IMG/VR virus record: IMGVR_UViG_3300013118_000772
DNA: 64,000 nucleotides
From: a virus
Reading direction: 5' to 3' (one strand)
Notes under the pieces: generated by a model
Database searches by the model: none
The model's input: only the letters and a program-made list of their open reading frames with translations
Told to the model about the DNA's origin: nothing
Made by a program: the position numbers and the translations under genes
In this document: one piece after another, positions 1 to 64,000 of the stretch
Numbering within the stretch: position 1 is the stretch's first letter
Layout of the letters: each line of letters begins with the position of its first letter

Positions 1-15
1 AATAGATTAATCTAA

Positions 16-1044
16 TTATATATTGCCTAAATGTTCTATTGTTTTGAATAGAGTAGAATCAATAACTAACTGTTCTGTGACACCTTCTAATAGGTCTCGA
101 TCTGCTTCTCTAAATAAAATTGATAATTTACCTAGTTTTTCTATTGTAATTAACTTATTTTTAATAACATAATTATACATTTTAACCAATAAAAATCTAC
201 AATCACCACCTTCCATAATATATTGTTTAATACCTTTTCTGGAAGCGAGCCAATTTTTGTCCTTAAATATAGACTTTACTATGAACAGGAATGTTCCTTC
301 AAAAGTATCCTGATATATATTGTCCATAGTAACTGTGCCATTATTTGCAACTGATTGTAATCTCATTATAGCCTGTCTAATATCGCCGTCACAATTGGAA
401 GATATATAATTTAATCCTTCTTCATTATATTGAAATTCTTCTTTTTTGCAAATATATTCTAATCTATTTTTTATATCTTCGTCCTTTAAAGGCAGAAATT
501 TATAGTTTACACATCTAGATTTTAAAGCATTTATTATTTTTGATATTTCATTGCAACATAATATAAACCTACAATTGGAAGAATATTTTTCCATTATTCT
601 TCTTAAAGCATGTTGTCCATCTTTTGTCATTGAATCTATTTCATCAAGCAAAATAATCCTAAATTCTTTCATTATAGGCATAGATTTAGATATATGTTTT
701 ATTTTTTCTCTAACAGTATTTATACCTCGTTCATCAGATGCGTTTAGTTCTGTAAAATTTACTTCAAACGTTTTACCCATTAATTCCTTTGATATAGCAT
801 GGGCTGCAGTAGTCTTTCCAACTCCAGGTCGACCGAAGAATAATAAATGATCAAAAGATCTTTTTTTAATTATAGACTTTAAGTCTGTTATTATATGTTC
901 CTGACCACATATTTCATCTACTTTTTGTGGACGATATTTTTCTACTAAAATTTCCATTTTTTTCACCTTTATTTCTTTTGTAAAGTAAACAACCATAACA
1001 AGCCTTTTCACAATACTCATTTTCTTTAAATGGACATAATCCAT
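16..1044 (-). CDS. rfcS: Replication factor C small subunit (AAA+ clamp loader)
   Basis: Walker A GRPGVGKT, Walker B LLDEID, SRC sensor motif (LKSRC), N-terminal EKYRPQKVDEI box typical of RFC; real start probably the internal Met near 957 (MEILVEKYRP). Confidence 0.85.
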   Translation of the reverse strand: MDYVHLKKMSIVKRLVMVVYFTKEIKVKKMEILVEKYRPQKVDEICGQEHIITDLKSIIKKRSFDHLLFFGRPGVGKTTAAHAISKELMGKTFEVNFTELNASDERGINTVREKIKHISKSMPIMKEFRIILLDEIDSMTKDGQHALRRIMEKYSSNCRFILCCNEISKIINALKSRCVNYKFLPLKDEDIKNRLEYICKKEEFQYNEEGLNYISSNCDGDIRQAIMRLQSVANNGTVTMDNIYQDTFEGTFLFIVKSIFKDKNWLASRKGIKQYIMEGGDCRFLLVKMYNYVIKNKLITIEKLGKLSILFREADRDLLEGVTEQLVIDSTLFKTIEHLGNI

Positions 1045-1996
1045 TTTGAATTAAAGTACTTTGAACAGGAAACATATATTTATCTTTTCCATAAAGATAA
1101 TGAGGTTGTCTTTCATCTTTCATACAATGCCTAAATTTAGCCGGATTTAAATACTTTCTTAAAATTTCTACAGCTTCACCAAAAGTATAACAATTATCGC
1201 GCAATCCTATTATAACTATTCTTCTTTCATTCCAGCCAAGATTGCCTTTTGATAAAAGCATTTTTATGCAATCAGGAAGTAATGGAGATAAATCTGCAAA
1301 GTCTTCACTGTCCAGGTTTATACTTGATCTATCAAATTCTATATTATTCATTATATCAGTATCAAACTCTTCTATGTTCCAATATTTATGACCAAATCCA
1401 TTGTAAAAAAATCTTTGATATTTAGCTAATTCAAATATGGTTTTTTCACCTAAATTAATTATTTTTTCATCTAAAGGTATACAAAATCTTTTAGCAGTAG
1501 GTTTGTGATTATAAGTATTATCCACACGATGAATTCTAGCAATATCACCTTTAACTTGTTTATCCATTTTAATATCTAATTCTTCACAAAGCCAAGTCTG
1601 AGCATTAAATACACATTGTTTTTTATTGTTTATAAAAGAATTTGGTTCAGTAGCTATAATTATATCATAAGCGGAACCAGTACATCTTGGAAAATGTAAA
1701 ATTTTACGTTCCTTACACCAATTGTGAATTTTTATTAAATTTTCATAGGCATCTACATGATACGTGTAACCATTATCAACTATCTTTTTATCGAGATCAA
1801 AGTAAATCCGATCAATTATAGCTGTTTCATAAATTGGAAATGGATATGGTTCTCTAAATTTGGAAAAGTTATAAACATTAGTATATATGCTAGAAGTAGG
1901 AGAGTTGGCATTAACGAAGTTAATAAACTGTCTAGTATTTCGTACTACTGTTCTTTTTGGGTTACATATTTCACGAGGAAACCTTAAATTATACAT
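914..1996 (-). CDS. Archaeo-eukaryotic primase (AEP/PriS-like primase-polymerase) with C-terminal Cys cluster
   Basis: AEP motif I IYFDLD, motif III-like ARIHRVDNTYNHK, C-terminal CEKACYGC zinc-finger-like cluster; sits beside RFC and polB. Confidence 0.5.
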   Translation of the reverse strand: MYNLRFPREICNPKRTVVRNTRQFINFVNANSPTSSIYTNVYNFSKFREPYPFPIYETAIIDRIYFDLDKKIVDNGYTYHVDAYENLIKIHNWCKERKILHFPRCTGSAYDIIIATEPNSFINNKKQCVFNAQTWLCEELDIKMDKQVKGDIARIHRVDNTYNHKPTAKRFCIPLDEKIINLGEKTIFELAKYQRFFYNGFGHKYWNIEEFDTDIMNNIEFDRSSINLDSEDFADLSPLLPDCIKMLLSKGNLGWNERRIVIIGLRDNCYTFGEAVEILRKYLNPAKFRHCMKDERQPHYLYGKDKYMFPVQSTLIQNGLCPFKENEYCEKACYGCLLYKRNKGEKNGNFSRKISSTKSR

Positions 1997-2142
1997 AGTT
2001 TATTTACCTCTATTAGCTTTTTAGATCTATTTATAATATCTTTTTTAATAGCTTCTGCTAGTTCTTTATTTCTTCTAATTTTAATATCTTGCATAGCTTT
2101 TAAGCTAAAATAAACCCCTGTTGGACAAGCACATCTTATCAT

Positions 2143-2232
2143 TATTCACATCTTCCATATCCACAAATTATGCAACTTTTACATCCTTCTCGATGTACTA
2201 ATTGACATCCACAATCCGGGCATTTTTCCATT
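2143..2232 (-). CDS. Small Cys-rich zinc-ribbon peptide (29 aa)
   Basis: Manual translation MEKCPDCGCQLVHREGCKSCIICGYGRCE; below ORF-track size cutoff. Confidence 0.2.
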
Positions 2233-2240
2233 TTAATTTT

Positions 2241-3155
2241 CTATCTTAATACGACATTCATACAATTATCTTTATAATTGCACCATTTGCAGTTTTCAAA
2301 TGAAGCATTAGCTGGCCACATTCCTGTATCTAAACATATTTTAATTTTATTCCTAACTTTGTCAATATCATCTAATAGTTTTTTTACATCTTCTTTTTTT
2401 AATTCAACATGATAAACATAATTATCAAATGGAAAGTATATAGCTCCAAATTTTATTTCTCCTAAGTCAGGTCGATGGATTTCTACTATTGCTTTATACC
2501 ATAATAAATCCTCTTCATAATTTTTACATTTGCTTTTTGTTGGCTTTCCGGTTTTATTATCCACGACAACTAAATTTCCATTTCTAAAGTTTGGAAACTT
2601 ATCAATAGGTGGAGCAAATGAATCCCCTTCAAAACATTTATGTACTCTATCAGGTATTCCAATAAGTTTTGGATTTTCAGTTTTCATTTTCTTTTCGTTT
2701 ATCAAAGGAATAAAATATTCCATTCCAAAACCTGCTTTATGAACAGCTTTCCATCTTTCAATTTCGAATTTAACTACATTTTTTTTATAATCTGTATTAG
2801 GATGATATTTAAGTTTGCTAATGTTCAATAACTCTCCATTGGATTGAGGCTTAATTATATTAAACAAATTTTCTATAAAATCATGAACATCAATTCCAAT
2901 AGCAAAATATGGGTTAAAGGGTTGTTCAATATCATCTATATAGTTAAATTTAAATGCTAAAGGACAATGTTCGAAAAGGTATTTTTTACTTTTACTAATA
3001 TACATTAAATAGTCGTAATTTTTCATATAGTTCACCTTTTCTTTTATCAATTCTCTTTCCACAATATAAACATGAAACAGTCTTTGCTTGTTTAAACCTA
3101 AATGAATGTAGGTAAAATATTTCTTTACAATGATAACATTTAATTTCCTCTCCAA
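2241..3155 (-). CDS. Cas4-like PD-(D/E)XK nuclease with four-Cys cluster
   Basis: N-terminal Cys in YLFEHCP and C-terminal CKWCNYKDNC (C-x2-C-x5-C) as in Cas4/RecB-family exonucleases; acidic motifs IGIDVHD, GIPDRV; start may be internal Met (MKNYDYLMY). Confidence 0.5.
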   Translation of the reverse strand: MERKLNVIIVKKYFTYIHLGLNKQRLFHVYIVERELIKEKVNYMKNYDYLMYISKSKKYLFEHCPLAFKFNYIDDIEQPFNPYFAIGIDVHDFIENLFNIIKPQSNGELLNISKLKYHPNTDYKKNVVKFEIERWKAVHKAGFGMEYFIPLINEKKMKTENPKLIGIPDRVHKCFEGDSFAPPIDKFPNFRNGNLVVVDNKTGKPTKSKCKNYEEDLLWYKAIVEIHRPDLGEIKFGAIYFPFDNYVYHVELKKEDVKKLLDDIDKVRNKIKICLDTGMWPANASFENCKWCNYKDNCMNVVLR

Positions 3156-3169
3156 CCATTTTTATTTAT

Positions 3170-5716
3170 TCAATAATCAAAAAGACTTTGTTGTCCTTTT
3201 AAATCCAAAATCGACCAGCCCAATCCTTCAAAGATTCGCTCCATCTTACTAGTAGTTGCCTCTTTTACATGTTTGTCATAATCTAATATAGATTTTTCTG
3301 GGATATCATCATTGTTTCTAAAAGCTATTACATCTGTTTTTTGCATTCCTGGAACTCCCCTTACATATATTAATAAAAACTTTTCACCAACTTGAATATT
3401 TAGTTTAAGATTTTTATTTGAAAAAATAACTCCTCTGACTGTTGGTATATTTGTTTGATATTCATTTAATGGCTTTTTTAGTGGAGTAGGTAATCCTATT
3501 TCCTCAAAGCTATACTTATCGTTTCGTATATCTTTTTCCACATTTCTGACATATTTAACTATATTTTCTTTTGATTGTTCCTCTTCAATTAGCATTTTAA
3601 AAACACATTTCTGTGTTTTTCTTGCTATTATGGATTGATCAGATCTTACAACTTCAAATCCTACTATCTGCATTTTGCTAATTTCTTTACCTTTATAATA
3701 GGATAAGAGTCCAGCATATCTTTTCTTAGCTTGACCAAAAAATATTCTTTTATATGCTTTTTCAAAATTAATTTTGAAGTAATGCTGTTTACAGTTAAAT
3801 AGATTAGCAAAATCATCATAACTATCTTGTAAAAATTCAGCTATTTTATTTCCTTCTTCTAGTACTGGAATAAGCTCATTTTCCTGATATTTGGCTTTTA
3901 AAAAATTTGAATCTGTGTCCCCGTATAATGTATCATAATTATTTTTACTAGCTATATATCTGTTCCATAACACTGAATTCCTTCCAACAAAAGTAGTCGC
4001 TGCTGCTATATCTGGCATATATAACCTAAATCCATAATACCCTAACGTCCCATAAAATGAATTCATTAAGATTTTAAATGCAAATTGTTTAAATTCTAAT
4101 CTAATATATTCTGGACTATTATAATCATACTTATCTCTTTCTGCTTGTATATTTATTCTTTCATCGAATAAATATTCTAACATTCCTGGTAGGAATCCTT
4201 TTTTATCTTGACTAAAATAAACATTTTTATTTCTTACATGTTTTGATATAGTGGCAGGGAGCTCTATTTTAAAATCTTGTTTATGTAAATCCCAATTTGC
4301 TTTGAAAAATTCATCAAAAGCTGAACTAATTTTATCGTACCATCTATTATCAAATTTCTCCCCGTCCTTTGAAGAAATCATAAAGGTTGAATGATCTAAA
4401 TAAGGAATTTTTAAATGAACTGAATTTTCATTTCTCTTATCTTGCAAGGTTTCTGGACTAGCATTTAATGAAGAAATTATTTTAGGATACAATGAGGTAT
4501 AATCAAATACTACCGAGTTTTTATGTATTCCTTTTTTTGGTTTTAAAACAAATGCTCCGGCAAAACTTTGTTTTCTATGATGTTTTTTAGTAGGATGAAC
4601 AAATTTACCTTTTGTAAAGTGAAGCATAAATGAATCTACTACTCTTGAGTTATTAAACACATCATTAAAAGAACATTTACTTAATCTTCTTGTTTCATCA
4701 AATGTCTGAACAATCTTCTTTTTCTTTTCTATCCTATAAACTAACATTGTATCTTTTTTATTATAGGCAATGAATTTATCTAAATCATCCTGCCAAAGGC
4801 TATGTAAGCTTCCTGCATATTTTATTTTTTTTTCACCTAGTTCATGACTTGCGACATTATCTAATCTATAACTATCTAATTCTCCATATTGCATTTTTCT
4901 ATAAGCTTCTAGCATATCAAAAATAATTCTTCCTTTAACTAATACATCTCCATACTTATTTGTTAAAGCTACATTCATAGGTGATAACCTTCTATAATCC
5001 ATTCCTATACTATTCATTCTGTTAATAATATAGGCCATATCAAAATCTTTAACGTTCCACCCACTAAACATATCACAATCTGTTTTCTGGACGTATTTTA
5101 TAAATGATATTAACATATCTCGTTCATTATCAAAAAATAAAGTGAAATCTTTATACTTATAATCTTCTTCATTAACAGTTTTAAAACTAACTGTACCATT
5201 ATTAACAGTTTTCCTTTGAAGGTCTTGTCTCCAGACAAAAGTAATACATTTCTTATCCATATTATTAAAACATGTAATAGCATTTATTGGATCACTTGCA
5301 TGTTCTATATCTGGAAATCTATTATTGGAAGCAACTTCAATATCAAGATAGGTAACAGAGAGAGGGACTCCTTTTAAATCATTATATTTATCTATTATAT
5401 ATCTGGTAGGATATAAAACATCTGCCTCAAAACTTTCATCTACTTTTTCCCTTAATTCTTTAACATAGGCAGGAATTTTTGTAATAACTTTTACTACATT
5501 CCTTCCTTTTATATCTTTATATTTTACTTCTTCTATTTTTAATACTCTTTTATCCTTTCTTAATTTTTCAACTTCGTTTTTTAAAATATAAAAATATGGC
5601 TTAAAATCATTATCTCTTATTATTCTTCTTTCACCTTTTTCGTTTCTACCAAATATTACTATGGTAGGAACTTCATTAGTTACTTCATACTCTACTTGTA
5701 TAGGAGTTACAGCAAT
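3170..5716 (-). CDS. polB: Family B DNA polymerase with 3-5 exonuclease domain
   Basis: Exo I LDIEV (in the upstream extension), Exo II NVKDFDMAY, Exo III YNKKD, motif A DYTSLYPKII, motif B KILMNSFYG, motif C YGDTDS. The ORF track starts at Met 5260, but the frame continues 152 codons upstream with clear archaeal PolB N-terminal similarity (FKPYFYIL). Proposed start is ATT at 5714-5716 behind SD AGGTGA. Confidence 0.85.
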   Translation of the reverse strand: MAVTPIQVEYEVTNEVPTIVIFGRNEKGERRIIRDNDFKPYFYILKNEVEKLRKDKRVLKIEEVKYKDIKGRNVVKVITKIPAYVKELREKVDESFEADVLYPTRYIIDKYNDLKGVPLSVTYLDIEVASNNRFPDIEHASDPINAITCFNNMDKKCITFVWRQDLQRKTVNNGTVSFKTVNEEDYKYKDFTLFFDNERDMLISFIKYVQKTDCDMFSGWNVKDFDMAYIINRMNSIGMDYRRLSPMNVALTNKYGDVLVKGRIIFDMLEAYRKMQYGELDSYRLDNVASHELGEKKIKYAGSLHSLWQDDLDKFIAYNKKDTMLVYRIEKKKKIVQTFDETRRLSKCSFNDVFNNSRVVDSFMLHFTKGKFVHPTKKHHRKQSFAGAFVLKPKKGIHKNSVVFDYTSLYPKIISSLNASPETLQDKRNENSVHLKIPYLDHSTFMISSKDGEKFDNRWYDKISSAFDEFFKANWDLHKQDFKIELPATISKHVRNKNVYFSQDKKGFLPGMLEYLFDERINIQAERDKYDYNSPEYIRLEFKQFAFKILMNSFYGTLGYYGFRLYMPDIAAATTFVGRNSVLWNRYIASKNNYDTLYGDTDSNFLKAKYQENELIPVLEEGNKIAEFLQDSYDDFANLFNCKQHYFKINFEKAYKRIFFGQAKKRYAGLLSYYKGKEISKMQIVGFEVVRSDQSIIARKTQKCVFKMLIEEEQSKENIVKYVRNVEKDIRNDKYSFEEIGLPTPLKKPLNEYQTNIPTVRGVIFSNKNLKLNIQVGEKFLLIYVRGVPGMQKTDVIAFRNNDDIPEKSILDYDKHVKEATTSKMERIFEGLGWSILDLKGQQSLFDY

Positions 5717-5835
5717 TTTAGCTCACCTTCTATATTTTTTAGCATTGATCCACAGAAAGGACATTGGACATAATTATCTTTTACATCAAATCTTAATGGC
5801 TTTTTGCATTTTGGACAATTTCTTTTTACATACAT
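5707..5835 (-). CDS. Zinc-ribbon peptide (42 aa) between dpdA-like gene and polB
   Basis: Manual translation MYVKRNCPKCKKPLRFDVKDNYVQCPFCGSMLKNIEGELKLL; CPKC...CPFC; SD AGGTGA 5 nt upstream of ATG; 3' end overlaps polB N-terminal frame. Confidence 0.4.
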   Translation of the reverse strand: MYVKRNCPKCKKPLRFDVKDNYVQCPFCGSMLKNIEGELKLL

Positions 5836-5844
5836 TTAAATCAC

Positions 5845-7005
5845 CTAATAATCTAATAATCCTGCTGTATTGACTTTACCATTATCTTTTGAAAAATGAG
5901 ATTGAAATTTAACACATGCTTTATCAAATCCCTTATCTAAACTATAATCTATAAATTCAATAGCTAATTGTACTTCTTTATCAAAAAATTTACGTATGAA
6001 GTTTCTGTAAACTTCTTTATCATCTTTAAGACTATTACAAAGTTTAGTATATTGAATCAATTGATAAAGATTATGCAATGATATTATACCACCAGGTGCA
6101 CTACCTTGTGAGGATAACATATTTATACTATCAATTTGACTACATACAGGACACATGCAAGGTATATTTTTTATATTTGCTTTATTTGCCTGACCAAAGA
6201 ATAATTCCATTTTACCAAAATATAAAGGAAGAAAATATTTTCTTTGCATTGATCCCTGAGCCCAAGCACTGCTATCTGCAGTAATATTATCTACATATCT
6301 TGCTAAGTAAGCTAAAACAGGAATTGTTCTACTTCCACTGACAGCTAAAAAATGAAAGTTATTACTATGACCTTTATTGTACATATACATACCTTGGTAG
6401 GCTAATAACATTGGCTTTGCCTCTGGTTTACATCCAAACGACCAACCTGTTTTTGTCATATTAGGATATTTTGAAGCCATATTATACCAGTCGTCCATTT
6501 TTCTTTTATTAAATCCATAACCTTGAAAAATATTATATAGTTTTAAAGGTCTTTCAGGATTAGATTCTAAATATTTAGTATATAAATCTTCTGCTATTTT
6601 AAAATTTTCATTGCTAATATTCATAGACTTTTTCCATGCTTTTTCATCCGCATCAAAAGGAGGATAATCTAAAGGAAAACCAATATCACAATTTTCAACT
6701 TGCCAATCAAAAACTTCTTTTGGGTCTATTTCTATATCCTGACCTTTCCATTCTTTTAGGCTCATATTTTGAAATCCGCCACTATCCCCCATAAAAATAA
6801 TATCATCTTTTATTTTTAATAACTTTCGTATATTTTCTTTTTTCATACCATAATGAGCGGAAATTAAAATATAAGGATATTTAAATAAAGATTCTTTCTT
6901 CCACCATGTTAGGTCTTTTTCACCATCTTTAAAATGACCAGAAATTCGTTTATTTGTACTACATGCGCCAGGAACTTCTGCTGGAACGAAATTAAAGTTA
7001 CCCAT
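5845..7005 (-). CDS. dpdA: tRNA-guanine transglycosylase family enzyme, DpdA-like candidate DNA 7-deazaguanine transglycosylase
   Basis: TGT catalytic motif MGDSGGFQNMSL and zinc site CMCPVCSQ...H; 386 aa with no PUA domain; embedded in a preQ0 synthesis operon with no queF/queA or tRNA context. Confidence 0.7.
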   Translation of the reverse strand: MGNFNFVPAEVPGACSTNKRISGHFKDGEKDLTWWKKESLFKYPYILISAHYGMKKENIRKLLKIKDDIIFMGDSGGFQNMSLKEWKGQDIEIDPKEVFDWQVENCDIGFPLDYPPFDADEKAWKKSMNISNENFKIAEDLYTKYLESNPERPLKLYNIFQGYGFNKRKMDDWYNMASKYPNMTKTGWSFGCKPEAKPMLLAYQGMYMYNKGHSNNFHFLAVSGSRTIPVLAYLARYVDNITADSSAWAQGSMQRKYFLPLYFGKMELFFGQANKANIKNIPCMCPVCSQIDSINMLSSQGSAPGGIISLHNLYQLIQYTKLCNSLKDDKEVYRNFIRKFFDKEVQLAIEFIDYSLDKGFDKACVKFQSHFSKDNGKVNTAGLLDY

Positions 7006-7006
7006 T

Positions 7007-8353
7007 CTATTTCAACTCCTTTCTTATTGCATAAAGTTCATTTTCAAAAAATTCAAATATATCATCAGGAAGTATTATTACATGGTCGTCGTCTATTTGT
7101 ATGTCAAATATCTCTTGATGCCATACAGGGTCAATCCTTCCTAATGTTTGGTACTTATTTGAATATACATAAGCAAGTGTTTCTGCTTCCTTTTTTCCAT
7201 CTTCTGAATTAAAAATAGCATCTAAGTCATCTGTATTAAGTATTTCCCTATGACTACTTAATCCAATTCTTTCTGGGTCTTCTTTTAATCCTTCTAGCAT
7301 AAAAGCTATTCTTTGGCATTTGTCACATTCATCACAAGGAAGCCACATTCCGTTTTTACTTTTCTTTGGAGTAAAACAACTCATTTGATATTGATATAGA
7401 TTAAATATATCATTTCGTATGAATATCTTTTGAATTGCTGATTCTGATAAATTATACACTAATGAAAATACTTGCATATTAGTACCGATTTCTTTAAGAT
7501 AATGACTTATCTTCCTTTCAAAATGGGTTGATTGATCAAAATTATGACCAAGTATTTCATGACCTTTAAATTCAAATGGAACAGTACAATCAAATTCATT
7601 TCCAAAAACTAGATTTCTAATTCCATTAATATTGCAATAAGCCAATTCAATAAAAGCTAGAATAGGTAAATATAAATTATTCTTACCCCATTTAGGTGCA
7701 ATGAAATCAAAAATTTCAAATATATTGGTTTGTATTTTATCTGACCAGGGAATTGCTTTATACATCATTTCACTTGGATCAAATCGATTATCATCAATAA
7801 ATAGAGGATAAGTTCTATAATTCAACTTTTGTAAAGTAGTAAAAGTCATTGTACTTTCTTTACCTCCACTCATGCTAATAGCATATTTATCTTCTTTATT
7901 TAGCTTATATTTAATGGGATCTAATAAAGGAAATTTTTCATATCCTTCCAAGTTAATATCTTTAAATTCTTTGAATTTATTTGTGAATGTAGTTCTCATT
8001 TGGAAATCTAGATCCAAAAGAAATGAATGATCTAATGAATTTAATTTAAATAGATGTCCTTTACTTAATGATTCCCAATTAGTTAAACATTCATTTTTAG
8101 TAAATAAACCTATATTTAATAATTGAACGTGAACTGACATAGCTAATAATTTTAGACTAATCTTACTATTTTCTAAATTACAATATTTTGGAAAGTTAAT
8201 ATAAATTGGTATAATAATAGAATCATTGTTGTACTGTAACATATATTTACAAGTAAATATATTTTTCATAATTTTTAAATCAAATAATGTTACTCTATTA
8301 AATTTAAAATTAGGATTTTCTTCTATATGTTTAATTAATTCTTTTTTATTCAT
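7007..8353 (-). CDS. QueC-family PP-loop ATPase paralog with about 150-aa N-terminal domain of unknown function
   Basis: Variant PP-loop ISMSGGKEST and QueC-like C-terminal zinc cluster C-x13-CDECDKC; start ATG overlaps queC stop (ATGA). Confidence 0.6.
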   Translation of the reverse strand: MNKKELIKHIEENPNFKFNRVTLFDLKIMKNIFTCKYMLQYNNDSIIIPIYINFPKYCNLENSKISLKLLAMSVHVQLLNIGLFTKNECLTNWESLSKGHLFKLNSLDHSFLLDLDFQMRTTFTNKFKEFKDINLEGYEKFPLLDPIKYKLNKEDKYAISMSGGKESTMTFTTLQKLNYRTYPLFIDDNRFDPSEMMYKAIPWSDKIQTNIFEIFDFIAPKWGKNNLYLPILAFIELAYCNINGIRNLVFGNEFDCTVPFEFKGHEILGHNFDQSTHFERKISHYLKEIGTNMQVFSLVYNLSESAIQKIFIRNDIFNLYQYQMSCFTPKKSKNGMWLPCDECDKCQRIAFMLEGLKEDPERIGLSSHREILNTDDLDAIFNSEDGKKEAETLAYVYSNKYQTLGRIDPVWHQEIFDIQIDDDHVIILPDDIFEFFENELYAIRKELK

Positions 8354-9078
8354 TTAGTTAACCTCTTTGCCCTTCTAGCTAATGCAGCTAAAAAATCTTC
8401 TCTTTCATCTTTTCTTGACATTAATTTTTTATTTGCTTCCTCAGTTAGATTTTCAAATGGATCTTTTTCAAATATTTCATGATAGCTTATATTATTTAAC
8501 TCCAAAGCTACTGCTTTTCTTATACATGCTCTACAAACACCACATTCATGTATTTTGCCACTATAACAACTTCTAGCAAAATGTTTTAGATGTGAAACAA
8601 TGCCACCATTAGCTATATATTGCTTAACTATTTGTGCTTTAGTCAAGTGTTTAAATGGCATCTTAATACTAAAAGGGTAATTTTTTTCAAATACTTTATG
8701 TTTATCTATGGCAAAATAATTTAACATTCCTTCTACTTGTGCTTTGAAAATAAAATCCTTATCTTTTGTGCTATCTCCAGCAGTAAAACCCATATAAATT
8801 TCATTTCCATAATTAGCTGCAATTAAAGTCATAATAGAATTTCTATGAGGTATTATTTTATTTTCCATTTCCCATTCTACTAAAGGTAGTTTAAGTATTC
8901 TAACTTTATCTTTTATTTCTTCTGGCATAGCACTTAAATTTTCAAGTTCAATTTTATTGTCTTCTGTTTCTAAATCAAAAAAGATAATTTCATCATATAT
9001 ATCATTAAACAATAAACACCAGCTGTCTAGTCCACCAGAAAATAATAATATCTTTTTAACTTTTAAACTGTCCTGCAT
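8350..9078 (-). CDS. queC: 7-cyano-7-deazaguanine synthase
   Basis: PP-loop LFSGGLDS, zinc motif CYSGKIHECGVCRAC (C-x7-C-x2-C-x2-C), 242 aa. Confidence 0.85.
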   Translation of the reverse strand: MQDSLKVKKILLFSGGLDSWCLLFNDIYDEIIFFDLETEDNKIELENLSAMPEEIKDKVRILKLPLVEWEMENKIIPHRNSIMTLIAANYGNEIYMGFTAGDSTKDKDFIFKAQVEGMLNYFAIDKHKVFEKNYPFSIKMPFKHLTKAQIVKQYIANGGIVSHLKHFARSCYSGKIHECGVCRACIRKAVALELNNISYHEIFEKDPFENLTEEANKKLMSRKDEREDFLAALARRAKRLTK

Positions 9079-9431
9079 TTTATCTTTCCTCCTGAAAGTT
9101 CTCTTATTCCAAAATTTATTTCTTTATCATTATCTATATATTCGTCTATATGATATATTTCACAAAATGCTTTTTTGAATTGAACTACATAAGTATTATG
9201 CCACATCTTTAAAGGATTGTAAATTATCTTTATTTTGTCTGGATTCATTCCAAATCTTTTCAACGTTTTAAGAGTAATTTTTTTATCTTTATAATTTCTA
9301 GCTGTTATAATTATTTTAATATCTTCTATATTTACCTTTGGATTTAACCTATTAAATCTCTTTTTTAACCAATGATTTTTAAATTTAGATATAATTATAG
9401 TCCCATCCAAATCATAAGCTATTTTTTTCAT
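9063..9431 (-). CDS. Small HAD-superfamily phosphatase (possible nucleotidase)
   Basis: HAD motif I AYDLDGTI (DxDGT) at N-terminus; 122 aa. Confidence 0.5.
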   Translation of the reverse strand: MKKIAYDLDGTIIISKFKNHWLKKRFNRLNPKVNIEDIKIIITARNYKDKKITLKTLKRFGMNPDKIKIIYNPLKMWHNTYVVQFKKAFCEIYHIDEYIDNDKEINFGIRELSGGKIKCRTV

Positions 9432-9805
9432 CTTAATCCTTTTTCTAATAAAAAATTTATTATATCATCCAAACCTTCGAAAATTATACTTGAATAATTT
9501 ATTAACCATGGACTTCTCCATTCATCATGAACAAAAACATAAACTTTCTTTCTCAAGCTTTTGGCATAAAACATTTCCATTGCTGTACCCCAACCAGGTT
9601 TTGTTCCGTCAACAATTAAAATATTGGATTGTCTAATATGTTTTCTATCTTTATTAACAATAGCTCTATGTTTACCTTCTTGATATTTATAATCCATTGG
9701 ATTTATTATTTTAAATTTTTTTCTAAGTTTAATTTTAACTCTTCTTCTCCAACTTTCCCTGAAGGGATCACCATCAAGAGTTCCACTGAGATATATTGTT
9801 TTCAT
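9428..9805 (-). CDS. Nucleoside 2-deoxyribosyltransferase / Rcl(DNPH1)-like protein
   Basis: N-terminal IYLSGTL and central LIVDGTKPGWGTAMEMFYA resemble NDT/Rcl family signatures (YLAGP...D-G-T-x-x-E-x-G-x-A); 125 aa. Confidence 0.4.
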   Translation of the reverse strand: MKTIYLSGTLDGDPFRESWRRRVKIKLRKKFKIINPMDYKYQEGKHRAIVNKDRKHIRQSNILIVDGTKPGWGTAMEMFYAKSLRKKVYVFVHDEWRSPWLINYSSIIFEGLDDIINFLLEKGLR

Positions 9806-9874
9806 TAATCCTCACCTACATCTACTGACATAATATTTCCATAATCATCTTCTACAAAGATAATATTTGGGTAG

Positions 9875-10474
9875 TTATCTTCCATTATGAACCCCATTAG
9901 CAAATCTTAAAAATTCCGCTCTTGTTTCTAAATTGTCTTTAAACGCTCCTCTTAGTTCAATTGTGGTCATATATCCCTCTTTTTTAACTCCTCTTATTGA
10001 TTTGCATAAATGTTTTGCTTTTAAAACCAATGCCATGCCATACGGTTGATTATTTTTTCCATTACTCAACTCTTGCCATAAGTAATCTAAAATATCTTTT
10101 GCTAATCGTTCTTGTATTTGTAATCTAGCTGAAAAATAATCTACTACTCTTGCAACTTTACTCAACCCCAATAATTTTCCATTAGAATTTGGTAAATAAG
10201 CAAAATAATAATTCCCTAAAAACCCAATAATATGATGCTCACAAAAGCTATTAAAATTTCCTTCGTCCATAATCATTTGATCATATGTTACACCATCTTT
10301 TCCATTTCTGAATGTAGTTACTTTTGGTAGTTGTTTTGGATCATATCCTCTAAATATTTCTTTCCACATATTAACTACTCTTTTAGGTGTATCTTTTAAA
10401 CCTTCACGATTTGGGTCTTCGCCTATAAACTCTAACATGCTTCTAACAATCCACCTCATATTATCTTCATCCAT
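9875..10474 (-). CDS. folE: GTP cyclohydrolase I
   Basis: FCEHHIIGFLG and LLGLSKVARVVDYFSARLQIQERL match FolE core; 199 aa. Confidence 0.8.
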   Translation of the reverse strand: MDEDNMRWIVRSMLEFIGEDPNREGLKDTPKRVVNMWKEIFRGYDPKQLPKVTTFRNGKDGVTYDQMIMDEGNFNSFCEHHIIGFLGNYYFAYLPNSNGKLLGLSKVARVVDYFSARLQIQERLAKDILDYLWQELSNGKNNQPYGMALVLKAKHLCKSIRGVKKEGYMTTIELRGAFKDNLETRAEFLRFANGVHNGR

Positions 10475-11092
10475 TTATTTTCCCCTCCGTTTAACTCCCC
10501 ATACATCTACATGTAATCTTGGGCTATATCTTATTTTATGTTTGATACAAAAATCCCAAACTTTTCTTGATATTTTTTTATTTTTTTCTTTATCAGATGT
10601 AGTCAATGGCATTAATAATGATGCTTTTTTTGCCATTTCTTTATTAACTTTATCCAGATCAGATGCTATTTTAATATCATAAAAATATCCAAGCCAAAAA
10701 TTATTATAACTCATTAATTGCATCACTCGATTTAATGTATTTGCATCTTTTGGAGATACGCTAATATAATCAAAATAAGATAATTTATCCCTAGTTAATA
10801 AATCTCCATTAGTTTCTAAATGATGACTAAAACTAGGGAGCTGGCTAATTATTTGTGTCATTTCTATAAACTGTAAAAGTCCCTCACCTCCAGTCCAAAC
10901 TACTGTATCTGTCCCTGATTTTTTTATAGTATTGATAATTTTTTTAATGTTAATTTCATCTCCTTCTTTATGATATTTTGTATCACACCAAGAACATGAT
11001 CTGTTACAGCCGCTTAACCGAATAAAAATAGCTGGAATTCCTACAAATTTTCCTTCGCCTTGTAATGAGACAAACATTTCGTTGATTTTCAT
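10475..11092 (-). CDS. queE: 7-carboxy-7-deazaguanine synthase (radical SAM)
   Basis: N-terminal MFVSLQGEG and radical SAM cluster CNRSCSWCDT; 205 aa. Confidence 0.85.
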   Translation of the reverse strand: MKINEMFVSLQGEGKFVGIPAIFIRLSGCNRSCSWCDTKYHKEGDEINIKKIINTIKKSGTDTVVWTGGEGLLQFIEMTQIISQLPSFSHHLETNGDLLTRDKLSYFDYISVSPKDANTLNRVMQLMSYNNFWLGYFYDIKIASDLDKVNKEMAKKASLLMPLTTSDKEKNKKISRKVWDFCIKHKIRYSPRLHVDVWGVKRRGK

Positions 11093-11328
11093 TTCTTTTT
11101 ACCTTTATCCGGGTTAGTCCTATCCCTGGTTATAGTAGTTATGTGCTTTATAATTATCTTCCTTTTGTCAGTCATAATAACAATATTTAAATGATTAAAG
11201 TTCATGCCTCTTATTTTACCTTTAATAGATATTACTTCTTTCCCTTCAAGATATTTAACTTCACATTCCTTACCAATGAATCTTTTTATCTCATCTAAAT
11301 ACGGGTTAACTTCTTTTCCCTTCATCAT
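11089..11328 (-). CDS. Hypothetical small basic protein, possibly Sm-like fold
   Basis: 79 aa; GKIRGMNFNHLNIVIMTD loosely resembles an Sm1 motif; lies between queE and queD. Confidence 0.25.
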   Translation of the reverse strand: MMKGKEVNPYLDEIKRFIGKECEVKYLEGKEVISIKGKIRGMNFNHLNIVIMTDKRKIIIKHITTITRDRTNPDKGKKK

Positions 11329-11770
11329 TTATATTCACCTCTGCATAACAAGTTGGAGTTTCATATAGTCTTATTCTTGAAAGTTTTAAATGCCTCGGTA
11401 GATTTATATCTAAAACATCAAATATATAATTAACCATATTTTCAGCAGTAACATTTTCTTTTAATCTTAATACTTTCTGATCAATTTTTTCTTCCAAATA
11501 TTTAGCAATATCTTCGTCTACGATAGATAAACTATTTATAATTAATGCATGATCAAATTTATCTACTACATATTCTTTAACTACTTCCTTAAAATCTCCA
11601 AAATCTATTACCATTCCATCATCTGATTCAAAAAATTTAAATTTATCTTGTATCAATCCCATTACTTCTACTTCTAATAAATAACTATGTCCATGAATTG
11701 ACCTACATTTTCCTTTATGGTTAACTAATCTATGTGCACATTCCCATCTAAATATTTTACATATTTTCAT
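11306..11770 (-). CDS. queD: 6-carboxy-5,6,7,8-tetrahydropterin synthase
   Basis: CAHRLVNHKGKCRSIHGHSY (Cx-HGH zinc motif); ORF-track start at 11869 is probably an over-extension; likely start MKICKIFRWECAHR. Confidence 0.8.
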   Translation of the reverse strand: MKICKIFRWECAHRLVNHKGKCRSIHGHSYLLEVEVMGLIQDKFKFFESDDGMVIDFGDFKEVVKEYVVDKFDHALIINSLSIVDEDIAKYLEEKIDQKVLRLKENVTAENMVNYIFDVLDINLPRHLKLSRIRLYETPTCYAEVNINDEGKRS

Positions 11771-11975
11771 TTTTATCCCTCTTATAATGTTCTGAAAAAA
11801 TTGCTTTATGATGAGCTTTTGAATGTTTATTGCATTCATTACATTGATATTTCCAATGATAATTATCAATACAATCTTGTCTTAATGTAAGAAATGTTTT
11901 TTTATTTTGACAATCATCACATCTGCCAAATAATCTAATTCCTAATAAATGTAATGTAACCATTTTATTCATCAA
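11757..11975 (-). CDS. Zinc-finger protein (72 aa)
   Basis: CDDCQNKK...CNECNKH Cys pairs; overlaps only the doubtful 5' extension of queD. Confidence 0.3.
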   Translation of the reverse strand: MMNKMVTLHLLGIRLFGRCDDCQNKKTFLTLRQDCIDNYHWKYQCNECNKHSKAHHKAIFSEHYKRDKNENM

Positions 11976-12792
11976 CTACTCCGGTAACCATATATCTTAC
12001 TGATATATCTTGTTCCTCTTTTAATACCCATAACGCGCTATTTGGAGCAGTATAAATCTTTACATCTCCTTTTAAAGCGGAGAATATATTTTCAAATCCA
12101 TAAGCATACTTATTGTTTAGTTCTATTGAATCAATTTCTGCTGGTATGATAGACTTAATCATTCCCATATTGGTTTTAAGACTCCCAACTTCTACTTTTA
12201 AAATTTTTTGACCGTTTTTATCTTCTATTGAAAATGGATAATATGAAGATCCTACTACTTTGCTGTCTGCTATTATTTCCATAAAATCTTCTGCTTTAAC
12301 ATTTATTGTATTGTCTAATCTTGTACTTTCCTTTCCTTCCTGTATAGCAACTAAGCTTTTCCCATTATCTTTAAATTGCCAAATTTTATTCAATAATTCA
12401 GCTACTTTATAAGTTTCTATATTATCCTTTGCAACTGTTATTATTTTAACTAACTTAGGTGGATCATTTCTTTGTATTCTTATAATAGCATCATTTTGAT
12501 AAATCAACACCTTATCCTTTGGCTTAAAACGAGATAGATATTTCATAAAACTTTCAATATCTCCAATTGTAATAGTTCCTGGTTCTAAAACTGTAGCATT
12601 CATTCTAACATTTACAAATAATTTATTAGTTTCGTCAATTGCATTAGTTTCTATATAATTATTTAAAAGATTAATTACACATTCTTTAACTACATTTGAT
12701 GATACTTTTCCTTCTTCTGTCTCTCCTCTACATGCTACTAAATCTATGAATTTATTAAATTTTGAAATTTCTATCTCTATCTTTGCCATCAT
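11965..12792 (-). CDS. Possible sliding clamp (PCNA-like), weak
   Basis: 275 aa, size and two-half architecture compatible with PCNA, C-terminal ALWVLKEEQDISVRYMVTG resembles PCNA C-terminal strand; next to other replisome genes; no strong motif. Confidence 0.3.
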   Translation of the reverse strand: MMAKIEIEISKFNKFIDLVACRGETEEGKVSSNVVKECVINLLNNYIETNAIDETNKLFVNVRMNATVLEPGTITIGDIESFMKYLSRFKPKDKVLIYQNDAIIRIQRNDPPKLVKIITVAKDNIETYKVAELLNKIWQFKDNGKSLVAIQEGKESTRLDNTINVKAEDFMEIIADSKVVGSSYYPFSIEDKNGQKILKVEVGSLKTNMGMIKSIIPAEIDSIELNNKYAYGFENIFSALKGDVKIYTAPNSALWVLKEEQDISVRYMVTGVVDE

Positions 12793-12797
12793 TTCAC

Positions 12798-13640
12798 CTA
12801 CTTCTTTATTGGAATATCACCAAGAATTATACTAGGTTTTATTCCTTTTTCTGTTACTAAAATTTTAGTATTATTTTCTAATGATGCTTGTGTCACCCTT
12901 AATTGTTCAAGTTTTTGTGATCTGCCTTTAAATGATTTTTCAATCAAATCAAAAGCTTTTGCCTGACCTTCCGCTTTTAGAATTGAAGCTTGTTTATTCC
13001 CTTCCGCTTTTTTAATTTCAGCTCTTCTCATTCCATCTGCTTCTGTTTCAAGAGCATTTGCTGTATCCAATGCTGCAATCTTCTTTTGTTCTGCTTTAAC
13101 TACTTCATTCATTGCGTTTTGAACATCTTGTGGAGGCTCAATTTTTTGAAGTTCAACTCTTAAAACTTCAACTCCATAAGTTTCTGTTTCTTTATCTAAT
13201 ACTTTTTCTACTTTATTATTTATTTCTGCTCTTTCCTCGTTGGCTTGGGCTAATGTCATTGTTCCTATAACCGATCTCAATGTTGTTCTTGATAAAGAAA
13301 TAAGCTGTTCCTCATAATGATCTACTTGGTATATAGCTTTTTTAATATCATTTATTTTATAATATACTACTGCATCAACTACTGCATTTAATTTATCTTT
13401 TGTAATAACAGTTTGAGGTCTAATATCCACCATATTTTCAGTTATATTAACCATAATACTCTTATCTGCTATTGGTATTACATATTTAAATCCCGAATCT
13501 TCTAGCTTTTTAAATTTACCCCATCTTTCTACTAACATTTTTTCTACAGGTCTGACTATTCTAATTCCACTTACAATAACTGCTACACCAAATCCTCCTA
13601 AAATATATGGAAAAAAACTACTTACCATTCCCATTTTCAT
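12798..13640 (-). CDS. SPFH/band-7 (stomatin/prohibitin-like) membrane protein
   Basis: N-terminal TM helix, SPFH core, Ala/Glu/Lys-rich coiled coil EADGMRRAEIKKAEGNKQASILKAEGQAKA typical of HflC/K-stomatin family. Confidence 0.7.
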   Translation of the reverse strand: MKMGMVSSFFPYILGGFGVAVIVSGIRIVRPVEKMLVERWGKFKKLEDSGFKYVIPIADKSIMVNITENMVDIRPQTVITKDKLNAVVDAVVYYKINDIKKAIYQVDHYEEQLISLSRTTLRSVIGTMTLAQANEERAEINNKVEKVLDKETETYGVEVLRVELQKIEPPQDVQNAMNEVVKAEQKKIAALDTANALETEADGMRRAEIKKAEGNKQASILKAEGQAKAFDLIEKSFKGRSQKLEQLRVTQASLENNTKILVTEKGIKPSIILGDIPIKK

Positions 13641-13679
13641 TCACCTTTTCTTTCTTTTTAATTTTTCTTTTAACTATTT

Positions 13680-13877
13680 TTAACATTTATAACTACCTCC
13701 TAAAATTTTCTTACATTCAGGACAACCCAATAATATCGCGCGATCATATTCCCTGTCATTACTAAACGCCTCTACAAATAAAATTGTATCTGTTTCTAGA
13801 TTACAGAAAGGACATTTTAATTTAATTTTTTCTGTCTGAATATCTTTTATTTTTTCTTTATTAACAAATAAACTCAT
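13680..13877 (-). CDS. Zinc-ribbon protein (65 aa)
   Basis: CPFC ... CPEC. Confidence 0.35.
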   Translation of the reverse strand: MSLFVNKEKIKDIQTEKIKLKCPFCNLETDTILFVEAFSNDREYDRAILLGCPECKKILGGSYKC

Positions 13878-13886
13878 TCTCTCACC

Positions 13887-14114
13887 TCAATAATATGTTT
13901 CATAAAATTTGCCAATTTCCCCAATACATTTACATGATTTACATTTTAAAGTTTTACTTATCTCTTTTATTAATTTACCTTTATCTATATCATATCTTCC
14001 TGTATAACTACAATTACCACATTGAAGATCAACTCTATAAATGTCGGATGGAACTATCCCAAAAAAGTCTTGTAACTTTTCTAAAAATTTCATTCCTTTT
14101 CCTCTTTTTGCCAA
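13887..14114 (-). CDS. Zinc-finger protein (75 aa)
   Basis: CGNC ... CKSCKC. Confidence 0.35.
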   Translation of the reverse strand: MAKRGKGMKFLEKLQDFFGIVPSDIYRVDLQCGNCSYTGRYDIDKGKLIKEISKTLKCKSCKCIGEIGKFYETYY

Positions 14115-15007
14115 ATTGTATTGTCCTTACTAAATCTCAATCCATTCCACTTGGCAGTGGTTCCATTCTTATCATGTCTAATCTCAGCGACGGTATAAAT
14201 TTTTCCTTCCAACGCAATATTGGTTTTACTTTTTTCTATTTCAGCTTTAAGATAAACTGTTCTACCTCCAGATTTATCTTCTTTAATTTCTCTAAAACAT
14301 CTCACACGTTGATATAACATATCCGGTGTTTTTTTCTGCCAATCAGGAATCATATTTCCATCTTCATCATGTTTCATATGTGTTATGAAGAATCGATCAA
14401 GATCCATTAATTTAATTTGCTCAAGTATATCCATGTATTTTTTATTTCTATTTTTCCAATATCTATAATCTATTCCGGAAGTAACATCTTTATTTAACTC
14501 CTCTCGCATGCTATATTCACATATCTTCAAAAATTTATCTAATCCATCAAATATAATAGCCTTAATTTTTAGTTCTTCCATATTTCTTTCTATATAATCC
14601 AAAGCCGCTTTTAATTTAGCAAAAGTAGCTTCATAATCTACATTTTTTACTTCATTTCTTACAAGTGGATTTTTAATAATTATATTTGGATCATTGTCAT
14701 GAAATATAACCTTTAAAGGCGCACAACCTCCATCTAAGTCAAAAATAACTATTTTCATTCCATCTTTTATTTCCTGTTCAGTACGACAATCCATAGCTAT
14801 TCCAGACTTTGCTGTTCCATCATATCCATATAAAGCACAGCATATATTGGAGGATGATTTTTCTATCTTTCCAAATAGCCAATCTTTTATTTTATTATCA
14901 TCATATATGGTTTTTCTTAATTTTTCAATTCTTTCATCACTATTTTTATCTTCTGTCTTTTTTGCTTCCTGACTTACTAAATTATCCCAATCTGACATTT
15001 GCATCAC
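14090..15007 (-). CDS. Hypothetical protein with degenerate P-loop-like motif
   Basis: 305 aa; GYDGTAKSG and hhhhD segments KIVIFDLDG / AIIFDGLDK suggest a RecA/AAA-like NTPase but with non-canonical Walker A. Confidence 0.4.
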   Translation of the reverse strand: MMQMSDWDNLVSQEAKKTEDKNSDERIEKLRKTIYDDNKIKDWLFGKIEKSSSNICCALYGYDGTAKSGIAMDCRTEQEIKDGMKIVIFDLDGGCAPLKVIFHDNDPNIIIKNPLVRNEVKNVDYEATFAKLKAALDYIERNMEELKIKAIIFDGLDKFLKICEYSMREELNKDVTSGIDYRYWKNRNKKYMDILEQIKLMDLDRFFITHMKHDEDGNMIPDWQKKTPDMLYQRVRCFREIKEDKSGGRTVYLKAEIEKSKTNIALEGKIYTVAEIRHDKNGTTAKWNGLRFSKDNTIWQKEEKE

Positions 15008-15009
15008 CT

Positions 15010-16260
15010 CTAAAATGGATCCTCATCCATTATAACTTCTTTTTTCTTAGGAACTTCTCGAACTACTTCTTTTACTTCTGGAGTTTTTTGTACGGGTGTT
15101 TCTTCTTTTGGTTTTTCTTTATTATCATCCATTAATAATTCCTTTTCTGTCATCTTTTTTACTTCAACCCTTGGAAATTTCCAATCGGGATAGGCAAATA
15201 AGCCGCTGGTGAATAATATCAATCTAATATCTCCATCATCACCAGGAGGGGGTAACCAGGGGCGGCCTATTGCCATCACTTTACTATTTTGGGCAAAATC
15301 AATAGACTTTTCTAATTCTTTATCTGCTAAGCATAAAACATTAGCATCATCTACTGAGTCAGATGTGCTACATAAATGAACTTTTATTCTATTTTTATTA
15401 TCAGGCATAAAATTCTGATAAACACATAGCGCATCAGGTATAACTATTATGTTATTAAATTTATCAGGCATTGGACTAGAATCAGGATTTGATTTCTTCT
15501 TTTCAATCCAATTATTAATTTCTTCCCATGTAGTCATATTGTCTTTCAAATAATTAGTAATTAGACCAGTTATACCTAATTTTTTAATTCCTTCTTCCAT
15601 ATATTCATTTGTCGTGGGTAAGAACTCTGTTCTATTTGAATATAGTTCATATATATTAGAATTATCTTCACTATTATTCATAGCTTTAAATGTAGTTATT
15701 TGACCTTTCTTTAAATCGCCACCACACGCATCTCCATCTAACCTTAAAGTAAATCCCTTTACTGATTCTTCATTTACAGGACTACAAACACCATATACAT
15801 TTTGAGTCATGCTTCTATCAGAAGTAGGCATATCTTGTCCTGCCATTTTACTTGGCTGACCATTAATTTTTAATTTAGGCCATAGAGGTATAATTTCACC
15901 TTGTTCTTCTCTTACTATTCCATTATCAAAAACATCTTGAAGAATTGAATTATCACCAGTTTGTTCTGATCTATCCTTCGCTTTATTATATTTATCTAAT
16001 TGATTATTTCTAATATTAAATAATGGATCTCTTGGCTCATCATTTCCAATAATCACTCCAAAAAAAGAAACAGCTCTACTTAAAAATTGACGCTTATAAT
16101 CTATTTTTAGTCTTAATTTTGATTTAGCATTAATATCTTCTTCTTTTTGATTAGGAAATAAACTTTTCATTTCCTGCTTAACTTCCTCAAATTTCTTTTC
16201 CAATTCATTGACCGGCACATTTAATTTCACTGACCATTCTTTTAGAAATTTATTATCCAT
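15010..16260 (-). CDS. Hypothetical protein (416 aa), acidic C-terminal tail
   Basis: Long ORF co-directional and abutting neighbors; no recognizable motif. Confidence 0.4.
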   Translation of the reverse strand: MDNKFLKEWSVKLNVPVNELEKKFEEVKQEMKSLFPNQKEEDINAKSKLRLKIDYKRQFLSRAVSFFGVIIGNDEPRDPLFNIRNNQLDKYNKAKDRSEQTGDNSILQDVFDNGIVREEQGEIIPLWPKLKINGQPSKMAGQDMPTSDRSMTQNVYGVCSPVNEESVKGFTLRLDGDACGGDLKKGQITTFKAMNNSEDNSNIYELYSNRTEFLPTTNEYMEEGIKKLGITGLITNYLKDNMTTWEEINNWIEKKKSNPDSSPMPDKFNNIIVIPDALCVYQNFMPDNKNRIKVHLCSTSDSVDDANVLCLADKELEKSIDFAQNSKVMAIGRPWLPPPGDDGDIRLILFTSGLFAYPDWKFPRVEVKKMTEKELLMDDNKEKPKEETPVQKTPEVKEVVREVPKKKEVIMDEDPF

Positions 16261-16441
16261 TTTTAATTTCCTCCACTTTTTCTGGCTTTATTAATGTCTC
16301 TTTTTTATCTATTTTACCTTTAAATTCAAGAACAATATCCTCTTGTGCTTTTATTCCATATTTATTTCGAATATCAGATAGAATAGTAACTTGATTAATG
16401 TCATTTACTTTTGCTCTGAATTCTGTTTCTTTTAATTTCAT
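16253..16441 (-). CDS. Hypothetical small protein (62 aa), first gene of minus-strand block
   Basis: ORF with stop-start overlap to downstream gene; SD-like GGAGGA upstream on minus strand. Confidence 0.3.
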   Translation of the reverse strand: MKLKETEFRAKVNDINQVTILSDIRNKYGIKAQEDIVLEFKGKIDKKETLIKPEKVEEIKNG

Positions 16442-16544
16442 TTACATTCCTCCTAATTTAGAACTTTTAGAATTACTTTTTGCCATAAAATAAATTAAAT
16501 TAATGTTATATTTAAATTTATTGTATTCAGGTATATACCTCAAC

Positions 16545-16568
16545 TAAATCATTAAATCACTAAATCAT
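16545..16568. repeat. Tandem 8-bp repeat TAAATCAT/TAAATCAC/TAAATCAT in divergent promoter region
   Basis: Direct reading of the 16441-16718 intergenic spacer. Confidence 0.6.
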
Positions 16569-16718
16569 TAAAAAAACAATAAATTTAAATAGTTGATTAA
16601 TTTTAAATAAAATTAGGATAAAAAATGAGAAATAAGAAATCAAATCTAGAAAATCACAATAATAATATTAATAATAATCTATTTTATAATAGGTCAAAAA
16701 TGACAAGGAGGACAGTAA

Positions 16719-17756
16719 ATGCAATTAAAATTAATATTTGGTAAAACAGGAGTAGGAAAGACACATTATGTAATTGAATGGTCTAATATTAATAATAAAA
16801 ATCTAAGAATAGTTAATCCTTATGATTTTAACAAAAAAAGTAATCCATTTACAATTTTATTAAACAGAGATATTTCCGGAAAAGAGATAATATATCTTTT
16901 TGATGATATAGATTGCATGAGTAAAAAAATACAAAATGATTTAATTAAACTAGTAGAACTGGATAAAGGTAAAGACATAGTAATTTTTCTAACTGCAACC
17001 AATCCAAAAAAAATAAAGAAAGAACTACAAAGATTATGTAGCATAATGACAATTAATCCTAAATCTAAAGATGAGATTAAAGAAATTTTAAGAAAGAAAT
17101 TTTCAAATAATATGGGAAAATCATCAGAAGTATTTGAAGAAATAATAGAATTTTCATCATCTAAATGTCATAGTGATTTAAGAAAAGCGTTTCAATTAAC
17201 TATGTATCAAAAATCAACAGCATACGATGCAAATAAATTGGAACATGACAATTTAGAAGCTATCAAATTAATTTTATATGAAGAAGATAGATATTTAGTA
17301 TATAATTATATAAGGCAGCTTTCTATTAGTGGTTTATATGTATGGCTTTATGAGACATTTTCAAATAGTCAAAATGAAAAAATGATATATATGTTAAAAG
17401 AAATGGACAAAGTTTTATATAATACCAAAAAAGATTATATATATTCATTTTTAGCTTTTTCATTGACAGTTCAAAAAGAAAAGATGATAATAAAACTTCC
17501 TAATAAAAATAAATTAAATGAAATAGAATCAAGCATAATTAATAAAATAAAAAACGAATATAAATGTTCGAAGAAAGAATGTTTGATGTACCTTAACTTA
17601 ATAAAGACATTAAAAGAAAATAAAAAATTCATGGAACCTTTATCAAAAAGACTTTCATTGAATAAGAAAGAAAGAAACTTTCTAGGATTGGAAGAAAAAA
17701 TTATAATTAAAGAAAGAAGAAAGATTGTAAAAACTAATACCTTATTAAACTATTAG
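16719..17756 (+). CDS. AAA+ ATPase, clamp-loader/RFC-like or initiator-like
   Basis: Walker A GKTGVGKT, Walker B YLFDDID; no SRC motif; 345 aa. Confidence 0.5.
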   Translation: MQLKLIFGKTGVGKTHYVIEWSNINNKNLRIVNPYDFNKKSNPFTILLNRDISGKEIIYLFDDIDCMSKKIQNDLIKLVELDKGKDIVIFLTATNPKKIKKELQRLCSIMTINPKSKDEIKEILRKKFSNNMGKSSEVFEEIIEFSSSKCHSDLRKAFQLTMYQKSTAYDANKLEHDNLEAIKLILYEEDRYLVYNYIRQLSISGLYVWLYETFSNSQNEKMIYMLKEMDKVLYNTKKDYIYSFLAFSLTVQKEKMIIKLPNKNKLNEIESSIINKIKNEYKCSKKECLMYLNLIKTLKENKKFMEPLSKRLSLNKKERNFLGLEEKIIIKERRKIVKTNTLLNY

Positions 17757-17767
17757 GTGAAAGAAAA

Positions 17768-19201
17768 ATGGATTGTGTAAAATATCTGGAACAATTAGAT
17801 AATGAGAGTTCAACAAATAAAAAAATAGAAATTTTAATTAATGGACTTAAAAATAGTAGTGATTTAGAGGAATATTTAAGATTAACATTTGGAGAAAGAA
17901 TATTTAATGTTGCTTCCAAAACTATTTCTAATTCGTTAGATATAAAAAATAAAACTAGTCATTCTGATATAGGATCTAAAATTGAATGGTGGCTAGAAAA
18001 TAAATCTGGTCAATCTAACTTGTTAATATTTTCAGGAATACAAAAAAAGAAAGAATATAAAGAATATAAAGAATTTAAAAATTTACTTAGTGAGTTAGAA
18101 GATATAAGGGGCTTAGATGCTCAGAATTTAATAAGGAACTTCTTCTTGAATTGTAAATCTAAAGATGCAAAATGGTATTCAAGATGTTTAGTTAAAGATC
18201 TTTCATGTGGAATTTTGACAAAAACAATAAATAAAGCTTTTAAAACACTCAACTTAAAAGAAATTGAATCATTTAACGTAGCTTTATATGAAAAGATAGA
18301 CGGATATGATATTAATATAGATTATTCCATCCAAAAAGATAGACTAATTTCAAAATTAAATGAGTCAGTTACAATGCCTATATATGCTGAACCTAAATAT
18401 GATGGAGTTCGATTAATAGTTAGAAACTGTATATTTGGAAGAAATAGAAAAACAGAGGCAATAACAAGAAACGGTAAAAAAATCGAAACTGTATATTTCT
18501 TACAAAGAGAATTCGATAGAGTTTTTGAAGGAATTAAATTAGAACTTGATGGAGAATTAATGGCAAAGGACTTTCAAACATTAATGACTCAGGTACATAG
18601 AAAAAATGATTTAAGTATGACTATGCCAAGACAATATATAGTTTTTGATATTAGGACATATAAGGGTAATGATATAACTTATTTAAGATATGAAGAAAGA
18701 AGAAAGATTTTAGAAGATATATTTAGCAATATTCAATCTGATATAATTTTATTGGTCAAAAATAAAAAACTAGAAAATGCAGAAGATGTATGTGATATTT
18801 ATGAAAAGTCAGTAAAAGCAAAATATGAAGGTATTATGCTAAAGTTTAATGTTCCTTATGAAAAGGAAGATAAACGAAATAACGGAATTAAATTAAAACC
18901 AATTAAAACAGCTGATTTGGAAGTATTTGATTTTGTAAAAGGAGAAAAAGGTAGACATTCTGGAAAAATATCTAGTCTTATGGTAATTGATAAATCAACA
19001 ACAGTCATTAGCAAAGTAGGAAGTGGATTAACGGATGATATAATTGAAAAAATAACTAATGATCCTGATAAATATAAACATACTATTGTAGAAATATGCT
19101 ATGATTCAATTACAAAACCAAATGAAGAAGGTAAAAAAAGTCTAAGATTTCCTAGATTTATATCATTTAGATTTGATAAAAATGAGGCAGATAGCCTTTA
19201 A
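17768..19201 (+). CDS. lig: ATP-dependent DNA ligase
   Basis: Adenylation motif I EPKYDGVR (KxDGxR); 477 aa with a long C-terminal region after the adenylation domain. Confidence 0.8.
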   Translation: MDCVKYLEQLDNESSTNKKIEILINGLKNSSDLEEYLRLTFGERIFNVASKTISNSLDIKNKTSHSDIGSKIEWWLENKSGQSNLLIFSGIQKKKEYKEYKEFKNLLSELEDIRGLDAQNLIRNFFLNCKSKDAKWYSRCLVKDLSCGILTKTINKAFKTLNLKEIESFNVALYEKIDGYDINIDYSIQKDRLISKLNESVTMPIYAEPKYDGVRLIVRNCIFGRNRKTEAITRNGKKIETVYFLQREFDRVFEGIKLELDGELMAKDFQTLMTQVHRKNDLSMTMPRQYIVFDIRTYKGNDITYLRYEERRKILEDIFSNIQSDIILLVKNKKLENAEDVCDIYEKSVKAKYEGIMLKFNVPYEKEDKRNNGIKLKPIKTADLEVFDFVKGEKGRHSGKISSLMVIDKSTTVISKVGSGLTDDIIEKITNDPDKYKHTIVEICYDSITKPNEEGKKSLRFPRFISFRFDKNEADSL

Positions 19202-19215
19202 AGCAAGAGGTAAAA

Positions 19216-19497
19216 ATGGAACAAAACTTAATAAATAATCTTTTAGAAGAAAATAATATATTGGAATGTTATAATCTAGATTATGATTTAATATTGGATT
19301 GGGAAGATAATTATCCACTACTAGTTTTATGGTACATCTTAGAAGAAGACAGTCCTACAGTTAAACTTATTTACAAACATATAGATAATAAATGGACATT
19401 GGTTGGAAGAGAAGTAGATTATACGATAAGCTTATATAAAGAGGTGAAAAAACAAAATGATAGCCGAGGTAGAATACATAGTGAGAAAAAAGATTAA
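19216..19497 (+). CDS. Hypothetical protein (93 aa)
   Basis: ORF in gene-dense co-directional array. Confidence 0.3.
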   Translation: MEQNLINNLLEENNILECYNLDYDLILDWEDNYPLLVLWYILEEDSPTVKLIYKHIDNKWTLVGREVDYTISLYKEVKKQNDSRGRIHSEKKD

Positions 19498-19843
19498 TGT
19501 TGAATGCAATGACTTTAATGACGTATTGCGAGCATTAAGTGAAATGAATTGGGTTGAGGAAGGAAGAGTCTTGCATAGAAAGCCAGAGATTATCCAAAAG
19601 ATAATAATAGATGACGAAATAGCAGAATATAATTCAAGAAAAGAAAAACTGATAATGAAAAAAGAGAAAAAGGAAAATCCATTTAAAAACGAAAAGGAAT
19701 GGATGGAAGAATGGAATAAAAGAACAGAAACAAACAGAAAGGAAAATCTATTATGGTCTTATGATAAATGTAAATTAATAGCAAGACAAAGCATGCCTGA
19801 CTTTCCAAATGAGAAAAGGTATAATTGGGAACCAGAATACTAA
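19457..19843 (+). CDS. Hypothetical protein (128 aa), Lys/Glu-rich
   Basis: ORF in co-directional array, overlaps neighbors at ends. Confidence 0.3.
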   Translation: MIAEVEYIVRKKINVECNDFNDVLRALSEMNWVEEGRVLHRKPEIIQKIIIDDEIAEYNSRKEKLIMKKEKKENPFKNEKEWMEEWNKRTETNRKENLLWSYDKCKLIARQSMPDFPNEKRYNWEPEY

Positions 19844-21420
19844 AAATGAAAAAGGAAAAAAAATTTGATATTGATACTGATAACATAATATCACCTTGGG
19901 AAAAAGCTGAAATTGATAAGGCTAAAAAATTAGAAAAATTGCAAGAAGAATATTTTGAAAGACAGATAAGAGAGAAGGAAGAAAAGAAGAAAAGGAAGAA
20001 ATTATCAGAAACAAAAATTACAAAATCCGAAAAGAAAAAATTAGAAAAAGAAGCAGATGCGATTAAAAAATTATATGTTCTTGATTATTGGATGAGATGT
20101 TTTAAAAGAGTTAGTTATTGCAATGAAATAGCAGGTCAAGCATTATTTCATGTTGCTTTAGGTCAAGCATTAAACAATTTTAAAATTAAATTGGAAGATG
20201 AAAGCGAACTTGATTGGAGATTACATTTTTGTTGGTTGCAAAATAGCGGAGCTGGAAAAGGTCGTGCAATGAACTTTGTAAGCCGAGTCATGAGACATCC
20301 TAACTTTCCAAAATTAGAATTTCAAAAAAATAAATTAATACCACGTAAATATCGTTGTCATAAAGTCGGTAGAATGAACGCCGCGTCATTATTAAATACA
20401 TATCTTATAGGTAAACATGGAGTAATAGAAAAAGATGAAAATAATTTGGAAAAAATTAAATATGGCATAATGGAAAGCAACGACTTTATATTTTCAGAGG
20501 AAGCCAGAATATTACTTGAAGGAGGAAGGGAAAGTATGGAACTTCAGGAAATATTCATGACAGCAATTGAAACATTGGGCACAATCAATAACGAATATAC
20601 AAAGACATTAACTAATTATGAAAAAACACTCACAACCAGATGTACCGCTAGTTTTGCTCTTACAACAAGACCTTTTGGAAAGATTAAAAAGACATTAGTA
20701 GAAAGTGGAATGATACCGAGATTTATATTCTATGCTAGACGACTAACTTTTGAAGACAGACTTGAAATGAATAAAATGTCAAGCTTTGCATTTAAAACAA
20801 AAAAGGATGATATGCCTTTTACTCATGATTTAAATGAATTAATAGGAAAATTAAACGAAGTAGTCAAATTTGCCAATTCTAATTACATAGATTTTGATCA
20901 GGATAAAATAGATGATTTATTATCATATTTACATGAAAAAATGCAATGGTTTACAATGGATATTGAGAATACTATTCCTTCTCAGGATAATAGGGATATA
21001 TTGCAAACCTTTGTAAGTAGATATAAGGAAAATATGGTTAAAATGGCTCACCATTCAGCTGTAATGAGATTAAGTAAACTTGTAGAAAAGCAAGACCTTC
21101 AATACGCTTTTGATTTCTTTGATAAATTATATGAAAGTCAAAAAATATGGGTTGGATTAACTATAAAAGAAGAATGGGAATCAAGAAAAGAAGATTTAGA
21201 TATGATAAATGAAATAGAAAAAATAATCAAAAAAGATCTTAATGAGATATTAGAAAAGAAGGAATTAGTAAAGCTATTGGCTAAGAAATTTAATAAAAGT
21301 GTTAATACTATGTATCATCATTTAAATAAATATCAAAAGGGCGGAAATCCTTTAATAAAAGAGGTGAAGATAAAAGGAGATGATGGAAAAAGTCGTTCTA
21401 TCATCAAACTTGTAGATTAA
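19825..21420 (+). CDS. Divergent MCM-like AAA+ helicase
   Basis: Degenerate Walker A NSGAGKGRAMNFV (vs MCM GDPGTAKSQ), sensor-1 like TTRCTASFALTTRP (vs NARCSVLAAANP), arginine-finger like IPRFIF (vs SRFDLIF), EIFMTAIE (vs AIHEAMEQ). Confidence 0.45.
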   Translation: MGTRILKMKKEKKFDIDTDNIISPWEKAEIDKAKKLEKLQEEYFERQIREKEEKKKRKKLSETKITKSEKKKLEKEADAIKKLYVLDYWMRCFKRVSYCNEIAGQALFHVALGQALNNFKIKLEDESELDWRLHFCWLQNSGAGKGRAMNFVSRVMRHPNFPKLEFQKNKLIPRKYRCHKVGRMNAASLLNTYLIGKHGVIEKDENNLEKIKYGIMESNDFIFSEEARILLEGGRESMELQEIFMTAIETLGTINNEYTKTLTNYEKTLTTRCTASFALTTRPFGKIKKTLVESGMIPRFIFYARRLTFEDRLEMNKMSSFAFKTKKDDMPFTHDLNELIGKLNEVVKFANSNYIDFDQDKIDDLLSYLHEKMQWFTMDIENTIPSQDNRDILQTFVSRYKENMVKMAHHSAVMRLSKLVEKQDLQYAFDFFDKLYESQKIWVGLTIKEEWESRKEDLDMINEIEKIIKKDLNEILEKKELVKLLAKKFNKSVNTMYHHLNKYQKGGNPLIKEVKIKGDDGKSRSIIKLVD

Positions 21421-21422
21421 AA

Positions 21423-21893
21423 ATGGATGAGAAAAAAACATTAATTGACAGAATAACAGAATATGGATTTCTTTTTATTGTAGGAGCAATATTAATAATA
21501 ATAATTATTTCTTCATATAATTCATATTTCAACTATTGTAAAAACAATCCATTATCTGATAAATGTGAATGTGCAGAATATAAAAATATATTTATTACAA
21601 ATAACACTAGAAGAACTGAACATTGTTTTGGATTTCCTTCTGAGTTATATACTGAAGAAGAATTTTCAAAATATGCTCAGGATATAGAAGTAAATGCATA
21701 TAATAATGCTAATATATCAGATCATGGAATATTTTATAGATATATATTTAATTATGAGGATACAGCATATTTTTGCGTGGCTTTTACAGGAGATGTAATT
21801 AATATAACCTTTATGAATCAAACAGCTTCTCATGTTAACCATACATCTATGCTTGATAAAGTAAAAACTTGCGTTAAAATAAGGAGGAAATAA
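21423..21893 (+). CDS. Hypothetical membrane protein (156 aa)
   Basis: N-terminal TM helix; several NxT/S sequons. Confidence 0.35.
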   Translation: MDEKKTLIDRITEYGFLFIVGAILIIIIISSYNSYFNYCKNNPLSDKCECAEYKNIFITNNTRRTEHCFGFPSELYTEEEFSKYAQDIEVNAYNNANISDHGIFYRYIFNYEDTAYFCVAFTGDVINITFMNQTASHVNHTSMLDKVKTCVKIRRK

Positions 21894-21895
21894 AA

Positions 21896-22381
21896 ATGTT
21901 ATTACTAGATGACGATAAAATGTTAATATATTTACTTTGCGCTTTAATAGTTATTAATGTTATATTAGGAGCTATATTATCTATCAGAATAGCTAATTTA
22001 GGCGGTCCTGATGAAATACAATTAAATGTTAACCATAGAATAGATCCTCCTGACGAATTTCAAGGAATAAAAATTAACGATTTTATGATAGTTTCACAGA
22101 GATATGCAGAAACACATACATATGATATCAATGAATTTAATTGTGTTAATTACTCAGCAGGAATAAAAATGATTGCAGATGAACTTGATTTACCGGTAAG
22201 AATTATACAAGGATGTCCTTATAATGTAACGAAAAACAACACATGTCATCAATGGGTTCAATTTTTATTAGATGTTGAACCTCAAAATGCATACTCACCT
22301 AATTATGACGATAAATATCCTATCCAAAAAGTAATAATTGATTTTGATGAAAAAATTAAAGATTTTGATAAAAATGACTGA
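21896..22381 (+). CDS. Hypothetical membrane protein (161 aa)
   Basis: N-terminal TM helix. Confidence 0.35.
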   Translation: MLLLDDDKMLIYLLCALIVINVILGAILSIRIANLGGPDEIQLNVNHRIDPPDEFQGIKINDFMIVSQRYAETHTYDINEFNCVNYSAGIKMIADELDLPVRIIQGCPYNVTKNNTCHQWVQFLLDVEPQNAYSPNYDDKYPIQKVIIDFDEKIKDFDKND

Positions 22382-22580
22382 TATAATAGAAGAAATTTTA
22401 ATGAGTAAAACTCATAATTTAAATGAAATTGACGAAATTTTTGATAAATATAAAACGGGTCTTTGTGATTTTGGAGTGATTATTATCGATCAAAATATGC
22501 GTTATGTTTTAAGATTAAAAGGAGATAGTTTAACCGAATATGAATTCTTCTTTTCTTATGATTTATCATCATTAATTTAA
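22338..22580 (+). CDS. Hypothetical protein (80 aa)
   Basis: ORF overlapping the 3' end of upstream gene. Confidence 0.25.
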   Translation: MILMKKLKILIKMTDIIEEILMSKTHNLNEIDEIFDKYKTGLCDFGVIIIDQNMRYVLRLKGDSLTEYEFFFSYDLSSLI

Positions 22581-22610
22581 TATTTTAATAAACTAATATG
22601 ATAATAATGA

Positions 22611-22726
22611 TTTTTTAAAATATTTTTAAACTTTTTAAAAACATTTTAAAAACGTCATAAAATAGCTGTTTTTAGACGAATTATTTTTTAAAATGTTTTT
22701 AAAAAGTTTAAAAATATTTTAAAAAA
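22611..22726. repeat. 42-bp perfect inverted repeat (22611-22652 / 22685-22726) around a 32-nt loop
   Basis: Arms TTTTTTAAAATATTTTTAAACTTTTTAAAAACATTTTAAAAA and its exact reverse complement; loop carries AAAATAGCTGTTTTT, which recurs at 22866-22880. Confidence 0.8.
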
Positions 22727-22894
22727 GCCAAAAAACCCCTGTTTCTACTATAGCAAAAATTTATGATTTTTATATATGAAAATTTTTTAAAATGTATTAA
22801 AAACATTTTAAAATATATATTAAATTTTTTAAAAATTCATTAAAAACTGTCTACTATTTTTAAAAAAAATAGCTGTTTTTGCCATTTTTAGCGG

Positions 22895-22920
22895 TTGAGG
22901 TCATGACCTCGGCTTTTTTT
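22895..22920 (+). terminator. Palindrome TTGAGGTCATGACCTC followed by T7 run (hairpin plus U-tract; possible terminator or protein-binding palindrome)
   Basis: GAGGTCATGACCTC is a perfect 14-bp palindrome at 22897-22910; TTTTTTT at 22914-22920. Confidence 0.4.
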
Positions 22921-23240
22921 ATTTTTACCAAAATTTTTAAAATTTTTTAAAATTTAAAACCGAATTTTAAAAAATTTTTCATATATAAGTTATATATGAA
23001 AATCATTGATTTTTAAAATTTAAAATTTAAAAATAATTCCCAAAATCCCTTATAAAGACCTTGATTTCACGTGGAACACTGCTGGGGGTCAACCTTTTTT
23101 AATTTTTAATTTTAAAAATTATTTTTTATTAATTTATTATCATATATGACATTATAAAATTTTAAAAAAATAAATAAATAATTATAATAGAATATATATT
23201 TTAAAAAAATATAGAAATCATTAAAAACAATGAAATTTAA

Positions 23241-23255
23241 TTGAGGTCATGACCT
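23241..23255. repeat. Second copy of 15-bp palindromic motif TTGAGGTCATGACCT
   Basis: Identical to 22895-22909; located 346 bp downstream, just upstream of a box-A-like TTTAAATA. Confidence 0.6.
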
Positions 23256-23269
23256 AACACCAAAAAATA

Positions 23270-23277
23270 TTTAAATA
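23270..23277 (+). promoter_or_regulatory. Archaeal box A-like TATA element TTTAAATA
   Basis: Matches TTTAWATA consensus; 38 bp upstream of the small ORF starting at 23315. Confidence 0.35.
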
Positions 23278-23314
23278 AACTAATATTTTAATAAATATAA
23301 TAAATAAATTAAAA

Positions 23315-23494
23315 ATGAGAATAATAGACCTTTATGATTTGGAAAGAAAAACTGTCCAATCAGAGAAATTTAAAAAAGGATTAATGGCAGATATAGAAAG
23401 TGTAGCTAAAGTTCAATTTGAAGATAATAAATTTGATAAATTTATAGTTAAATTTAGATTAGAAAAAATTGAAAAACCTGAGGGATATTTTTAA
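23315..23494 (+). CDS. Hypothetical small protein (59 aa)
   Basis: Manual translation MRIIDLYDLERKTVQSEKFKKGLMADIESVAKVQFEDNKFDKFIVKFRLEKIEKPEGYF; first ORF after the repeat region. Confidence 0.25.
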   Translation: MRIIDLYDLERKTVQSEKFKKGLMADIESVAKVQFEDNKFDKFIVKFRLEKIEKPEGYF

Positions 23495-23495
23495 A

Positions 23496-23831
23496 ATGAT
23501 AAAAGAAATCAAATGGAAATGGTTATTATTAAAAACAAGGTTAGGATTATCTAAAATAGATTATATGGATAAATATATGAAAAAGAACTACTGTAGATTT
23601 GGTATACATAATATTAGAAATTCAAATATCTCTTTTGGAGGATTGGGTCAACGGATGAAACATATTAAGTTTATTAGATGTAAACATTGTAAGTATTTAT
23701 TTTTTGCTAAAAAGTCAGACAAAGAAAGATATGAAAAATATCAAGAAAAGACTAAAGGAACATACTCTGCTTTATTTACTAGTCCTTCGAGTGGAAAACT
23801 GGAACACCGTAAGCCGTCGGTAGACAAGTAA
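23496..23831 (+). CDS. Basic zinc-finger protein
   Basis: CRFG...CKHCKY; ORF-track TTG start at 23469 is probably an over-extension; ATG at 23496 (MIKEIKW) follows the stop of the preceding small ORF. Confidence 0.35.
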   Translation: MIKEIKWKWLLLKTRLGLSKIDYMDKYMKKNYCRFGIHNIRNSNISFGGLGQRMKHIKFIRCKHCKYLFFAKKSDKERYEKYQEKTKGTYSALFTSPSSGKLEHRKPSVDK

Positions 23832-23891
23832 CTTAGAGATATTCCGGTCAGATTAGTGGTATTTTAAATAGTAAATACAGAGGTAAAAGAA

Positions 23892-24113
23892 ATGGTACAA
23901 ATATCAGTTAAAAATAATACATATGTGGATTTAAATATTCTAAGAACGGATGGAGTGGTTGCAAGGGAAGGTCAGACCGTATCTTGGGATGCTGTAATAT
24001 CATCGCTTATTCAAGTAGCTCAAAAAAATAAGGAAGATTATTTAGAAGTAATAAAAACCAAATTGGATAAAGGTGAAGAAAAGCTAAAGTCGGAGGAAAA
24101 GAAAAATGAATGA
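23892..24113 (+). CDS. Hypothetical protein (73 aa)
   Basis: SD GAGGT upstream; ORF. Confidence 0.3.
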   Translation: MVQISVKNNTYVDLNILRTDGVVAREGQTVSWDAVISSLIQVAQKNKEDYLEVIKTKLDKGEEKLKSEEKKNE

Positions 24114-24303
24114 AGCTATTAAATTAGAGGTTATTGTAAAAGAAAAAGACGGACATAAACTAGAATTTGAAACTGAATTAGATAATCAAGTTATTGTTTT
24201 AAAATTAGATAATAATGAAATATGTCGTTTAGATTGGTCAAGCCTTCGAGAGGGGGTAGATAGAATGAAAGAAATCTGGCCTAAGAAAGAAACTAAAAAA
24301 TAA
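24106..24303 (+). CDS. Hypothetical protein (65 aa)
   Basis: ATGA start-stop overlap with upstream ORF. Confidence 0.3.
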   Translation: MNEAIKLEVIVKEKDGHKLEFETELDNQVIVLKLDNNEICRLDWSSLREGVDRMKEIWPKKETKK

Positions 24304-24429
24304 ATTCATGCTAGCCATTACCGGGAAGCTTGGCGAGGTGACAGTTGGTGGCTATACTACTGGATTACTGAGCTTCCCAATTTTAATAAGAGGTAAAAGA
24401 ATACACAGAAATATTGGAGCCAATAAAAA

Positions 24430-24780
24430 ATGACTAAGAAAAAGGTTAAACCTATTTTGCTAAAAACTAAAAAAAGTTCTAATAAAAAAGGACCAATCTC
24501 TAAGTTTTTTGATATGACAGTTTATGAATTTTTGGTAGAGTTAATATTATTTATTATTGTATTGACTATTTCATCATTATTATATTATTTTACAATATTT
24601 ATGCTTGGATTTATTACTTTGTTCCTTCTTTGGTTTTTTGGAAATTCAAATATGGGGATAAATTTATTTCTTTTCGATGATGTTAATATATTTAATATAA
24701 CTAACATTATTAGAGTTGCTATGTTTTTAATTATATTTGTAAAAGTTTTACTCAAAATAAAAGGTGATAAAAATAATTAA
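24430..24780 (+). CDS. Hypothetical membrane protein (116 aa, 2-3 TM)
   Basis: Hydrophobic helices; basic N-terminus. Confidence 0.35.
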   Translation: MTKKKVKPILLKTKKSSNKKGPISKFFDMTVYEFLVELILFIIVLTISSLLYYFTIFMLGFITLFLLWFFGNSNMGINLFLFDDVNIFNITNIIRVAMFLIIFVKVLLKIKGDKNN

Positions 24781-25495
24781 CTCAATGGCTAAAGGAAAAG
24801 GATATGAACGCGAAATAGTTAATAAACTTAAAGAAGGATTTAAAATACCCTTTCATAGAGTTCCGATGTCGGGTGGTTTCCAAACTATTCAAAATACTAC
24901 CGACTCTAGATTTTCAGGAGATGTTTTTACTGAGGATAAAGAGTTTAATGATAAATATGACGTTGTAATAGAATGTAAAAAAATAGGATATGTTTTAGAT
25001 GTTGAAAGTATAGCTTTAGCAAATCAAGAAAAGAAAAATTGTACTATATATGGTTGGATTAAACAATGTAAAAGAGAATCAAATGATAAGAATTTTTGGT
25101 TAATATTCTCATGGAATAGATTAAAATGTGATATTATTATTAGGGGATTAAATTTAGGTGGTGGGGATTGGCATATCTTCCCACCATTAACTCTTAAATA
25201 TTTTATAAGTAAAGAATTAGAAAAAGATTTTGGTGATAGAAAAAGCGTATTTATTAATAAGATAGATGATGTAGATGATGTCAATGATGAGGTAAGAAAA
25301 AACTTTGAACAAAAACATGGAATGTCTATGAAGAATTATTTTAAAGCCAATAAATTTATATATAGAGCTAAATATAGTTTATTAAATGAAATATCTAATA
25401 AGAGAAGTGAATGGATAGAGGAAAATAAAAAGTTAATAGGTCTTACTGAATTTGTATGGTTCCATATTATGAGTAAAGAAGAAAGGGAAAAATAA
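24764..25495 (+). CDS. hjc: Holliday junction resolvase Hjc-like nuclease with C-terminal extension
   Basis: N-terminal KGKGYEREIVNKL...GF...RVPMSGG...SGDVF...YDVVIECKK follows the Hjc G-x-ER / SG / D / E-x-K pattern; 243 aa vs about 130-140 for canonical Hjc. Confidence 0.5.
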   Translation: MIKIINSMAKGKGYEREIVNKLKEGFKIPFHRVPMSGGFQTIQNTTDSRFSGDVFTEDKEFNDKYDVVIECKKIGYVLDVESIALANQEKKNCTIYGWIKQCKRESNDKNFWLIFSWNRLKCDIIIRGLNLGGGDWHIFPPLTLKYFISKELEKDFGDRKSVFINKIDDVDDVNDEVRKNFEQKHGMSMKNYFKANKFIYRAKYSLLNEISNKRSEWIEENKKLIGLTEFVWFHIMSKEEREK

Positions 25496-25535
25496 AAACT
25501 TAAAATTTTACAGTCCTTAATTGGATAAATAAATT

Positions 25536-26630
25536 ATGGAGGTAAAGGAAATGAAAAAGATAATTGGAATTCTATTGGCATTAATGACAGTAATGCCAAT
25601 GGCTTTAGCTGGACCGTGGGTTTCCATAGGATTAATTGGAACTGAAGGCCTAAGTTATGAAGAGGAAAAATTCAAACCATACATCTTTTTGAACACCAAT
25701 GGTGGAAGAGAATTATTTGACGACCCATACGGTTTCTATGAGAATGGAAACATTGAGTCAAGACCAAATAGCTATGCTTTCACAGGAGAGCAAGTTCAAT
25801 GGACAGTTTTGGTTTGGGATAAAAACGGTGTGGAAAAAGTGAGTGATGTTTGGGCAGGATGGGTAGATCAAGTCAATGGTCCATTAGATCCAGAAAAACA
25901 AGTTAATTGTTGGGTGGATACATTATGTGCAGACGGAGATGACCTAACTACTTGTGGATATCCAAACGTTAGAAGAGATGGGGATCAAGAACCTCAATCA
26001 ACCTTTAACTCAGATACTATGCAAGAGTATGTATGTACTCTTACTATAGAAGAGAGTTGCCATGGTCAGAAATGGGTAGGTGTAAAGGTAGAAGATTTGG
26101 ATGAATTAACAGACACTATGAACGAAGCAGAAAGCTGGTTTTGTAACCCAGTTCTTGATCTATATGTAAGTGGATCAATTGACTTTGGAACACTTGGACC
26201 TGGAGAACAAGCATCATCTTCATTTAGTATTGAAAATGCAGCGGAAGCAGGTAGTGGTGCTATGGTTGTAGTTGCTATTTCAGGCAAAGACTTCTATGAT
26301 CCAACATCAAGTGGTGCAAAATGTCCTTCAACAAACGTATTAGATATGCAAGGAGATGGACTTGACTTTAGTACAGGATTCTGGTACAGTGCGGTTCAAG
26401 GTGTCAATAGTGTTGGACCAAAAAGAATCCCTTATCAAGGAGCAAGTAGCATTCAAGACGCAGATCCAATCTTTAGTACCAGCAATGGACTAACACCGAA
26501 ATGGACGGGAACTTTAAATACAATGTCACCTGGCAGTGAAATGTCAATGACATTAAACCTTGGAATCCCTCAACCATGTAACGGTCAGTTCACAGATGGA
26601 CAGATCTACTTGTATGCTTGGGCAGTATAA
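25536..26630 (+). CDS. Secreted structural protein (candidate major virion protein)
   Basis: Signal peptide MKKIIGILLALMTVMPMALAG; GC-richer coding; strong SD GGAGGT; followed by a T-rich tract. Confidence 0.45.
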   Translation: MEVKEMKKIIGILLALMTVMPMALAGPWVSIGLIGTEGLSYEEEKFKPYIFLNTNGGRELFDDPYGFYENGNIESRPNSYAFTGEQVQWTVLVWDKNGVEKVSDVWAGWVDQVNGPLDPEKQVNCWVDTLCADGDDLTTCGYPNVRRDGDQEPQSTFNSDTMQEYVCTLTIEESCHGQKWVGVKVEDLDELTDTMNEAESWFCNPVLDLYVSGSIDFGTLGPGEQASSSFSIENAAEAGSGAMVVVAISGKDFYDPTSSGAKCPSTNVLDMQGDGLDFSTGFWYSAVQGVNSVGPKRIPYQGASSIQDADPIFSTSNGLTPKWTGTLNTMSPGSEMSMTLNLGIPQPCNGQFTDGQIYLYAWAV

Positions 26631-26665
26631 ATAAATAATTTTTTATTTTTTTATTTTTTAATTAA
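26631..26665 (+). terminator. T-rich tract (archaeal-type terminator candidate)
   Basis: ATAAATAATTTTTTATTTTTTTATTTTTTAATTAA immediately after stop codon. Confidence 0.4.
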
Positions 26666-26674
26666 AGAGGAAAA

Positions 26675-26974
26675 ATGGGAGATAGATTTATATTGGAATT
26701 AGATTGTGCTTATTGTAATAAATTAAATGATGAAATTTGGTTTGCACCAACTTGTAATGTTTATACTTATAAATGTATATTTTGTAATAAAGTTAATTTT
26801 ATTCATGAGGGTATGAATGAATTTAAATCAAAAAAATGTGAAGATGTAAAATATCATGAGGTGAAAGAAAGCTTTTTAAAGGCGACTAATGTTACTTGGA
26901 ATGAGGATGAAATAAGAAGTAGTTGTAATGATTCCTATATTTACATAAAAGAATCAAATCAAGAGGTGAAATAA
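26675..26974 (+). CDS. Zinc-ribbon protein (99 aa)
   Basis: CAYCNK ... CIFCNK. Confidence 0.35.
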   Translation: MGDRFILELDCAYCNKLNDEIWFAPTCNVYTYKCIFCNKVNFIHEGMNEFKSKKCEDVKYHEVKESFLKATNVTWNEDEIRSSCNDSYIYIKESNQEVK

Positions 26975-27766
26975 ATGAAAAAATCTGGGATTTTATTAGT
27001 TTTATTATTATTAGTTAGTAGCATAACATATGCAGAAGAAGGAATGAGAGTTACATTAGAAACTCCTTCTGTTACGTTTAGATCAACGGAAAATAAACCA
27101 TTAATGCAGGGCAGTGTTGTCGAACATTATATAAGGGTAGTAAATAAAAATAACTTTACTATTAGTGTTGAGTTAAAACCAGAAGCAGGTCTAGTTATAG
27201 AATTTCCAAATAATGATTACGCTGAGTTAAAACCAAACACAACTAAAGTTTTTCGGTACTTAATTACTATCGACTCTCCAGGATCTTATAGTTCAGGAGT
27301 TTATGTTGTTTATTCGACCAAAGTTTATGATAGCCCAACCGTGCCTTTAATGGCTAGAATTAATTTCGTTAACATTAAAAAGAATCCTGATTATATAAAA
27401 GCAATGGAAAGTAAAGTTGTTCCTGCCGAGATTGAAAAATCAAATGAAACAGATAATAAAATTATTGGAGGGGATACAGATGATTATGGGTGTTTATTAA
27501 CTGCAGGATATAGATGGTGTGATACAAAGCAAAAATGTTTAAGAACATGGGAAGAAGATTGTCCTGGTGGCATAGTTGAAGAGGATAAAAATAATACCAT
27601 GGAAGTAATCAATGAAATGGACATAAATATAGTTGACAAAACATCTAATTTAGTTAGAGTTACTTTATTATTATTTTCAGTATTATTTATTTATTTTTTG
27701 TACATAATTATAAATAATAAAATAAAAAAGGGTAAAAATAAAAATGGTACAGTAGTAATAGGATAA
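26975..27766 (+). CDS. Secreted protein with C-terminal TM anchor and basic tail
   Basis: Signal peptide MKKSGILLVLLLLVSSITYA; C-terminal LLLFSVLFIYFLYIII then KKGKNK. Confidence 0.45.
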   Translation: MKKSGILLVLLLLVSSITYAEEGMRVTLETPSVTFRSTENKPLMQGSVVEHYIRVVNKNNFTISVELKPEAGLVIEFPNNDYAELKPNTTKVFRYLITIDSPGSYSSGVYVVYSTKVYDSPTVPLMARINFVNIKKNPDYIKAMESKVVPAEIEKSNETDNKIIGGDTDDYGCLLTAGYRWCDTKQKCLRTWEEDCPGGIVEEDKNNTMEVINEMDINIVDKTSNLVRVTLLLFSVLFIYFLYIIINNKIKKGKNKNGTVVIG

Positions 27767-27966
27767 TGGGTCAAGAAGAAATTATAACGTTTTTATCAAA
27801 ATTAAAAGATTCTGATAATTGGTTTAGTTCAAAACAGATTAGCACATCTATAAATATTGGGCTTAAATCAACTCAAATAGCATTAAGGAGGATGAGAATT
27901 AATAAATCGATATTATTCAAAAAATCATCTAATAAATATCATTATTTTTGGGGTGTATCATTTTAA
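27766..27966 (+). CDS. Small winged-helix DNA-binding protein
   Basis: ISTSINIGLKSTQIALRRMRINKSIL resembles an HTH recognition helix region. Confidence 0.35.
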   Translation: MGQEEIITFLSKLKDSDNWFSSKQISTSINIGLKSTQIALRRMRINKSILFKKSSNKYHYFWGVSF

Positions 27967-27974
27967 GAAATAAA

Positions 27975-28379
27975 ATGTCAAATAAACCAACTTTTCAAGA
28001 ATTAATGGGTAAAAGAATACTGAAAAATAAATGGAACATCTGCATAACACGCATTAAAATTCTATATCCTAAATTTAATCCACTTGATATTTCTATTCTT
28101 TTAATATGTCATGAAAGAATGTTAAATAACGAAAATAACTTTTTTTATTCTACAAAGCTAATGTGGGAACTTAATATGGCTCCGACACATTATAAGGATA
28201 TGAAAGATAGTTTAAATAAATTATATAAATATGGTTTAATAGAAGAAAAAATTATATCAAAAAGAAGATATCCTTGTGTAGCATATTGGATAAATAAAAA
28301 AGGTAGTATTATTATATCTGAAATAATAAATAACTGTAAGGTGGTAAAGAATGTTAAAGAAAATAATAAAACAAATTAA
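27975..28379 (+). CDS. Winged-helix transcriptional regulator (MarR/PadR-like)
   Basis: wHTH-like core LDISILLICHERMLNN...STKLMWELNMAPTHYKDMKDSLNKLYKYGLIEEK; ORF-track start 27948 likely an extension. Confidence 0.4.
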   Translation: MSNKPTFQELMGKRILKNKWNICITRIKILYPKFNPLDISILLICHERMLNNENNFFYSTKLMWELNMAPTHYKDMKDSLNKLYKYGLIEEKIISKRRYPCVAYWINKKGSIIISEIINNCKVVKNVKENNKTN

Positions 28380-28857
28380 TCCAATTAAATTCATTACAAA
28401 GTCGATTAGAGCTAGTATAGCTTGGAAATTTGTAATGGATAAAAGTGGAGATAAATTACTGGATATTGGATGTGATGATGGTTTTTTTATTAAAGGTTTT
28501 TCCAATTTAAAAACTTATGGAAAGGATATTATTTATGGTGACGATGTCGAAGATGGATTGGATTTTTCTAATAATTATTTTGATTATATAACTATGTTAG
28601 CTGTTATAGAGCATTTCATTGATTTCAACAAAGTTATAAAAGAATGTAAACGAGTTTTGAAAAAAGGAGGATTATTAATTATAACTACTCCATTTAAAAA
28701 AGCTGATAAATTCATTAGACTTTATTCAAATTTAGGAAATGATCATGTTAAGTATTTTAACTTAACAGATTTTATTAATATGAAGGGATTTATTTTATTA
28801 GATTATGGAAAATTTGAGCTTGGTTTAAATCAGTATGTTATTTTGAAAAGAAAGTAG
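28351..28857 (+). CDS. Class I SAM-dependent methyltransferase
   Basis: Motif I LLDIGCDDGFF, post-I acidic residue, motif LKKGGLLIITTP; 168 aa; substrate unknown. Confidence 0.6.
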   Translation: MLKKIIKQINPIKFITKSIRASIAWKFVMDKSGDKLLDIGCDDGFFIKGFSNLKTYGKDIIYGDDVEDGLDFSNNYFDYITMLAVIEHFIDFNKVIKECKRVLKKGGLLIITTPFKKADKFIRLYSNLGNDHVKYFNLTDFINMKGFILLDYGKFELGLNQYVILKRK

Positions 28858-28907
28858 TAGTTTGTTTCACATAAAATTGATTATAAAAGGGTCAATTAAT
28901 AATTAAA

Positions 28908-28915
28908 TTTAAATA
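28908..28915 (+). promoter_or_regulatory. Box A-like TTTAAATA element
   Basis: 62 bp upstream of 28977 start. Confidence 0.3.
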
Positions 28916-28976
28916 TTAACATTTTTTAAATATATTTTAATTATAAATAACATACCAGTCATAATGGAGGGGTTTA

Positions 28977-31232
28977 ATGGATAAACTTAGTCAATTAAGG
29001 AGATTTTGGGGGTTATACATTCTTTTTATAATATCTATAATAGGCATTTTACTAATTAACCAAACAAAAGCTGAGGAGGTTATATATACCAGAGGAGATT
29101 TCCTTACTTTAGTAGAAAATACTGAAAATTGTTTCAATTGTCATACAATATATAGAATTTGTAAACCAAGAGAATTAACATCTAATGACGCTAATTTTCT
29201 TATTAGGTTTTATAAAAATACAGGTAGTGAGATAGTTAAAAACTATAATATAAGAGTTTGGAAAAACGTATCCAAAACAGGTTTAGCTACTGATTATGAT
29301 AATGTGCAAATGAATTATACTTGTATAACTGATTCTTTTAATTATACTACTAATCCAAACTATGCATGGTGTTATGCACCTAATGGAACAACAATATTTG
29401 AACATGATTTTGATGGCGGTAATATTCCTTCCCAGTCAATATGGTGGGATGAACAAATCGAAGTTGGGCAACATAATACAACTTATCAAGAAGAGGAATG
29501 GGATACTGTTACTAAGCTACAAGTTAAAAATGCAGTAATAAATGCCCCTATTGGAACTTGCTGGGATGTTAAAATATCAGGAAAATTAAATTGGGCTGAT
29601 AGCGTAGACAATATTGTAGAATTTGCCGGATTTAATTATACTGAATATTCATGGTGGAATAATACATGGGCTAATAGAAAAAATATAACTATGACTAATA
29701 CTCATGCTCAAACATTAACAGATTATCCTTGTAATTTTACTATTGATGGAGCATCATTAATTAGTAGTAATCAACTACAAGCTGATGCAGATGATTTTAG
29801 AATTATAGATTTAAATGGAAATAGTCTAAACTGGGTTAATACATCTTCACTTAATAATGCCAATGCTGATATATGGTTTAGATGTAATATTAGTTCCTCT
29901 AGTTCAACAGATTATTCAATATACTATAACAATAGTTTAGCAACTTCAAATACAAGGACTAATACATCACATGTAATGGGAATGATGCTAACATCAGATA
30001 CTAGATTATTGGCACATTTAGATGAAGGTACAGGTTCATCTATTTTAGACGAAGATAATGGTTTAGTAGGAACAATTTCTGGAGCGACATGGAACACATC
30101 AGATTGTAGAATAAGTAATACATGTTTACATTTCGATGGTGTTAATGATTATGCTTATTGGGCAGATAATGCAGTATATGATATGCAAGCTATGGACTTT
30201 ACTTTGGAAGCTTGGGTTATGCCTTTATTAGATGCTGAATCGGATTCAGGTATTGGTATTATAACAAAAAGAAAGGATGGCTCTTCAAATAGAAACAATT
30301 ATGCTATGACCTTAGATGAGGATAGCGATATAATTGGTATGAATTATCAAGGAGGAACTACCTGGGTTACTGTAACTAATTCCGTTGTTACTGTTCCAAA
30401 TACATGGTATCATATTGCCATTGTATATGATGAATCAGGTAACACTTGCAAATATTATATTAATGGTACTTGGATTGGTCCGGCTGATAGTTGTACTACT
30501 TCACCTACATCAAATGATGCTAACGTTGCTTTAGGTATTTTGCAAACAGATAATGTTCCGGGATCTGATCATATACATCATATTAAACTAGATGATGTTA
30601 GAATTACTCAAGCAGCTTTGACAAGTAACCAAATTAATCATAGTGCTATGGCTTATATTATAACATCTGCTTTTGGAGGAGAAGAAAGTATGCCAGTTAA
30701 TAATGCTCCTACATTAAATACAACTATTATTACTCCTACAATAACACATGCTGGAGATGCATTATCCTGTAATGCATCAGCTAATGATGATATTAATACT
30801 TCTTTAACTATTGAATGGAGATGGTTTAATGGAAGTAATGAGTATGCTTTTGGAAATGCCACAAGTAAAGCAGTTGATATAAGTAACTATTTATCAAGTG
30901 TTGGCGCGGATGTAACAGATTTTATGGAAGTTTGGAATTGCTCAGTACGAGCTTATGACGGTAACAGTTATTCGGCATATAAGTCAAGTAAAATAACTGT
31001 TTATGAAAAGATAAACGGAACAGTAATTGATTCAGCAAGTACTCCAATAAATGGAGCGGTAGTCTTTATTGTTCATCAAACTAATATGAGTTATTTTGTA
31101 AATACTACCACTGATGGTGATGGAAAATATGCTTTAACAGCTACACAGGGAGGAAATTATACAGTTGTTTCATTTGATCCAACTAACTCAACAAGAATGG
31201 GAGATGTTAAACCATTTGTAGAGGTAAGTTAA
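28977..31232 (+). CDS. Large secreted glycoprotein with LamG/concanavalin-like domain (candidate receptor-binding protein)
   Basis: Signal-anchor; LamG-like segment CLHFDGVNDYAYWADN...FTLEAWV...WYHIAIVYDESGNTCKYYINGT; many NxS/T sequons; shares a CN..IE(W)RWFN...GN.S module with the 45107-50344 protein. Confidence 0.55.
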   Translation: MDKLSQLRRFWGLYILFIISIIGILLINQTKAEEVIYTRGDFLTLVENTENCFNCHTIYRICKPRELTSNDANFLIRFYKNTGSEIVKNYNIRVWKNVSKTGLATDYDNVQMNYTCITDSFNYTTNPNYAWCYAPNGTTIFEHDFDGGNIPSQSIWWDEQIEVGQHNTTYQEEEWDTVTKLQVKNAVINAPIGTCWDVKISGKLNWADSVDNIVEFAGFNYTEYSWWNNTWANRKNITMTNTHAQTLTDYPCNFTIDGASLISSNQLQADADDFRIIDLNGNSLNWVNTSSLNNANADIWFRCNISSSSSTDYSIYYNNSLATSNTRTNTSHVMGMMLTSDTRLLAHLDEGTGSSILDEDNGLVGTISGATWNTSDCRISNTCLHFDGVNDYAYWADNAVYDMQAMDFTLEAWVMPLLDAESDSGIGIITKRKDGSSNRNNYAMTLDEDSDIIGMNYQGGTTWVTVTNSVVTVPNTWYHIAIVYDESGNTCKYYINGTWIGPADSCTTSPTSNDANVALGILQTDNVPGSDHIHHIKLDDVRITQAALTSNQINHSAMAYIITSAFGGEESMPVNNAPTLNTTIITPTITHAGDALSCNASANDDINTSLTIEWRWFNGSNEYAFGNATSKAVDISNYLSSVGADVTDFMEVWNCSVRAYDGNSYSAYKSSKITVYEKINGTVIDSASTPINGAVVFIVHQTNMSYFVNTTTDGDGKYALTATQGGNYTVVSFDPTNSTRMGDVKPFVEVS

Positions 31233-31537
31233 TGATAATTAAAAAAAAGTTATTAATTAGTATTATTTTAATAAATATATTAGCAAGTGGGGTATATGTA
31301 ATTGGATATACTGCACCTGGAAAAGCGGCAGCTAATTTAATATTAGAAGGTGGATATACTGCACCTTCAAGAGTTAATACAATTTTGACTTTAGGAATAG
31401 AAGGATTAGCTATAAGCTGGGTCACTCCAGATGGTAATGATAATCATACACAAAATAGTTTTAAAAAATATGAGTTCACGGTCACTTGTAATAGTGCAAG
31501 TTGTGGTAATGTAAATGTAACTTTAGATCCTAAATAA
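31232..31537 (+). CDS. Small secreted protein (101 aa)
   Basis: Signal peptide; C-terminal CGNVNVTLDP motif also present in the giant protein. Confidence 0.35.
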   Translation: MIIKKKLLISIILINILASGVYVIGYTAPGKAAANLILEGGYTAPSRVNTILTLGIEGLAISWVTPDGNDNHTQNSFKKYEFTVTCNSASCGNVNVTLDPK

Positions 31538-31610
31538 GATGAAAGATGGATACGATTAAAAATGTCACAAAAAAGTTTAAATTCAACGTTTTTATACTTG
31601 CGGTGATCTA

Positions 31611-34019
31611 ATGAACAAAAAGATTATATTGCTTGTTTTGTTATTAGTAATAATAGGTACTGTCGAGTTTCATGATCTAGTAAGAAAAAAGATTAGGAAA
31701 TCAAAACATTTAGTCGATAAAAACAGCGAAGATATAACTATATTTAGCTCATTTGAATATATTGATAATCAGTTCATTTTTGACGATGGAGATATAGAAC
31801 TAAAATTGATTCCTGTGATTGAAGAGAACGATAACAAAAAGATCAAGCTTAAAAACAAACAAGATAGAGACTGGAAAAGGATCAGACACAAGATAGAAAG
31901 AGACAATAACAAATACAAATTCACTTTAGACTTATCAGGGGTTAGAAAGAACAAAAGAGAAAGAGTACAGAAAGTGTACTTTGATATAGACTGGGATTAT
32001 GATTGGGACATACATATAGAAAACAATACAGTCTTTAGATTTGGACCAAAACACACAAGCGGTAAGTATGAGATGGACTTTCAAGACTTAGTAGATTTAG
32101 GTTATAAAGTAAGAATATATAATAAAACTGTCGAGATAAGCAACCTAAAAGGTAAAAATTTGGATTTAGATCCTGTTATCCATGTTACTACAGGAGACAT
32201 AGAAACAGTTGAGGGCTGTGCATTGGGAGATAACAAGGTTGTAGCAGGATACTTTGATGATACAAGTGATGACTTTAGCTTTCAGATAATATCTACAAAC
32301 GGGACAGTTATTGTTTCTGAAACAGACATAAATGATGCCTTAAGTTTTCATAATTATGCTTCTCAAATTGCAATCTCATGTAAGAATGAAACTTTATGGA
32401 GTGCAACTTATTACAATGCTCCAACAGACAATGTAACTACTGTCTTTTATGACGACACAGGAACACTAAAACATGGTCCTTTTGATATATCTGGAAATCA
32501 AATAGAAAGATTTGCATATTATGTAGGTGTATTTGATTTAAACGTAACAGACTCTGTTGTCTACTATCATGATAATTATTATAGAGATTTTGAATTTATT
32601 ATTCTGGACATATATGGTAATCAGAAATTAGGACCTATAAAAATAGATGATAATATGGGATCTGGTATTCATGGTGCAGACGGAGACGCTTCAAATGAAA
32701 CTAATTTTGGATTTACATATTGTGATGATGCAGACAGTAACAAACCAATTAAAACAGTATTTTATAATAATCAGGGGGATATAACTCTTGGACCTATAAA
32801 AATCTATTTTGGGAGCAGTTATGCGAATGACGAAGCTATGTCTTTAGTTTTTGTGAATGAGACCACATGGGTTCACTTATTTGAATTAGATACTCAAAAC
32901 GATATTTTTCTTAATATTTTTGATATTTGGGGTAATAACTTGGTTGCTAACCAAACCTTAGATACAGAAGTACAGAATGATCCTTCATACAATGATTTGG
33001 CTAGAATTAACAACACTCACTTTGGAGCTTCTTGGAAAGACAGAAACCCCAATAGTCAAGCCCATGTTGTATGTAATCTTCAAGGAACCTGTACAAATGA
33101 CAACAGCGTAATAACAACAGGCGGTAATAATAGAGACAACGCAATAGTAAGCTCACAACTAGCAACAGGACCAGAGATATGTAACGATAATTATGTCCAT
33201 TTTGGATCAAACGCTTCAGGTCTATTTATGAGTACACATTATCCTAACGGTACTTTATGGGATGGAGTTTGTATAGAAGAATTAGAAAATTCCTTAAAAA
33301 GCATAGTAACCAATGTACCAGGTTCAGAATTATTCTGGCATAATGGTTCTACTATTAATTACGAATGTGGTTTAATGATAAAAGGACAGACATGTACAGC
33401 TACATTCTGGGTTAATGCCACAGATGATATTAATAGCACACATGAATTTTACGGAATAGTAAGCTCAAGTAGTGGCAGTATAGTAAATGTTAATAGTAGT
33501 AAATTAAATATAACCATTAGAGAAGCAATTTCAAGTTGTACCGATACAACATTCACTTTAAGTTATCCTGGATTTGGATGTGATGATTATGGAAGCACAG
33601 ATGGTTCAGCTGATTGTGAATATTGTGCTTTTGTCGCTTCTGACACTACTGGTGCTACTAATGAAGTAGGAATAAATTGTACTGGACAAAATTCCACAGA
33701 AGCTTTTATAGTAGTTGATAACCAGGGAGATTGTGCTTTAAATATATCAATGCGTATGAATATTGATGTTAATATATCTAAATTTAGATTTAAAGTAAGC
33801 CAAAATGCTACTGGTTGGGAATCTTCTTGTTCCGGTGGAATACCTACTAATGGATGTTTAAATATAGAAGACACCAATTTTAATACTGTGGCTACTAATG
33901 TAACTGACTTAGGAGGTATTATTGACAAGGAAATTTGGATGTATGGAGATTATATAGGAGTTTATCATGTCGACAATGGAACATCATATGGATTAAATAT
34001 GACAGGTGATGAAGGTTAA
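31611..34019 (+). CDS. Large secreted glycoprotein (802 aa), paralogous module shared with giant protein
   Basis: Signal peptide MNKKIILLVLLLVIIG; segment LFWHNGSTINYECGLMIKGQTCTATFWVNATDD parallels FYHNGTEINYECGTLNHNESCIASFWVNATGE in 45107-50344. Confidence 0.5.
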   Translation: MNKKIILLVLLLVIIGTVEFHDLVRKKIRKSKHLVDKNSEDITIFSSFEYIDNQFIFDDGDIELKLIPVIEENDNKKIKLKNKQDRDWKRIRHKIERDNNKYKFTLDLSGVRKNKRERVQKVYFDIDWDYDWDIHIENNTVFRFGPKHTSGKYEMDFQDLVDLGYKVRIYNKTVEISNLKGKNLDLDPVIHVTTGDIETVEGCALGDNKVVAGYFDDTSDDFSFQIISTNGTVIVSETDINDALSFHNYASQIAISCKNETLWSATYYNAPTDNVTTVFYDDTGTLKHGPFDISGNQIERFAYYVGVFDLNVTDSVVYYHDNYYRDFEFIILDIYGNQKLGPIKIDDNMGSGIHGADGDASNETNFGFTYCDDADSNKPIKTVFYNNQGDITLGPIKIYFGSSYANDEAMSLVFVNETTWVHLFELDTQNDIFLNIFDIWGNNLVANQTLDTEVQNDPSYNDLARINNTHFGASWKDRNPNSQAHVVCNLQGTCTNDNSVITTGGNNRDNAIVSSQLATGPEICNDNYVHFGSNASGLFMSTHYPNGTLWDGVCIEELENSLKSIVTNVPGSELFWHNGSTINYECGLMIKGQTCTATFWVNATDDINSTHEFYGIVSSSSGSIVNVNSSKLNITIREAISSCTDTTFTLSYPGFGCDDYGSTDGSADCEYCAFVASDTTGATNEVGINCTGQNSTEAFIVVDNQGDCALNISMRMNIDVNISKFRFKVSQNATGWESSCSGGIPTNGCLNIEDTNFNTVATNVTDLGGIIDKEIWMYGDYIGVYHVDNGTSYGLNMTGDEG

Positions 34020-34067
34020 ATCATACTCATGAAATCATGAGAATAAACAAGAAGGAGGGATAAAAAC

Positions 34068-34643
34068 ATGAAAATAAAGAAAAGTTTAGTAGCTATTATG
34101 GCTATGGTTATATTAGCTACTGCAGTAATTGCAGTTAGTTATGAAGATGTGACTGTAACATACGTTATTCCAGCAGATATTGCTTTTTCAACATCTTACG
34201 CTGGAAGTTGTGGAACAAGTGATTTCGCATGTAGAGAAAACGATGGATCATATCAAGGGACGCAAAGCCAAATAAATATAACACAGACAGATGGAACAGT
34301 GTGTCAAGCAGCAGCAACACCAGCTGTACAGTTTACAAACGACGGAAATACGCCAATAAATATAACAGCAAGGTTGACTAGTTCACAGGTAGCTGGAGTA
34401 GTATTAAAAGCTTCAGAAGCTTATGCAGGATATGAATCAAGTTGTAATGAGTACAACATGTCCAATGCTACAGCTTGTGTAAATGTAACTGCTGCCAATT
34501 TTTTGGTGTTAACAGATGACATTGCAGCTAGTGGAACAAGCGATGTATATTTCTGGTGTGACTTCAGTAACTTTAATTCTGGAGCAGCTACAACAGGAAT
34601 AACAAGAACAATGACATTGAACTCAACACAAGAAACTGCATAA
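34068..34643 (+). CDS. Secreted/membrane structural protein (191 aa)
   Basis: Strong SD AAGGAGGGA; N-terminal TM/signal MKIKKSLVAIMAMVILATAVIAVS; Thr/Ala/Ser-rich. Confidence 0.45.
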   Translation: MKIKKSLVAIMAMVILATAVIAVSYEDVTVTYVIPADIAFSTSYAGSCGTSDFACRENDGSYQGTQSQINITQTDGTVCQAAATPAVQFTNDGNTPINITARLTSSQVAGVVLKASEAYAGYESSCNEYNMSNATACVNVTAANFLVLTDDIAASGTSDVYFWCDFSNFNSGAATTGITRTMTLNSTQETA

Positions 34644-34679
34644 ACAAATTATTTTTTTAATTTGTTTTTGTATACGTAG

Positions 34680-34991
34680 GTGAAAAAAATGAAAAAGTTG
34701 CAACGTATATCAACTGTTATAATAGTTGACAACAGAACACAGGGAGAAAAGTTAAAGGACGAAATAACTAACTTTATCAATAACAGTTATAAAAAAGGAA
34801 TAAATGAAATTAAGTGCTTAATTAAAAAAGATAAATCGTTTACTAGGTTATCTATTTTAATTTTGGTAGATTCAAATGTATTAAATGCTAGACAAATACA
34901 AAACTCAGTAGAAGCATATACAAAAATGAATTTTAATATATCAGAAGAACATATAGAAGCCCATTTTAGAACGGTTTACAATAGAACATGA
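34680..34991 (+). CDS. Hypothetical protein (103 aa)
   Basis: ORF with GTG/ATG start in co-directional array. Confidence 0.3.
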   Translation: MKKMKKLQRISTVIIVDNRTQGEKLKDEITNFINNSYKKGINEIKCLIKKDKSFTRLSILILVDSNVLNARQIQNSVEAYTKMNFNISEEHIEAHFRTVYNRT

Positions 34992-35001
34992 GGTGAAATA
35001 G

Positions 35002-35436
35002 ATGAGTGAAGAAAAAAAGAAATCAAAGATGGACAATAAATCCCGCAAAATGGTCATCATTGCTGCCATAGTTACTATACTAGCTGTAGTTTTAGTGTTA
35101 GCTTTTACTGGATCATTTGGTAAAATTTTTGTTGATAATAAAATACCAGAAGATGTTGATCCAACAGATATTATAGAATTAAAAGACAAGCCTGTTAAAA
35201 ATGATCTAAATGAAAATAAAAGGCCAGGATGTGGAAATGGAATAGTTGATGAAGGGGAAACATGGACAAACTGTAGAGATGATTTAAATAAGGATTGTGG
35301 AAACGGGATATGTGAGGAATGGGAGACATATGTCAATTGTGGGGATTGTCCTTATTGTATTGATGATAGATTTGACGAAGTTGATCTCGACAATGAATGT
35401 TCCATTATTGAAGAAGGAAAAGATAAATATAAATGA
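35002..35436 (+). CDS. Membrane-anchored protein with two Cys-rich CGNG repeats
   Basis: Signal-anchor then CGNGIVDEGETWTNCRDD and CGNGICEEWETYVNCGDC (resembling the Myxococcus-type Cys-rich repeat C-G-N-G-x-x-E-x-G-E-x-C-D-D). Confidence 0.4.
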   Translation: MSEEKKKSKMDNKSRKMVIIAAIVTILAVVLVLAFTGSFGKIFVDNKIPEDVDPTDIIELKDKPVKNDLNENKRPGCGNGIVDEGETWTNCRDDLNKDCGNGICEEWETYVNCGDCPYCIDDRFDEVDLDNECSIIEEGKDKYK

Positions 35437-36368
35437 GGTGTTTAAGGATGAAAGAAACTAAAAAACTTTTCAGTATAGCTATATTATTTATTTTAGCTTT
35501 ATCAACTATTATTTTAAGTGGTTGCACTGAAAAGGATGGAGATAGTCTATCTGATTTGGAATTAGCAGAAGACATTAGAACTAGATTAAAAGAAACTTAT
35601 CAACCAGATAGAAGTTTATATGGAGAAGGCAGTTACGTTAATAATGAAGGCAAAACAATTAAATTCAATATAGTAGATGCTTTTAGGGATTTACCTGAGA
35701 TGAAAGAAGATATGTGGTATGCACGATATTTATTTACGAACATGAAATTTGAATCAAAAACAATTTGCAATTTTTCTGAGAGCTATTATCTGCAACCCGA
35801 ATTTTATGCAAATACTTTTTATCGAATGGAAGGAGATAAAATTTTAGGTGGAATAAACTATTGGAAAACACCTAAGTTCAGAAATACAGAAGGTGGATTT
35901 GGAACATATCCTGCAGATCAAGTTCATGTAGTCAAACCTGGAAGTAATTATAAATTCTGTTCTTACTTTAGAGCAGGATATGGAGTAGAAGGATGGCAGG
36001 TAATTGGATTGAAAGAGGAAAGACCTGAGATGAAAGTTGAAATTGATGGGACGGTATACGAAAGTAAAGAAGATACTGAAGGAAAAATAAAATTTTGGCT
36101 AGATAATCATGAAGTGGTATTAGGTCCAGCGTATCCAAGATTTTCAAATAACGAAGATGGCTCATGGGCAGATAAAATAAATATTTACGTAGAAATAGCA
36201 GAGGATATTGAACCTGGCCTTTATGTAATTGGTTATGATGTAACATCTGGAACAGAAGAAACAATTGGTTATTTAGTAGACAAATACACTGATAAAAAAG
36301 TTACATCATTGGGAATGATGAAAGTTGGAAGACCTCAACTTCGAATGGGGTTATTGATAAGAGAGTGA
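35433..36368 (+). CDS. Putative lipoprotein (311 aa)
   Basis: Lipobox-like LSGCTEKDG after signal peptide. Confidence 0.45.
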   Translation: MRCLRMKETKKLFSIAILFILALSTIILSGCTEKDGDSLSDLELAEDIRTRLKETYQPDRSLYGEGSYVNNEGKTIKFNIVDAFRDLPEMKEDMWYARYLFTNMKFESKTICNFSESYYLQPEFYANTFYRMEGDKILGGINYWKTPKFRNTEGGFGTYPADQVHVVKPGSNYKFCSYFRAGYGVEGWQVIGLKEERPEMKVEIDGTVYESKEDTEGKIKFWLDNHEVVLGPAYPRFSNNEDGSWADKINIYVEIAEDIEPGLYVIGYDVTSGTEETIGYLVDKYTDKKVTSLGMMKVGRPQLRMGLLIRE

Positions 36369-37009
36369 TAAATGTGAAATATAAATTTTTTTTATTTTTA
36401 TTTTTTATTTTACTTGCTTCAACTTCTGTTTATTCAATTTTAAATAATAAAATATATTACATCATACCAGGCGTAGACGAATACTTAATGGCCATAATTG
36501 ACTATCGCCCTGATATTAATGTAGGAAATAATAGATGGATCAATTTATCAATTTATATGCAAGGAATAGATGAACCATCTGAATTTAGAAATATAACTAA
36601 TGCTACTATTTTATCAAATATGACAGCTCCAGATGGCTCGATTTATTTAATTAACTTTTCAAATGTTACTACAGGATTTTACAAAACAAATTTCACTTTT
36701 CTAAACGAAGGGATTTATTTTATGGATTTATTGATTTCTGAAAGTGAAAAAGGATATACAATTAATAGAGTTTATTTTTACGCTGGAAATTTAACCGAAG
36801 CTTATCAAGGTGGAATTGGTGGGCTTCCAGGGATATCGCTAAGCTTGTATCAAAGTGAAAAAGAAAGGGCAGATGTCGCAGAAAGGAAGATTTCTAGTCT
36901 AAGAGACTTCATTATACTGTTAATTATTCTATTGACGCTAATAGGCTTCGTAGTGATAATAGCTGTTCAAATCTTTAAAAAGCGCAAAACCCTGATAATT
37001 AATAATTAA
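36365..37009 (+). CDS. Secreted glycoprotein with C-terminal TM anchor (214 aa)
   Basis: GTG start overlapping upstream stop; signal peptide; C-terminal IILLIILLTLIGFVVIIAVQIF then KKRK. Confidence 0.4.
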   Translation: MINVKYKFFLFLFFILLASTSVYSILNNKIYYIIPGVDEYLMAIIDYRPDINVGNNRWINLSIYMQGIDEPSEFRNITNATILSNMTAPDGSIYLINFSNVTTGFYKTNFTFLNEGIYFMDLLISESEKGYTINRVYFYAGNLTEAYQGGIGGLPGISLSLYQSEKERADVAERKISSLRDFIILLIILLTLIGFVVIIAVQIFKKRKTLIINN

Positions 37010-37010
37010 A

Positions 37011-37018
37011 TTTAAATA
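37011..37018 (+). promoter_or_regulatory. Box A-like TTTAAATA element
   Basis: 44 bp upstream of 37062 start. Confidence 0.3.
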
Positions 37019-37061
37019 CCCGTTATTAAATTATTAAAATATAAGGCGAAAAGGTGAGTGG

Positions 37062-38660
37062 ATGAAAGAGAAAATCATTATATTATTTTGCATATTTTTA
37101 TTACTGCAAATTAATTTTTCAAGTGCAGCTAATTTAACATACAACTTTTCTAACGAAATTAACTTGCTATTTGATGAAAGTTTTTCACGTCAAATAAATT
37201 ATTCATGTTATAATATTACCACTAATAACAGCGACTTTTATTACCGTCAAGAAAATATTACAGTACAAATTAATAAATCCAGTCTAGTTAGGATAGATGG
37301 TGCGAAATTAGTTTACCTTAATAATAAAGAGTTTAAGGATAATGAAAGTAGTTTCATAATTCAATTAGATAATTTCAATAAATCAATGTCAATAAATTTA
37401 GTCAATTACACGGATGATTTTGTTATCGTTAATTTTGATAGTGATTTTGAATATCCTGAGAATTTGTTACTTAATTTGTTTAACAAAAACTTTTCGATAG
37501 AAGTTTTTCATAGTCAACAAATTTTTATTCCGTTCGAATTGGATTACAGCTTATTAAATAAGTCTAACGTTAGAAATAAAAAGATAAATGTTACTTTATT
37601 TTATAATCTTACAAACTTAAATAATACAGGAAATATAACTTTCTTAGTTGGTAAAACAGAAAAGCCAGAAATAAATTTAGCTAAGGATCTTTTAGCGTAT
37701 AAAGTTAATGATATAATTTTAGAAAGAATAAATATTGAATCAAAGGTTCCAATTGTTAACGTTTCAATAGATTCAAGTGATAATATTACATTTCGATCAA
37801 CTATATTAAATGATGAAGTTTTAGTTTACATTGAACCTAATAAAACTGGAATATACAATTTTAATTATACTGTAACAGATTTCTTTGGAAATCAAAATAC
37901 TATAAATTCAATGATTGATGTTTCCTCATATGGAAATTATTTTTTTCGCGATTTAACTATTCCTAGTTTAAAGATGGGAGAGGAGATGAAAATACTTATA
38001 TTTGAAAACGATAGATCAACATCTTTGCAATTTACTCCTTCAAAATTGGAATTTGTTCCAAGTAATATATCTATTTATAATATGTTAAATAAAACTATTT
38101 ACACATCTGTTGATATTTTTCTAAGTGATGAATCAGGAAACAATTACTATCTAAAAGAAAATAAAACATCAACAACGCTAAGAGATAAAGTATATCTAAA
38201 CATTAAAATGATAGATCCTGGCACTTTCAAAGGAAATATAAATATTTTATCAGCTGATGAAATAGATACCAATGACAAATTTAGCATATCGATAAAGTCC
38301 GGAAATGTAAGTATTTTTGAAAAACAGGAAATAAACGTCAATGGAATAATAACAACTTGTGAGTTATCAGATCCTTTGAATTTATATAATTCTAATCGTA
38401 GATGTTGGGTAGATTTTCCATTAACTGAAGAATCAATGTCAAATAATTTAATCATATTAACTGAGAGAGATTTTAACTCATATGAAAGTTCAAATAGAAA
38501 AGATAAAGAATTGATTAAAGAACATGGAGAAAATGAAACCAGAAAGCAGAAAGATTATAAGATTATATTTATTATTTTATTTTTATTTGCATCATCTGGA
38601 TGGATTTATACAGCTATACCTAAAGATTGGGTAGTATTAAGAAAGAAAAAGTTTTTTTGA
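37062..38660 (+). CDS. Secreted glycoprotein with C-terminal TM anchor (532 aa)
   Basis: Signal peptide; very dense NxS/T sequons; C-terminal TM then RKKKFF. Confidence 0.45.
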   Translation: MKEKIIILFCIFLLLQINFSSAANLTYNFSNEINLLFDESFSRQINYSCYNITTNNSDFYYRQENITVQINKSSLVRIDGAKLVYLNNKEFKDNESSFIIQLDNFNKSMSINLVNYTDDFVIVNFDSDFEYPENLLLNLFNKNFSIEVFHSQQIFIPFELDYSLLNKSNVRNKKINVTLFYNLTNLNNTGNITFLVGKTEKPEINLAKDLLAYKVNDIILERINIESKVPIVNVSIDSSDNITFRSTILNDEVLVYIEPNKTGIYNFNYTVTDFFGNQNTINSMIDVSSYGNYFFRDLTIPSLKMGEEMKILIFENDRSTSLQFTPSKLEFVPSNISIYNMLNKTIYTSVDIFLSDESGNNYYLKENKTSTTLRDKVYLNIKMIDPGTFKGNINILSADEIDTNDKFSISIKSGNVSIFEKQEINVNGIITTCELSDPLNLYNSNRRCWVDFPLTEESMSNNLIILTERDFNSYESSNRKDKELIKEHGENETRKQKDYKIIFIILFLFASSGWIYTAIPKDWVVLRKKKFF

Positions 38661-38674
38661 GGTGGAAAGTTTAA

Positions 38675-39154
38675 ATGGCAAAAGTGGTAGTAGAAGATTT
38701 AGTAGTAGGAATAATTGCAATGTTTCATAAAAAAGAAAGAGCCCCAGGTAAGGAAGGAAGGTTCCATATTTTTTGTAAACCTGCTAAAGTAGGCGGATTT
38801 GCTGGAAAGCCATTTAGGTTGCCAGGAGCTATATCTCCAAAAGGGATGTTAGAAGTTCCAGCAACATCATGTGAAGATGGATTTGGAAGGATTATTATAT
38901 TTAGTTATGGAGATGATGAAAGATATCCACCTATCATTACTGGCGCAATAAAAGAAAAAATAGGAGAAACAATAAAAAGCTTAGAAAGAATGTCTTTAGA
39001 AATGGGAGGCAAAACTTCGGCTCTAGAAGCTAAAAAACGATTATTTAATAGAAGTAAAGATGAAGAAATCGAAAAAGCAACTAAAAGAAAAAATAAATAT
39101 AATAAAAAAGGCTCACAGGGATTTCTTCCATATGATAGAGAATCGAATTATTGA
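38675..39154 (+). CDS. Hypothetical protein with basic C-terminal tail (159 aa)
   Basis: GC-richer ORF; C-terminal KRKNKYNKKG. Confidence 0.35.
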   Translation: MAKVVVEDLVVGIIAMFHKKERAPGKEGRFHIFCKPAKVGGFAGKPFRLPGAISPKGMLEVPATSCEDGFGRIIIFSYGDDERYPPIITGAIKEKIGETIKSLERMSLEMGGKTSALEAKKRLFNRSKDEEIEKATKRKNKYNKKGSQGFLPYDRESNY

Positions 39155-39166
39155 GGTATATAAAAG

Positions 39167-40306
39167 ATGAAAGAATATTCAAAGAAAATAAACTATGATA
39201 AAGCTCAAATGCTAAATGATGAACTAGATTATTTGGAAAAATTTAATATTACACCATATAAACTGAAAAAATTTGAAAATAAAATAAATGCAATTATTAC
39301 CTCAATTGATGTAGATGTAAGAAGTAACACTGATTTTTTAAATGAATTAAAACTAGAAATAGATGAAGAAATAAAAAAACCTTATATGAAAGATGATTGG
39401 TCACAAGATCCATGGTATAAACTTTTTAAAAAACAAAATAATTTATTTAATTTGTTAGTAAGAATTAATGCTTTTAAAACTTGGATGATTAGATTTTTAG
39501 TTTTAAGCAATAATATGATATCTGAATATACAGAACATTTGAACGAAGAGTATGTTGACTTGAAAAAGATAGAAACAAAAGCGGATATGATGGAAAAGTT
39601 ATTAGAAATAGAAAGAAAAAAGGTAGACAGATTAGGTGAGACAAAGGAAAGTAAAGATTCATTTAATATGTTAAAGGATCAAATAAGTAATCAAAATGAT
39701 TCAGTAGCTAATATTGTAAACGATATAAGTTTATTAAAAGAATATATAGAAAAAGCAGCTAAAAAAGAAGCAGAATATAAGATAGAAAAATTAAAAACAG
39801 ATGAATTGGATAAGAAATTACCTGATAAAGAAGAGGATAAAATAGAGCCAAAAGAAATTGAAATCATTACGGTAACAAAAGATGAAGAACTTCAACCGGA
39901 TAAAACTGAGATCGTCAAAGTTCCTATAGTAAAAGAGATAGATAATGAACCAAAAACAAATGACATTGAAATAATAAAAGATGGAGATTTTGAATCATTA
40001 GAAAAGGCACAGAAGTTTTTCGATGAATTTGCATCAGAAATAGAAGGAGAAACGGAAGCAGAAGGAGATAGTATATATATTAGAATTGAAAATGCTGAAG
40101 ATATGGAAAATTTATTACAGTTAAATCGTTCAGATTATAAAACAGAAAAAGATAAAAAAGAATTGTTAGAATTTTTAGCTTTAAATCATAATGATTTTCT
40201 TTATACAAGAGATGCCTTGGCACAGTTTTTAAATTGGAACGCAAGACAAGTTTCTATTTGGATTACCAAGCTAGAATTATGGAGTAAATTGGAGGTAGAA
40301 AGTTAA
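39167..40306 (+). CDS. Acidic coiled-coil protein (379 aa)
   Basis: Glu/Lys-rich heptad-like sequence, possible scaffolding or tape-measure-like role. Confidence 0.4.
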   Translation: MKEYSKKINYDKAQMLNDELDYLEKFNITPYKLKKFENKINAIITSIDVDVRSNTDFLNELKLEIDEEIKKPYMKDDWSQDPWYKLFKKQNNLFNLLVRINAFKTWMIRFLVLSNNMISEYTEHLNEEYVDLKKIETKADMMEKLLEIERKKVDRLGETKESKDSFNMLKDQISNQNDSVANIVNDISLLKEYIEKAAKKEAEYKIEKLKTDELDKKLPDKEEDKIEPKEIEIITVTKDEELQPDKTEIVKVPIVKEIDNEPKTNDIEIIKDGDFESLEKAQKFFDEFASEIEGETEAEGDSIYIRIENAEDMENLLQLNRSDYKTEKDKKELLEFLALNHNDFLYTRDALAQFLNWNARQVSIWITKLELWSKLEVES

Positions 40307-40308
40307 TC

Positions 40309-40617
40309 ATGGGTTCGAATATTTGGATGGTTCATACTCAGTTAGGAAGTGAAATGCAATCTAAATATTTTGGAAAATTTAATTCATGGAGACCATATTT
40401 AATGATAAAAATAAATGCCAAAATTCCAGTTACTGATAACCTAATAAGAAATATTATCGAATTTAGCAAGGAAAAAAGAAAAATAAAAGGCATATCATAT
40501 AAGAGATATTTCAGATTAAGAGATAATGAAACTTTTGAATTTAGATATGGTCCAGTAAGACATAGTTGGAATTTAAAAAGATTATATAGTACGAAATTTA
40601 AAATCATTAAAATATAA
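40309..40617 (+). CDS. Hypothetical protein (102 aa)
   Basis: ORF in co-directional array. Confidence 0.3.
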   Translation: MGSNIWMVHTQLGSEMQSKYFGKFNSWRPYLMIKINAKIPVTDNLIRNIIEFSKEKRKIKGISYKRYFRLRDNETFEFRYGPVRHSWNLKRLYSTKFKIIKI

Positions 40618-40618
40618 A

Positions 40619-41248
40619 ATGGTAACAAAAACATTAAGAAATATTATACTTTCAGCTTTTGGAATATTTTTTGTAATTATACTTCTTAGAGTTACTAATG
40701 GACTTGAACATATATGGAAATTTATAGATAGATTTGGTTCATATATATTATTGCTAGCTTTATTAGTATCGATAGGAATAGCTGCTTATTTCTATTTTTA
40801 TAAGAAAACAAAGCAAGAAAATCAAGATCAAGTCAAAAAATCATGGGAATTCATATGTAATTGGTGGGATGAAACAATGGGAATGTCAGAAGGACTTAAA
40901 TTGGAAGATTCTTTCATGAAAGAAGGATATTATGATTCAAGTCAAGGACAAACGGAAAGATTTTTTGGATGGAATGTAACTAAAATGAGTACATCAGAAA
41001 GAATAATTTTCATAGTAGGAACCAGTCCTTTTAGAGTAGTTAGATTTATTAACAGACCCAACATTGGAGAACAGGAAGATCCTTTCGAATCTTTTTATAG
41101 TGTCCCACCTAAACCTGTGCCAGGATTTAATGATTTTGCTATGCAGAAATATGCTGAAATGGAAAGAAGAAAAAAGGAAACTCCAGAAGAAAATGATGAT
41201 GCTGTTGATCCTTTATCTGGGGATTGGGTAGATGGAGGGGACTTATAA
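40619..41248 (+). CDS. Membrane protein (209 aa, 2 TM)
   Basis: Two N-terminal hydrophobic helices; acidic C-terminus. Confidence 0.35.
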   Translation: MVTKTLRNIILSAFGIFFVIILLRVTNGLEHIWKFIDRFGSYILLLALLVSIGIAAYFYFYKKTKQENQDQVKKSWEFICNWWDETMGMSEGLKLEDSFMKEGYYDSSQGQTERFFGWNVTKMSTSERIIFIVGTSPFRVVRFINRPNIGEQEDPFESFYSVPPKPVPGFNDFAMQKYAEMERRKKETPEENDDAVDPLSGDWVDGGDL

Positions 41249-42626
41249 TATGGTTATTGAAAATTTATTTATCGGTAAAAAGGAATTTTTATCATACCAG
41301 AAAGTTTTTAATGCCAATGAATCTGTTATAACTGACATGGTAAGATTTCAAAAACCCGAAATTAAATATTCGATGAGTGCTATTCCTATTGGAAGGATTA
41401 GAAAGAGTTTAAAGCCACATGTAATTGATTTATCCCATTCAAAAAGAATATTAATATTAGGTATGACAGGGAGCGGAAAATCCGTTCTATGTGGAAGTAT
41501 CATGGATAGATTTAAAAAATCTGGGGGGTTATTAAGTATTTTTGATCTTAAAGGAGAATATATAGTTAAATCTGTTCCTTTAAAGGATAAATTTTCTGAT
41601 AAATATATAACCAATGCTAATGGAGAAAAGGTCAGAACATATTTGTTTAATGAGGAAACTCCTCAGGGTTTTGAGTTAAAAAGTTATTATCCTGTTTTTC
41701 TTAAAAATATAATGGCTGGATCAACATTAAAAGATAAAAATAGACCTTTATTTGAAAATGAATCTTTATGTCAATTTGGAATGGAAAGTTTAACCAAAAC
41801 AGATTTTTTTACTTTTTTTGAAACTATCACTAATAGAAATTCATCGTATTTTGAATATTTAGAAGAACTATGGTTGGGCATTGAAAGAGATAGTCTTTCT
41901 ACATGGGAAGACATAGTTAGTTTTATTGAAGATCATGATGTATTTAGTAAAAGTACTAGAAAAAATCTTATTAGAAATCTGACCATTTTAAAGGATAATG
42001 AAGTGCTTGGAAATGCTTATGATCCTCCAGACTTAATAACTGATTTAAAAGAAAATAGAATAGGAATTCTTAATTTAAAGGGTATAATCAATTTACCTGT
42101 TACAACTAATCCTGCTCTAGTATATGTAAATATATTACTACGTAAAATTTATAATTCTAAAGTAATAGGAGATGTTAGTACCAAAAAACATAATTTAATC
42201 TTTGTAGATGAAGTAAATAAATTTGTCCCTAGATTAGGAAGTACCCCTTCAAAGGATGAATTTTTAAAGTTATTGGATTTAGTAAGAAGTGAACATATAA
42301 GTATGATGTATTCTACTCAGGATTGGAGAAGAATCCCTGAAACTCTAATAAAACAAGCTGATTATGTTTTCTTACCATTTAACATTGATTTAGATGATTT
42401 AGCTGAAATAGTTAAATTAGTTTTACCATCAGAATATCATACTCCTCAAACTTTTAAAACTAAAATGTCTCACCTTCAATCTATGATGAAGATTTATAAA
42501 GATGGAAGAAGGGATTGGTTAATGATAGATAAGATAAATAAGAAAAGGGTTTTCTTTACGCCAGTTTTGCCCCTTTCTTATTTTCTAGAGGAAGGAGAAA
42601 AAGCAGAAAATGTACTTTCATCTTGA
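41232..42626 (+). CDS. HerA/FtsK-type P-loop ATPase, candidate genome-packaging ATPase
   Basis: Walker A LILGMTGSGKS, Walker B LIFVDEVNKF; 464 aa. Confidence 0.6.
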   Translation: MEGTYNMVIENLFIGKKEFLSYQKVFNANESVITDMVRFQKPEIKYSMSAIPIGRIRKSLKPHVIDLSHSKRILILGMTGSGKSVLCGSIMDRFKKSGGLLSIFDLKGEYIVKSVPLKDKFSDKYITNANGEKVRTYLFNEETPQGFELKSYYPVFLKNIMAGSTLKDKNRPLFENESLCQFGMESLTKTDFFTFFETITNRNSSYFEYLEELWLGIERDSLSTWEDIVSFIEDHDVFSKSTRKNLIRNLTILKDNEVLGNAYDPPDLITDLKENRIGILNLKGIINLPVTTNPALVYVNILLRKIYNSKVIGDVSTKKHNLIFVDEVNKFVPRLGSTPSKDEFLKLLDLVRSEHISMMYSTQDWRRIPETLIKQADYVFLPFNIDLDDLAEIVKLVLPSEYHTPQTFKTKMSHLQSMMKIYKDGRRDWLMIDKINKKRVFFTPVLPLSYFLEEGEKAENVLSS

Positions 42627-42927
42627 CCTTTCAAAAACGAGAATAGAAATATGTGTAGCTTTTATAGATGTATGGGCTCAATTGGATAAAAAATATTTTA
42701 ATTTAAGAGAAATTGCTAGAATAACTGATTTAGATTATGTTTCTACTCTTTATAGAGAAAAAGACTGGTTAATAAAAAGTAAAATATTTTTAATTAACGA
42801 AGATAGAAATAAATATAGTGTTAGTTTTAAAAATATGGCTTATGTTCTTTTTGTAGAGAGCAATTTAGGCAATTTATATTACCTTTCACATAAATTTCTT
42901 GATTTGCCTAAAAATATAGAAAATTAA
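42610..42927 (+). CDS. Hypothetical protein (105 aa)
   Basis: ORF overlapping ATPase 3' end. Confidence 0.3.
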   Translation: MYFHLDLSKTRIEICVAFIDVWAQLDKKYFNLREIARITDLDYVSTLYREKDWLIKSKIFLINEDRNKYSVSFKNMAYVLFVESNLGNLYYLSHKFLDLPKNIEN

Positions 42928-42975
42928 ATTTTTTAATAAATTCTATTCTAAAATTATAAAAATTTAATAAACATA

Positions 42976-42983
42976 TTTAAATA
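42976..42983 (+). promoter_or_regulatory. Box A-like TTTAAATA element
   Basis: 71 bp upstream of 43054 start; strong SD GGAGGGGGT precedes the ATG. Confidence 0.3.
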
Positions 42984-43053
42984 ATAATCAATATTATAAT
43001 AATATAAAGGTAAAACCTTTAGAAATTCTATAAACTAGGAGGGGGTAAAAAAT

Positions 43054-44115
43054 ATGAATACGAAAGGGGAAATGTCCACCGGCAAAGCTATTATACTGTT
43101 AGCAGTTTTAGTAGTTGGCTTGGTAGGATATATGGTATATGATGATATTTCGGCTGAAACGCCTGAATTTACCATTAATGTACCAACATCGGGTGGCATT
43201 GGAACCACAGGAGAAGGTGGAGGAGTTATTTGTCCTGACACTATGCAAACAGCGTTCAGTGGAGATGCATTAAATCCATTAAACAGTTCAGCATCAGAAT
43301 ATGTAGCAAGTGCATGGAAACTTGTCCCAGGTGGAGACTTTAGTGAATTCACATCTTATACGTCAGCAGCAAGTTCAACAAGAACTACAGCTGTAAACTT
43401 AAAATGTGGAAAAAGCTACATGCTTTATCCGACAGTAGCATCACAAGATACTGTAAATTCAGTTGATCCAGTTGATCTTGGTCAACTGTCAGGAAACACT
43501 AAAGCGAAAGTAATTAACGTACCGAAGCTGTCTTTGTTAAAAGCAACTGCTTATGACAATTTAGGAAGATCTTTTGTCTATGACTCAGCAGATGCAAGTA
43601 ACTCAGATTATGAGAACTTTGGTGGAACCTGGAAAAGTACAACAGATAACGCAACTGCAACAGCAATGACTTCAGCAAGTGTCCTTGACTGGTCTTTTAC
43701 CGTGATTACCCAAACAGGTAGTGCACAATTTGGTAATAAAGACCTTGGAACTTATGTAGCTGTTGATGCAGATAAAACAGATTTCAACATTCCACAATTG
43801 TGGCTAGATGGAATCAAGTTAACTGATGTAAAAGGAACAGGAGAAGTCAATAATAACGACGAAGCAACATTAAGTGCTTATGAGTACATCTTTAAGTTAC
43901 CTGCTGACTTAACCCAAACACCTCACGTGATAAGGTTATATGCAGATCCTAAATCTGGTGTAGATCCAGACGTGGATATTAAGCTTAGAACAGTAGGAAA
44001 AGCATATTATGTGCAAGGAGATGGATACACAGTTGGGAAAGCAATCTTTAAAGATACAGACTCATCTGAAATTTTGACTGCTACAGCGCAGACAATGACC
44101 ATTGATATCTCATAA
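43054..44115 (+). CDS. Candidate major structural protein (353 aa) with N-terminal hydrophobic anchor
   Basis: MNTKGEMSTGKAIILLAVLVVGLVGYMVY N-terminus (pilin-like signal possible), Thr/Ser/Ala-rich, GC-richer, very strong SD, followed by long T-rich tract. Confidence 0.45.
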   Translation: MNTKGEMSTGKAIILLAVLVVGLVGYMVYDDISAETPEFTINVPTSGGIGTTGEGGGVICPDTMQTAFSGDALNPLNSSASEYVASAWKLVPGGDFSEFTSYTSAASSTRTTAVNLKCGKSYMLYPTVASQDTVNSVDPVDLGQLSGNTKAKVINVPKLSLLKATAYDNLGRSFVYDSADASNSDYENFGGTWKSTTDNATATAMTSASVLDWSFTVITQTGSAQFGNKDLGTYVAVDADKTDFNIPQLWLDGIKLTDVKGTGEVNNNDEATLSAYEYIFKLPADLTQTPHVIRLYADPKSGVDPDVDIKLRTVGKAYYVQGDGYTVGKAIFKDTDSSEILTATAQTMTIDIS

Positions 44116-44131
44116 GAATGTGTTGTAAATA

Positions 44132-44155
44132 TTTTTTATTTTTTTTATTTTTTAT
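44132..44155 (+). terminator. Long T-rich tract (terminator candidate)
   Basis: TTTTTTATTTTTTTTATTTTTTATT a few bases after stop codon. Confidence 0.4.
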
Positions 44156-44248
44156 TAATAAAATCTAGTAAATTTATTTTTTTTATTCATTTAAGACGTT
44201 AAAAAATAATTAAATTTATAAAAAGATTAAATAATTATTATATTTAAT

Positions 44249-44395
44249 ATGGAAAGATTAAATTTTGGGGATAGTGTTACCGTTAATGTAATTAGAAATT
44301 CTAGTTCAGGCAAAATAGTTTTGATTTTGGCAATATTTTTAATCATCATTATATCATCATATTTAGTTTACAAAATATCTAAAAGGAAAGAATGA
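44249..44395 (+). CDS. Small TM peptide (48 aa)
   Basis: Manual translation MERLNFGDSVTVNVIRNSSSGKIVLILAIFLIIIISSYLVYKISKRKE. Confidence 0.25.
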   Translation: MERLNFGDSVTVNVIRNSSSGKIVLILAIFLIIIISSYLVYKISKRKE

Positions 44396-44399
44396 TAAT

Positions 44400-44573
44400 A
44401 TGGATTTATTTCAAAGGATTTTAAGATCGCTGGGTATATCTATCATATTTATTATTTTAGGTATAATATTTTCAAGTAGCATAACATTAAGCTGGTTATT
44501 TGGAATTTTTATATTCTATTTAGATTTTGTAATTAGAAATGATTTGGAAAAATTAATGGAGGGAGTTAAATGA
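44400..44573 (+). CDS. Small TM peptide (57 aa)
   Basis: Manual translation MDLFQRILRSLGISIIFIILGIIFSSSITLSWLFGIFIFYLDFVIRNDLEKLMEGVK; ATGA overlap with next gene. Confidence 0.25.
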   Translation: MDLFQRILRSLGISIIFIILGIIFSSSITLSWLFGIFIFYLDFVIRNDLEKLMEGVK

Positions 44574-45094
44574 AAAAGCCAAATAAATTTTTAGGCATTA
44601 GCATGGGTATGGCTCTTATACTAGTTTTAGCTTTAGGAGCTATTCAAAGTAACAAAACTGTGCCTAATGGAGAAGAGGTGAGATATTATTCCAACGTTTG
44701 TGCATATAAAAACAATGTGTTGATAGATTGCAATAGTAATGTTGTAACTAACACAGGAAAGGATTTTATTAAAACCTCAATTGGACAGGGAGCATCTAAT
44801 AACGTAAGTGAATTAGCTATTGGAAATGGGACAACTCCAGTTGTAGCAAGTACTAGTTTAGATGGAGAAAAAACAGCAAATGGACTTGAAAGAGTTAATG
44901 GTACTTATTATAACAATGGAGTAGGAAATTGGAGTATTGTATACACATGGACATCAACAGCTGATGCACAAGTATTAAATACTACAGGTCTTTATGCTAT
45001 TGGTGGTAACTTGTTTGCTGGTACAACATTTACTGAGACAACATTGCAGACTGATGACCAAATAACAATTAACTATACAATATCAGTAAGTTAA
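44570..45094 (+). CDS. Secreted structural protein (174 aa)
   Basis: N-terminal signal/anchor MKKPNKFLGISMGMALILVLALGA; Thr/Asn-rich. Confidence 0.45.
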   Translation: MKKPNKFLGISMGMALILVLALGAIQSNKTVPNGEEVRYYSNVCAYKNNVLIDCNSNVVTNTGKDFIKTSIGQGASNNVSELAIGNGTTPVVASTSLDGEKTANGLERVNGTYYNNGVGNWSIVYTWTSTADAQVLNTTGLYAIGGNLFAGTTFTETTLQTDDQITINYTISVS

Positions 45095-45106
45095 GAGGTG
45101 TAGCTA

Positions 45107-48100
45107 ATTGAAACGGCTTCCCTCCTTAAAAAAAAAGTATTTTTTGTTTTTTTATTAGTTTTTACTCTTTCTAATTTTGTATTTGCCGAGAAAGGAATTA
45201 ATTGGATAGATGAAAATAATGAGATAACCATATACAGTTATCCTGTTAATTATTTAGATGAAAATACTTATAAGCCAATTAATACTACTATAATTCAATC
45301 AGACGTTTGTGATTTTGATTATTGTGTAAGAAGTGGAATTTATTACGTAGATTTTAAATCAAATTCTAACTTAAATAATATAGTTAAATTTATCTATAAA
45401 GGGCAAACAATTTATTATACTCCAGAAAAATTACAATATATAGTAAATAATAAAAAAAGTCTAATTGCTAATCCCTCTAAGGTGACAGGAATTTCAGAAG
45501 GTAATAAATTTATTTATCCTAAAATATATGGTGAAGGATTAGACTTAAGTTATGATTATGAAAATACTTTTCTAAAAGAACAGTTAATTATTGACCGATT
45601 TGATAGATTGCCTGAACCTGGTAACCAGTTAACAAAAGACAATGAAGAAATTTACTTAAGTTTAGAATTTGAATTGGATACTAATGATAATGTGAATAAT
45701 AAATTTAGAGATAAAGAAAGCAAAGTCTTATGGGATAAGCAATCATTAAGGGAGTTTAAAAAAATAGAAGTTTTAAACGAAAATAATGAAGTATTGACCT
45801 TTCTTCCTGAACCTTATGCTATTGATTCAAAAGGAAATAAAATTAAACTACAATATCAATTTAAAAAAGAAGGTCAAAAGTTAATCATATCTATTTTAAC
45901 TCCATATAGTTGGATATCAGATATTAAAAGAGTTTATCCTATCTATATAGATCCTTCTACGACTTTAAATTATAATAGTGGTGGAATGGATTCTGAGATT
46001 GATAGTGATACTCCTAATTCCAATTTTGGTTCAGCTACTAACATGGAAGTTTATGAAGTTGATGTTTCGAGATCATTAATTTGGTTTAATATGTCTTCAA
46101 TTATGGAAAAAGCAGTTTATAGCTCAAGTATGACTATATATAAAGAAAGTGGTTCACTTGCTACTATTACAGTTTACGTGCATAGAATACTTAACGAATG
46201 GATAGAAAATCAAGTAACCTGGAACAATAGGAAAACAGGCACTGCTTGGGATACTGCAGGTGGAGATTTTAGTTCAATAGCAGAAGTATCTCTAAAAGAA
46301 TATTTTGGATCAGGCTGGCACACATGGAATATGACAAATGTAACTAAGGATATTGTTAAAGGCGTATATACTAACTATGGTTGGATTTTAACAGACAATC
46401 CAACCGTGTACCAAGTTAGACTTTCCACACAGGATAATACTATTGGAGGAGATATAAGAAGACCATATATGACAGTTAATTATTATGATTCAGTAACTAT
46501 AGATTCAGCATTAATGTTTCCAAATAATCCTTTATCATCAGATAACATTACATGTAATACAACTCCTGTAGCTGATGCTAGTACAGTTAAAATAGAATTT
46601 AGATGGTTTAATTCCACACATGAGTTATTATATGGCAACGTTAGTGGAGTTAGTAATAATACAAATTCTTTAATAACCACACTTGGAAGTGGAAATTATA
46701 CCACAGGTAATACTATAAACTGCTCATTAAGAGGATATTATAATTCCGATATTGGAGGATATAGTGATTGGAAATCATCATTGAAAACTATTAGTAGTCA
46801 ACCTCCTACTTGGGATGAAATAATAACATCTGTAAACATAAATCATAGTAATAACTTAAGTATTCAATTAAATGCCACTGATCCTGATTTAGACGCTTTA
46901 ACGTGGAACATAAATGAGTCAATGGCAACCATTAACCAAACTGGATATTTATTTGATAATCCAGCTATAACTGACTATGGAAATTACTCTTTGCAAATTA
47001 ATGTTACTGATGGATCTAATACTATAGAAATGAACATTAGTTATGAGGTAATAAATAACCAACCATTAATAGATAATTTAGATGTTGGTCCTCAGAGTGA
47101 CCTACTACCTACTGAACTACATGATCTTGTCTGTAATTATAATATTAGTGATGTTGATTCTGATAATTTAAATATATCTTTCGATTGGTATAATAATGGT
47201 GCTAGTCAGAGTATTAATAATGGAACTTTAGGATACGGAAATACTAGTATAGGTGAGTTATGGAATTGTAGCATAAATATAACTGATACTGTTCTTAGTA
47301 ATTATCAACAATCTAGCTCAGTTGAGATAAAAAACTTTTATGGTAATTTTAGCGTTGACTGGATAACTCCAACTGTTAATTCCACTCATGGATATTATAA
47401 GTTAATATTATATCAATATAATATAAGCTGTATAAATGGATATACTTGTGGTAATGTAAATGTTACTCTTGATCCAATTACAACTTATAAGTTTAACTCT
47501 ACATATGAAAATATAGACTTTTTTGCTTATGAAAAAGAAGGAACAGGTGGAGATATATATGCTGCTGCAACCGTCAATATAACTCTAAATCCTAATTTAG
47601 ATAGCAATGATGGAAGTTTCCTTCCTTCCTCATCTGGTGGTGGACATAGTTTACAAAGATTTATTGCTTGTGTAAATGAGAAAATAGATAGAATAGAAAA
47701 TATAACATGGATGTACGATGGATCTTCTTCCTCCGGGGTAGGAGATGATATGATAATGTTTATTTACAACTTTACCAATTCTAGTTGGGATTATTTTGAT
47801 ATAATAGAAATTGATTATGATATAACACTTGAATATAATAGTAGCTCAACCGATGATTTAATAAATGATTCTGGATGTTTGTTAATGGAAATTGCAACTG
47901 ATGAAATAGGTTCCTCCATTAAAACAGATTATGTTCAATTAAGTGTGGAATATACAGAATTTAAAGGTTTAATTGATAATGACCCAAACTCAGAGCCATT
48001 TTATCATAATGGAACTGAAATAAACTATGAGTGTGGAACATTAAATCATAACGAGAGTTGCATTGCTAGTTTTTGGGTCAATGCTACAGGAGAAACTGAT

Positions 48101-50344
48101 TTATATGAATTTTTCACTATTATATCTTCAAATTATACAAACATGGTAGATGTTGAATCTAGTTTTTTATATATTAATTTAACTGTTCCAATTGTTAATA
48201 ATCGTTCTGGTTTTGAAAATATGGTCCTTGCTGATGTATCTGGTGATTTGAAAGATATTAGTAGATTTAAATTTGATTCATTATCCTCTAATGATTTTTT
48301 TATCAGTAAACTATTGGCTGATAGAAATATTTTTGATTCTTCTTTAACCGGTGAGATATTATATAGATTATCTAATATATTTCGATCCAAAGAAGATTAT
48401 AATAGTTTAAATGATGAATTATATAAAAGTAGGTCATTAAGATTATTTACTTATGATAAAAGTAATATAAATGAAATTTTAGTTAATGAATTTTGGTATA
48501 AAAGATATATTAATAACCTAATTTCATACGATGATTATTTAAATGTATTATTACTTACTGAAAGAAACATAGATAGTTCCATTTCAATAACCGATTTTAA
48601 TAATAAAATATATATGACAAAATTTAATGTATACGAAGTCGAATCATTACAAGACTTTATTGATAAAGAAGCTTTGTTTAATAGAAAGTTATCTGATATA
48701 GTCACTATAAATGAGCTAGATAATATATTATACTCATATAAAAGAAATAATATAGAATATATTTCATATGGAGAATTTTTAAATGATTTATCTATTCATT
48801 TTATTGAAACAGAAGATAGTTCAGGTATAGAAGATAATATTAAAAGAAAAATAGGATTACTACTAGATGAAGAATTGTCTATTAATGATATTAGATTGTT
48901 GTTACTAGGTTTAAAAAGAGATGGATTAGAAAGCATTTCCATATCTGAATTATTAACAAAAACATCGTTTTTCAATAGTGATATTTTGGATTCTTTTAGT
49001 ATATTTGATCAACTGATAAAAAATAAAGTTATATTAAGAAGATTAGATTTAGTTTTGAATATAAATGAAGATTCATTTTTTAAAAGCAATATATTTAGAT
49101 TTTTATATGAAGATATTTCAATTCAAGAATATATTAATAGAATAGGAGTATTTAAAAGAAATATTTTTTCATCAATTGATATTATAGATATAGAAAAAGT
49201 AATAAATCAAAAGAAACGATTAGGTTATGATTCAATAGAAGTGTTGGAACTACTAGATAATTTAGGTTTATATGATAGAGATAGTCAAGATTCAATTGAT
49301 TTGTTAGAGGAACTGGAAAGAAAGGGAATTTTAAGTAGCTCAATTTTCGATTCTGTTTCCTTATCTGAACTAGAAAAAATAATTAATAACTATAATCGAA
49401 ATAAACAATTAAGTGTAAATATAAATGAAATTTTAGATGATTTAGGATTATTTAATCCAAACATATCAGAAGAAGTAAATGTAATAGATATATCATCAAT
49501 TTTATATAACTTGTTTAGATACGGTGATGATCAGGTAATTTTAACAGAGGATTTCAGCTTTATAGATATTTTGTATTACAAATTTCCTTTATATAATGAT
49601 ATTTTAGTTAATGATGATATAATAAGAAATTCAGATTTTCAAAGATTGTTAACTGATGCTCTTTCTTCTAACGACAATATAAATAGATATTACTCTACTA
49701 TTATGATTTTTTATGATCTAGTACAAATACTTCCATCTGCTAATGTTAATAATTTATTTTTTAATTCAATTAATTTAAATATTGATCTATTTGATATAAC
49801 CAAAAGCATGAGTTTATTTTCGAGAAATATTGATTCCAATTTTGGATTATCAGAATCAATAAACAAAGCAATTAATTTTAACAGAAAACTTTTTGAAAAT
49901 TTATCCAGCTTGGATTTTATAACCAAAAGAAGAGTTTCATTTAGAAATATTAATTCTTTTATAAACATCAATGAATTTATAAATAAAACTAGAAGTGCAG
50001 TTTCACCCGTATCAGTAATAACTCCTACTTCTAGTAGTCCTTATGAACAATATAAGATGGAGGTTTTTATTAATGAAACAATGCCAGTAGAAATAATTGT
50101 ATTGGGAAAAGGAATTTTAGTTCCACCTGAATGGGCAAGAATAGTAAACAATGTTAAATGGCTATTTCAAAAAGAAAATATTGGAATTTTAATTCCTCTT
50201 TTAATATTAATTTTAATTGTTATAACAGGATCAGTATTTGTATTAATAAAAAAGAAAGTTAAAAGTAAAGGTAAAAGAGTAAAAGTTAAAAGGAAGAAAA
50301 ATGATAAAGTTAGATATATCAAACGGCGTAATAATGTTAAATAG
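45107..50344 (+). CDS. Giant surface glycoprotein (about 1745 aa): N-terminal signal peptide, beta-rich glycosylated domains, C-terminal degenerate tandem repeats, C-terminal TM anchor
   Basis: ORF track begins at GTG 45482, but the frame is open from 45104 and encodes a textbook signal peptide (KKKVFFVFLLVFTLSNFVFA then EKG). Proposed ATT start at 45107-45109 behind SD GAGGTG. C-terminal IGILIPLLILILIVITGSVFVLI then KKKVKSKGKR. Confidence 0.55.
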   Translation: METASLLKKKVFFVFLLVFTLSNFVFAEKGINWIDENNEITIYSYPVNYLDENTYKPINTTIIQSDVCDFDYCVRSGIYYVDFKSNSNLNNIVKFIYKGQTIYYTPEKLQYIVNNKKSLIANPSKVTGISEGNKFIYPKIYGEGLDLSYDYENTFLKEQLIIDRFDRLPEPGNQLTKDNEEIYLSLEFELDTNDNVNNKFRDKESKVLWDKQSLREFKKIEVLNENNEVLTFLPEPYAIDSKGNKIKLQYQFKKEGQKLIISILTPYSWISDIKRVYPIYIDPSTTLNYNSGGMDSEIDSDTPNSNFGSATNMEVYEVDVSRSLIWFNMSSIMEKAVYSSSMTIYKESGSLATITVYVHRILNEWIENQVTWNNRKTGTAWDTAGGDFSSIAEVSLKEYFGSGWHTWNMTNVTKDIVKGVYTNYGWILTDNPTVYQVRLSTQDNTIGGDIRRPYMTVNYYDSVTIDSALMFPNNPLSSDNITCNTTPVADASTVKIEFRWFNSTHELLYGNVSGVSNNTNSLITTLGSGNYTTGNTINCSLRGYYNSDIGGYSDWKSSLKTISSQPPTWDEIITSVNINHSNNLSIQLNATDPDLDALTWNINESMATINQTGYLFDNPAITDYGNYSLQINVTDGSNTIEMNISYEVINNQPLIDNLDVGPQSDLLPTELHDLVCNYNISDVDSDNLNISFDWYNNGASQSINNGTLGYGNTSIGELWNCSINITDTVLSNYQQSSSVEIKNFYGNFSVDWITPTVNSTHGYYKLILYQYNISCINGYTCGNVNVTLDPITTYKFNSTYENIDFFAYEKEGTGGDIYAAATVNITLNPNLDSNDGSFLPSSSGGGHSLQRFIACVNEKIDRIENITWMYDGSSSSGVGDDMIMFIYNFTNSSWDYFDIIEIDYDITLEYNSSSTDDLINDSGCLLMEIATDEIGSSIKTDYVQLSVEYTEFKGLIDNDPNSEPFYHNGTEINYECGTLNHNESCIASFWVNATGETDLYEFFTIISSNYTNMVDVESSFLYINLTVPIVNNRSGFENMVLADVSGDLKDISRFKFDSLSSNDFFISKLLADRNIFDSSLTGEILYRLSNIFRSKEDYNSLNDELYKSRSLRLFTYDKSNINEILVNEFWYKRYINNLISYDDYLNVLLLTERNIDSSISITDFNNKIYMTKFNVYEVESLQDFIDKEALFNRKLSDIVTINELDNILYSYKRNNIEYISYGEFLNDLSIHFIETEDSSGIEDNIKRKIGLLLDEELSINDIRLLLLGLKRDGLESISISELLTKTSFFNSDILDSFSIFDQLIKNKVILRRLDLVLNINEDSFFKSNIFRFLYEDISIQEYINRIGVFKRNIFSSIDIIDIEKVINQKKRLGYDSIEVLELLDNLGLYDRDSQDSIDLLEELERKGILSSSIFDSVSLSELEKIINNYNRNKQLSVNINEILDDLGLFNPNISEEVNVIDISSILYNLFRYGDDQVILTEDFSFIDILYYKFPLYNDILVNDDIIRNSDFQRLLTDALSSNDNINRYYSTIMIFYDLVQILPSANVNNLFFNSINLNIDLFDITKSMSLFSRNIDSNFGLSESINKAINFNRKLFENLSSLDFITKRRVSFRNINSFININEFINKTRSAVSPVSVITPTSSSPYEQYKMEVFINETMPVEIIVLGKGILVPPEWARIVNNVKWLFQKENIGILIPLLILILIVITGSVFVLIKKKVKSKGKRVKVKRKKNDKVRYIKRRNNVK

Positions 50345-50485
50345 TAACCCGGAAAAAATAGCTATAATTTTGGGTATAATTTTCATTATTTTACTTTGGA
50401 TTTGGATTATGTGGCAAAAATCAAGCTAATAAATAATAAAATTTTTAATATTCAACAATAAATATTATTAATATACGGGGTAAAA

Positions 50486-51250
50486 ATGGAAGAATATGAA
50501 ACTATGGGGTCAGAATTCTCAAAGGAAAAAATTCATTATTTACTATTTTTATTAGGTGTTTACGCTATAATGTTCTTTTTTTACATTGGATTAGCTGATC
50601 CAGCTCAACGAGATTTTTTAATGTTTTATATAGTTTTCGGTTTCATATTAGGAGTAGTTCCATTTTTGTTAGATTTAATTTTTAATAATAATAAGGATTT
50701 GCCTTTGGAAACATTAAGCTACGAAAAGACATCCATTTTTCCAATAGTAAATACTGTTTGGTTTCAACATGCTACATCAATAATAATGTCAATATTTATG
50801 TTTTTAAAAATAAAAGTCACTGGAGAAGCATTTGTTAAAGCTCCTTCATTTCAAGTTAATGTTCCTGTTATACAAAATTTCATACCTGCAATAAATAAAT
50901 TTTCTGGAGCATTGATTAGCGGTATATGTGGAGGAGTGATAGAAACTATTGTATTTTGGGGCTTCTTTTTTCCTACTATTTACGCATTAATGAAAAGTCA
51001 AGATTTTGGGGATATGTTTAGTTTTATATTTGCTACTATATTGATATCTACTGGATTTGTAGCATATCATTGGTGGAAATATGGATATATATTAACTGCA
51101 TTGATAGTAGTATTCTTGTTTGCTATTATACAAAGCTTTTTAGCTTATATATATAGAAGTACATTTCCATTAATTTATACCCATTTTATAAATAATTTTA
51201 CTGTCCAGCTATTTGTATTAGCAGCTTATAGTTTGGTGATAATAACATGA
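50486..51250 (+). CDS. CPBP-family (CAAX protease / Abi-like) intramembrane metalloprotease
   Basis: Polytopic; motifs GVIETIVFWGFF (E-containing motif 1), FVAYHW (FxxxH), THFINNF (HxxxN). Confidence 0.4.
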   Translation: MEEYETMGSEFSKEKIHYLLFLLGVYAIMFFFYIGLADPAQRDFLMFYIVFGFILGVVPFLLDLIFNNNKDLPLETLSYEKTSIFPIVNTVWFQHATSIIMSIFMFLKIKVTGEAFVKAPSFQVNVPVIQNFIPAINKFSGALISGICGGVIETIVFWGFFFPTIYALMKSQDFGDMFSFIFATILISTGFVAYHWWKYGYILTALIVVFLFAIIQSFLAYIYRSTFPLIYTHFINNFTVQLFVLAAYSLVIIT

Positions 51251-51555
51251 CATATAAGCGAGTTTTAATAGTTTTTTTATGTATTTTAATGTTAGCTTCT
51301 TTAGTAAATGCTAATCTGAGTTTGAGAAACATTTTTATAAAAAAGGAATTAAACACAACAGATGAGATAGTGAAAGATGTTGAACAAAGTATTAAAAATC
51401 TTAGTCTTTTAAATAAAATCTTATTTTTCATACTTTTAGCCCTGACGATATTTTTTATGTTTTTTGCCATAAAATATGGATTTAAAGTTTTATTTTTCCT
51501 TTTATTGGTTATCCTTTTAATAGCTATAATGATATATATATCAAAGGTATTATAA
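51247..51555 (+). CDS. Small membrane protein (102 aa)
   Basis: Signal peptide plus C-terminal TM. Confidence 0.3.
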   Translation: MTYKRVLIVFLCILMLASLVNANLSLRNIFIKKELNTTDEIVKDVEQSIKNLSLLNKILFFILLALTIFFMFFAIKYGFKVLFFLLLVILLIAIMIYISKVL

Positions 51556-54203
51556 TGAAAAAAAGAATCAAAAAGTTAATTAAATATATTTTTATAATTT
51601 GCATTCTATTTTTGACCACTGTTTCAGCAGTTCATTCTTATGAAGTTAAAAGAGGATCAAACTGGATTGAAGAATGTAATAAGGACATATGCACTAAATC
51701 CATCTATTTAAACGATATAAATACCAAAAATAAATATGGAATATATAAACCAATAAATGAAGTTTATAAACTTCAATCAAAAACAACAGAAACACTTCAA
51801 CTTATTGGAAAAAATTCTAATACTAATATTACCTTTAGAGGTCTTAATCCAGCTGGAAACGAAATGAACATTAATAGTATAAATGGATTTAATATAGATC
51901 TTCAACAAAAAGCTAAAAGTTATAAATGGGGTTATAGTTTAAAGTTGCCTAATAATAAATTCAAAGCCAAAATATTTATTGAATCAGATAATTTTATTAA
52001 AATATTTAATAATGATATATATGTTGATGGATCAATTATTTCATTTAAAGATGTTCTACCTTATGGATATTTATATGAAATTATAGATTTCAATGATAAG
52101 ACAGCTACTTTGGAAATAACAAAAAATTGGACTAAAAATAATATTAAAAGCAATAGTAATATATATATCGATCCTACTGTAGAATATAATTATACGGTTA
52201 CTGGAGCTTATGCATATTGTGATATAGTATATCAATCATCGCCTCCACCTGATAATGGTCCTAGCATTGGACCAGGAACACAATATTATTTAAATAAATC
52301 CGGTGATTCAAGTTTAGATACAAGTGATAATAATAGAGGAGATTGTGGATATTTAATTTCAGAGAGTCATCATATATGGCAATTTGACTTTTTCTTGGAT
52401 GAAAATCCAAGTATTATATCAGAAATAAACATAACTAGTGAATTACTTAGTAATGCAATAGGAACAGATATTTACTCATATTTTTGGAATTATAGTAACA
52501 ATTCATGGACATTATTAAGTCAGGATAGTGTTTGGCACACAGGTGATAAAACATTAAATCTAACTATTAATTCTGGAATAGAAGATGCAATTAATTCCAC
52601 AACTGGATTATTTACATATGCTATACATAGTTATAAAATCTCGTCCAGTTCTGGAGTTTATCCAGATTTAGTTAAATTAGATGTAACTTATGGAAACCCT
52701 AATAGTGGTAATGTAAGCGAGTTAATTTCTACTACAGATGTTATTGAAAATAAATTTTTAGGAAAAAGAACTTTGAGTGAATTAGTATTGTTTTCAGAAT
52801 CAGTAACAAGAACAATTGGTTTTGCATATGTAAATTTTACTTATAATATCACTCCAATTTCACCTATACCTTTTAACTCAAGTGGTTATTCCTTTACTAT
52901 TACTTGGAATACCACTGGTCAGTCTTTAGATTATACATATGCTAATATTACATATCAAAATGGAACATTAATTAATAGTACGACTGATAAAGAAATTACA
53001 TTAAATAATTTATCTATTAACAATTACTATATAACTTTATGGTCTAATACTACAAGCAATAATATTAGCACTTTTAAAGATGCATGGTACATAACAGATC
53101 AATATGATCCAAAATATTTAAACACAACACTTACTGGTTCACCATACTTAGTAAATAGTGCTTTACAAATTTTTATTAATGCCTCAGATGACGAAAGTAG
53201 CATATCCAGCGTATTTATAGATATATCAGATCCAAATGGAGTTATTTATGGAAATCTAACAACTATTTTAACTTCTGGATTGTGGAAAAAAAGCTATGTT
53301 CCTAACGTGGCAGGAACATGGAATATTAATATGATTTATATATCTGACAATGCTAGTAATTTAATAAAAATAGATCCTAATGTTACCTTTGTTGTTACGT
53401 CTCAATCAACACCTTCTCCAGGTGGGGTAAATCCAGCTGTAACTTCTGAATCAGAGGATGGAAATGGGACATTTAAAATATCACCTAGTGATATTATGGA
53501 TTTAGTAGCAAAGCCTGATGCTTACTTTTCAGTAGATGTAGCTTTAAAGTCAGATAATCAATTTAAATCACTAGTAAGAGTTAAAATTTTTGATCCTTGT
53601 AATTTATATCGAAACTTTTCAAGTTCAGTTAATCCTAATTCACAAAGTTATTTTATAATTGATCCATTTGAAAAAGAAGTTTTTACATTTAACTTTTACA
53701 TGCCCCCAGAATACAATAAAACTAATTGTGGAATAAAACTAACATTTGAAGAAAAGCAAGGATTTACTAAAATACTAACTATTAGAGTTTTAAACAGCCC
53801 ATTTGTATCTACAATTAAAAGATTTTTAACTATTATATATTATCCTATTAAATTTGTAAAAGATGGTGACTCAGTCAATTTGCTAACCCCAGATAGCTTT
53901 GCTGAGTTTCCATCTATTGTTGATCTTACAATTCCATTTTTTGGATCAGTAATAATAATAATTTCGTTTTTTATAATTAGATTTTTATTATATAGATTTA
54001 TAAAAGACCTTAGATTAGATGAAAATAGAAAAACATTAACATTAATAGCGATGGGTATTTCTATACTACCATTCATAATAATGTTCTTCCCTTTTACTAT
54101 TACATGGGTCACTTCTAGTAAGGTTATTGGTATATTTTTCATCATTGCTACTATGGGAATAGTGTGGTCTCTATTTGTTATACCTAAACCAAAATATGGT
54201 TAA
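51555..54203 (+). CDS. Large secreted glycoprotein with C-terminal TM helices (882 aa)
   Basis: Signal peptide MKKRIKKLIKYIFIICILFLTTVSAVHS; very many NxS/T sequons; three C-terminal hydrophobic helices. Confidence 0.5.
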   Translation: MKKRIKKLIKYIFIICILFLTTVSAVHSYEVKRGSNWIEECNKDICTKSIYLNDINTKNKYGIYKPINEVYKLQSKTTETLQLIGKNSNTNITFRGLNPAGNEMNINSINGFNIDLQQKAKSYKWGYSLKLPNNKFKAKIFIESDNFIKIFNNDIYVDGSIISFKDVLPYGYLYEIIDFNDKTATLEITKNWTKNNIKSNSNIYIDPTVEYNYTVTGAYAYCDIVYQSSPPPDNGPSIGPGTQYYLNKSGDSSLDTSDNNRGDCGYLISESHHIWQFDFFLDENPSIISEINITSELLSNAIGTDIYSYFWNYSNNSWTLLSQDSVWHTGDKTLNLTINSGIEDAINSTTGLFTYAIHSYKISSSSGVYPDLVKLDVTYGNPNSGNVSELISTTDVIENKFLGKRTLSELVLFSESVTRTIGFAYVNFTYNITPISPIPFNSSGYSFTITWNTTGQSLDYTYANITYQNGTLINSTTDKEITLNNLSINNYYITLWSNTTSNNISTFKDAWYITDQYDPKYLNTTLTGSPYLVNSALQIFINASDDESSISSVFIDISDPNGVIYGNLTTILTSGLWKKSYVPNVAGTWNINMIYISDNASNLIKIDPNVTFVVTSQSTPSPGGVNPAVTSESEDGNGTFKISPSDIMDLVAKPDAYFSVDVALKSDNQFKSLVRVKIFDPCNLYRNFSSSVNPNSQSYFIIDPFEKEVFTFNFYMPPEYNKTNCGIKLTFEEKQGFTKILTIRVLNSPFVSTIKRFLTIIYYPIKFVKDGDSVNLLTPDSFAEFPSIVDLTIPFFGSVIIIISFFIIRFLLYRFIKDLRLDENRKTLTLIAMGISILPFIIMFFPFTITWVTSSKVIGIFFIIATMGIVWSLFVIPKPKYG

Positions 54204-54256
54204 AATGTTATTTTTTTAATAAAAAAAGACCATTTTTTTAATAAAAAATAATAAAA

Positions 54257-54264
54257 TTTAAATA
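54257..54264 (+). promoter_or_regulatory. Box A-like TTTAAATA element
   Basis: 63 bp upstream of 54327 start. Confidence 0.3.
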
Positions 54265-54326
54265 GTTTCTTCTTTAATAGTATATTTATAAAAATTTTTA
54301 TGATAATTATTCTGGAGGTCTAAAAT

Positions 54327-54524
54327 ATGAAAGTTGAAGTAAGAGTTGCGAATATTAAAACTAAAAAAGGTAGAGGTCTTTATACTGTGGGTGTAATATT
54401 GTTCGGAAGACATGGTAAAAGAGTGGGTACTATTTATAAAGGTAGATTCAAAAGTAAGATAAAAGCAGAAAAGAAAAAAATGGAGTTAGACGATCTATTG
54501 GATATAAAACTAAACAGGAGCTAA
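54327..54524 (+). CDS. Small basic protein (65 aa)
   Basis: SD GGAGGT; Lys/Arg-rich; possible nucleic-acid binding. Confidence 0.35.
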   Translation: MKVEVRVANIKTKKGRGLYTVGVILFGRHGKRVGTIYKGRFKSKIKAEKKKMELDDLLDIKLNRS

Positions 54525-54528
54525 TAAA

Positions 54529-56430
54529 ATGATATCCTCAAAATCACTTATAGTTGTTATTTTTATTTTACTAGCTTTTTCTTTAGGGGGCTTATTTATA
54601 TTTAAACCTTTTGAAGCATCTATATTTGAATCTGGAACAGTCAATCAAGTACAAAAAACTTGTCCTGTAAATCATAAATGTTTTGCTAGACCTATTTTAG
54701 ATTGTACAAGTCCAGATATCGAACAGAAAGTAGTATTTAGAACTAATAGCAAATGGATAGCTTTTGATTGGGATGAAGATGGAGATCTTGATTGTTTTTC
54801 AAATCACGTAAATCCATCTCCTCGGTATAATATTGATTGGAATAGTAAATTTTTAATTCCTTTTGATTCACCAATCTGGAAAGGACAAGTAATGTATGCT
54901 TATGCAAATTGGGTATTTATATCAAATAAGGATGCTAGTTCATCTGGCTATGGAGCAACAGATAGATTTTTTGCTGGATCTGGTTGTGAATTATCTTCCA
55001 CACCTACAAGCAATGGATTTTACGAAGTTTTAGAAGGAGAACAGAATACATACAATTGCATTAAAGCAATAAAAATTGATGGTCAACTTCAAGATTACAT
55101 TTCTTGGAAAAGTGATAATCCTACACTTGCCGAAGGATATTCTCCTTCAAATTATGAATATGAATTATCACAAAGTCAAACTTTTGAGTATGCAGGTGAT
55201 TTTTATTGGGACGCAATACTTTTGGAAGAAATAATTAATGAATGTTCCATACCTGATGGTAGATCATTAGAAATTGGCAAATCAACATGTTATAATAATA
55301 ACGTAGTTAAATGTGATATAGAGAGCTTTACAGGAAATATAAAGCTTAAGACAGAAAAATGTTTGGAAGAAAATAAATGTAATCAAAATACTTTTACTTG
55401 TGAACCACCTTATACAGTAAATGTAAAACTTAATGATGAAGTAGCAAATGAAAATGATTTTAAACAAATTGAAAGAGGAAGTAAAATAAATTTGGAAGTA
55501 GAGGTAATTGATTATAGCACAAGATCAAATACAGTGAGTGTATTTATTTCAGGAACTTCTATAAGTGACGCAGATTTTTCATCAAGAGAGTTAAGAAAAT
55601 TTACTTTGGATACACCAATAACTGTTGGTAAATATTATCTAACAGTCAACATTGATCATGAAGAAGGAATATTCAGTAAGGAATATCCAATAGATATTAT
55701 AGAACCAATTATAATCGATTTCACCTCGCCAAGCCATATCCAGTATGATAATAAGCCTATTGAAGTAGTGGCTTTTACTTATACTGGGTTTGGCACTTCT
55801 GAGTCAGTAGTTGATATTAAATTTTCAGCTATTTACGAAGGAAGGTCAGTAGAACCAATAAAGGTTATTCCTAAAGCAACTAGTTTCGAGGTTTTTTATA
55901 ATTTAGTTGGTAATGGCGACCTTTATATTCAAGCACAAGTTCAAAGGGAAAAAGGAGGGATTTTATCTGATTGGACAAAACCATATCATGTAGTTGTCAA
56001 AAAAGCTATAATAGAAGTTAAACCTGAGTTTATTAATAATTTAGGAATAAGTACACATACTAATTACTTTACAACAAGTATAGCTGGAGAATTAATAGAA
56101 ACTGATAATATAGTTGAAGTATCACAACACGGTAGAATAGTAGCGTCATATAATCCGGTAAGGGTAAGTAAAGGAAGATATAAATTTGATCATTACTTTG
56201 ATGAGGCTGGTACTTATACAGTATTTATAAGCAGTAGATCAGGAATAATTACTGGATGTTTAAAAAATTCAGGTTCGCTACAATGTGATGGAGAAAAAAT
56301 ATCTATTGTCAAAGGAGGTAATATTGATCCTAATGATGATGTAGTTAAAACCAATCCTTTATTATACTTAGTTATAATAGTATTTTCAGTAGCAATAATC
56401 TATTTAATATATATGTTGAGGAACAAATGA
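54529..56430 (+). CDS. Secreted protein with C-terminal TM anchor (633 aa)
   Basis: Signal peptide; Cys-containing extracellular region; C-terminal LLYLVIIVFSVAIIYLIYML then RNK. Confidence 0.45.
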   Translation: MISSKSLIVVIFILLAFSLGGLFIFKPFEASIFESGTVNQVQKTCPVNHKCFARPILDCTSPDIEQKVVFRTNSKWIAFDWDEDGDLDCFSNHVNPSPRYNIDWNSKFLIPFDSPIWKGQVMYAYANWVFISNKDASSSGYGATDRFFAGSGCELSSTPTSNGFYEVLEGEQNTYNCIKAIKIDGQLQDYISWKSDNPTLAEGYSPSNYEYELSQSQTFEYAGDFYWDAILLEEIINECSIPDGRSLEIGKSTCYNNNVVKCDIESFTGNIKLKTEKCLEENKCNQNTFTCEPPYTVNVKLNDEVANENDFKQIERGSKINLEVEVIDYSTRSNTVSVFISGTSISDADFSSRELRKFTLDTPITVGKYYLTVNIDHEEGIFSKEYPIDIIEPIIIDFTSPSHIQYDNKPIEVVAFTYTGFGTSESVVDIKFSAIYEGRSVEPIKVIPKATSFEVFYNLVGNGDLYIQAQVQREKGGILSDWTKPYHVVVKKAIIEVKPEFINNLGISTHTNYFTTSIAGELIETDNIVEVSQHGRIVASYNPVRVSKGRYKFDHYFDEAGTYTVFISSRSGIITGCLKNSGSLQCDGEKISIVKGGNIDPNDDVVKTNPLLYLVIIVFSVAIIYLIYMLRNK

Positions 56431-57512
56431 AAAATAAAATATTATTGATAATAACTTTATTATTAATTATACCTTCAATTACTGCTTATATGCCAGAAAC
56501 ACATGACTACATAAATATAGAGGGATTTGAAAAAGTACCTAATAGCCCTGGTGGGGTTATTGTAGGAAACCACATGGATGACTTCCTGGCTTGTAATCTT
56601 TTATCTGACATAAGTGTATTTTATTATTTTAGTGAAGGATTTTCCAGTATAGGTCAAGTTTATAAAGATACACATGATGTGGAGCTATGTCGGAGAATGA
56701 TGCAACTTGCTGGAAGTGATGAAGTCAAACTTGCTTGTGCTTATGGAACTTGTGCTCATCATGTCCAAGATTCTGTAGCTCATAATAATTTAGTTCCAGA
56801 TATGATTTTAAATACTGGAATGCCTAATGGTTTTATTCATGTCTTTACAGAAGAAGATGTTAATGATAATATAGTTAAAAGAAATGCCATGTTAAGAAAC
56901 AATGTAAAAAATGCCTTAAACAGTAGAGCACCTGTTCATAAAGATATGTTTAGACAAGCTTTAGTAAATTCAGAAGCAACACAGGCTATCAATTTTGATA
57001 GTATGTATGATAAGTTTGTTGATACCGTAGCTGGCAGTTCAACATATAGTCCCGGTTTCAAAGGATTTACAGCTATTCCAGGTGACATGCATGTTACATT
57101 ATTATTATTATTTACTCTTTCAATAACATCAGTAGTATTATTACTTAAAAGATCAAACAATTTATTCGGTAAAATGCTTATAGGAATAGGGATTATAATA
57201 GCTGTATTTATTATATCATTATATATAATGTTCCTAACTAACACTTTATGGATGGCATTCCAAGCCGTTAGTACACCTGTTACAGCAGTTTTAAATATAC
57301 CCAATATGGAATCATATATAATTAAATCAGTAGATAATACAGCCAATTTACTTAATTATGGATTAAATTTTGCACTTACCGTACAAGATCCAGCAGGTGA
57401 AAGTCAACTTACTTTAGCCACAGAAGCAGGAAGAAGTACAAGACTTATAATAGAAATGTTAATAGGAATACTTGTTGCATTAACAGTATATTTAGCGTTA
57501 AAGAAAGAATAG
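56427..57512 (+). CDS. Membrane-anchored metallohydrolase, zinc phospholipase C / P1-nuclease-like (tentative)
   Basis: Signal peptide then THDY, GNHMDD, CAHHVQDSVAHNN (H-x3-D-x3-H-N-N resembles the H-x3-D-x5-H-x-A-N Zn site of Zn-dependent PLC/S1-P1 nucleases); three C-terminal TM helices. Confidence 0.3.
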   Translation: MKNKILLIITLLLIIPSITAYMPETHDYINIEGFEKVPNSPGGVIVGNHMDDFLACNLLSDISVFYYFSEGFSSIGQVYKDTHDVELCRRMMQLAGSDEVKLACAYGTCAHHVQDSVAHNNLVPDMILNTGMPNGFIHVFTEEDVNDNIVKRNAMLRNNVKNALNSRAPVHKDMFRQALVNSEATQAINFDSMYDKFVDTVAGSSTYSPGFKGFTAIPGDMHVTLLLLFTLSITSVVLLLKRSNNLFGKMLIGIGIIIAVFIISLYIMFLTNTLWMAFQAVSTPVTAVLNIPNMESYIIKSVDNTANLLNYGLNFALTVQDPAGESQLTLATEAGRSTRLIIEMLIGILVALTVYLALKKE

Positions 57513-57522
57513 GAGGAATTTA

Positions 57523-59208
57523 ATGAAACTTAATAAAACCAGTTTAGGATTAATTTTAATATTATCAATTATGTTAATTATTAGTGGATGTAGCACTGAG
57601 TTAAGTATAGCTAGTAATGAGTTTAAATTACCTCCCTATCCTCCTGAACGTAAAGTAGTTGAGCCTGTCTGGGGAACTATGTATTGCAAATACTCAGAAA
57701 ATTTATATGAAAGTTCCAAGTTAGGAATGAATAAATGTACTGAAGAAGTTTGTGGTGGAAATTATGACCCTGGATTGTTCGAAGATAAGGATAATAAATA
57801 TGTTTATTATTCCATAGTTAATTGTCCAATAGAAGCAGGATCAAGAGAATGTACTTTTAGTTTTGATAATTTTAAATGCCCAGCAAATACTTTCAAATAC
57901 ATGGCCATTGGTAAAAGAGGATCACCAGAAAAAATAGAAGATAATTTTAATGACAATTTAAGAATTAATGATGACAATGTACTTGTACAGATTTTTTGTC
58001 AAACAAATTTTTTAAATATTCGTAAAGAAATGACCTCTGCACCTGTTTTAGTAGTTGAACAGGATAAAAGGGGGATTTGGATTGAAACAGAAGGATTTGG
58101 AAGACAAGGTTGGATGAGTGGCTCATTCCCAGATTGTAGATGGGCAAGTTCAAATTACGTTAGTGAATTAATTAAAACCCAAAAGAAAGACAGTGACATT
58201 GATGTAATGTCTCATATTAAATGGGACGAAAGTATTGACCTTAATGTAGGATGGAGAGAAGTGCCTGCAGTTGGAAATGTCAATATAATGGGTAAATATA
58301 AAAATAAAGATGTAGTTTGTAGAGTAAGTGCAACACACGGTGGATCAGAATTATTAGAGGTTCAAGAATTTTCCACTAAAGGTGATAGAGATTATTATTT
58401 TATGGCTGGAAATATTTTAGATGCCGGAGCTGATTATTGTTGTAGTAATAACCAATGTTCAAAAGGTTTAGTATGTGAAGATTATAAATGTGTACGGGAT
58501 GCAGAATGTGAATCTGGAGAGTGTAATTGGTGGCAAAAAGGTCAGACCATTAGTAAAGATAGATGTATACATATAAATGGAGTATCTAAATTAGAAACAG
58601 TTAAATGTGATAATGATGCCTGTGTACAAAATTCATATGAAAAAGTAGCTTGTTGTCAAAATGATTGTCCAGCAAATTATGAATGTGATTATGATGTAGG
58701 ATGTGTATATGTTGGTAATAAAGTAGATTGTCCTACTGGATATTGTTGTGAAAAAGATCATGTCAAATATACTCAACAGAATTGTGCATCTAACTTAAAA
58801 TGTTGCATCGGAGATACACCTGATGATAATAAATTAGGGATATGTAAAGTTTCATGTGATATTGATAAAGAAATATGTGATGACGGAGAAGATAATGACG
58901 GCGATGGTTTAGTTGACTTAGCTGATCCTGATTGTAAAAAAAATGATCCAGCCATTAATCTTATTTGGATTATATGGATGATGACTATATTGGGCTTAAT
59001 AGGAGGAATATTTTTAGTCTGGAATAGTGAAGATGAAATATGGATCAAAGCAATAAAGGTAATACTATTAACCGCAGTAGGGGGTATTCTGGGTACAATA
59101 GTTGTGGTAATAATAAAAGCTATTATTACCCTTCTATTGGCACTTAAATTAGCATTAGCTCCATTGGCTAAAATAACAGATTTTTTAAGTAAAATATTTG
59201 GAGGTTGA
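57523..59208 (+). CDS. Cys-rich lipoprotein with DxDxDG calcium-binding-like motif and C-terminal TM helices
   Basis: Lipobox-like IISGCSTE; more than 40 Cys; EICDDGEDNDGDGLVDLADPDC; C-terminal hydrophobic helices. Confidence 0.45.
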   Translation: MKLNKTSLGLILILSIMLIISGCSTELSIASNEFKLPPYPPERKVVEPVWGTMYCKYSENLYESSKLGMNKCTEEVCGGNYDPGLFEDKDNKYVYYSIVNCPIEAGSRECTFSFDNFKCPANTFKYMAIGKRGSPEKIEDNFNDNLRINDDNVLVQIFCQTNFLNIRKEMTSAPVLVVEQDKRGIWIETEGFGRQGWMSGSFPDCRWASSNYVSELIKTQKKDSDIDVMSHIKWDESIDLNVGWREVPAVGNVNIMGKYKNKDVVCRVSATHGGSELLEVQEFSTKGDRDYYFMAGNILDAGADYCCSNNQCSKGLVCEDYKCVRDAECESGECNWWQKGQTISKDRCIHINGVSKLETVKCDNDACVQNSYEKVACCQNDCPANYECDYDVGCVYVGNKVDCPTGYCCEKDHVKYTQQNCASNLKCCIGDTPDDNKLGICKVSCDIDKEICDDGEDNDGDGLVDLADPDCKKNDPAINLIWIIWMMTILGLIGGIFLVWNSEDEIWIKAIKVILLTAVGGILGTIVVVIIKAIITLLLALKLALAPLAKITDFLSKIFGG

Positions 59209-59536
59209 AATGTCTGACGAAGGAAGTTTATTAGGGGCAGTTGGTTGGATGTTATTACTATTACTTTTGTTAGGATGGATACCAATCTTAGGAGCTTTAA
59301 TTGCAGGATTCGTAGGTGGTAGAAAAGCTTATACTGTAGGCAAGGCTATATTAGCTTCTTTAATAACTGCATTTATAATAGCTATTCCTGGAATATTGTT
59401 AATATCATTACTAACAGGATTATTTGGAATAGAAACATTCCTCACAATTGGATTAGGATTATCATTGGTATTGGTATTGGCTTCATCAATATTAACTATG
59501 ATAGGAGCAATTATAGGAGCTTTAACAGCTGATTAA
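59198..59536 (+). CDS. Polytopic small membrane protein (112 aa)
   Basis: Gly/Leu/Ile-rich helices; GC-richer. Confidence 0.35.
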   Translation: MEVEMSDEGSLLGAVGWMLLLLLLLGWIPILGALIAGFVGGRKAYTVGKAILASLITAFIIAIPGILLISLLTGLFGIETFLTIGLGLSLVLVLASSILTMIGAIIGALTAD

Positions 59537-59548
59537 AGGAGGATTAAA

Positions 59549-59734
59549 ATGAAAAACAAAATTTTAGGAACAGGAGGATTAGCAATATTAGCTTTAAACA
59601 ACTGGATAGCTAAAATGGTATTTGGAGGATGTATGAGTGCTAATATTAAATGTGTCACTTATGGAAACTGGCTATCATGGGGTTTAGCAATAACAGGAAT
59701 AGGTTTAGCTTTAATATCAATATGGATGGATTAA
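59549..59734 (+). CDS. Small membrane protein (61 aa)
   Basis: SD AAGGAGGA; two hydrophobic helices. Confidence 0.35.
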   Translation: MKNKILGTGGLAILALNNWIAKMVFGGCMSANIKCVTYGNWLSWGLAITGIGLALISIWMD

Positions 59735-59796
59735 TTATATCTATTTATTAAAATTAATGGCTTAAATCAAATATATAAAAGTAATGGAGATATAAT

Positions 59797-60177
59797 ATGG
59801 GAGTAAAAGAACTTGGATTGGCATTAGCTATTTTAATCATGTTCCTAGCATTTGCTGGATTCACTGCTTATGAAGTAGGACAGAATAGTGTAGATAAATG
59901 TGTAGACACTGGTAAAAAACCATGGGAATGTGGAGATGAAGCAAAAGCACCAGCAGCAATAGTTTTAGTTATATTAGGATTAATAGCTATTACAATAGGA
60001 ATTTTAATAAAAGATGTTAGTGCTATAAGCGGAGGATTAATATTTGGAGGAGCAATATCTTTACTTGCATCAATAATAATATACTGGGAAGATATGACAG
60101 GAATAATAAAAATCTTCATAAGTTTTGTAACACTTATGGGATTAATAGCAATTGGATGGTTTAAACTGAAAGATTGA
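59797..60177 (+). CDS. Membrane protein (126 aa, 4 TM)
   Basis: SD GGAGAT; hydrophobic helices. Confidence 0.35.
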   Translation: MGVKELGLALAILIMFLAFAGFTAYEVGQNSVDKCVDTGKKPWECGDEAKAPAAIVLVILGLIAITIGILIKDVSAISGGLIFGGAISLLASIIIYWEDMTGIIKIFISFVTLMGLIAIGWFKLKD

Positions 60178-60203
60178 ATAAATATATTAATGGAGGGATA
60201 AAA

Positions 60204-60308
60204 ATGCCTAAGAAAAATAAAAGAATGAGCCCAGCTCAAAAGAAGAAAATTGCCAAGTCAATGAGAAAAGCTTGGAAAACACGTGGCAAATTTGTAGGAA
60301 GAAAGTAA
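60204..60308 (+). CDS. Very basic peptide (34 aa)
   Basis: Manual translation MPKKNKRMSPAQKKKIAKSMRKAWKTRGKFVGRK; SD GGAGGGA upstream. Confidence 0.25.
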   Translation: MPKKNKRMSPAQKKKIAKSMRKAWKTRGKFVGRK

Positions 60309-60344
60309 GCTACTTAGGTGGCTCTTCTTTTTATGGACTAAAAA

Positions 60345-60533
60345 ATGGGATTTGAAATAAAACTAAATGAAGTAATAGCTGTCTTTGCCGGTATAGGTCT
60401 ATCAATTGGAGGATGGTTTATAGCCTCACCTTTAAAAGATTTTATTACTGAAAAGGTTAAATTTACATGGGCTCTTCCTGTAATAGGGATAGTTATTATA
60501 TGTGCAGTGTTATATTTTTACAATAAAAAATAG
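60345..60533 (+). CDS. Small membrane protein (62 aa)
   Basis: Two TM helices. Confidence 0.3.
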   Translation: MGFEIKLNEVIAVFAGIGLSIGGWFIASPLKDFITEKVKFTWALPVIGIVIICAVLYFYNKK

Positions 60534-60540
60534 GGGTATA

Positions 60541-61053
60541 ATGACATTTGAGATAAAAGATTTTATATTGGCAGCAATATTTGCGTTATTAGGACTTTTA
60601 ATTAGTTCTAAAATTGTTACCTTATTTGTAGATGGATTAGGACCCGTAACTGGATTTTTATTTACATCAGCAGTAGTATTAATTATGCTATTAATATTAT
60701 CTTGGCTTGAATTGATTATATTTAAATTTAAAGCAGATGGAATTATAAAAGGAATTGGATTATTATTAATTACCATATCATTTTTTATTGTTACTTCACA
60801 ATCAAGTTGTTATCAAAATCTAGTAATGGAAAAAGATTGTGATATATGTTCAACCTATTTTCAATCATCAGACGGAGCAGTTTGGCATTTATGGAGTAGT
60901 TTAATTCCCGTTTATACCACAACAGCATCTGGTCTTCAATTAAATCTAGTCAAGTTGCAATTAGTAAGAATATTAACTTATGTATTAACACCGTTTATAT
61001 TAGCATTTTTAGGGGGAATTCTTATAAAAGGATCACCCGAGATGGAATACTAG
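60541..61053 (+). CDS. Membrane protein (170 aa)
   Basis: ATG at 60541 (MTFEIKDF) after upstream stop at 60533; ORF-track start 60502 overlaps upstream gene. Confidence 0.35.
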   Translation: MTFEIKDFILAAIFALLGLLISSKIVTLFVDGLGPVTGFLFTSAVVLIMLLILSWLELIIFKFKADGIIKGIGLLLITISFFIVTSQSSCYQNLVMEKDCDICSTYFQSSDGAVWHLWSSLIPVYTTTASGLQLNLVKLQLVRILTYVLTPFILAFLGGILIKGSPEMEY

Positions 61054-61062
61054 GAGGAGAAA

Positions 61063-61236
61063 ATGAAAGGTTGGTTAAAAGCAAGTGTAATTATAATATC
61101 TATATTAATAATAACTATTGGAATGGTTTGTTCAGATGCTTGTGGTATAAGAGAGGCAGGATGTCCAAGTATAGGTATGATACCTGGTGGAAGTTCAACA
61201 GGTGGAACATGGGGTTTAGGTTGTGATTGTGATTAG
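61063..61236 (+). CDS. Small secreted Cys/Gly-rich peptide (57 aa)
   Basis: Manual translation MKGWLKASVIIISILIITIGMVCSDACGIREAGCPSIGMIPGGSSTGGTWGLGCDCD; SD AGGAGGAGA; replaces spurious minus ORF 61115..61309. Confidence 0.35.
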   Translation: MKGWLKASVIIISILIITIGMVCSDACGIREAGCPSIGMIPGGSSTGGTWGLGCDCD

Positions 61237-61245
61237 GAGGTAAAT

Positions 61246-61341
61246 ATGGCAAGAAAATTAACAAAATATAATAAACATATACAAAAGGAAATGAAAAAAG
61301 GTAAAACATTTAAACAAGCAGCTAATTGCTGGAAAGGTTAA
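61246..61341 (+). CDS. Tiny basic peptide (31 aa)
   Basis: MARKLTKYNKHIQKEMKKGKTFKQAANCWKG; SD GGAGGT. Confidence 0.2.
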   Translation: MARKLTKYNKHIQKEMKKGKTFKQAANCWKG

Positions 61342-61342
61342 A

Positions 61343-61483
61343 ATGACTGAAACAGATAAAAATAAATCACCGTCAGTTGAGTTTCTTTTAACTTACGGTT
61401 GGGCTATACTTGTCGTTTTAATTGTTATTGTAGCATTGGCTTATTTCGGGGTATTAAACCCAGAACGAATATTACCCAATTAG
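61343..61483 (+). CDS. Small TM peptide (46 aa)
   Basis: MTETDKNKSPSVEFLLTYGWAILVVLIVIVALAYFGVLNPERILPN. Confidence 0.25.
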   Translation: MTETDKNKSPSVEFLLTYGWAILVVLIVIVALAYFGVLNPERILPN

Positions 61484-61520
61484 TCAGGAGAATAAAAGAT
61501 AGAAATAGAGGCAGATTAAA

Positions 61521-61838
61521 ATGAATGAAATAGAAAAAAGGTCAGTAAAAGCAGCTAAAGAAATATCTAAAAAAATAGCGCAAGACCCTTCTGAATGGGT
61601 CAATAGATATGGATTTAATATAACTGGTAAGGGATACGTTGTTTTTAATGATTCAGGTTTGGATGAAGTAGATTATATTTTAGATAAAAATAAGCTAAGC
61701 GAAAGAAAGCTGGGCTCTTTTGAAAAATGGGAAAAAGGTCAAGATATAGTCTATATCGAAATAACCAAACAACTCAAGTTATTGGTTGGAAATTTAGATT
61801 CGTTTATTAGAAAACATAAGGAGATGCACTTTTGTTAG
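61521..61838 (+). CDS. Hypothetical protein (105 aa)
   Basis: ORF. Confidence 0.3.
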   Translation: MNEIEKRSVKAAKEISKKIAQDPSEWVNRYGFNITGKGYVVFNDSGLDEVDYILDKNKLSERKLGSFEKWEKGQDIVYIEITKQLKLLVGNLDSFIRKHKEMHFC

Positions 61839-61852
61839 GATGGGATGATTAA

Positions 61853-62260
61853 ATGACAAAACTAATATTAAAACATGAAGATAGAAATAGAGGCATATTA
61901 TTTTACATAAGAAAAATCTATTCTTATTCTACTATAATTGGCATTTATGGTGAAAGCAAAAAATCATTTAAATATAAACTAAATAATGGAAAATTAAACT
62001 TAAACATTAAAGACATTCCTTCAATAGTTACTAGTAAAATATATGTACTTAATAATGGAGATTCAATTGAAACAAAGATTATACTAGATGGTGGAATTAT
62101 TTCATATCAAGTTTTAAGAAATGGAATTGAGTTAAAAAAACAGTTAAGAAAAACAGCCAAAGATGAATGGTACGATACTCATGAAGATTTTTATGTCATA
62201 TTTCATAACTATAAAAACAAAAATAGATTTGCTTACGAAATAATAATGAATGAAAAATGA
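61853..62260 (+). CDS. Hypothetical protein (135 aa)
   Basis: ORF. Confidence 0.3.
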   Translation: MTKLILKHEDRNRGILFYIRKIYSYSTIIGIYGESKKSFKYKLNNGKLNLNIKDIPSIVTSKIYVLNNGDSIETKIILDGGIISYQVLRNGIELKKQLRKTAKDEWYDTHEDFYVIFHNYKNKNRFAYEIIMNEK

Positions 62261-62565
62261 AAGAATTTAAAGTTGAAAACTATGATAGGTTCATTTATCT
62301 GGTTAGTAACAATGAACTACCTACATTTGAAATGATAATTATACATTTAATGAACGAAACAAAATCATATAAAGTAGTTATAGAAGAGTGGTTTGAAGAT
62401 TGTCTTGAAAGTCGAGATGAAGGAAGAACAACCACAAAAAATATAAGAAATTCATATTTATGGTTAATGGAATCAGAAACAGGATTAAGAAGTGATTTAC
62501 ACAGATATATATCAAATGCCAAAGGAAGTACCTATGGTAGCTCATATATAATGCAAAAAATATAA
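62257..62565 (+). CDS. Hypothetical protein (102 aa)
   Basis: ATGA overlap with upstream ORF. Confidence 0.3.
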   Translation: MKEFKVENYDRFIYLVSNNELPTFEMIIIHLMNETKSYKVVIEEWFEDCLESRDEGRTTTKNIRNSYLWLMESETGLRSDLHRYISNAKGSTYGSSYIMQKI

Positions 62566-62566
62566 A

Positions 62567-62962
62567 ATGTCAATAGAAAAAACTAAACGGAATTTACATG
62601 GCTTTATTAGAAATAGAAGTCAAACTAATAAAGTTACACTTCAAACACTTAGATTATGGGCTGATTATAATAATATATCTAGAAAGGATATGGGTCATGC
62701 TTTGCAACTGTTAAAAGAAAATAATTCAGTATATTATAGCCAAAAATATGGATGGATGGTTAGAGGAAATAATTTAATAGGTAGATATTTTAAAATAATA
62801 GACAATGCAGGGGAAGCTTTTGTAGGTCAAATTATCGGCAAAGACACTTATAAAATATTAAGAAAAATACCTCTTACCTCCCCATGGATTTATAGTAAAT
62901 TATCACGATATGATGGAAAAATAAAAAAAGGAGATATTATTAAAGGAGATAAATTAAAATGA
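62567..62962 (+). CDS. Hypothetical protein (131 aa)
   Basis: ORF. Confidence 0.3.
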   Translation: MSIEKTKRNLHGFIRNRSQTNKVTLQTLRLWADYNNISRKDMGHALQLLKENNSVYYSQKYGWMVRGNNLIGRYFKIIDNAGEAFVGQIIGKDTYKILRKIPLTSPWIYSKLSRYDGKIKKGDIIKGDKLK

Positions 62963-63246
62963 ACGATTTATGGAAACTACCAGTTTCAATAGTAATAGAT
63001 TTAATAGGAGGAGTACCTTCGTTATTAGGTTTATTAGGAATATCTGTAACAGGTGGATTGAGTTTTTTAGCATCAGAGGCATTTGATTTAATATGGGCTC
63101 CTTTGAGTGCAATTATGGTTTATTTTATTTACGAAGGGGATGGTGTTGTTACATCAATTCAATTTATTGAAGAGCTATTACCATTGGGAGTAACTGATCT
63201 ACTTCCAACTGCTACAATAGCATTTTTTATGTCAGGTAAAAATTAA
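62959..63246 (+). CDS. Small membrane protein (95 aa)
   Basis: Two hydrophobic helices; ATGA overlap. Confidence 0.3.
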   Translation: MNDLWKLPVSIVIDLIGGVPSLLGLLGISVTGGLSFLASEAFDLIWAPLSAIMVYFIYEGDGVVTSIQFIEELLPLGVTDLLPTATIAFFMSGKN

Positions 63247-63256
63247 GGAGGTTAAA

Positions 63257-64000
63257 ATGGAAAAATGGCATTACGCGTTAACGTTTATAGTAACAGTTCT
63301 TGCTGCTGTATTTTCAGGTTTCTTAAATCATTCATTAGGTTATAGTGTTTTTAACTTAGGAATGGTTGATGGGGATATTTGTACAGCTAGTTATAAACCA
63401 AGTTGGAATGGAGGAGAAATTGGTTGCAATATAGGAAGAGGGGGAATACCCACCGGATTATCAGATGCTGATTATTTAGGTTACTTAGCAGGTGGAAGAG
63501 CTGGATATGAAGAATATTTAAATAACAATAATATCATACCAGATGTTAGTAGGTGTGAAATAACTGTTCAAATGGGTACTTGTTATGATGGATGCCTTGA
63601 ATTTGATGAAGAAGGTAAATGTGTTTATTTCCAAAGTGGATGTACAGCATTACCAGATGAGTTATATAATATACCAAAAGATGAGATATTATATGGAACA
63701 TTTAAAGAAACAGGAAATAAAGGCACAAGTAATTACTTCGTACAAATGAGTTCAGGTGGTAAACCTTATTATTATCATAAAGATTATAAATGTGTTTTAG
63801 ATAATATATATCCAACTGATTTAGGATTACCTACTGAGGAAATGATTTATACTATAAAAGCAAAAATATTGCCAGCACCTATACCAGGTCAATGTGATGT
63901 AGCTTCGGATTGTAGTATATTGGAACAACCAGAAGATATTAATGGAAATTGGGGCTGTGTAAATAATAATTGTGTTTGGATCTCAGGTGGAAGTGATAGT
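63257..64000 (+). CDS. Cys-rich secreted protein, 3'-truncated by window end
   Basis: SD AAGGAGGT; N-terminal TM MEKWHYALTFIVTVLAAVF; many Cys; runs off the end of the window. Confidence 0.4.
   Translation, partial: MEKWHYALTFIVTVLAAVFSGFLNHSLGYSVFNLGMVDGDICTASYKPSWNGGEIGCNIGRGGIPTGLSDADYLGYLAGGRAGYEEYLNNNNIIPDVSRCEITVQMGTCYDGCLEFDEEGKCVYFQSGCTALPDELYNIPKDEILYGTFKETGNKGTSNYFVQMSSGGKPYYYHKDYKCVLDNIYPTDLGLPTEEMIYTIKAKILPAPIPGQCDVASDCSILEQPEDINGNWGCVNNNCVWISGGSDS

Follow-up and report, generated by a model that had tools for sequence, protein, structure and literature searches.

The viral genome IMGVR_UViG_3300013118_000772 encodes a giant protein whose gene was called as a 1620-aa ORF starting at a GTG codon (45482–45484), and the question raised by this locus is where, and on which codon, translation of that protein begins. 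All positions refer to the window, the whole 64,000-nt stretch of DNA that was analysed, in which the giant gene and its neighbour lie on the plus strand.

The 5' end of the giant gene

The upstream neighbour is a 174-aa gene (44570–45094) with a signal or transmembrane N-terminus, assigned to phrog_5417 of unknown function, and its TAA stop codon (45092–45094) abuts the Shine-Dalgarno (SD) sequence of the giant gene, GAGGTG (45095–45100). This SD matches the AGGAGGTGA template over 6 nt and is followed by an in-frame TAG (45101–45103), which closes the giant ORF frame on its 5' side, then by CTA and by an in-frame ATT (45107–45109), the favoured initiation codon of the gene. The frame is open from 45104 and continues into the called 1620-aa ORF, so that the full ORF read from the ATT spans 45107–50344 (1745 codons plus stop). 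None of the 125 codons between 45107 and 45481 is ATG, GTG or TTG, and the stop lies two codons upstream of the ATT. A recheck of the sequence agrees with the initial annotation in that the frame is open after the TAG for 125 additional residues devoid of these three codons, and that the ATT sits 6 nt past GAGGTG, a spacing normal for this element. The same layout in the form GAGGTG-N6-ATG is present at the genes at 26975 and 35002. The absence of ATG, GTG and TTG was rejected as a signal by itself, as stretches of 120–226 codons lacking all three are found within many genes.

Translation at the start of the giant ORF reads (L)IETASLLKKKVFFVFLLVFTLSNFVFA/EKGINW. By inspection, using a positive n-region, a hydrophobic h-region of 10–15 residues and small residues at −3 and −1 as criteria, positions 45107–45187 encode a Sec-type signal peptide with an n-region ending in KKK, the h-region VFFVFLLVFTL and the c-region SNFVFA, and with predicted cleavage before EKGINW. 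In a protein search, homologues P0001–P0005 align across the extension with 13 invariant residues upstream of GTG 45482, and four of them begin with M-K-x-K and a hydrophobic stretch, the same signal peptide layout as in the giant protein. Sequence and homologue layout thus bear out the classic signal peptide upstream of the called start, followed by EKGINW, that had been proposed. Because the homologues share both the signal peptide and the N-terminal region of the extension, GTG 45482 is not the start of the giant gene.

A low-confidence structure model of the N-terminal 499 aa (pLDDT 41) places a helix at residues 2–28 and combines strands 101–122 and 130–163 into a single beta region extending across the GTG codon; the model was too weak for a fold search, and a PDB sequence search with the whole giant protein returned nothing significant. 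Further downstream lies a CBM96 or disaggregatase-repeat-like domain (45989–46441, residues 296–446; PF24517, 39.8 bits against a cut-off of 26, E 5e-10). A hydrophobic segment near the C-terminus (50180–50254) is followed by a Lys/Arg-rich tail, in keeping with the membrane anchor described initially. The protein contains 46 N-X-S/T sequons where about 30 are expected; on this count, the heavy glycosylation described initially is putative. As judged from the sequence comparison, the extension is coding and forms part of a conserved N-terminal region common to the homologues, which supports a true N-terminus at the SD-served site around 45107 and not at GTG 45482.

The sequence of the site is reproducible. 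The 51-nt start region is identical in the SAMN10231893, SAMN10231894 and JGI 3300009128 assemblies, each of which carries private SNPs elsewhere, and therefore does not result from an assembly error; the start site of the replicase gene polB, discussed below, is identical in four loci. Some platforms make errors at homopolymers, and the true sequence might have ATG or an A10 run. Given the agreement between SNP-distinct assemblies, such an artefact is extremely unlikely, and the sequence correction named in the initial annotation as a possible refutation did not emerge from the three assemblies, which are identical at the giant start.

The genomes carrying these start sequences are near-complete (75–77 kb), which bears on a further reading, that the upstream regions are not functionally translated, either because the starts were lost in a decaying lineage or because the products are truncated forms from GTG 45482 and, in polB, ATG 5260. 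Every gene caller chose the truncated ORFs, and defective alleles may occur in metagenomic genomes. The truncated products would however lack the signal peptide and part of the conserved domain of the giant protein as well as the ExoI motif of PolB, and neither internal codon has an SD, the GTG being an internal Val codon. Neither a stop nor a frameshift interrupts the extensions over their 125 and 152 codons, the same sequence is dominant in at least three samples, and loss of the start in both the replicase and a structural protein of a thriving population is implausible. We consider this reading very improbable.

Searches for relatives gave little to compare. No relative of the giant protein above 45% aa identity was found in the protein search, and those that were found have ordinary in-frame starts. 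IMG/VR protein scans for the giant gene and polB were empty, INPHARED blastn gave no match, GTDB genomes scanned with polB in search of a host yielded no hit, and the 174-aa upstream gene showed no synteny at the P0001 and P0003 loci. DNA-pattern scans for variants of the A run of the giant gene (see below) were empty in metagenome, genome and viral contig collections that lack the element, and thus carry no weight on polymorphism.

A second AUU site at polB and the genome-wide statistics

The initial annotation had noted the same order of stop, SD, spacer and ATT at polB, and this is confirmed on the minus strand. With its N-terminus restored, polB extends over 3170–5716, starting at ATT 5716–5714 behind the SD AAGGTGA (5729–5723). 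The TGA inside the SD is an in-frame stop and is followed by GCT AAA and then by the ATT. The called ATG 5260 leaves out the ExoI motif YLDIEV, which is encoded upstream of it, and PolB relatives begin with M-I-I-x-E-Y at a point four or five codons past the ATT position. The ribosome-binding site of polB in the relative L016 is the same 9-mer, AGAAGGTGA. Here, too, a TTG overlaps the ATT; its next codons are CTG TAA, giving only M-L-stop, and the sole A run is A4. ATT is accordingly the sole workable start of polB, a canonical alternative in another frame being essentially absent. Read-through of the TGA or an alternative genetic code was rejected, with 17 genes ending in TGA.

Among about 65 genes, the giant gene (126) and polB (154) are the only ones in which more than 26 codons are open ahead of the first canonical start. 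Spacings of 5–8 are found at 30 of the 47 SD-led genes. An SD of at least 6 nt at an aligned spacing of 5–8 precedes ATT at only 11 sites in 64.2 kb of coding strand, so that a chance match within the first few codons after an in-frame stop has a probability of about 1e-3 or less per gene. The layouts at the giant gene and polB thus exceed chance. Codons downstream of SDs of at least 6 nt at spacing 5–8 comprise 28 ATG, 3 TTG and 1 GTG, and two of the three TTG are the AUUG sites. A strong SD paired with TTG or GTG was seen at no gene start in the window. From these counts TTG is no more expected at the giant start than ATT. In about 80 kb of related viral loci, no convincing start of the ATT type was found, which counts against AUU.

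The start of polB is itself overlapped in the +1 frame by a 42-aa Zn-ribbon ORF (5707–5835, minus strand). A −1 frameshift from an upstream canonical start may be considered for both genes. PolB would then be a ribbon-PolB fusion produced from the 42-aa ORF via CUA_AAA_U, with the junction ...NIEGELK-IAVTPIQ..., the peptide NIEGELKIAVTPIQVEYEV and a mass about 5 kDa above that of the AUU product; the giant protein would arise from the TTG mini-ORF, and both ATTs would be coincidental. Each of the two ORFs is indeed overlapped by another that has a canonical start and an SD, and with respect to which it is in the −1 frame. In addition, the relative P0020, represented by two assemblies, has a Zn ribbon (CPxC...CPxC) fused in frame to the PolB N-terminus, and the hypothetical fusion is colinear with it (37% identity over 190 aa, E 3e-35, small gaps only). 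The polB site, on the other hand, is not a tandem-slippery heptamer, as it has an A4 only and re-pairs poorly in the A site. The placement of an SD of at least 6 nt at the distance of a start codon would have to be a coincidence at about 1e-3; this SD lies 3–4 nt from the slip codon, unlike the stimulation of −1 shifts in dnaX, and its 9-mer recurs as the L016 polB ribosome-binding site. PolB of most relatives lacks the ribbon, and the closer relative L007 encodes a free-standing 40-aa Zn-ribbon ORF, so that the 42-aa ORF of the window can be a complete, separate gene. A double frameshift is therefore regarded as very unlikely.

The overlapping UUG and the A9 run

At the giant gene the choice of codon is less straightforward than at polB. 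A TTG (45108–45110) overlaps the ATT in the +1 frame at an SD spacing of 7, the modal spacing, and opens a short ORF (45108–45158, MKRLPSLKKKYFLFFY) that stops at TAG 45156–45158. Both frames pass through a run of nine A residues (45128–45136), read as AAA AAA AAA (KKK) in the giant ORF frame and as tTA AAA AAA AAG in the TTG frame, and this run links the two frames. The initial annotation mentions neither the TTG nor the run. The 3' end of the run and the next G form the heptamer A_AAA_AAG (45131–45137) in the zero frame of the TTG. With A9 the TTG frame stops after 16 codons, whereas A10 yields a 1745-aa ORF and A7 a 1744-aa ORF; a −1 shift at A_AAA_AAG gives the same giant precursor as one added A.

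Long A runs are otherwise avoided in this genome. Runs of at least nine A occur twice in its genes, against 12.7 ± 2.1 expected from synonymous shuffling (about 6-fold depletion), and runs of at least ten do not occur, against 6.4 expected. KKK is spelled AAA AAA AAA in only one of 13 cases, the one at the giant-gene start. The avoidance of long A runs implies that slippage matters in the host, and their purge points indirectly to a real cost of polymerase slippage to the virus.

These observations give substance to initiation at UUG 45108 with recoding at the A9 run, through addition of one A by the polymerase (A10) or through a ribosomal −1 shift on the heptamer. The product would read M-K-R-L-P-S-L-K-K-K (precursor MKRLPSLKKKVFFV) and would give the same mature protein, with a 16-aa peptide if unshifted; it might also operate side by side with AUU initiation. 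In tested systems UUG is a far better start than AUU, with which it should compete for the same SD. The TTG at modal SD spacing leads to the same precursor, and its MKR n-region is the more typical one, as secreted proteins of this element, like the homologues, usually begin with M-K-[KR]; it is a serious alternative to AUU. The heptamer is a classic shift-prone sequence, the zero-frame stop falls seven codons past the run, as is usual for programmed shift sites, and the A9 run has been kept despite the strong avoidance of such runs, a feature that has no explanation if AUU alone is used.

Several features weigh against the UUG route. Slippage-dependent starts are a priori rare, and two rare events, a TTG start and recoding, would have to coincide where no other SD-led gene of the window starts with TTG. 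Downstream of the slip site no stimulatory structure was found, as the AU-rich segment 45125–45230 folds no better than shuffles (z −1.0), and no SD-like element lies 10–14 nt upstream of A_AAA_AAG, the sole SD being about 30 nt upstream. The hairpin at the start site, described below, was rejected as a slippage stimulator, since the known hairpin-stimulated example (Roseiflexus IS) deletes a base, the wrong direction here. All three SNP-distinguishable assemblies have A9 and none has A10, which also speaks against a phase-variable contingency locus. Finally, the route fails for polB, where TTG CTG TAA and A4 are found, and a second mechanism would be needed in the same genome. Codon-usage likelihoods of the two frames over 45110–45136 did not discriminate (log10 L −16.65 versus −17.14). 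On balance, initiation at UUG with recoding is possible but less likely than initiation at AUU, and all readings other than AUU or UUG with slippage are, even taken together, improbable.

Proposed AUU initiation and expression of the giant gene

Initiation of the giant gene at AUU 45107 is the reading we favour, with a confidence of about one half. Of the initial claim that AUU is a bona fide start, the site of the N-terminus and the parallel with polB hold, whereas use of this codon at the giant gene is not established in view of the TTG and A9 route. Likewise, its two independent occurrences are both real, and their independence is weakened by the AUUG common to both and by the frameshift reading available for each. 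We infer that AUU is the codon used: GAGGUG (45095–45100) would set the P site on the in-frame AUU, the initiator tRNA would read it as a near-cognate start, and translation would begin at a ribosome-binding site directly past the stop of the upstream gene. The predicted 1745-aa precursor would carry the Sec-type signal peptide (M)ETASLLKKK-VFFVFLLVFTL-SNFVFA, cut before EKGINW, followed by the conserved beta-rich N-terminal region, the CBM96-like domain, an Asn/Ser-rich region and the C-terminal membrane anchor. PolB would start likewise at AUU 5716, with the product N-terminus MAVTPIQVEYEV / MAVTPIQVEYEVTNEVPTIVIFGR. Both main routes to the giant protein yield a mature protein beginning with EKGINW, and proteomics of the mature N-terminus would therefore confirm the upstream start while being unable to separate the routes.

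The start codon lies in the 9-nt loop of a predicted hairpin (45091–45129; −9.3 kcal/mol, z −1.2 versus shuffles) in which UUAAGAGGUG pairs with CCCUCCUUAA, so that the SD is paired with a rare CCCUCC. The window's coding strand has only six copies of the anti-SD-like hexamer CCTCCT (45121–45126), which consists of very rare codons in either frame. The 5' arm contains the stop of the 174-aa gene and the 3' arm enters the A9 run. The predicted unpaired probability of the giant-gene SD, 0.19, is the lowest of all 61 starts, the other 60 averaging 0.62 ± 0.21. Promoter and terminator scans remained at chance level, and no virus-encoded tRNA or known RNA element was found. Under AUU initiation, we infer low expression from the joint effect of a weak start codon, an SD held in the hairpin with CCCUCC, and translational coupling, in which ribosomes finishing the 174-aa gene would open the giant-gene site.

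A more elaborate arrangement can be imagined, in which AUUG and A9 form a deliberate two-route 'volume control' of a viral surface protein. With A9 the weak AUU route alone would be in frame and output would be low, with A10, through RNA polymerase slippage or DNA replication slippage, the stronger UUG route would give high output, and with A8 or A11 both routes would be off. All productive routes would give the same mature protein, the variable residues leaving with the signal peptide. If true, overlapping start codons would here make a viral spike gene phase- or dose-variable; we regard this as a long shot.

Independently of the codon used, gene finders truncated the replicase, with loss of its ExoI motif, and the largest structural protein, with loss of its signal peptide, in every public copy of the genome, and localisation or function calls made from these models will be wrong. 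If AUU is used, two AUU starts in a viral genome of about 75 kb would be an unusually clear natural case of weak-start tuning outside the infC/pcnB paradigm and would inform on the start-codon stringency of the host. Use of the A9 route would place recoding or slippage within a signal peptide, for which few cases are known.

Translational coupling via SD-sequestering hairpins is classic in operons and RNA phages. The giant-gene site shares with these systems an SD paired with a downstream anti-SD-like sequence and an upstream stop in the 5' arm, and differs from them in that its modest hairpin is predicted only.

Overlapping start codons of the type AUGUG/GUGUG initiate two frames in E. coli (PMC9841429). 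There, as here, two start-type codons share one SD and open a frame each, whereas AUUG combines a near-cognate with a canonical codon, and its frames reconverge on one protein only via the A run.

In bacteria and Methanococcales, Mg-chelatase overlaps carry a conserved A_AAA_AAR (PMC5009743). The giant gene resembles these and dnaX-type −1 frameshifts in having the heptamer in the TTG zero frame, closely followed by a stop, with the long ORF in frame −1. It differs in lacking a downstream stem-loop and an SD-like element at 10–14 nt, and the shift would occur 10 codons past initiation, within the signal peptide, and the only product would depend on it, where those shifts make a second one. Runs of nine A/T also give rise to transcriptional slippage in bacteria (PMC5009743). 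The systems in Thermus dnaX, Shigella mxiE and spa genes and endosymbiont poly(A) rescue have in common with the present locus a run (here A9) in which one added A restores the frame from a canonical start, and the genome-wide run avoidance suggests that the polymerase slips here as well; in contrast to them, a slippage-free in-frame route exists here.

The closest precedents for the favoured reading are infC (IF3) and pcnB of E. coli, in which AUU is a confirmed start with 1–2% of AUG activity (bioRxiv 10.1101/063800). As in those genes, the AUU is in frame, at normal SD spacing and the only possible start of a conserved N-terminus, and in E. coli it is a weak start with low expression. The present case differs in that it concerns a viral genome and two genes with putative AUU starts, one for a replicase and one for a secreted structural protein, in that each AUU is overlapped by UUG (AUUG), and in that there is no sign of autoregulation of the IF3 type.

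Coding sequence upstream of GTG 45482

The start of the giant gene reads TAA (45092-94) GAGGTG TAG CTA ATT GAA ACG GCT TCC CTC CTT AAA AAA AAA GTA TTT..., and the coordinates assigned to it in the initial annotation were all correct when checked against the sequence. From 45104 onward the frame is open, and it is continuous with the 1620-aa ORF called from GTG 45482 (plus strand). The claim that it is coding ahead of the GTG is borne out by five homologues (28–45% identity) that align over 126 residues upstream of this codon, with 13 invariant positions there, and no Shine-Dalgarno sequence (SD) was found before GTG 45482. Four of the five homologues start M-K-x-K followed by a hydrophobic stretch, and the remaining one has a GTG start behind GGGAGGT. 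A low-confidence AlphaFold model of the N-terminus (pLDDT 41 overall, 55–80 over residues 100–270) contains an N-terminal helix and a β region crossing residue 127, the GTG codon. The protein carries a CBM96/disaggregatase-like domain, 46 N-X-S/T sequons (~30 expected) and, at its C-terminus, a transmembrane segment followed by a basic tail. The upstream extension is real coding sequence; that the region is non-functional, or that truncated products are made, is improbable.

Three assemblies (SAMN10231893, SAMN10231894 and JGI 3300009128), each with a private SNP elsewhere, agree at all 51 nt around the start, which leaves an assembly artefact with a negligible probability.

The polB start and the shared layout

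Among ~65 genes, a long open stretch ahead of the first canonical start is found only in the giant ORF (126 codons) and polB (154 codons; 3170-5716, minus strand), compared with at most 26 codons in all other real genes. An SD matching AGGAGGTGA precedes ~47 of 64 genes, with a modal aligned spacing of 7 and a spacing of 5–8 in 30 of the 47; the aligned spacing to ATT is 6 at the giant gene and 7 at polB. SD (≥6 nt)-N5-8-ATT occurs just 11 times in 64.2 kb, and a scan for long ORFs that open with an SD and near-cognate codon right after an in-frame stop returned, besides two trivial hits, these two sites alone. The layout is not a product of chance.

A start of polB at the called ATG 5260 would exclude the ExoI motif and the conserved FKPYFY N-terminal region, both of which are encoded upstream of it. 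PolB relatives (52–57% identity) begin M-I-I-x-E-Y, aligned with P-I-Q-V-E-Y of the window, which places the N-terminus no more than a few codons from ATT 5716. Initiation at the overlapping TTG 5715 would lead nowhere, as its frame reads TTG CTG TAA. A 42-aa Zn-ribbon ORF (5707-5835, minus strand) overlaps the start site in the +1 frame, and a -1 shift at CTA_AAA_T would join it to PolB. Exactly such a fused ribbon exists in the relative P0020; however, CTA_AAA_T is a poor slip site, a 40-aa ribbon gene stands alone in the closer relative L007, the 9-mer AGAAGGTGA is the polB ribosome-binding site in the relative L016 too, and an SD at that spacing would otherwise be a coincidence of ~1e-3. 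A frameshift mechanism shared by both genes is unlikely, and polB probably initiates at AUU.

Within the virus group, the ~40-aa CPxC...CPxC ribbon shifts position around polB: in the window it precedes and overlaps the gene, in L007 it is a separate gene downstream, and in P0020 it is joined to the N-terminus of PolB. The loci concerned are 5707-5835 (minus strand) in the window, L007 5060-5182 and L008 2501-2640.

Gene content and other starts

Gene content points to a virus. The window (28% G+C), matched by near-complete contigs of 69–77 kb from several metagenomes, encodes an archaeal-type PolB, RFC-like clamp loader, PD-(D/E)XK nuclease, ATP-dependent ligase, RusA-like resolvase, and HerA/FtsK-type ATPase, along with numerous secreted or membrane proteins; searches of it for tRNAs and Rfam families were negative. 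A complete 7-deazaguanine DNA-modification module (TGT/DpdA-like gene, QueC, FolE, QueE and QueD; 5845-11869, minus strand) adjoins polB and is syntenic in the relatives L014 and L016. Between the TGT-like gene and polB of L016, a 275-nt gap without a called gene (4440-4714) with locally G+C-rich stretches may hold a structured RNA or the remains of an ORF. Signal peptides or TM segments are encoded by many genes of the structural module, a hint that the virion contains a membrane, and the N-terminus MKLNKTSLGLILILSIMLIISGCST at 57523-57600, with a lipobox-like LIISGC, suggests a lipoprotein. At 44130-44252, oligo-T runs 3' of the preceding gene and a TTTATAAA box ~28 nt ahead of ATG 44250 resemble an archaeal terminator, promoter and leaderless first cistron, weak evidence for host domain in so AT-rich a region.

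The RusA-like resolvase start (24760-24790) is ambiguous, as the called GTG 24764 is itself within the SD AAGGTGA, ATA 24773 has an SD spacing of 6 and the SD is too distant from the first ATG; a third non-canonical start is possible. ORFs listed from TTG/GTG at 59198-59215, 15001-15010 (minus strand) and 34680-34691 have, a few codons further in, an ATG preceded by a strong SD, and convincing TTG/GTG starts seem essentially absent from this virus.

Initiation at the giant gene

The initial annotation proposed an AUU start here. The SD-spaced in-frame ATT and the upstream start stand, but AUU is not the only candidate, as an overlapping TTG and an A9 run had been overlooked. The canonical TTG 45108-45110, at SD spacing 7, forms AUUG with the ATT, and its frame reads MKRLPSLKKKYFLFFY-stop, crossing the A9 run (45128-45136) as A_AAA_AAG. 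One added A or a -1 ribosomal shift would yield MKRLPSLKKKVFFV... and the same 1745-aa protein; both routes give the same mature protein after FVFA/EKG cleavage. Ribosomal and transcriptional slippage are both supported in principle (PMC5009743).

Only two A9 runs, and none longer, occur on the coding strand of the window. Against synonymous-codon shuffling, A runs numbered 2 at ≥9 (12.7 ± 2.1 expected), 0 at ≥10 (6.4) and, for the whole window, 7 at ≥8 (26), with one T run of ≥8 (6.5); the genes are under strong purifying avoidance of homopolymers. KKK is written AAA AAA AAA in one of 13 tripeptides, at the giant gene start alone. The second run (4825-4833, minus strand), inside polB, directly follows an SD-like AGGTGA (GGT GAA AAA AAA ATA), and a ±1 slip there would truncate PolB at ~297–305 aa, sparing the N-terminal region and a portion of the exonuclease region. 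The two runs sit in the two genes without canonical starts.

Whichever frame is read, the stretch ACGGCTTCCCTCC uses codons that are very rare here (CTC 0.6 per thousand, CGG 0.5 per thousand), and its CCTCCT has just 6 copies on the coding strand. In a predicted hairpin (45091-45129, -9.3 kcal/mol) it pairs with the SD, and the loop contains the start codon. The fold is not significantly more stable than shuffled versions of the same sequence (z -1.2). Among the starts in the window, however, this SD ranks as the most sequestered, with P(unpaired) 0.19 versus 0.62 ± 0.21 for 60 others, none of which falls below 0.2. The 5' arm includes the stop of the upstream gene, a position suggestive of translational coupling between the two genes. 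The AUUG/A9/hairpin context is unusual.

A viable TTG-plus-A9 path would be an unlikely coincidence under AUU initiation (~1%), whereas an in-frame ATT with an open frame arises easily under the TTG route (~20%). However, UUG with a slip requires a TTG start, which none of the SD-led genes in the window has; after strong SDs, ATG occupies 28 positions and TTG 3, two of them these AUUG sites. It also needs a recoding event, rare a priori, has no stimulator at the giant gene and cannot serve polB. This route is a doubtful though serious contender and may run together with AUU initiation. Initiation at AUU 45107 has roughly even odds. What is firm is that the public models truncate both genes.

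AUU starts and A-run recoding are both already known, and the present case is a probable addition in an uncultured virus. AUU initiation would explain both genes by one known mechanism, resembling E. coli infC and pcnB, whose AUU start codons work at 1–2% of AUG (bioRxiv 10.1101/063800).
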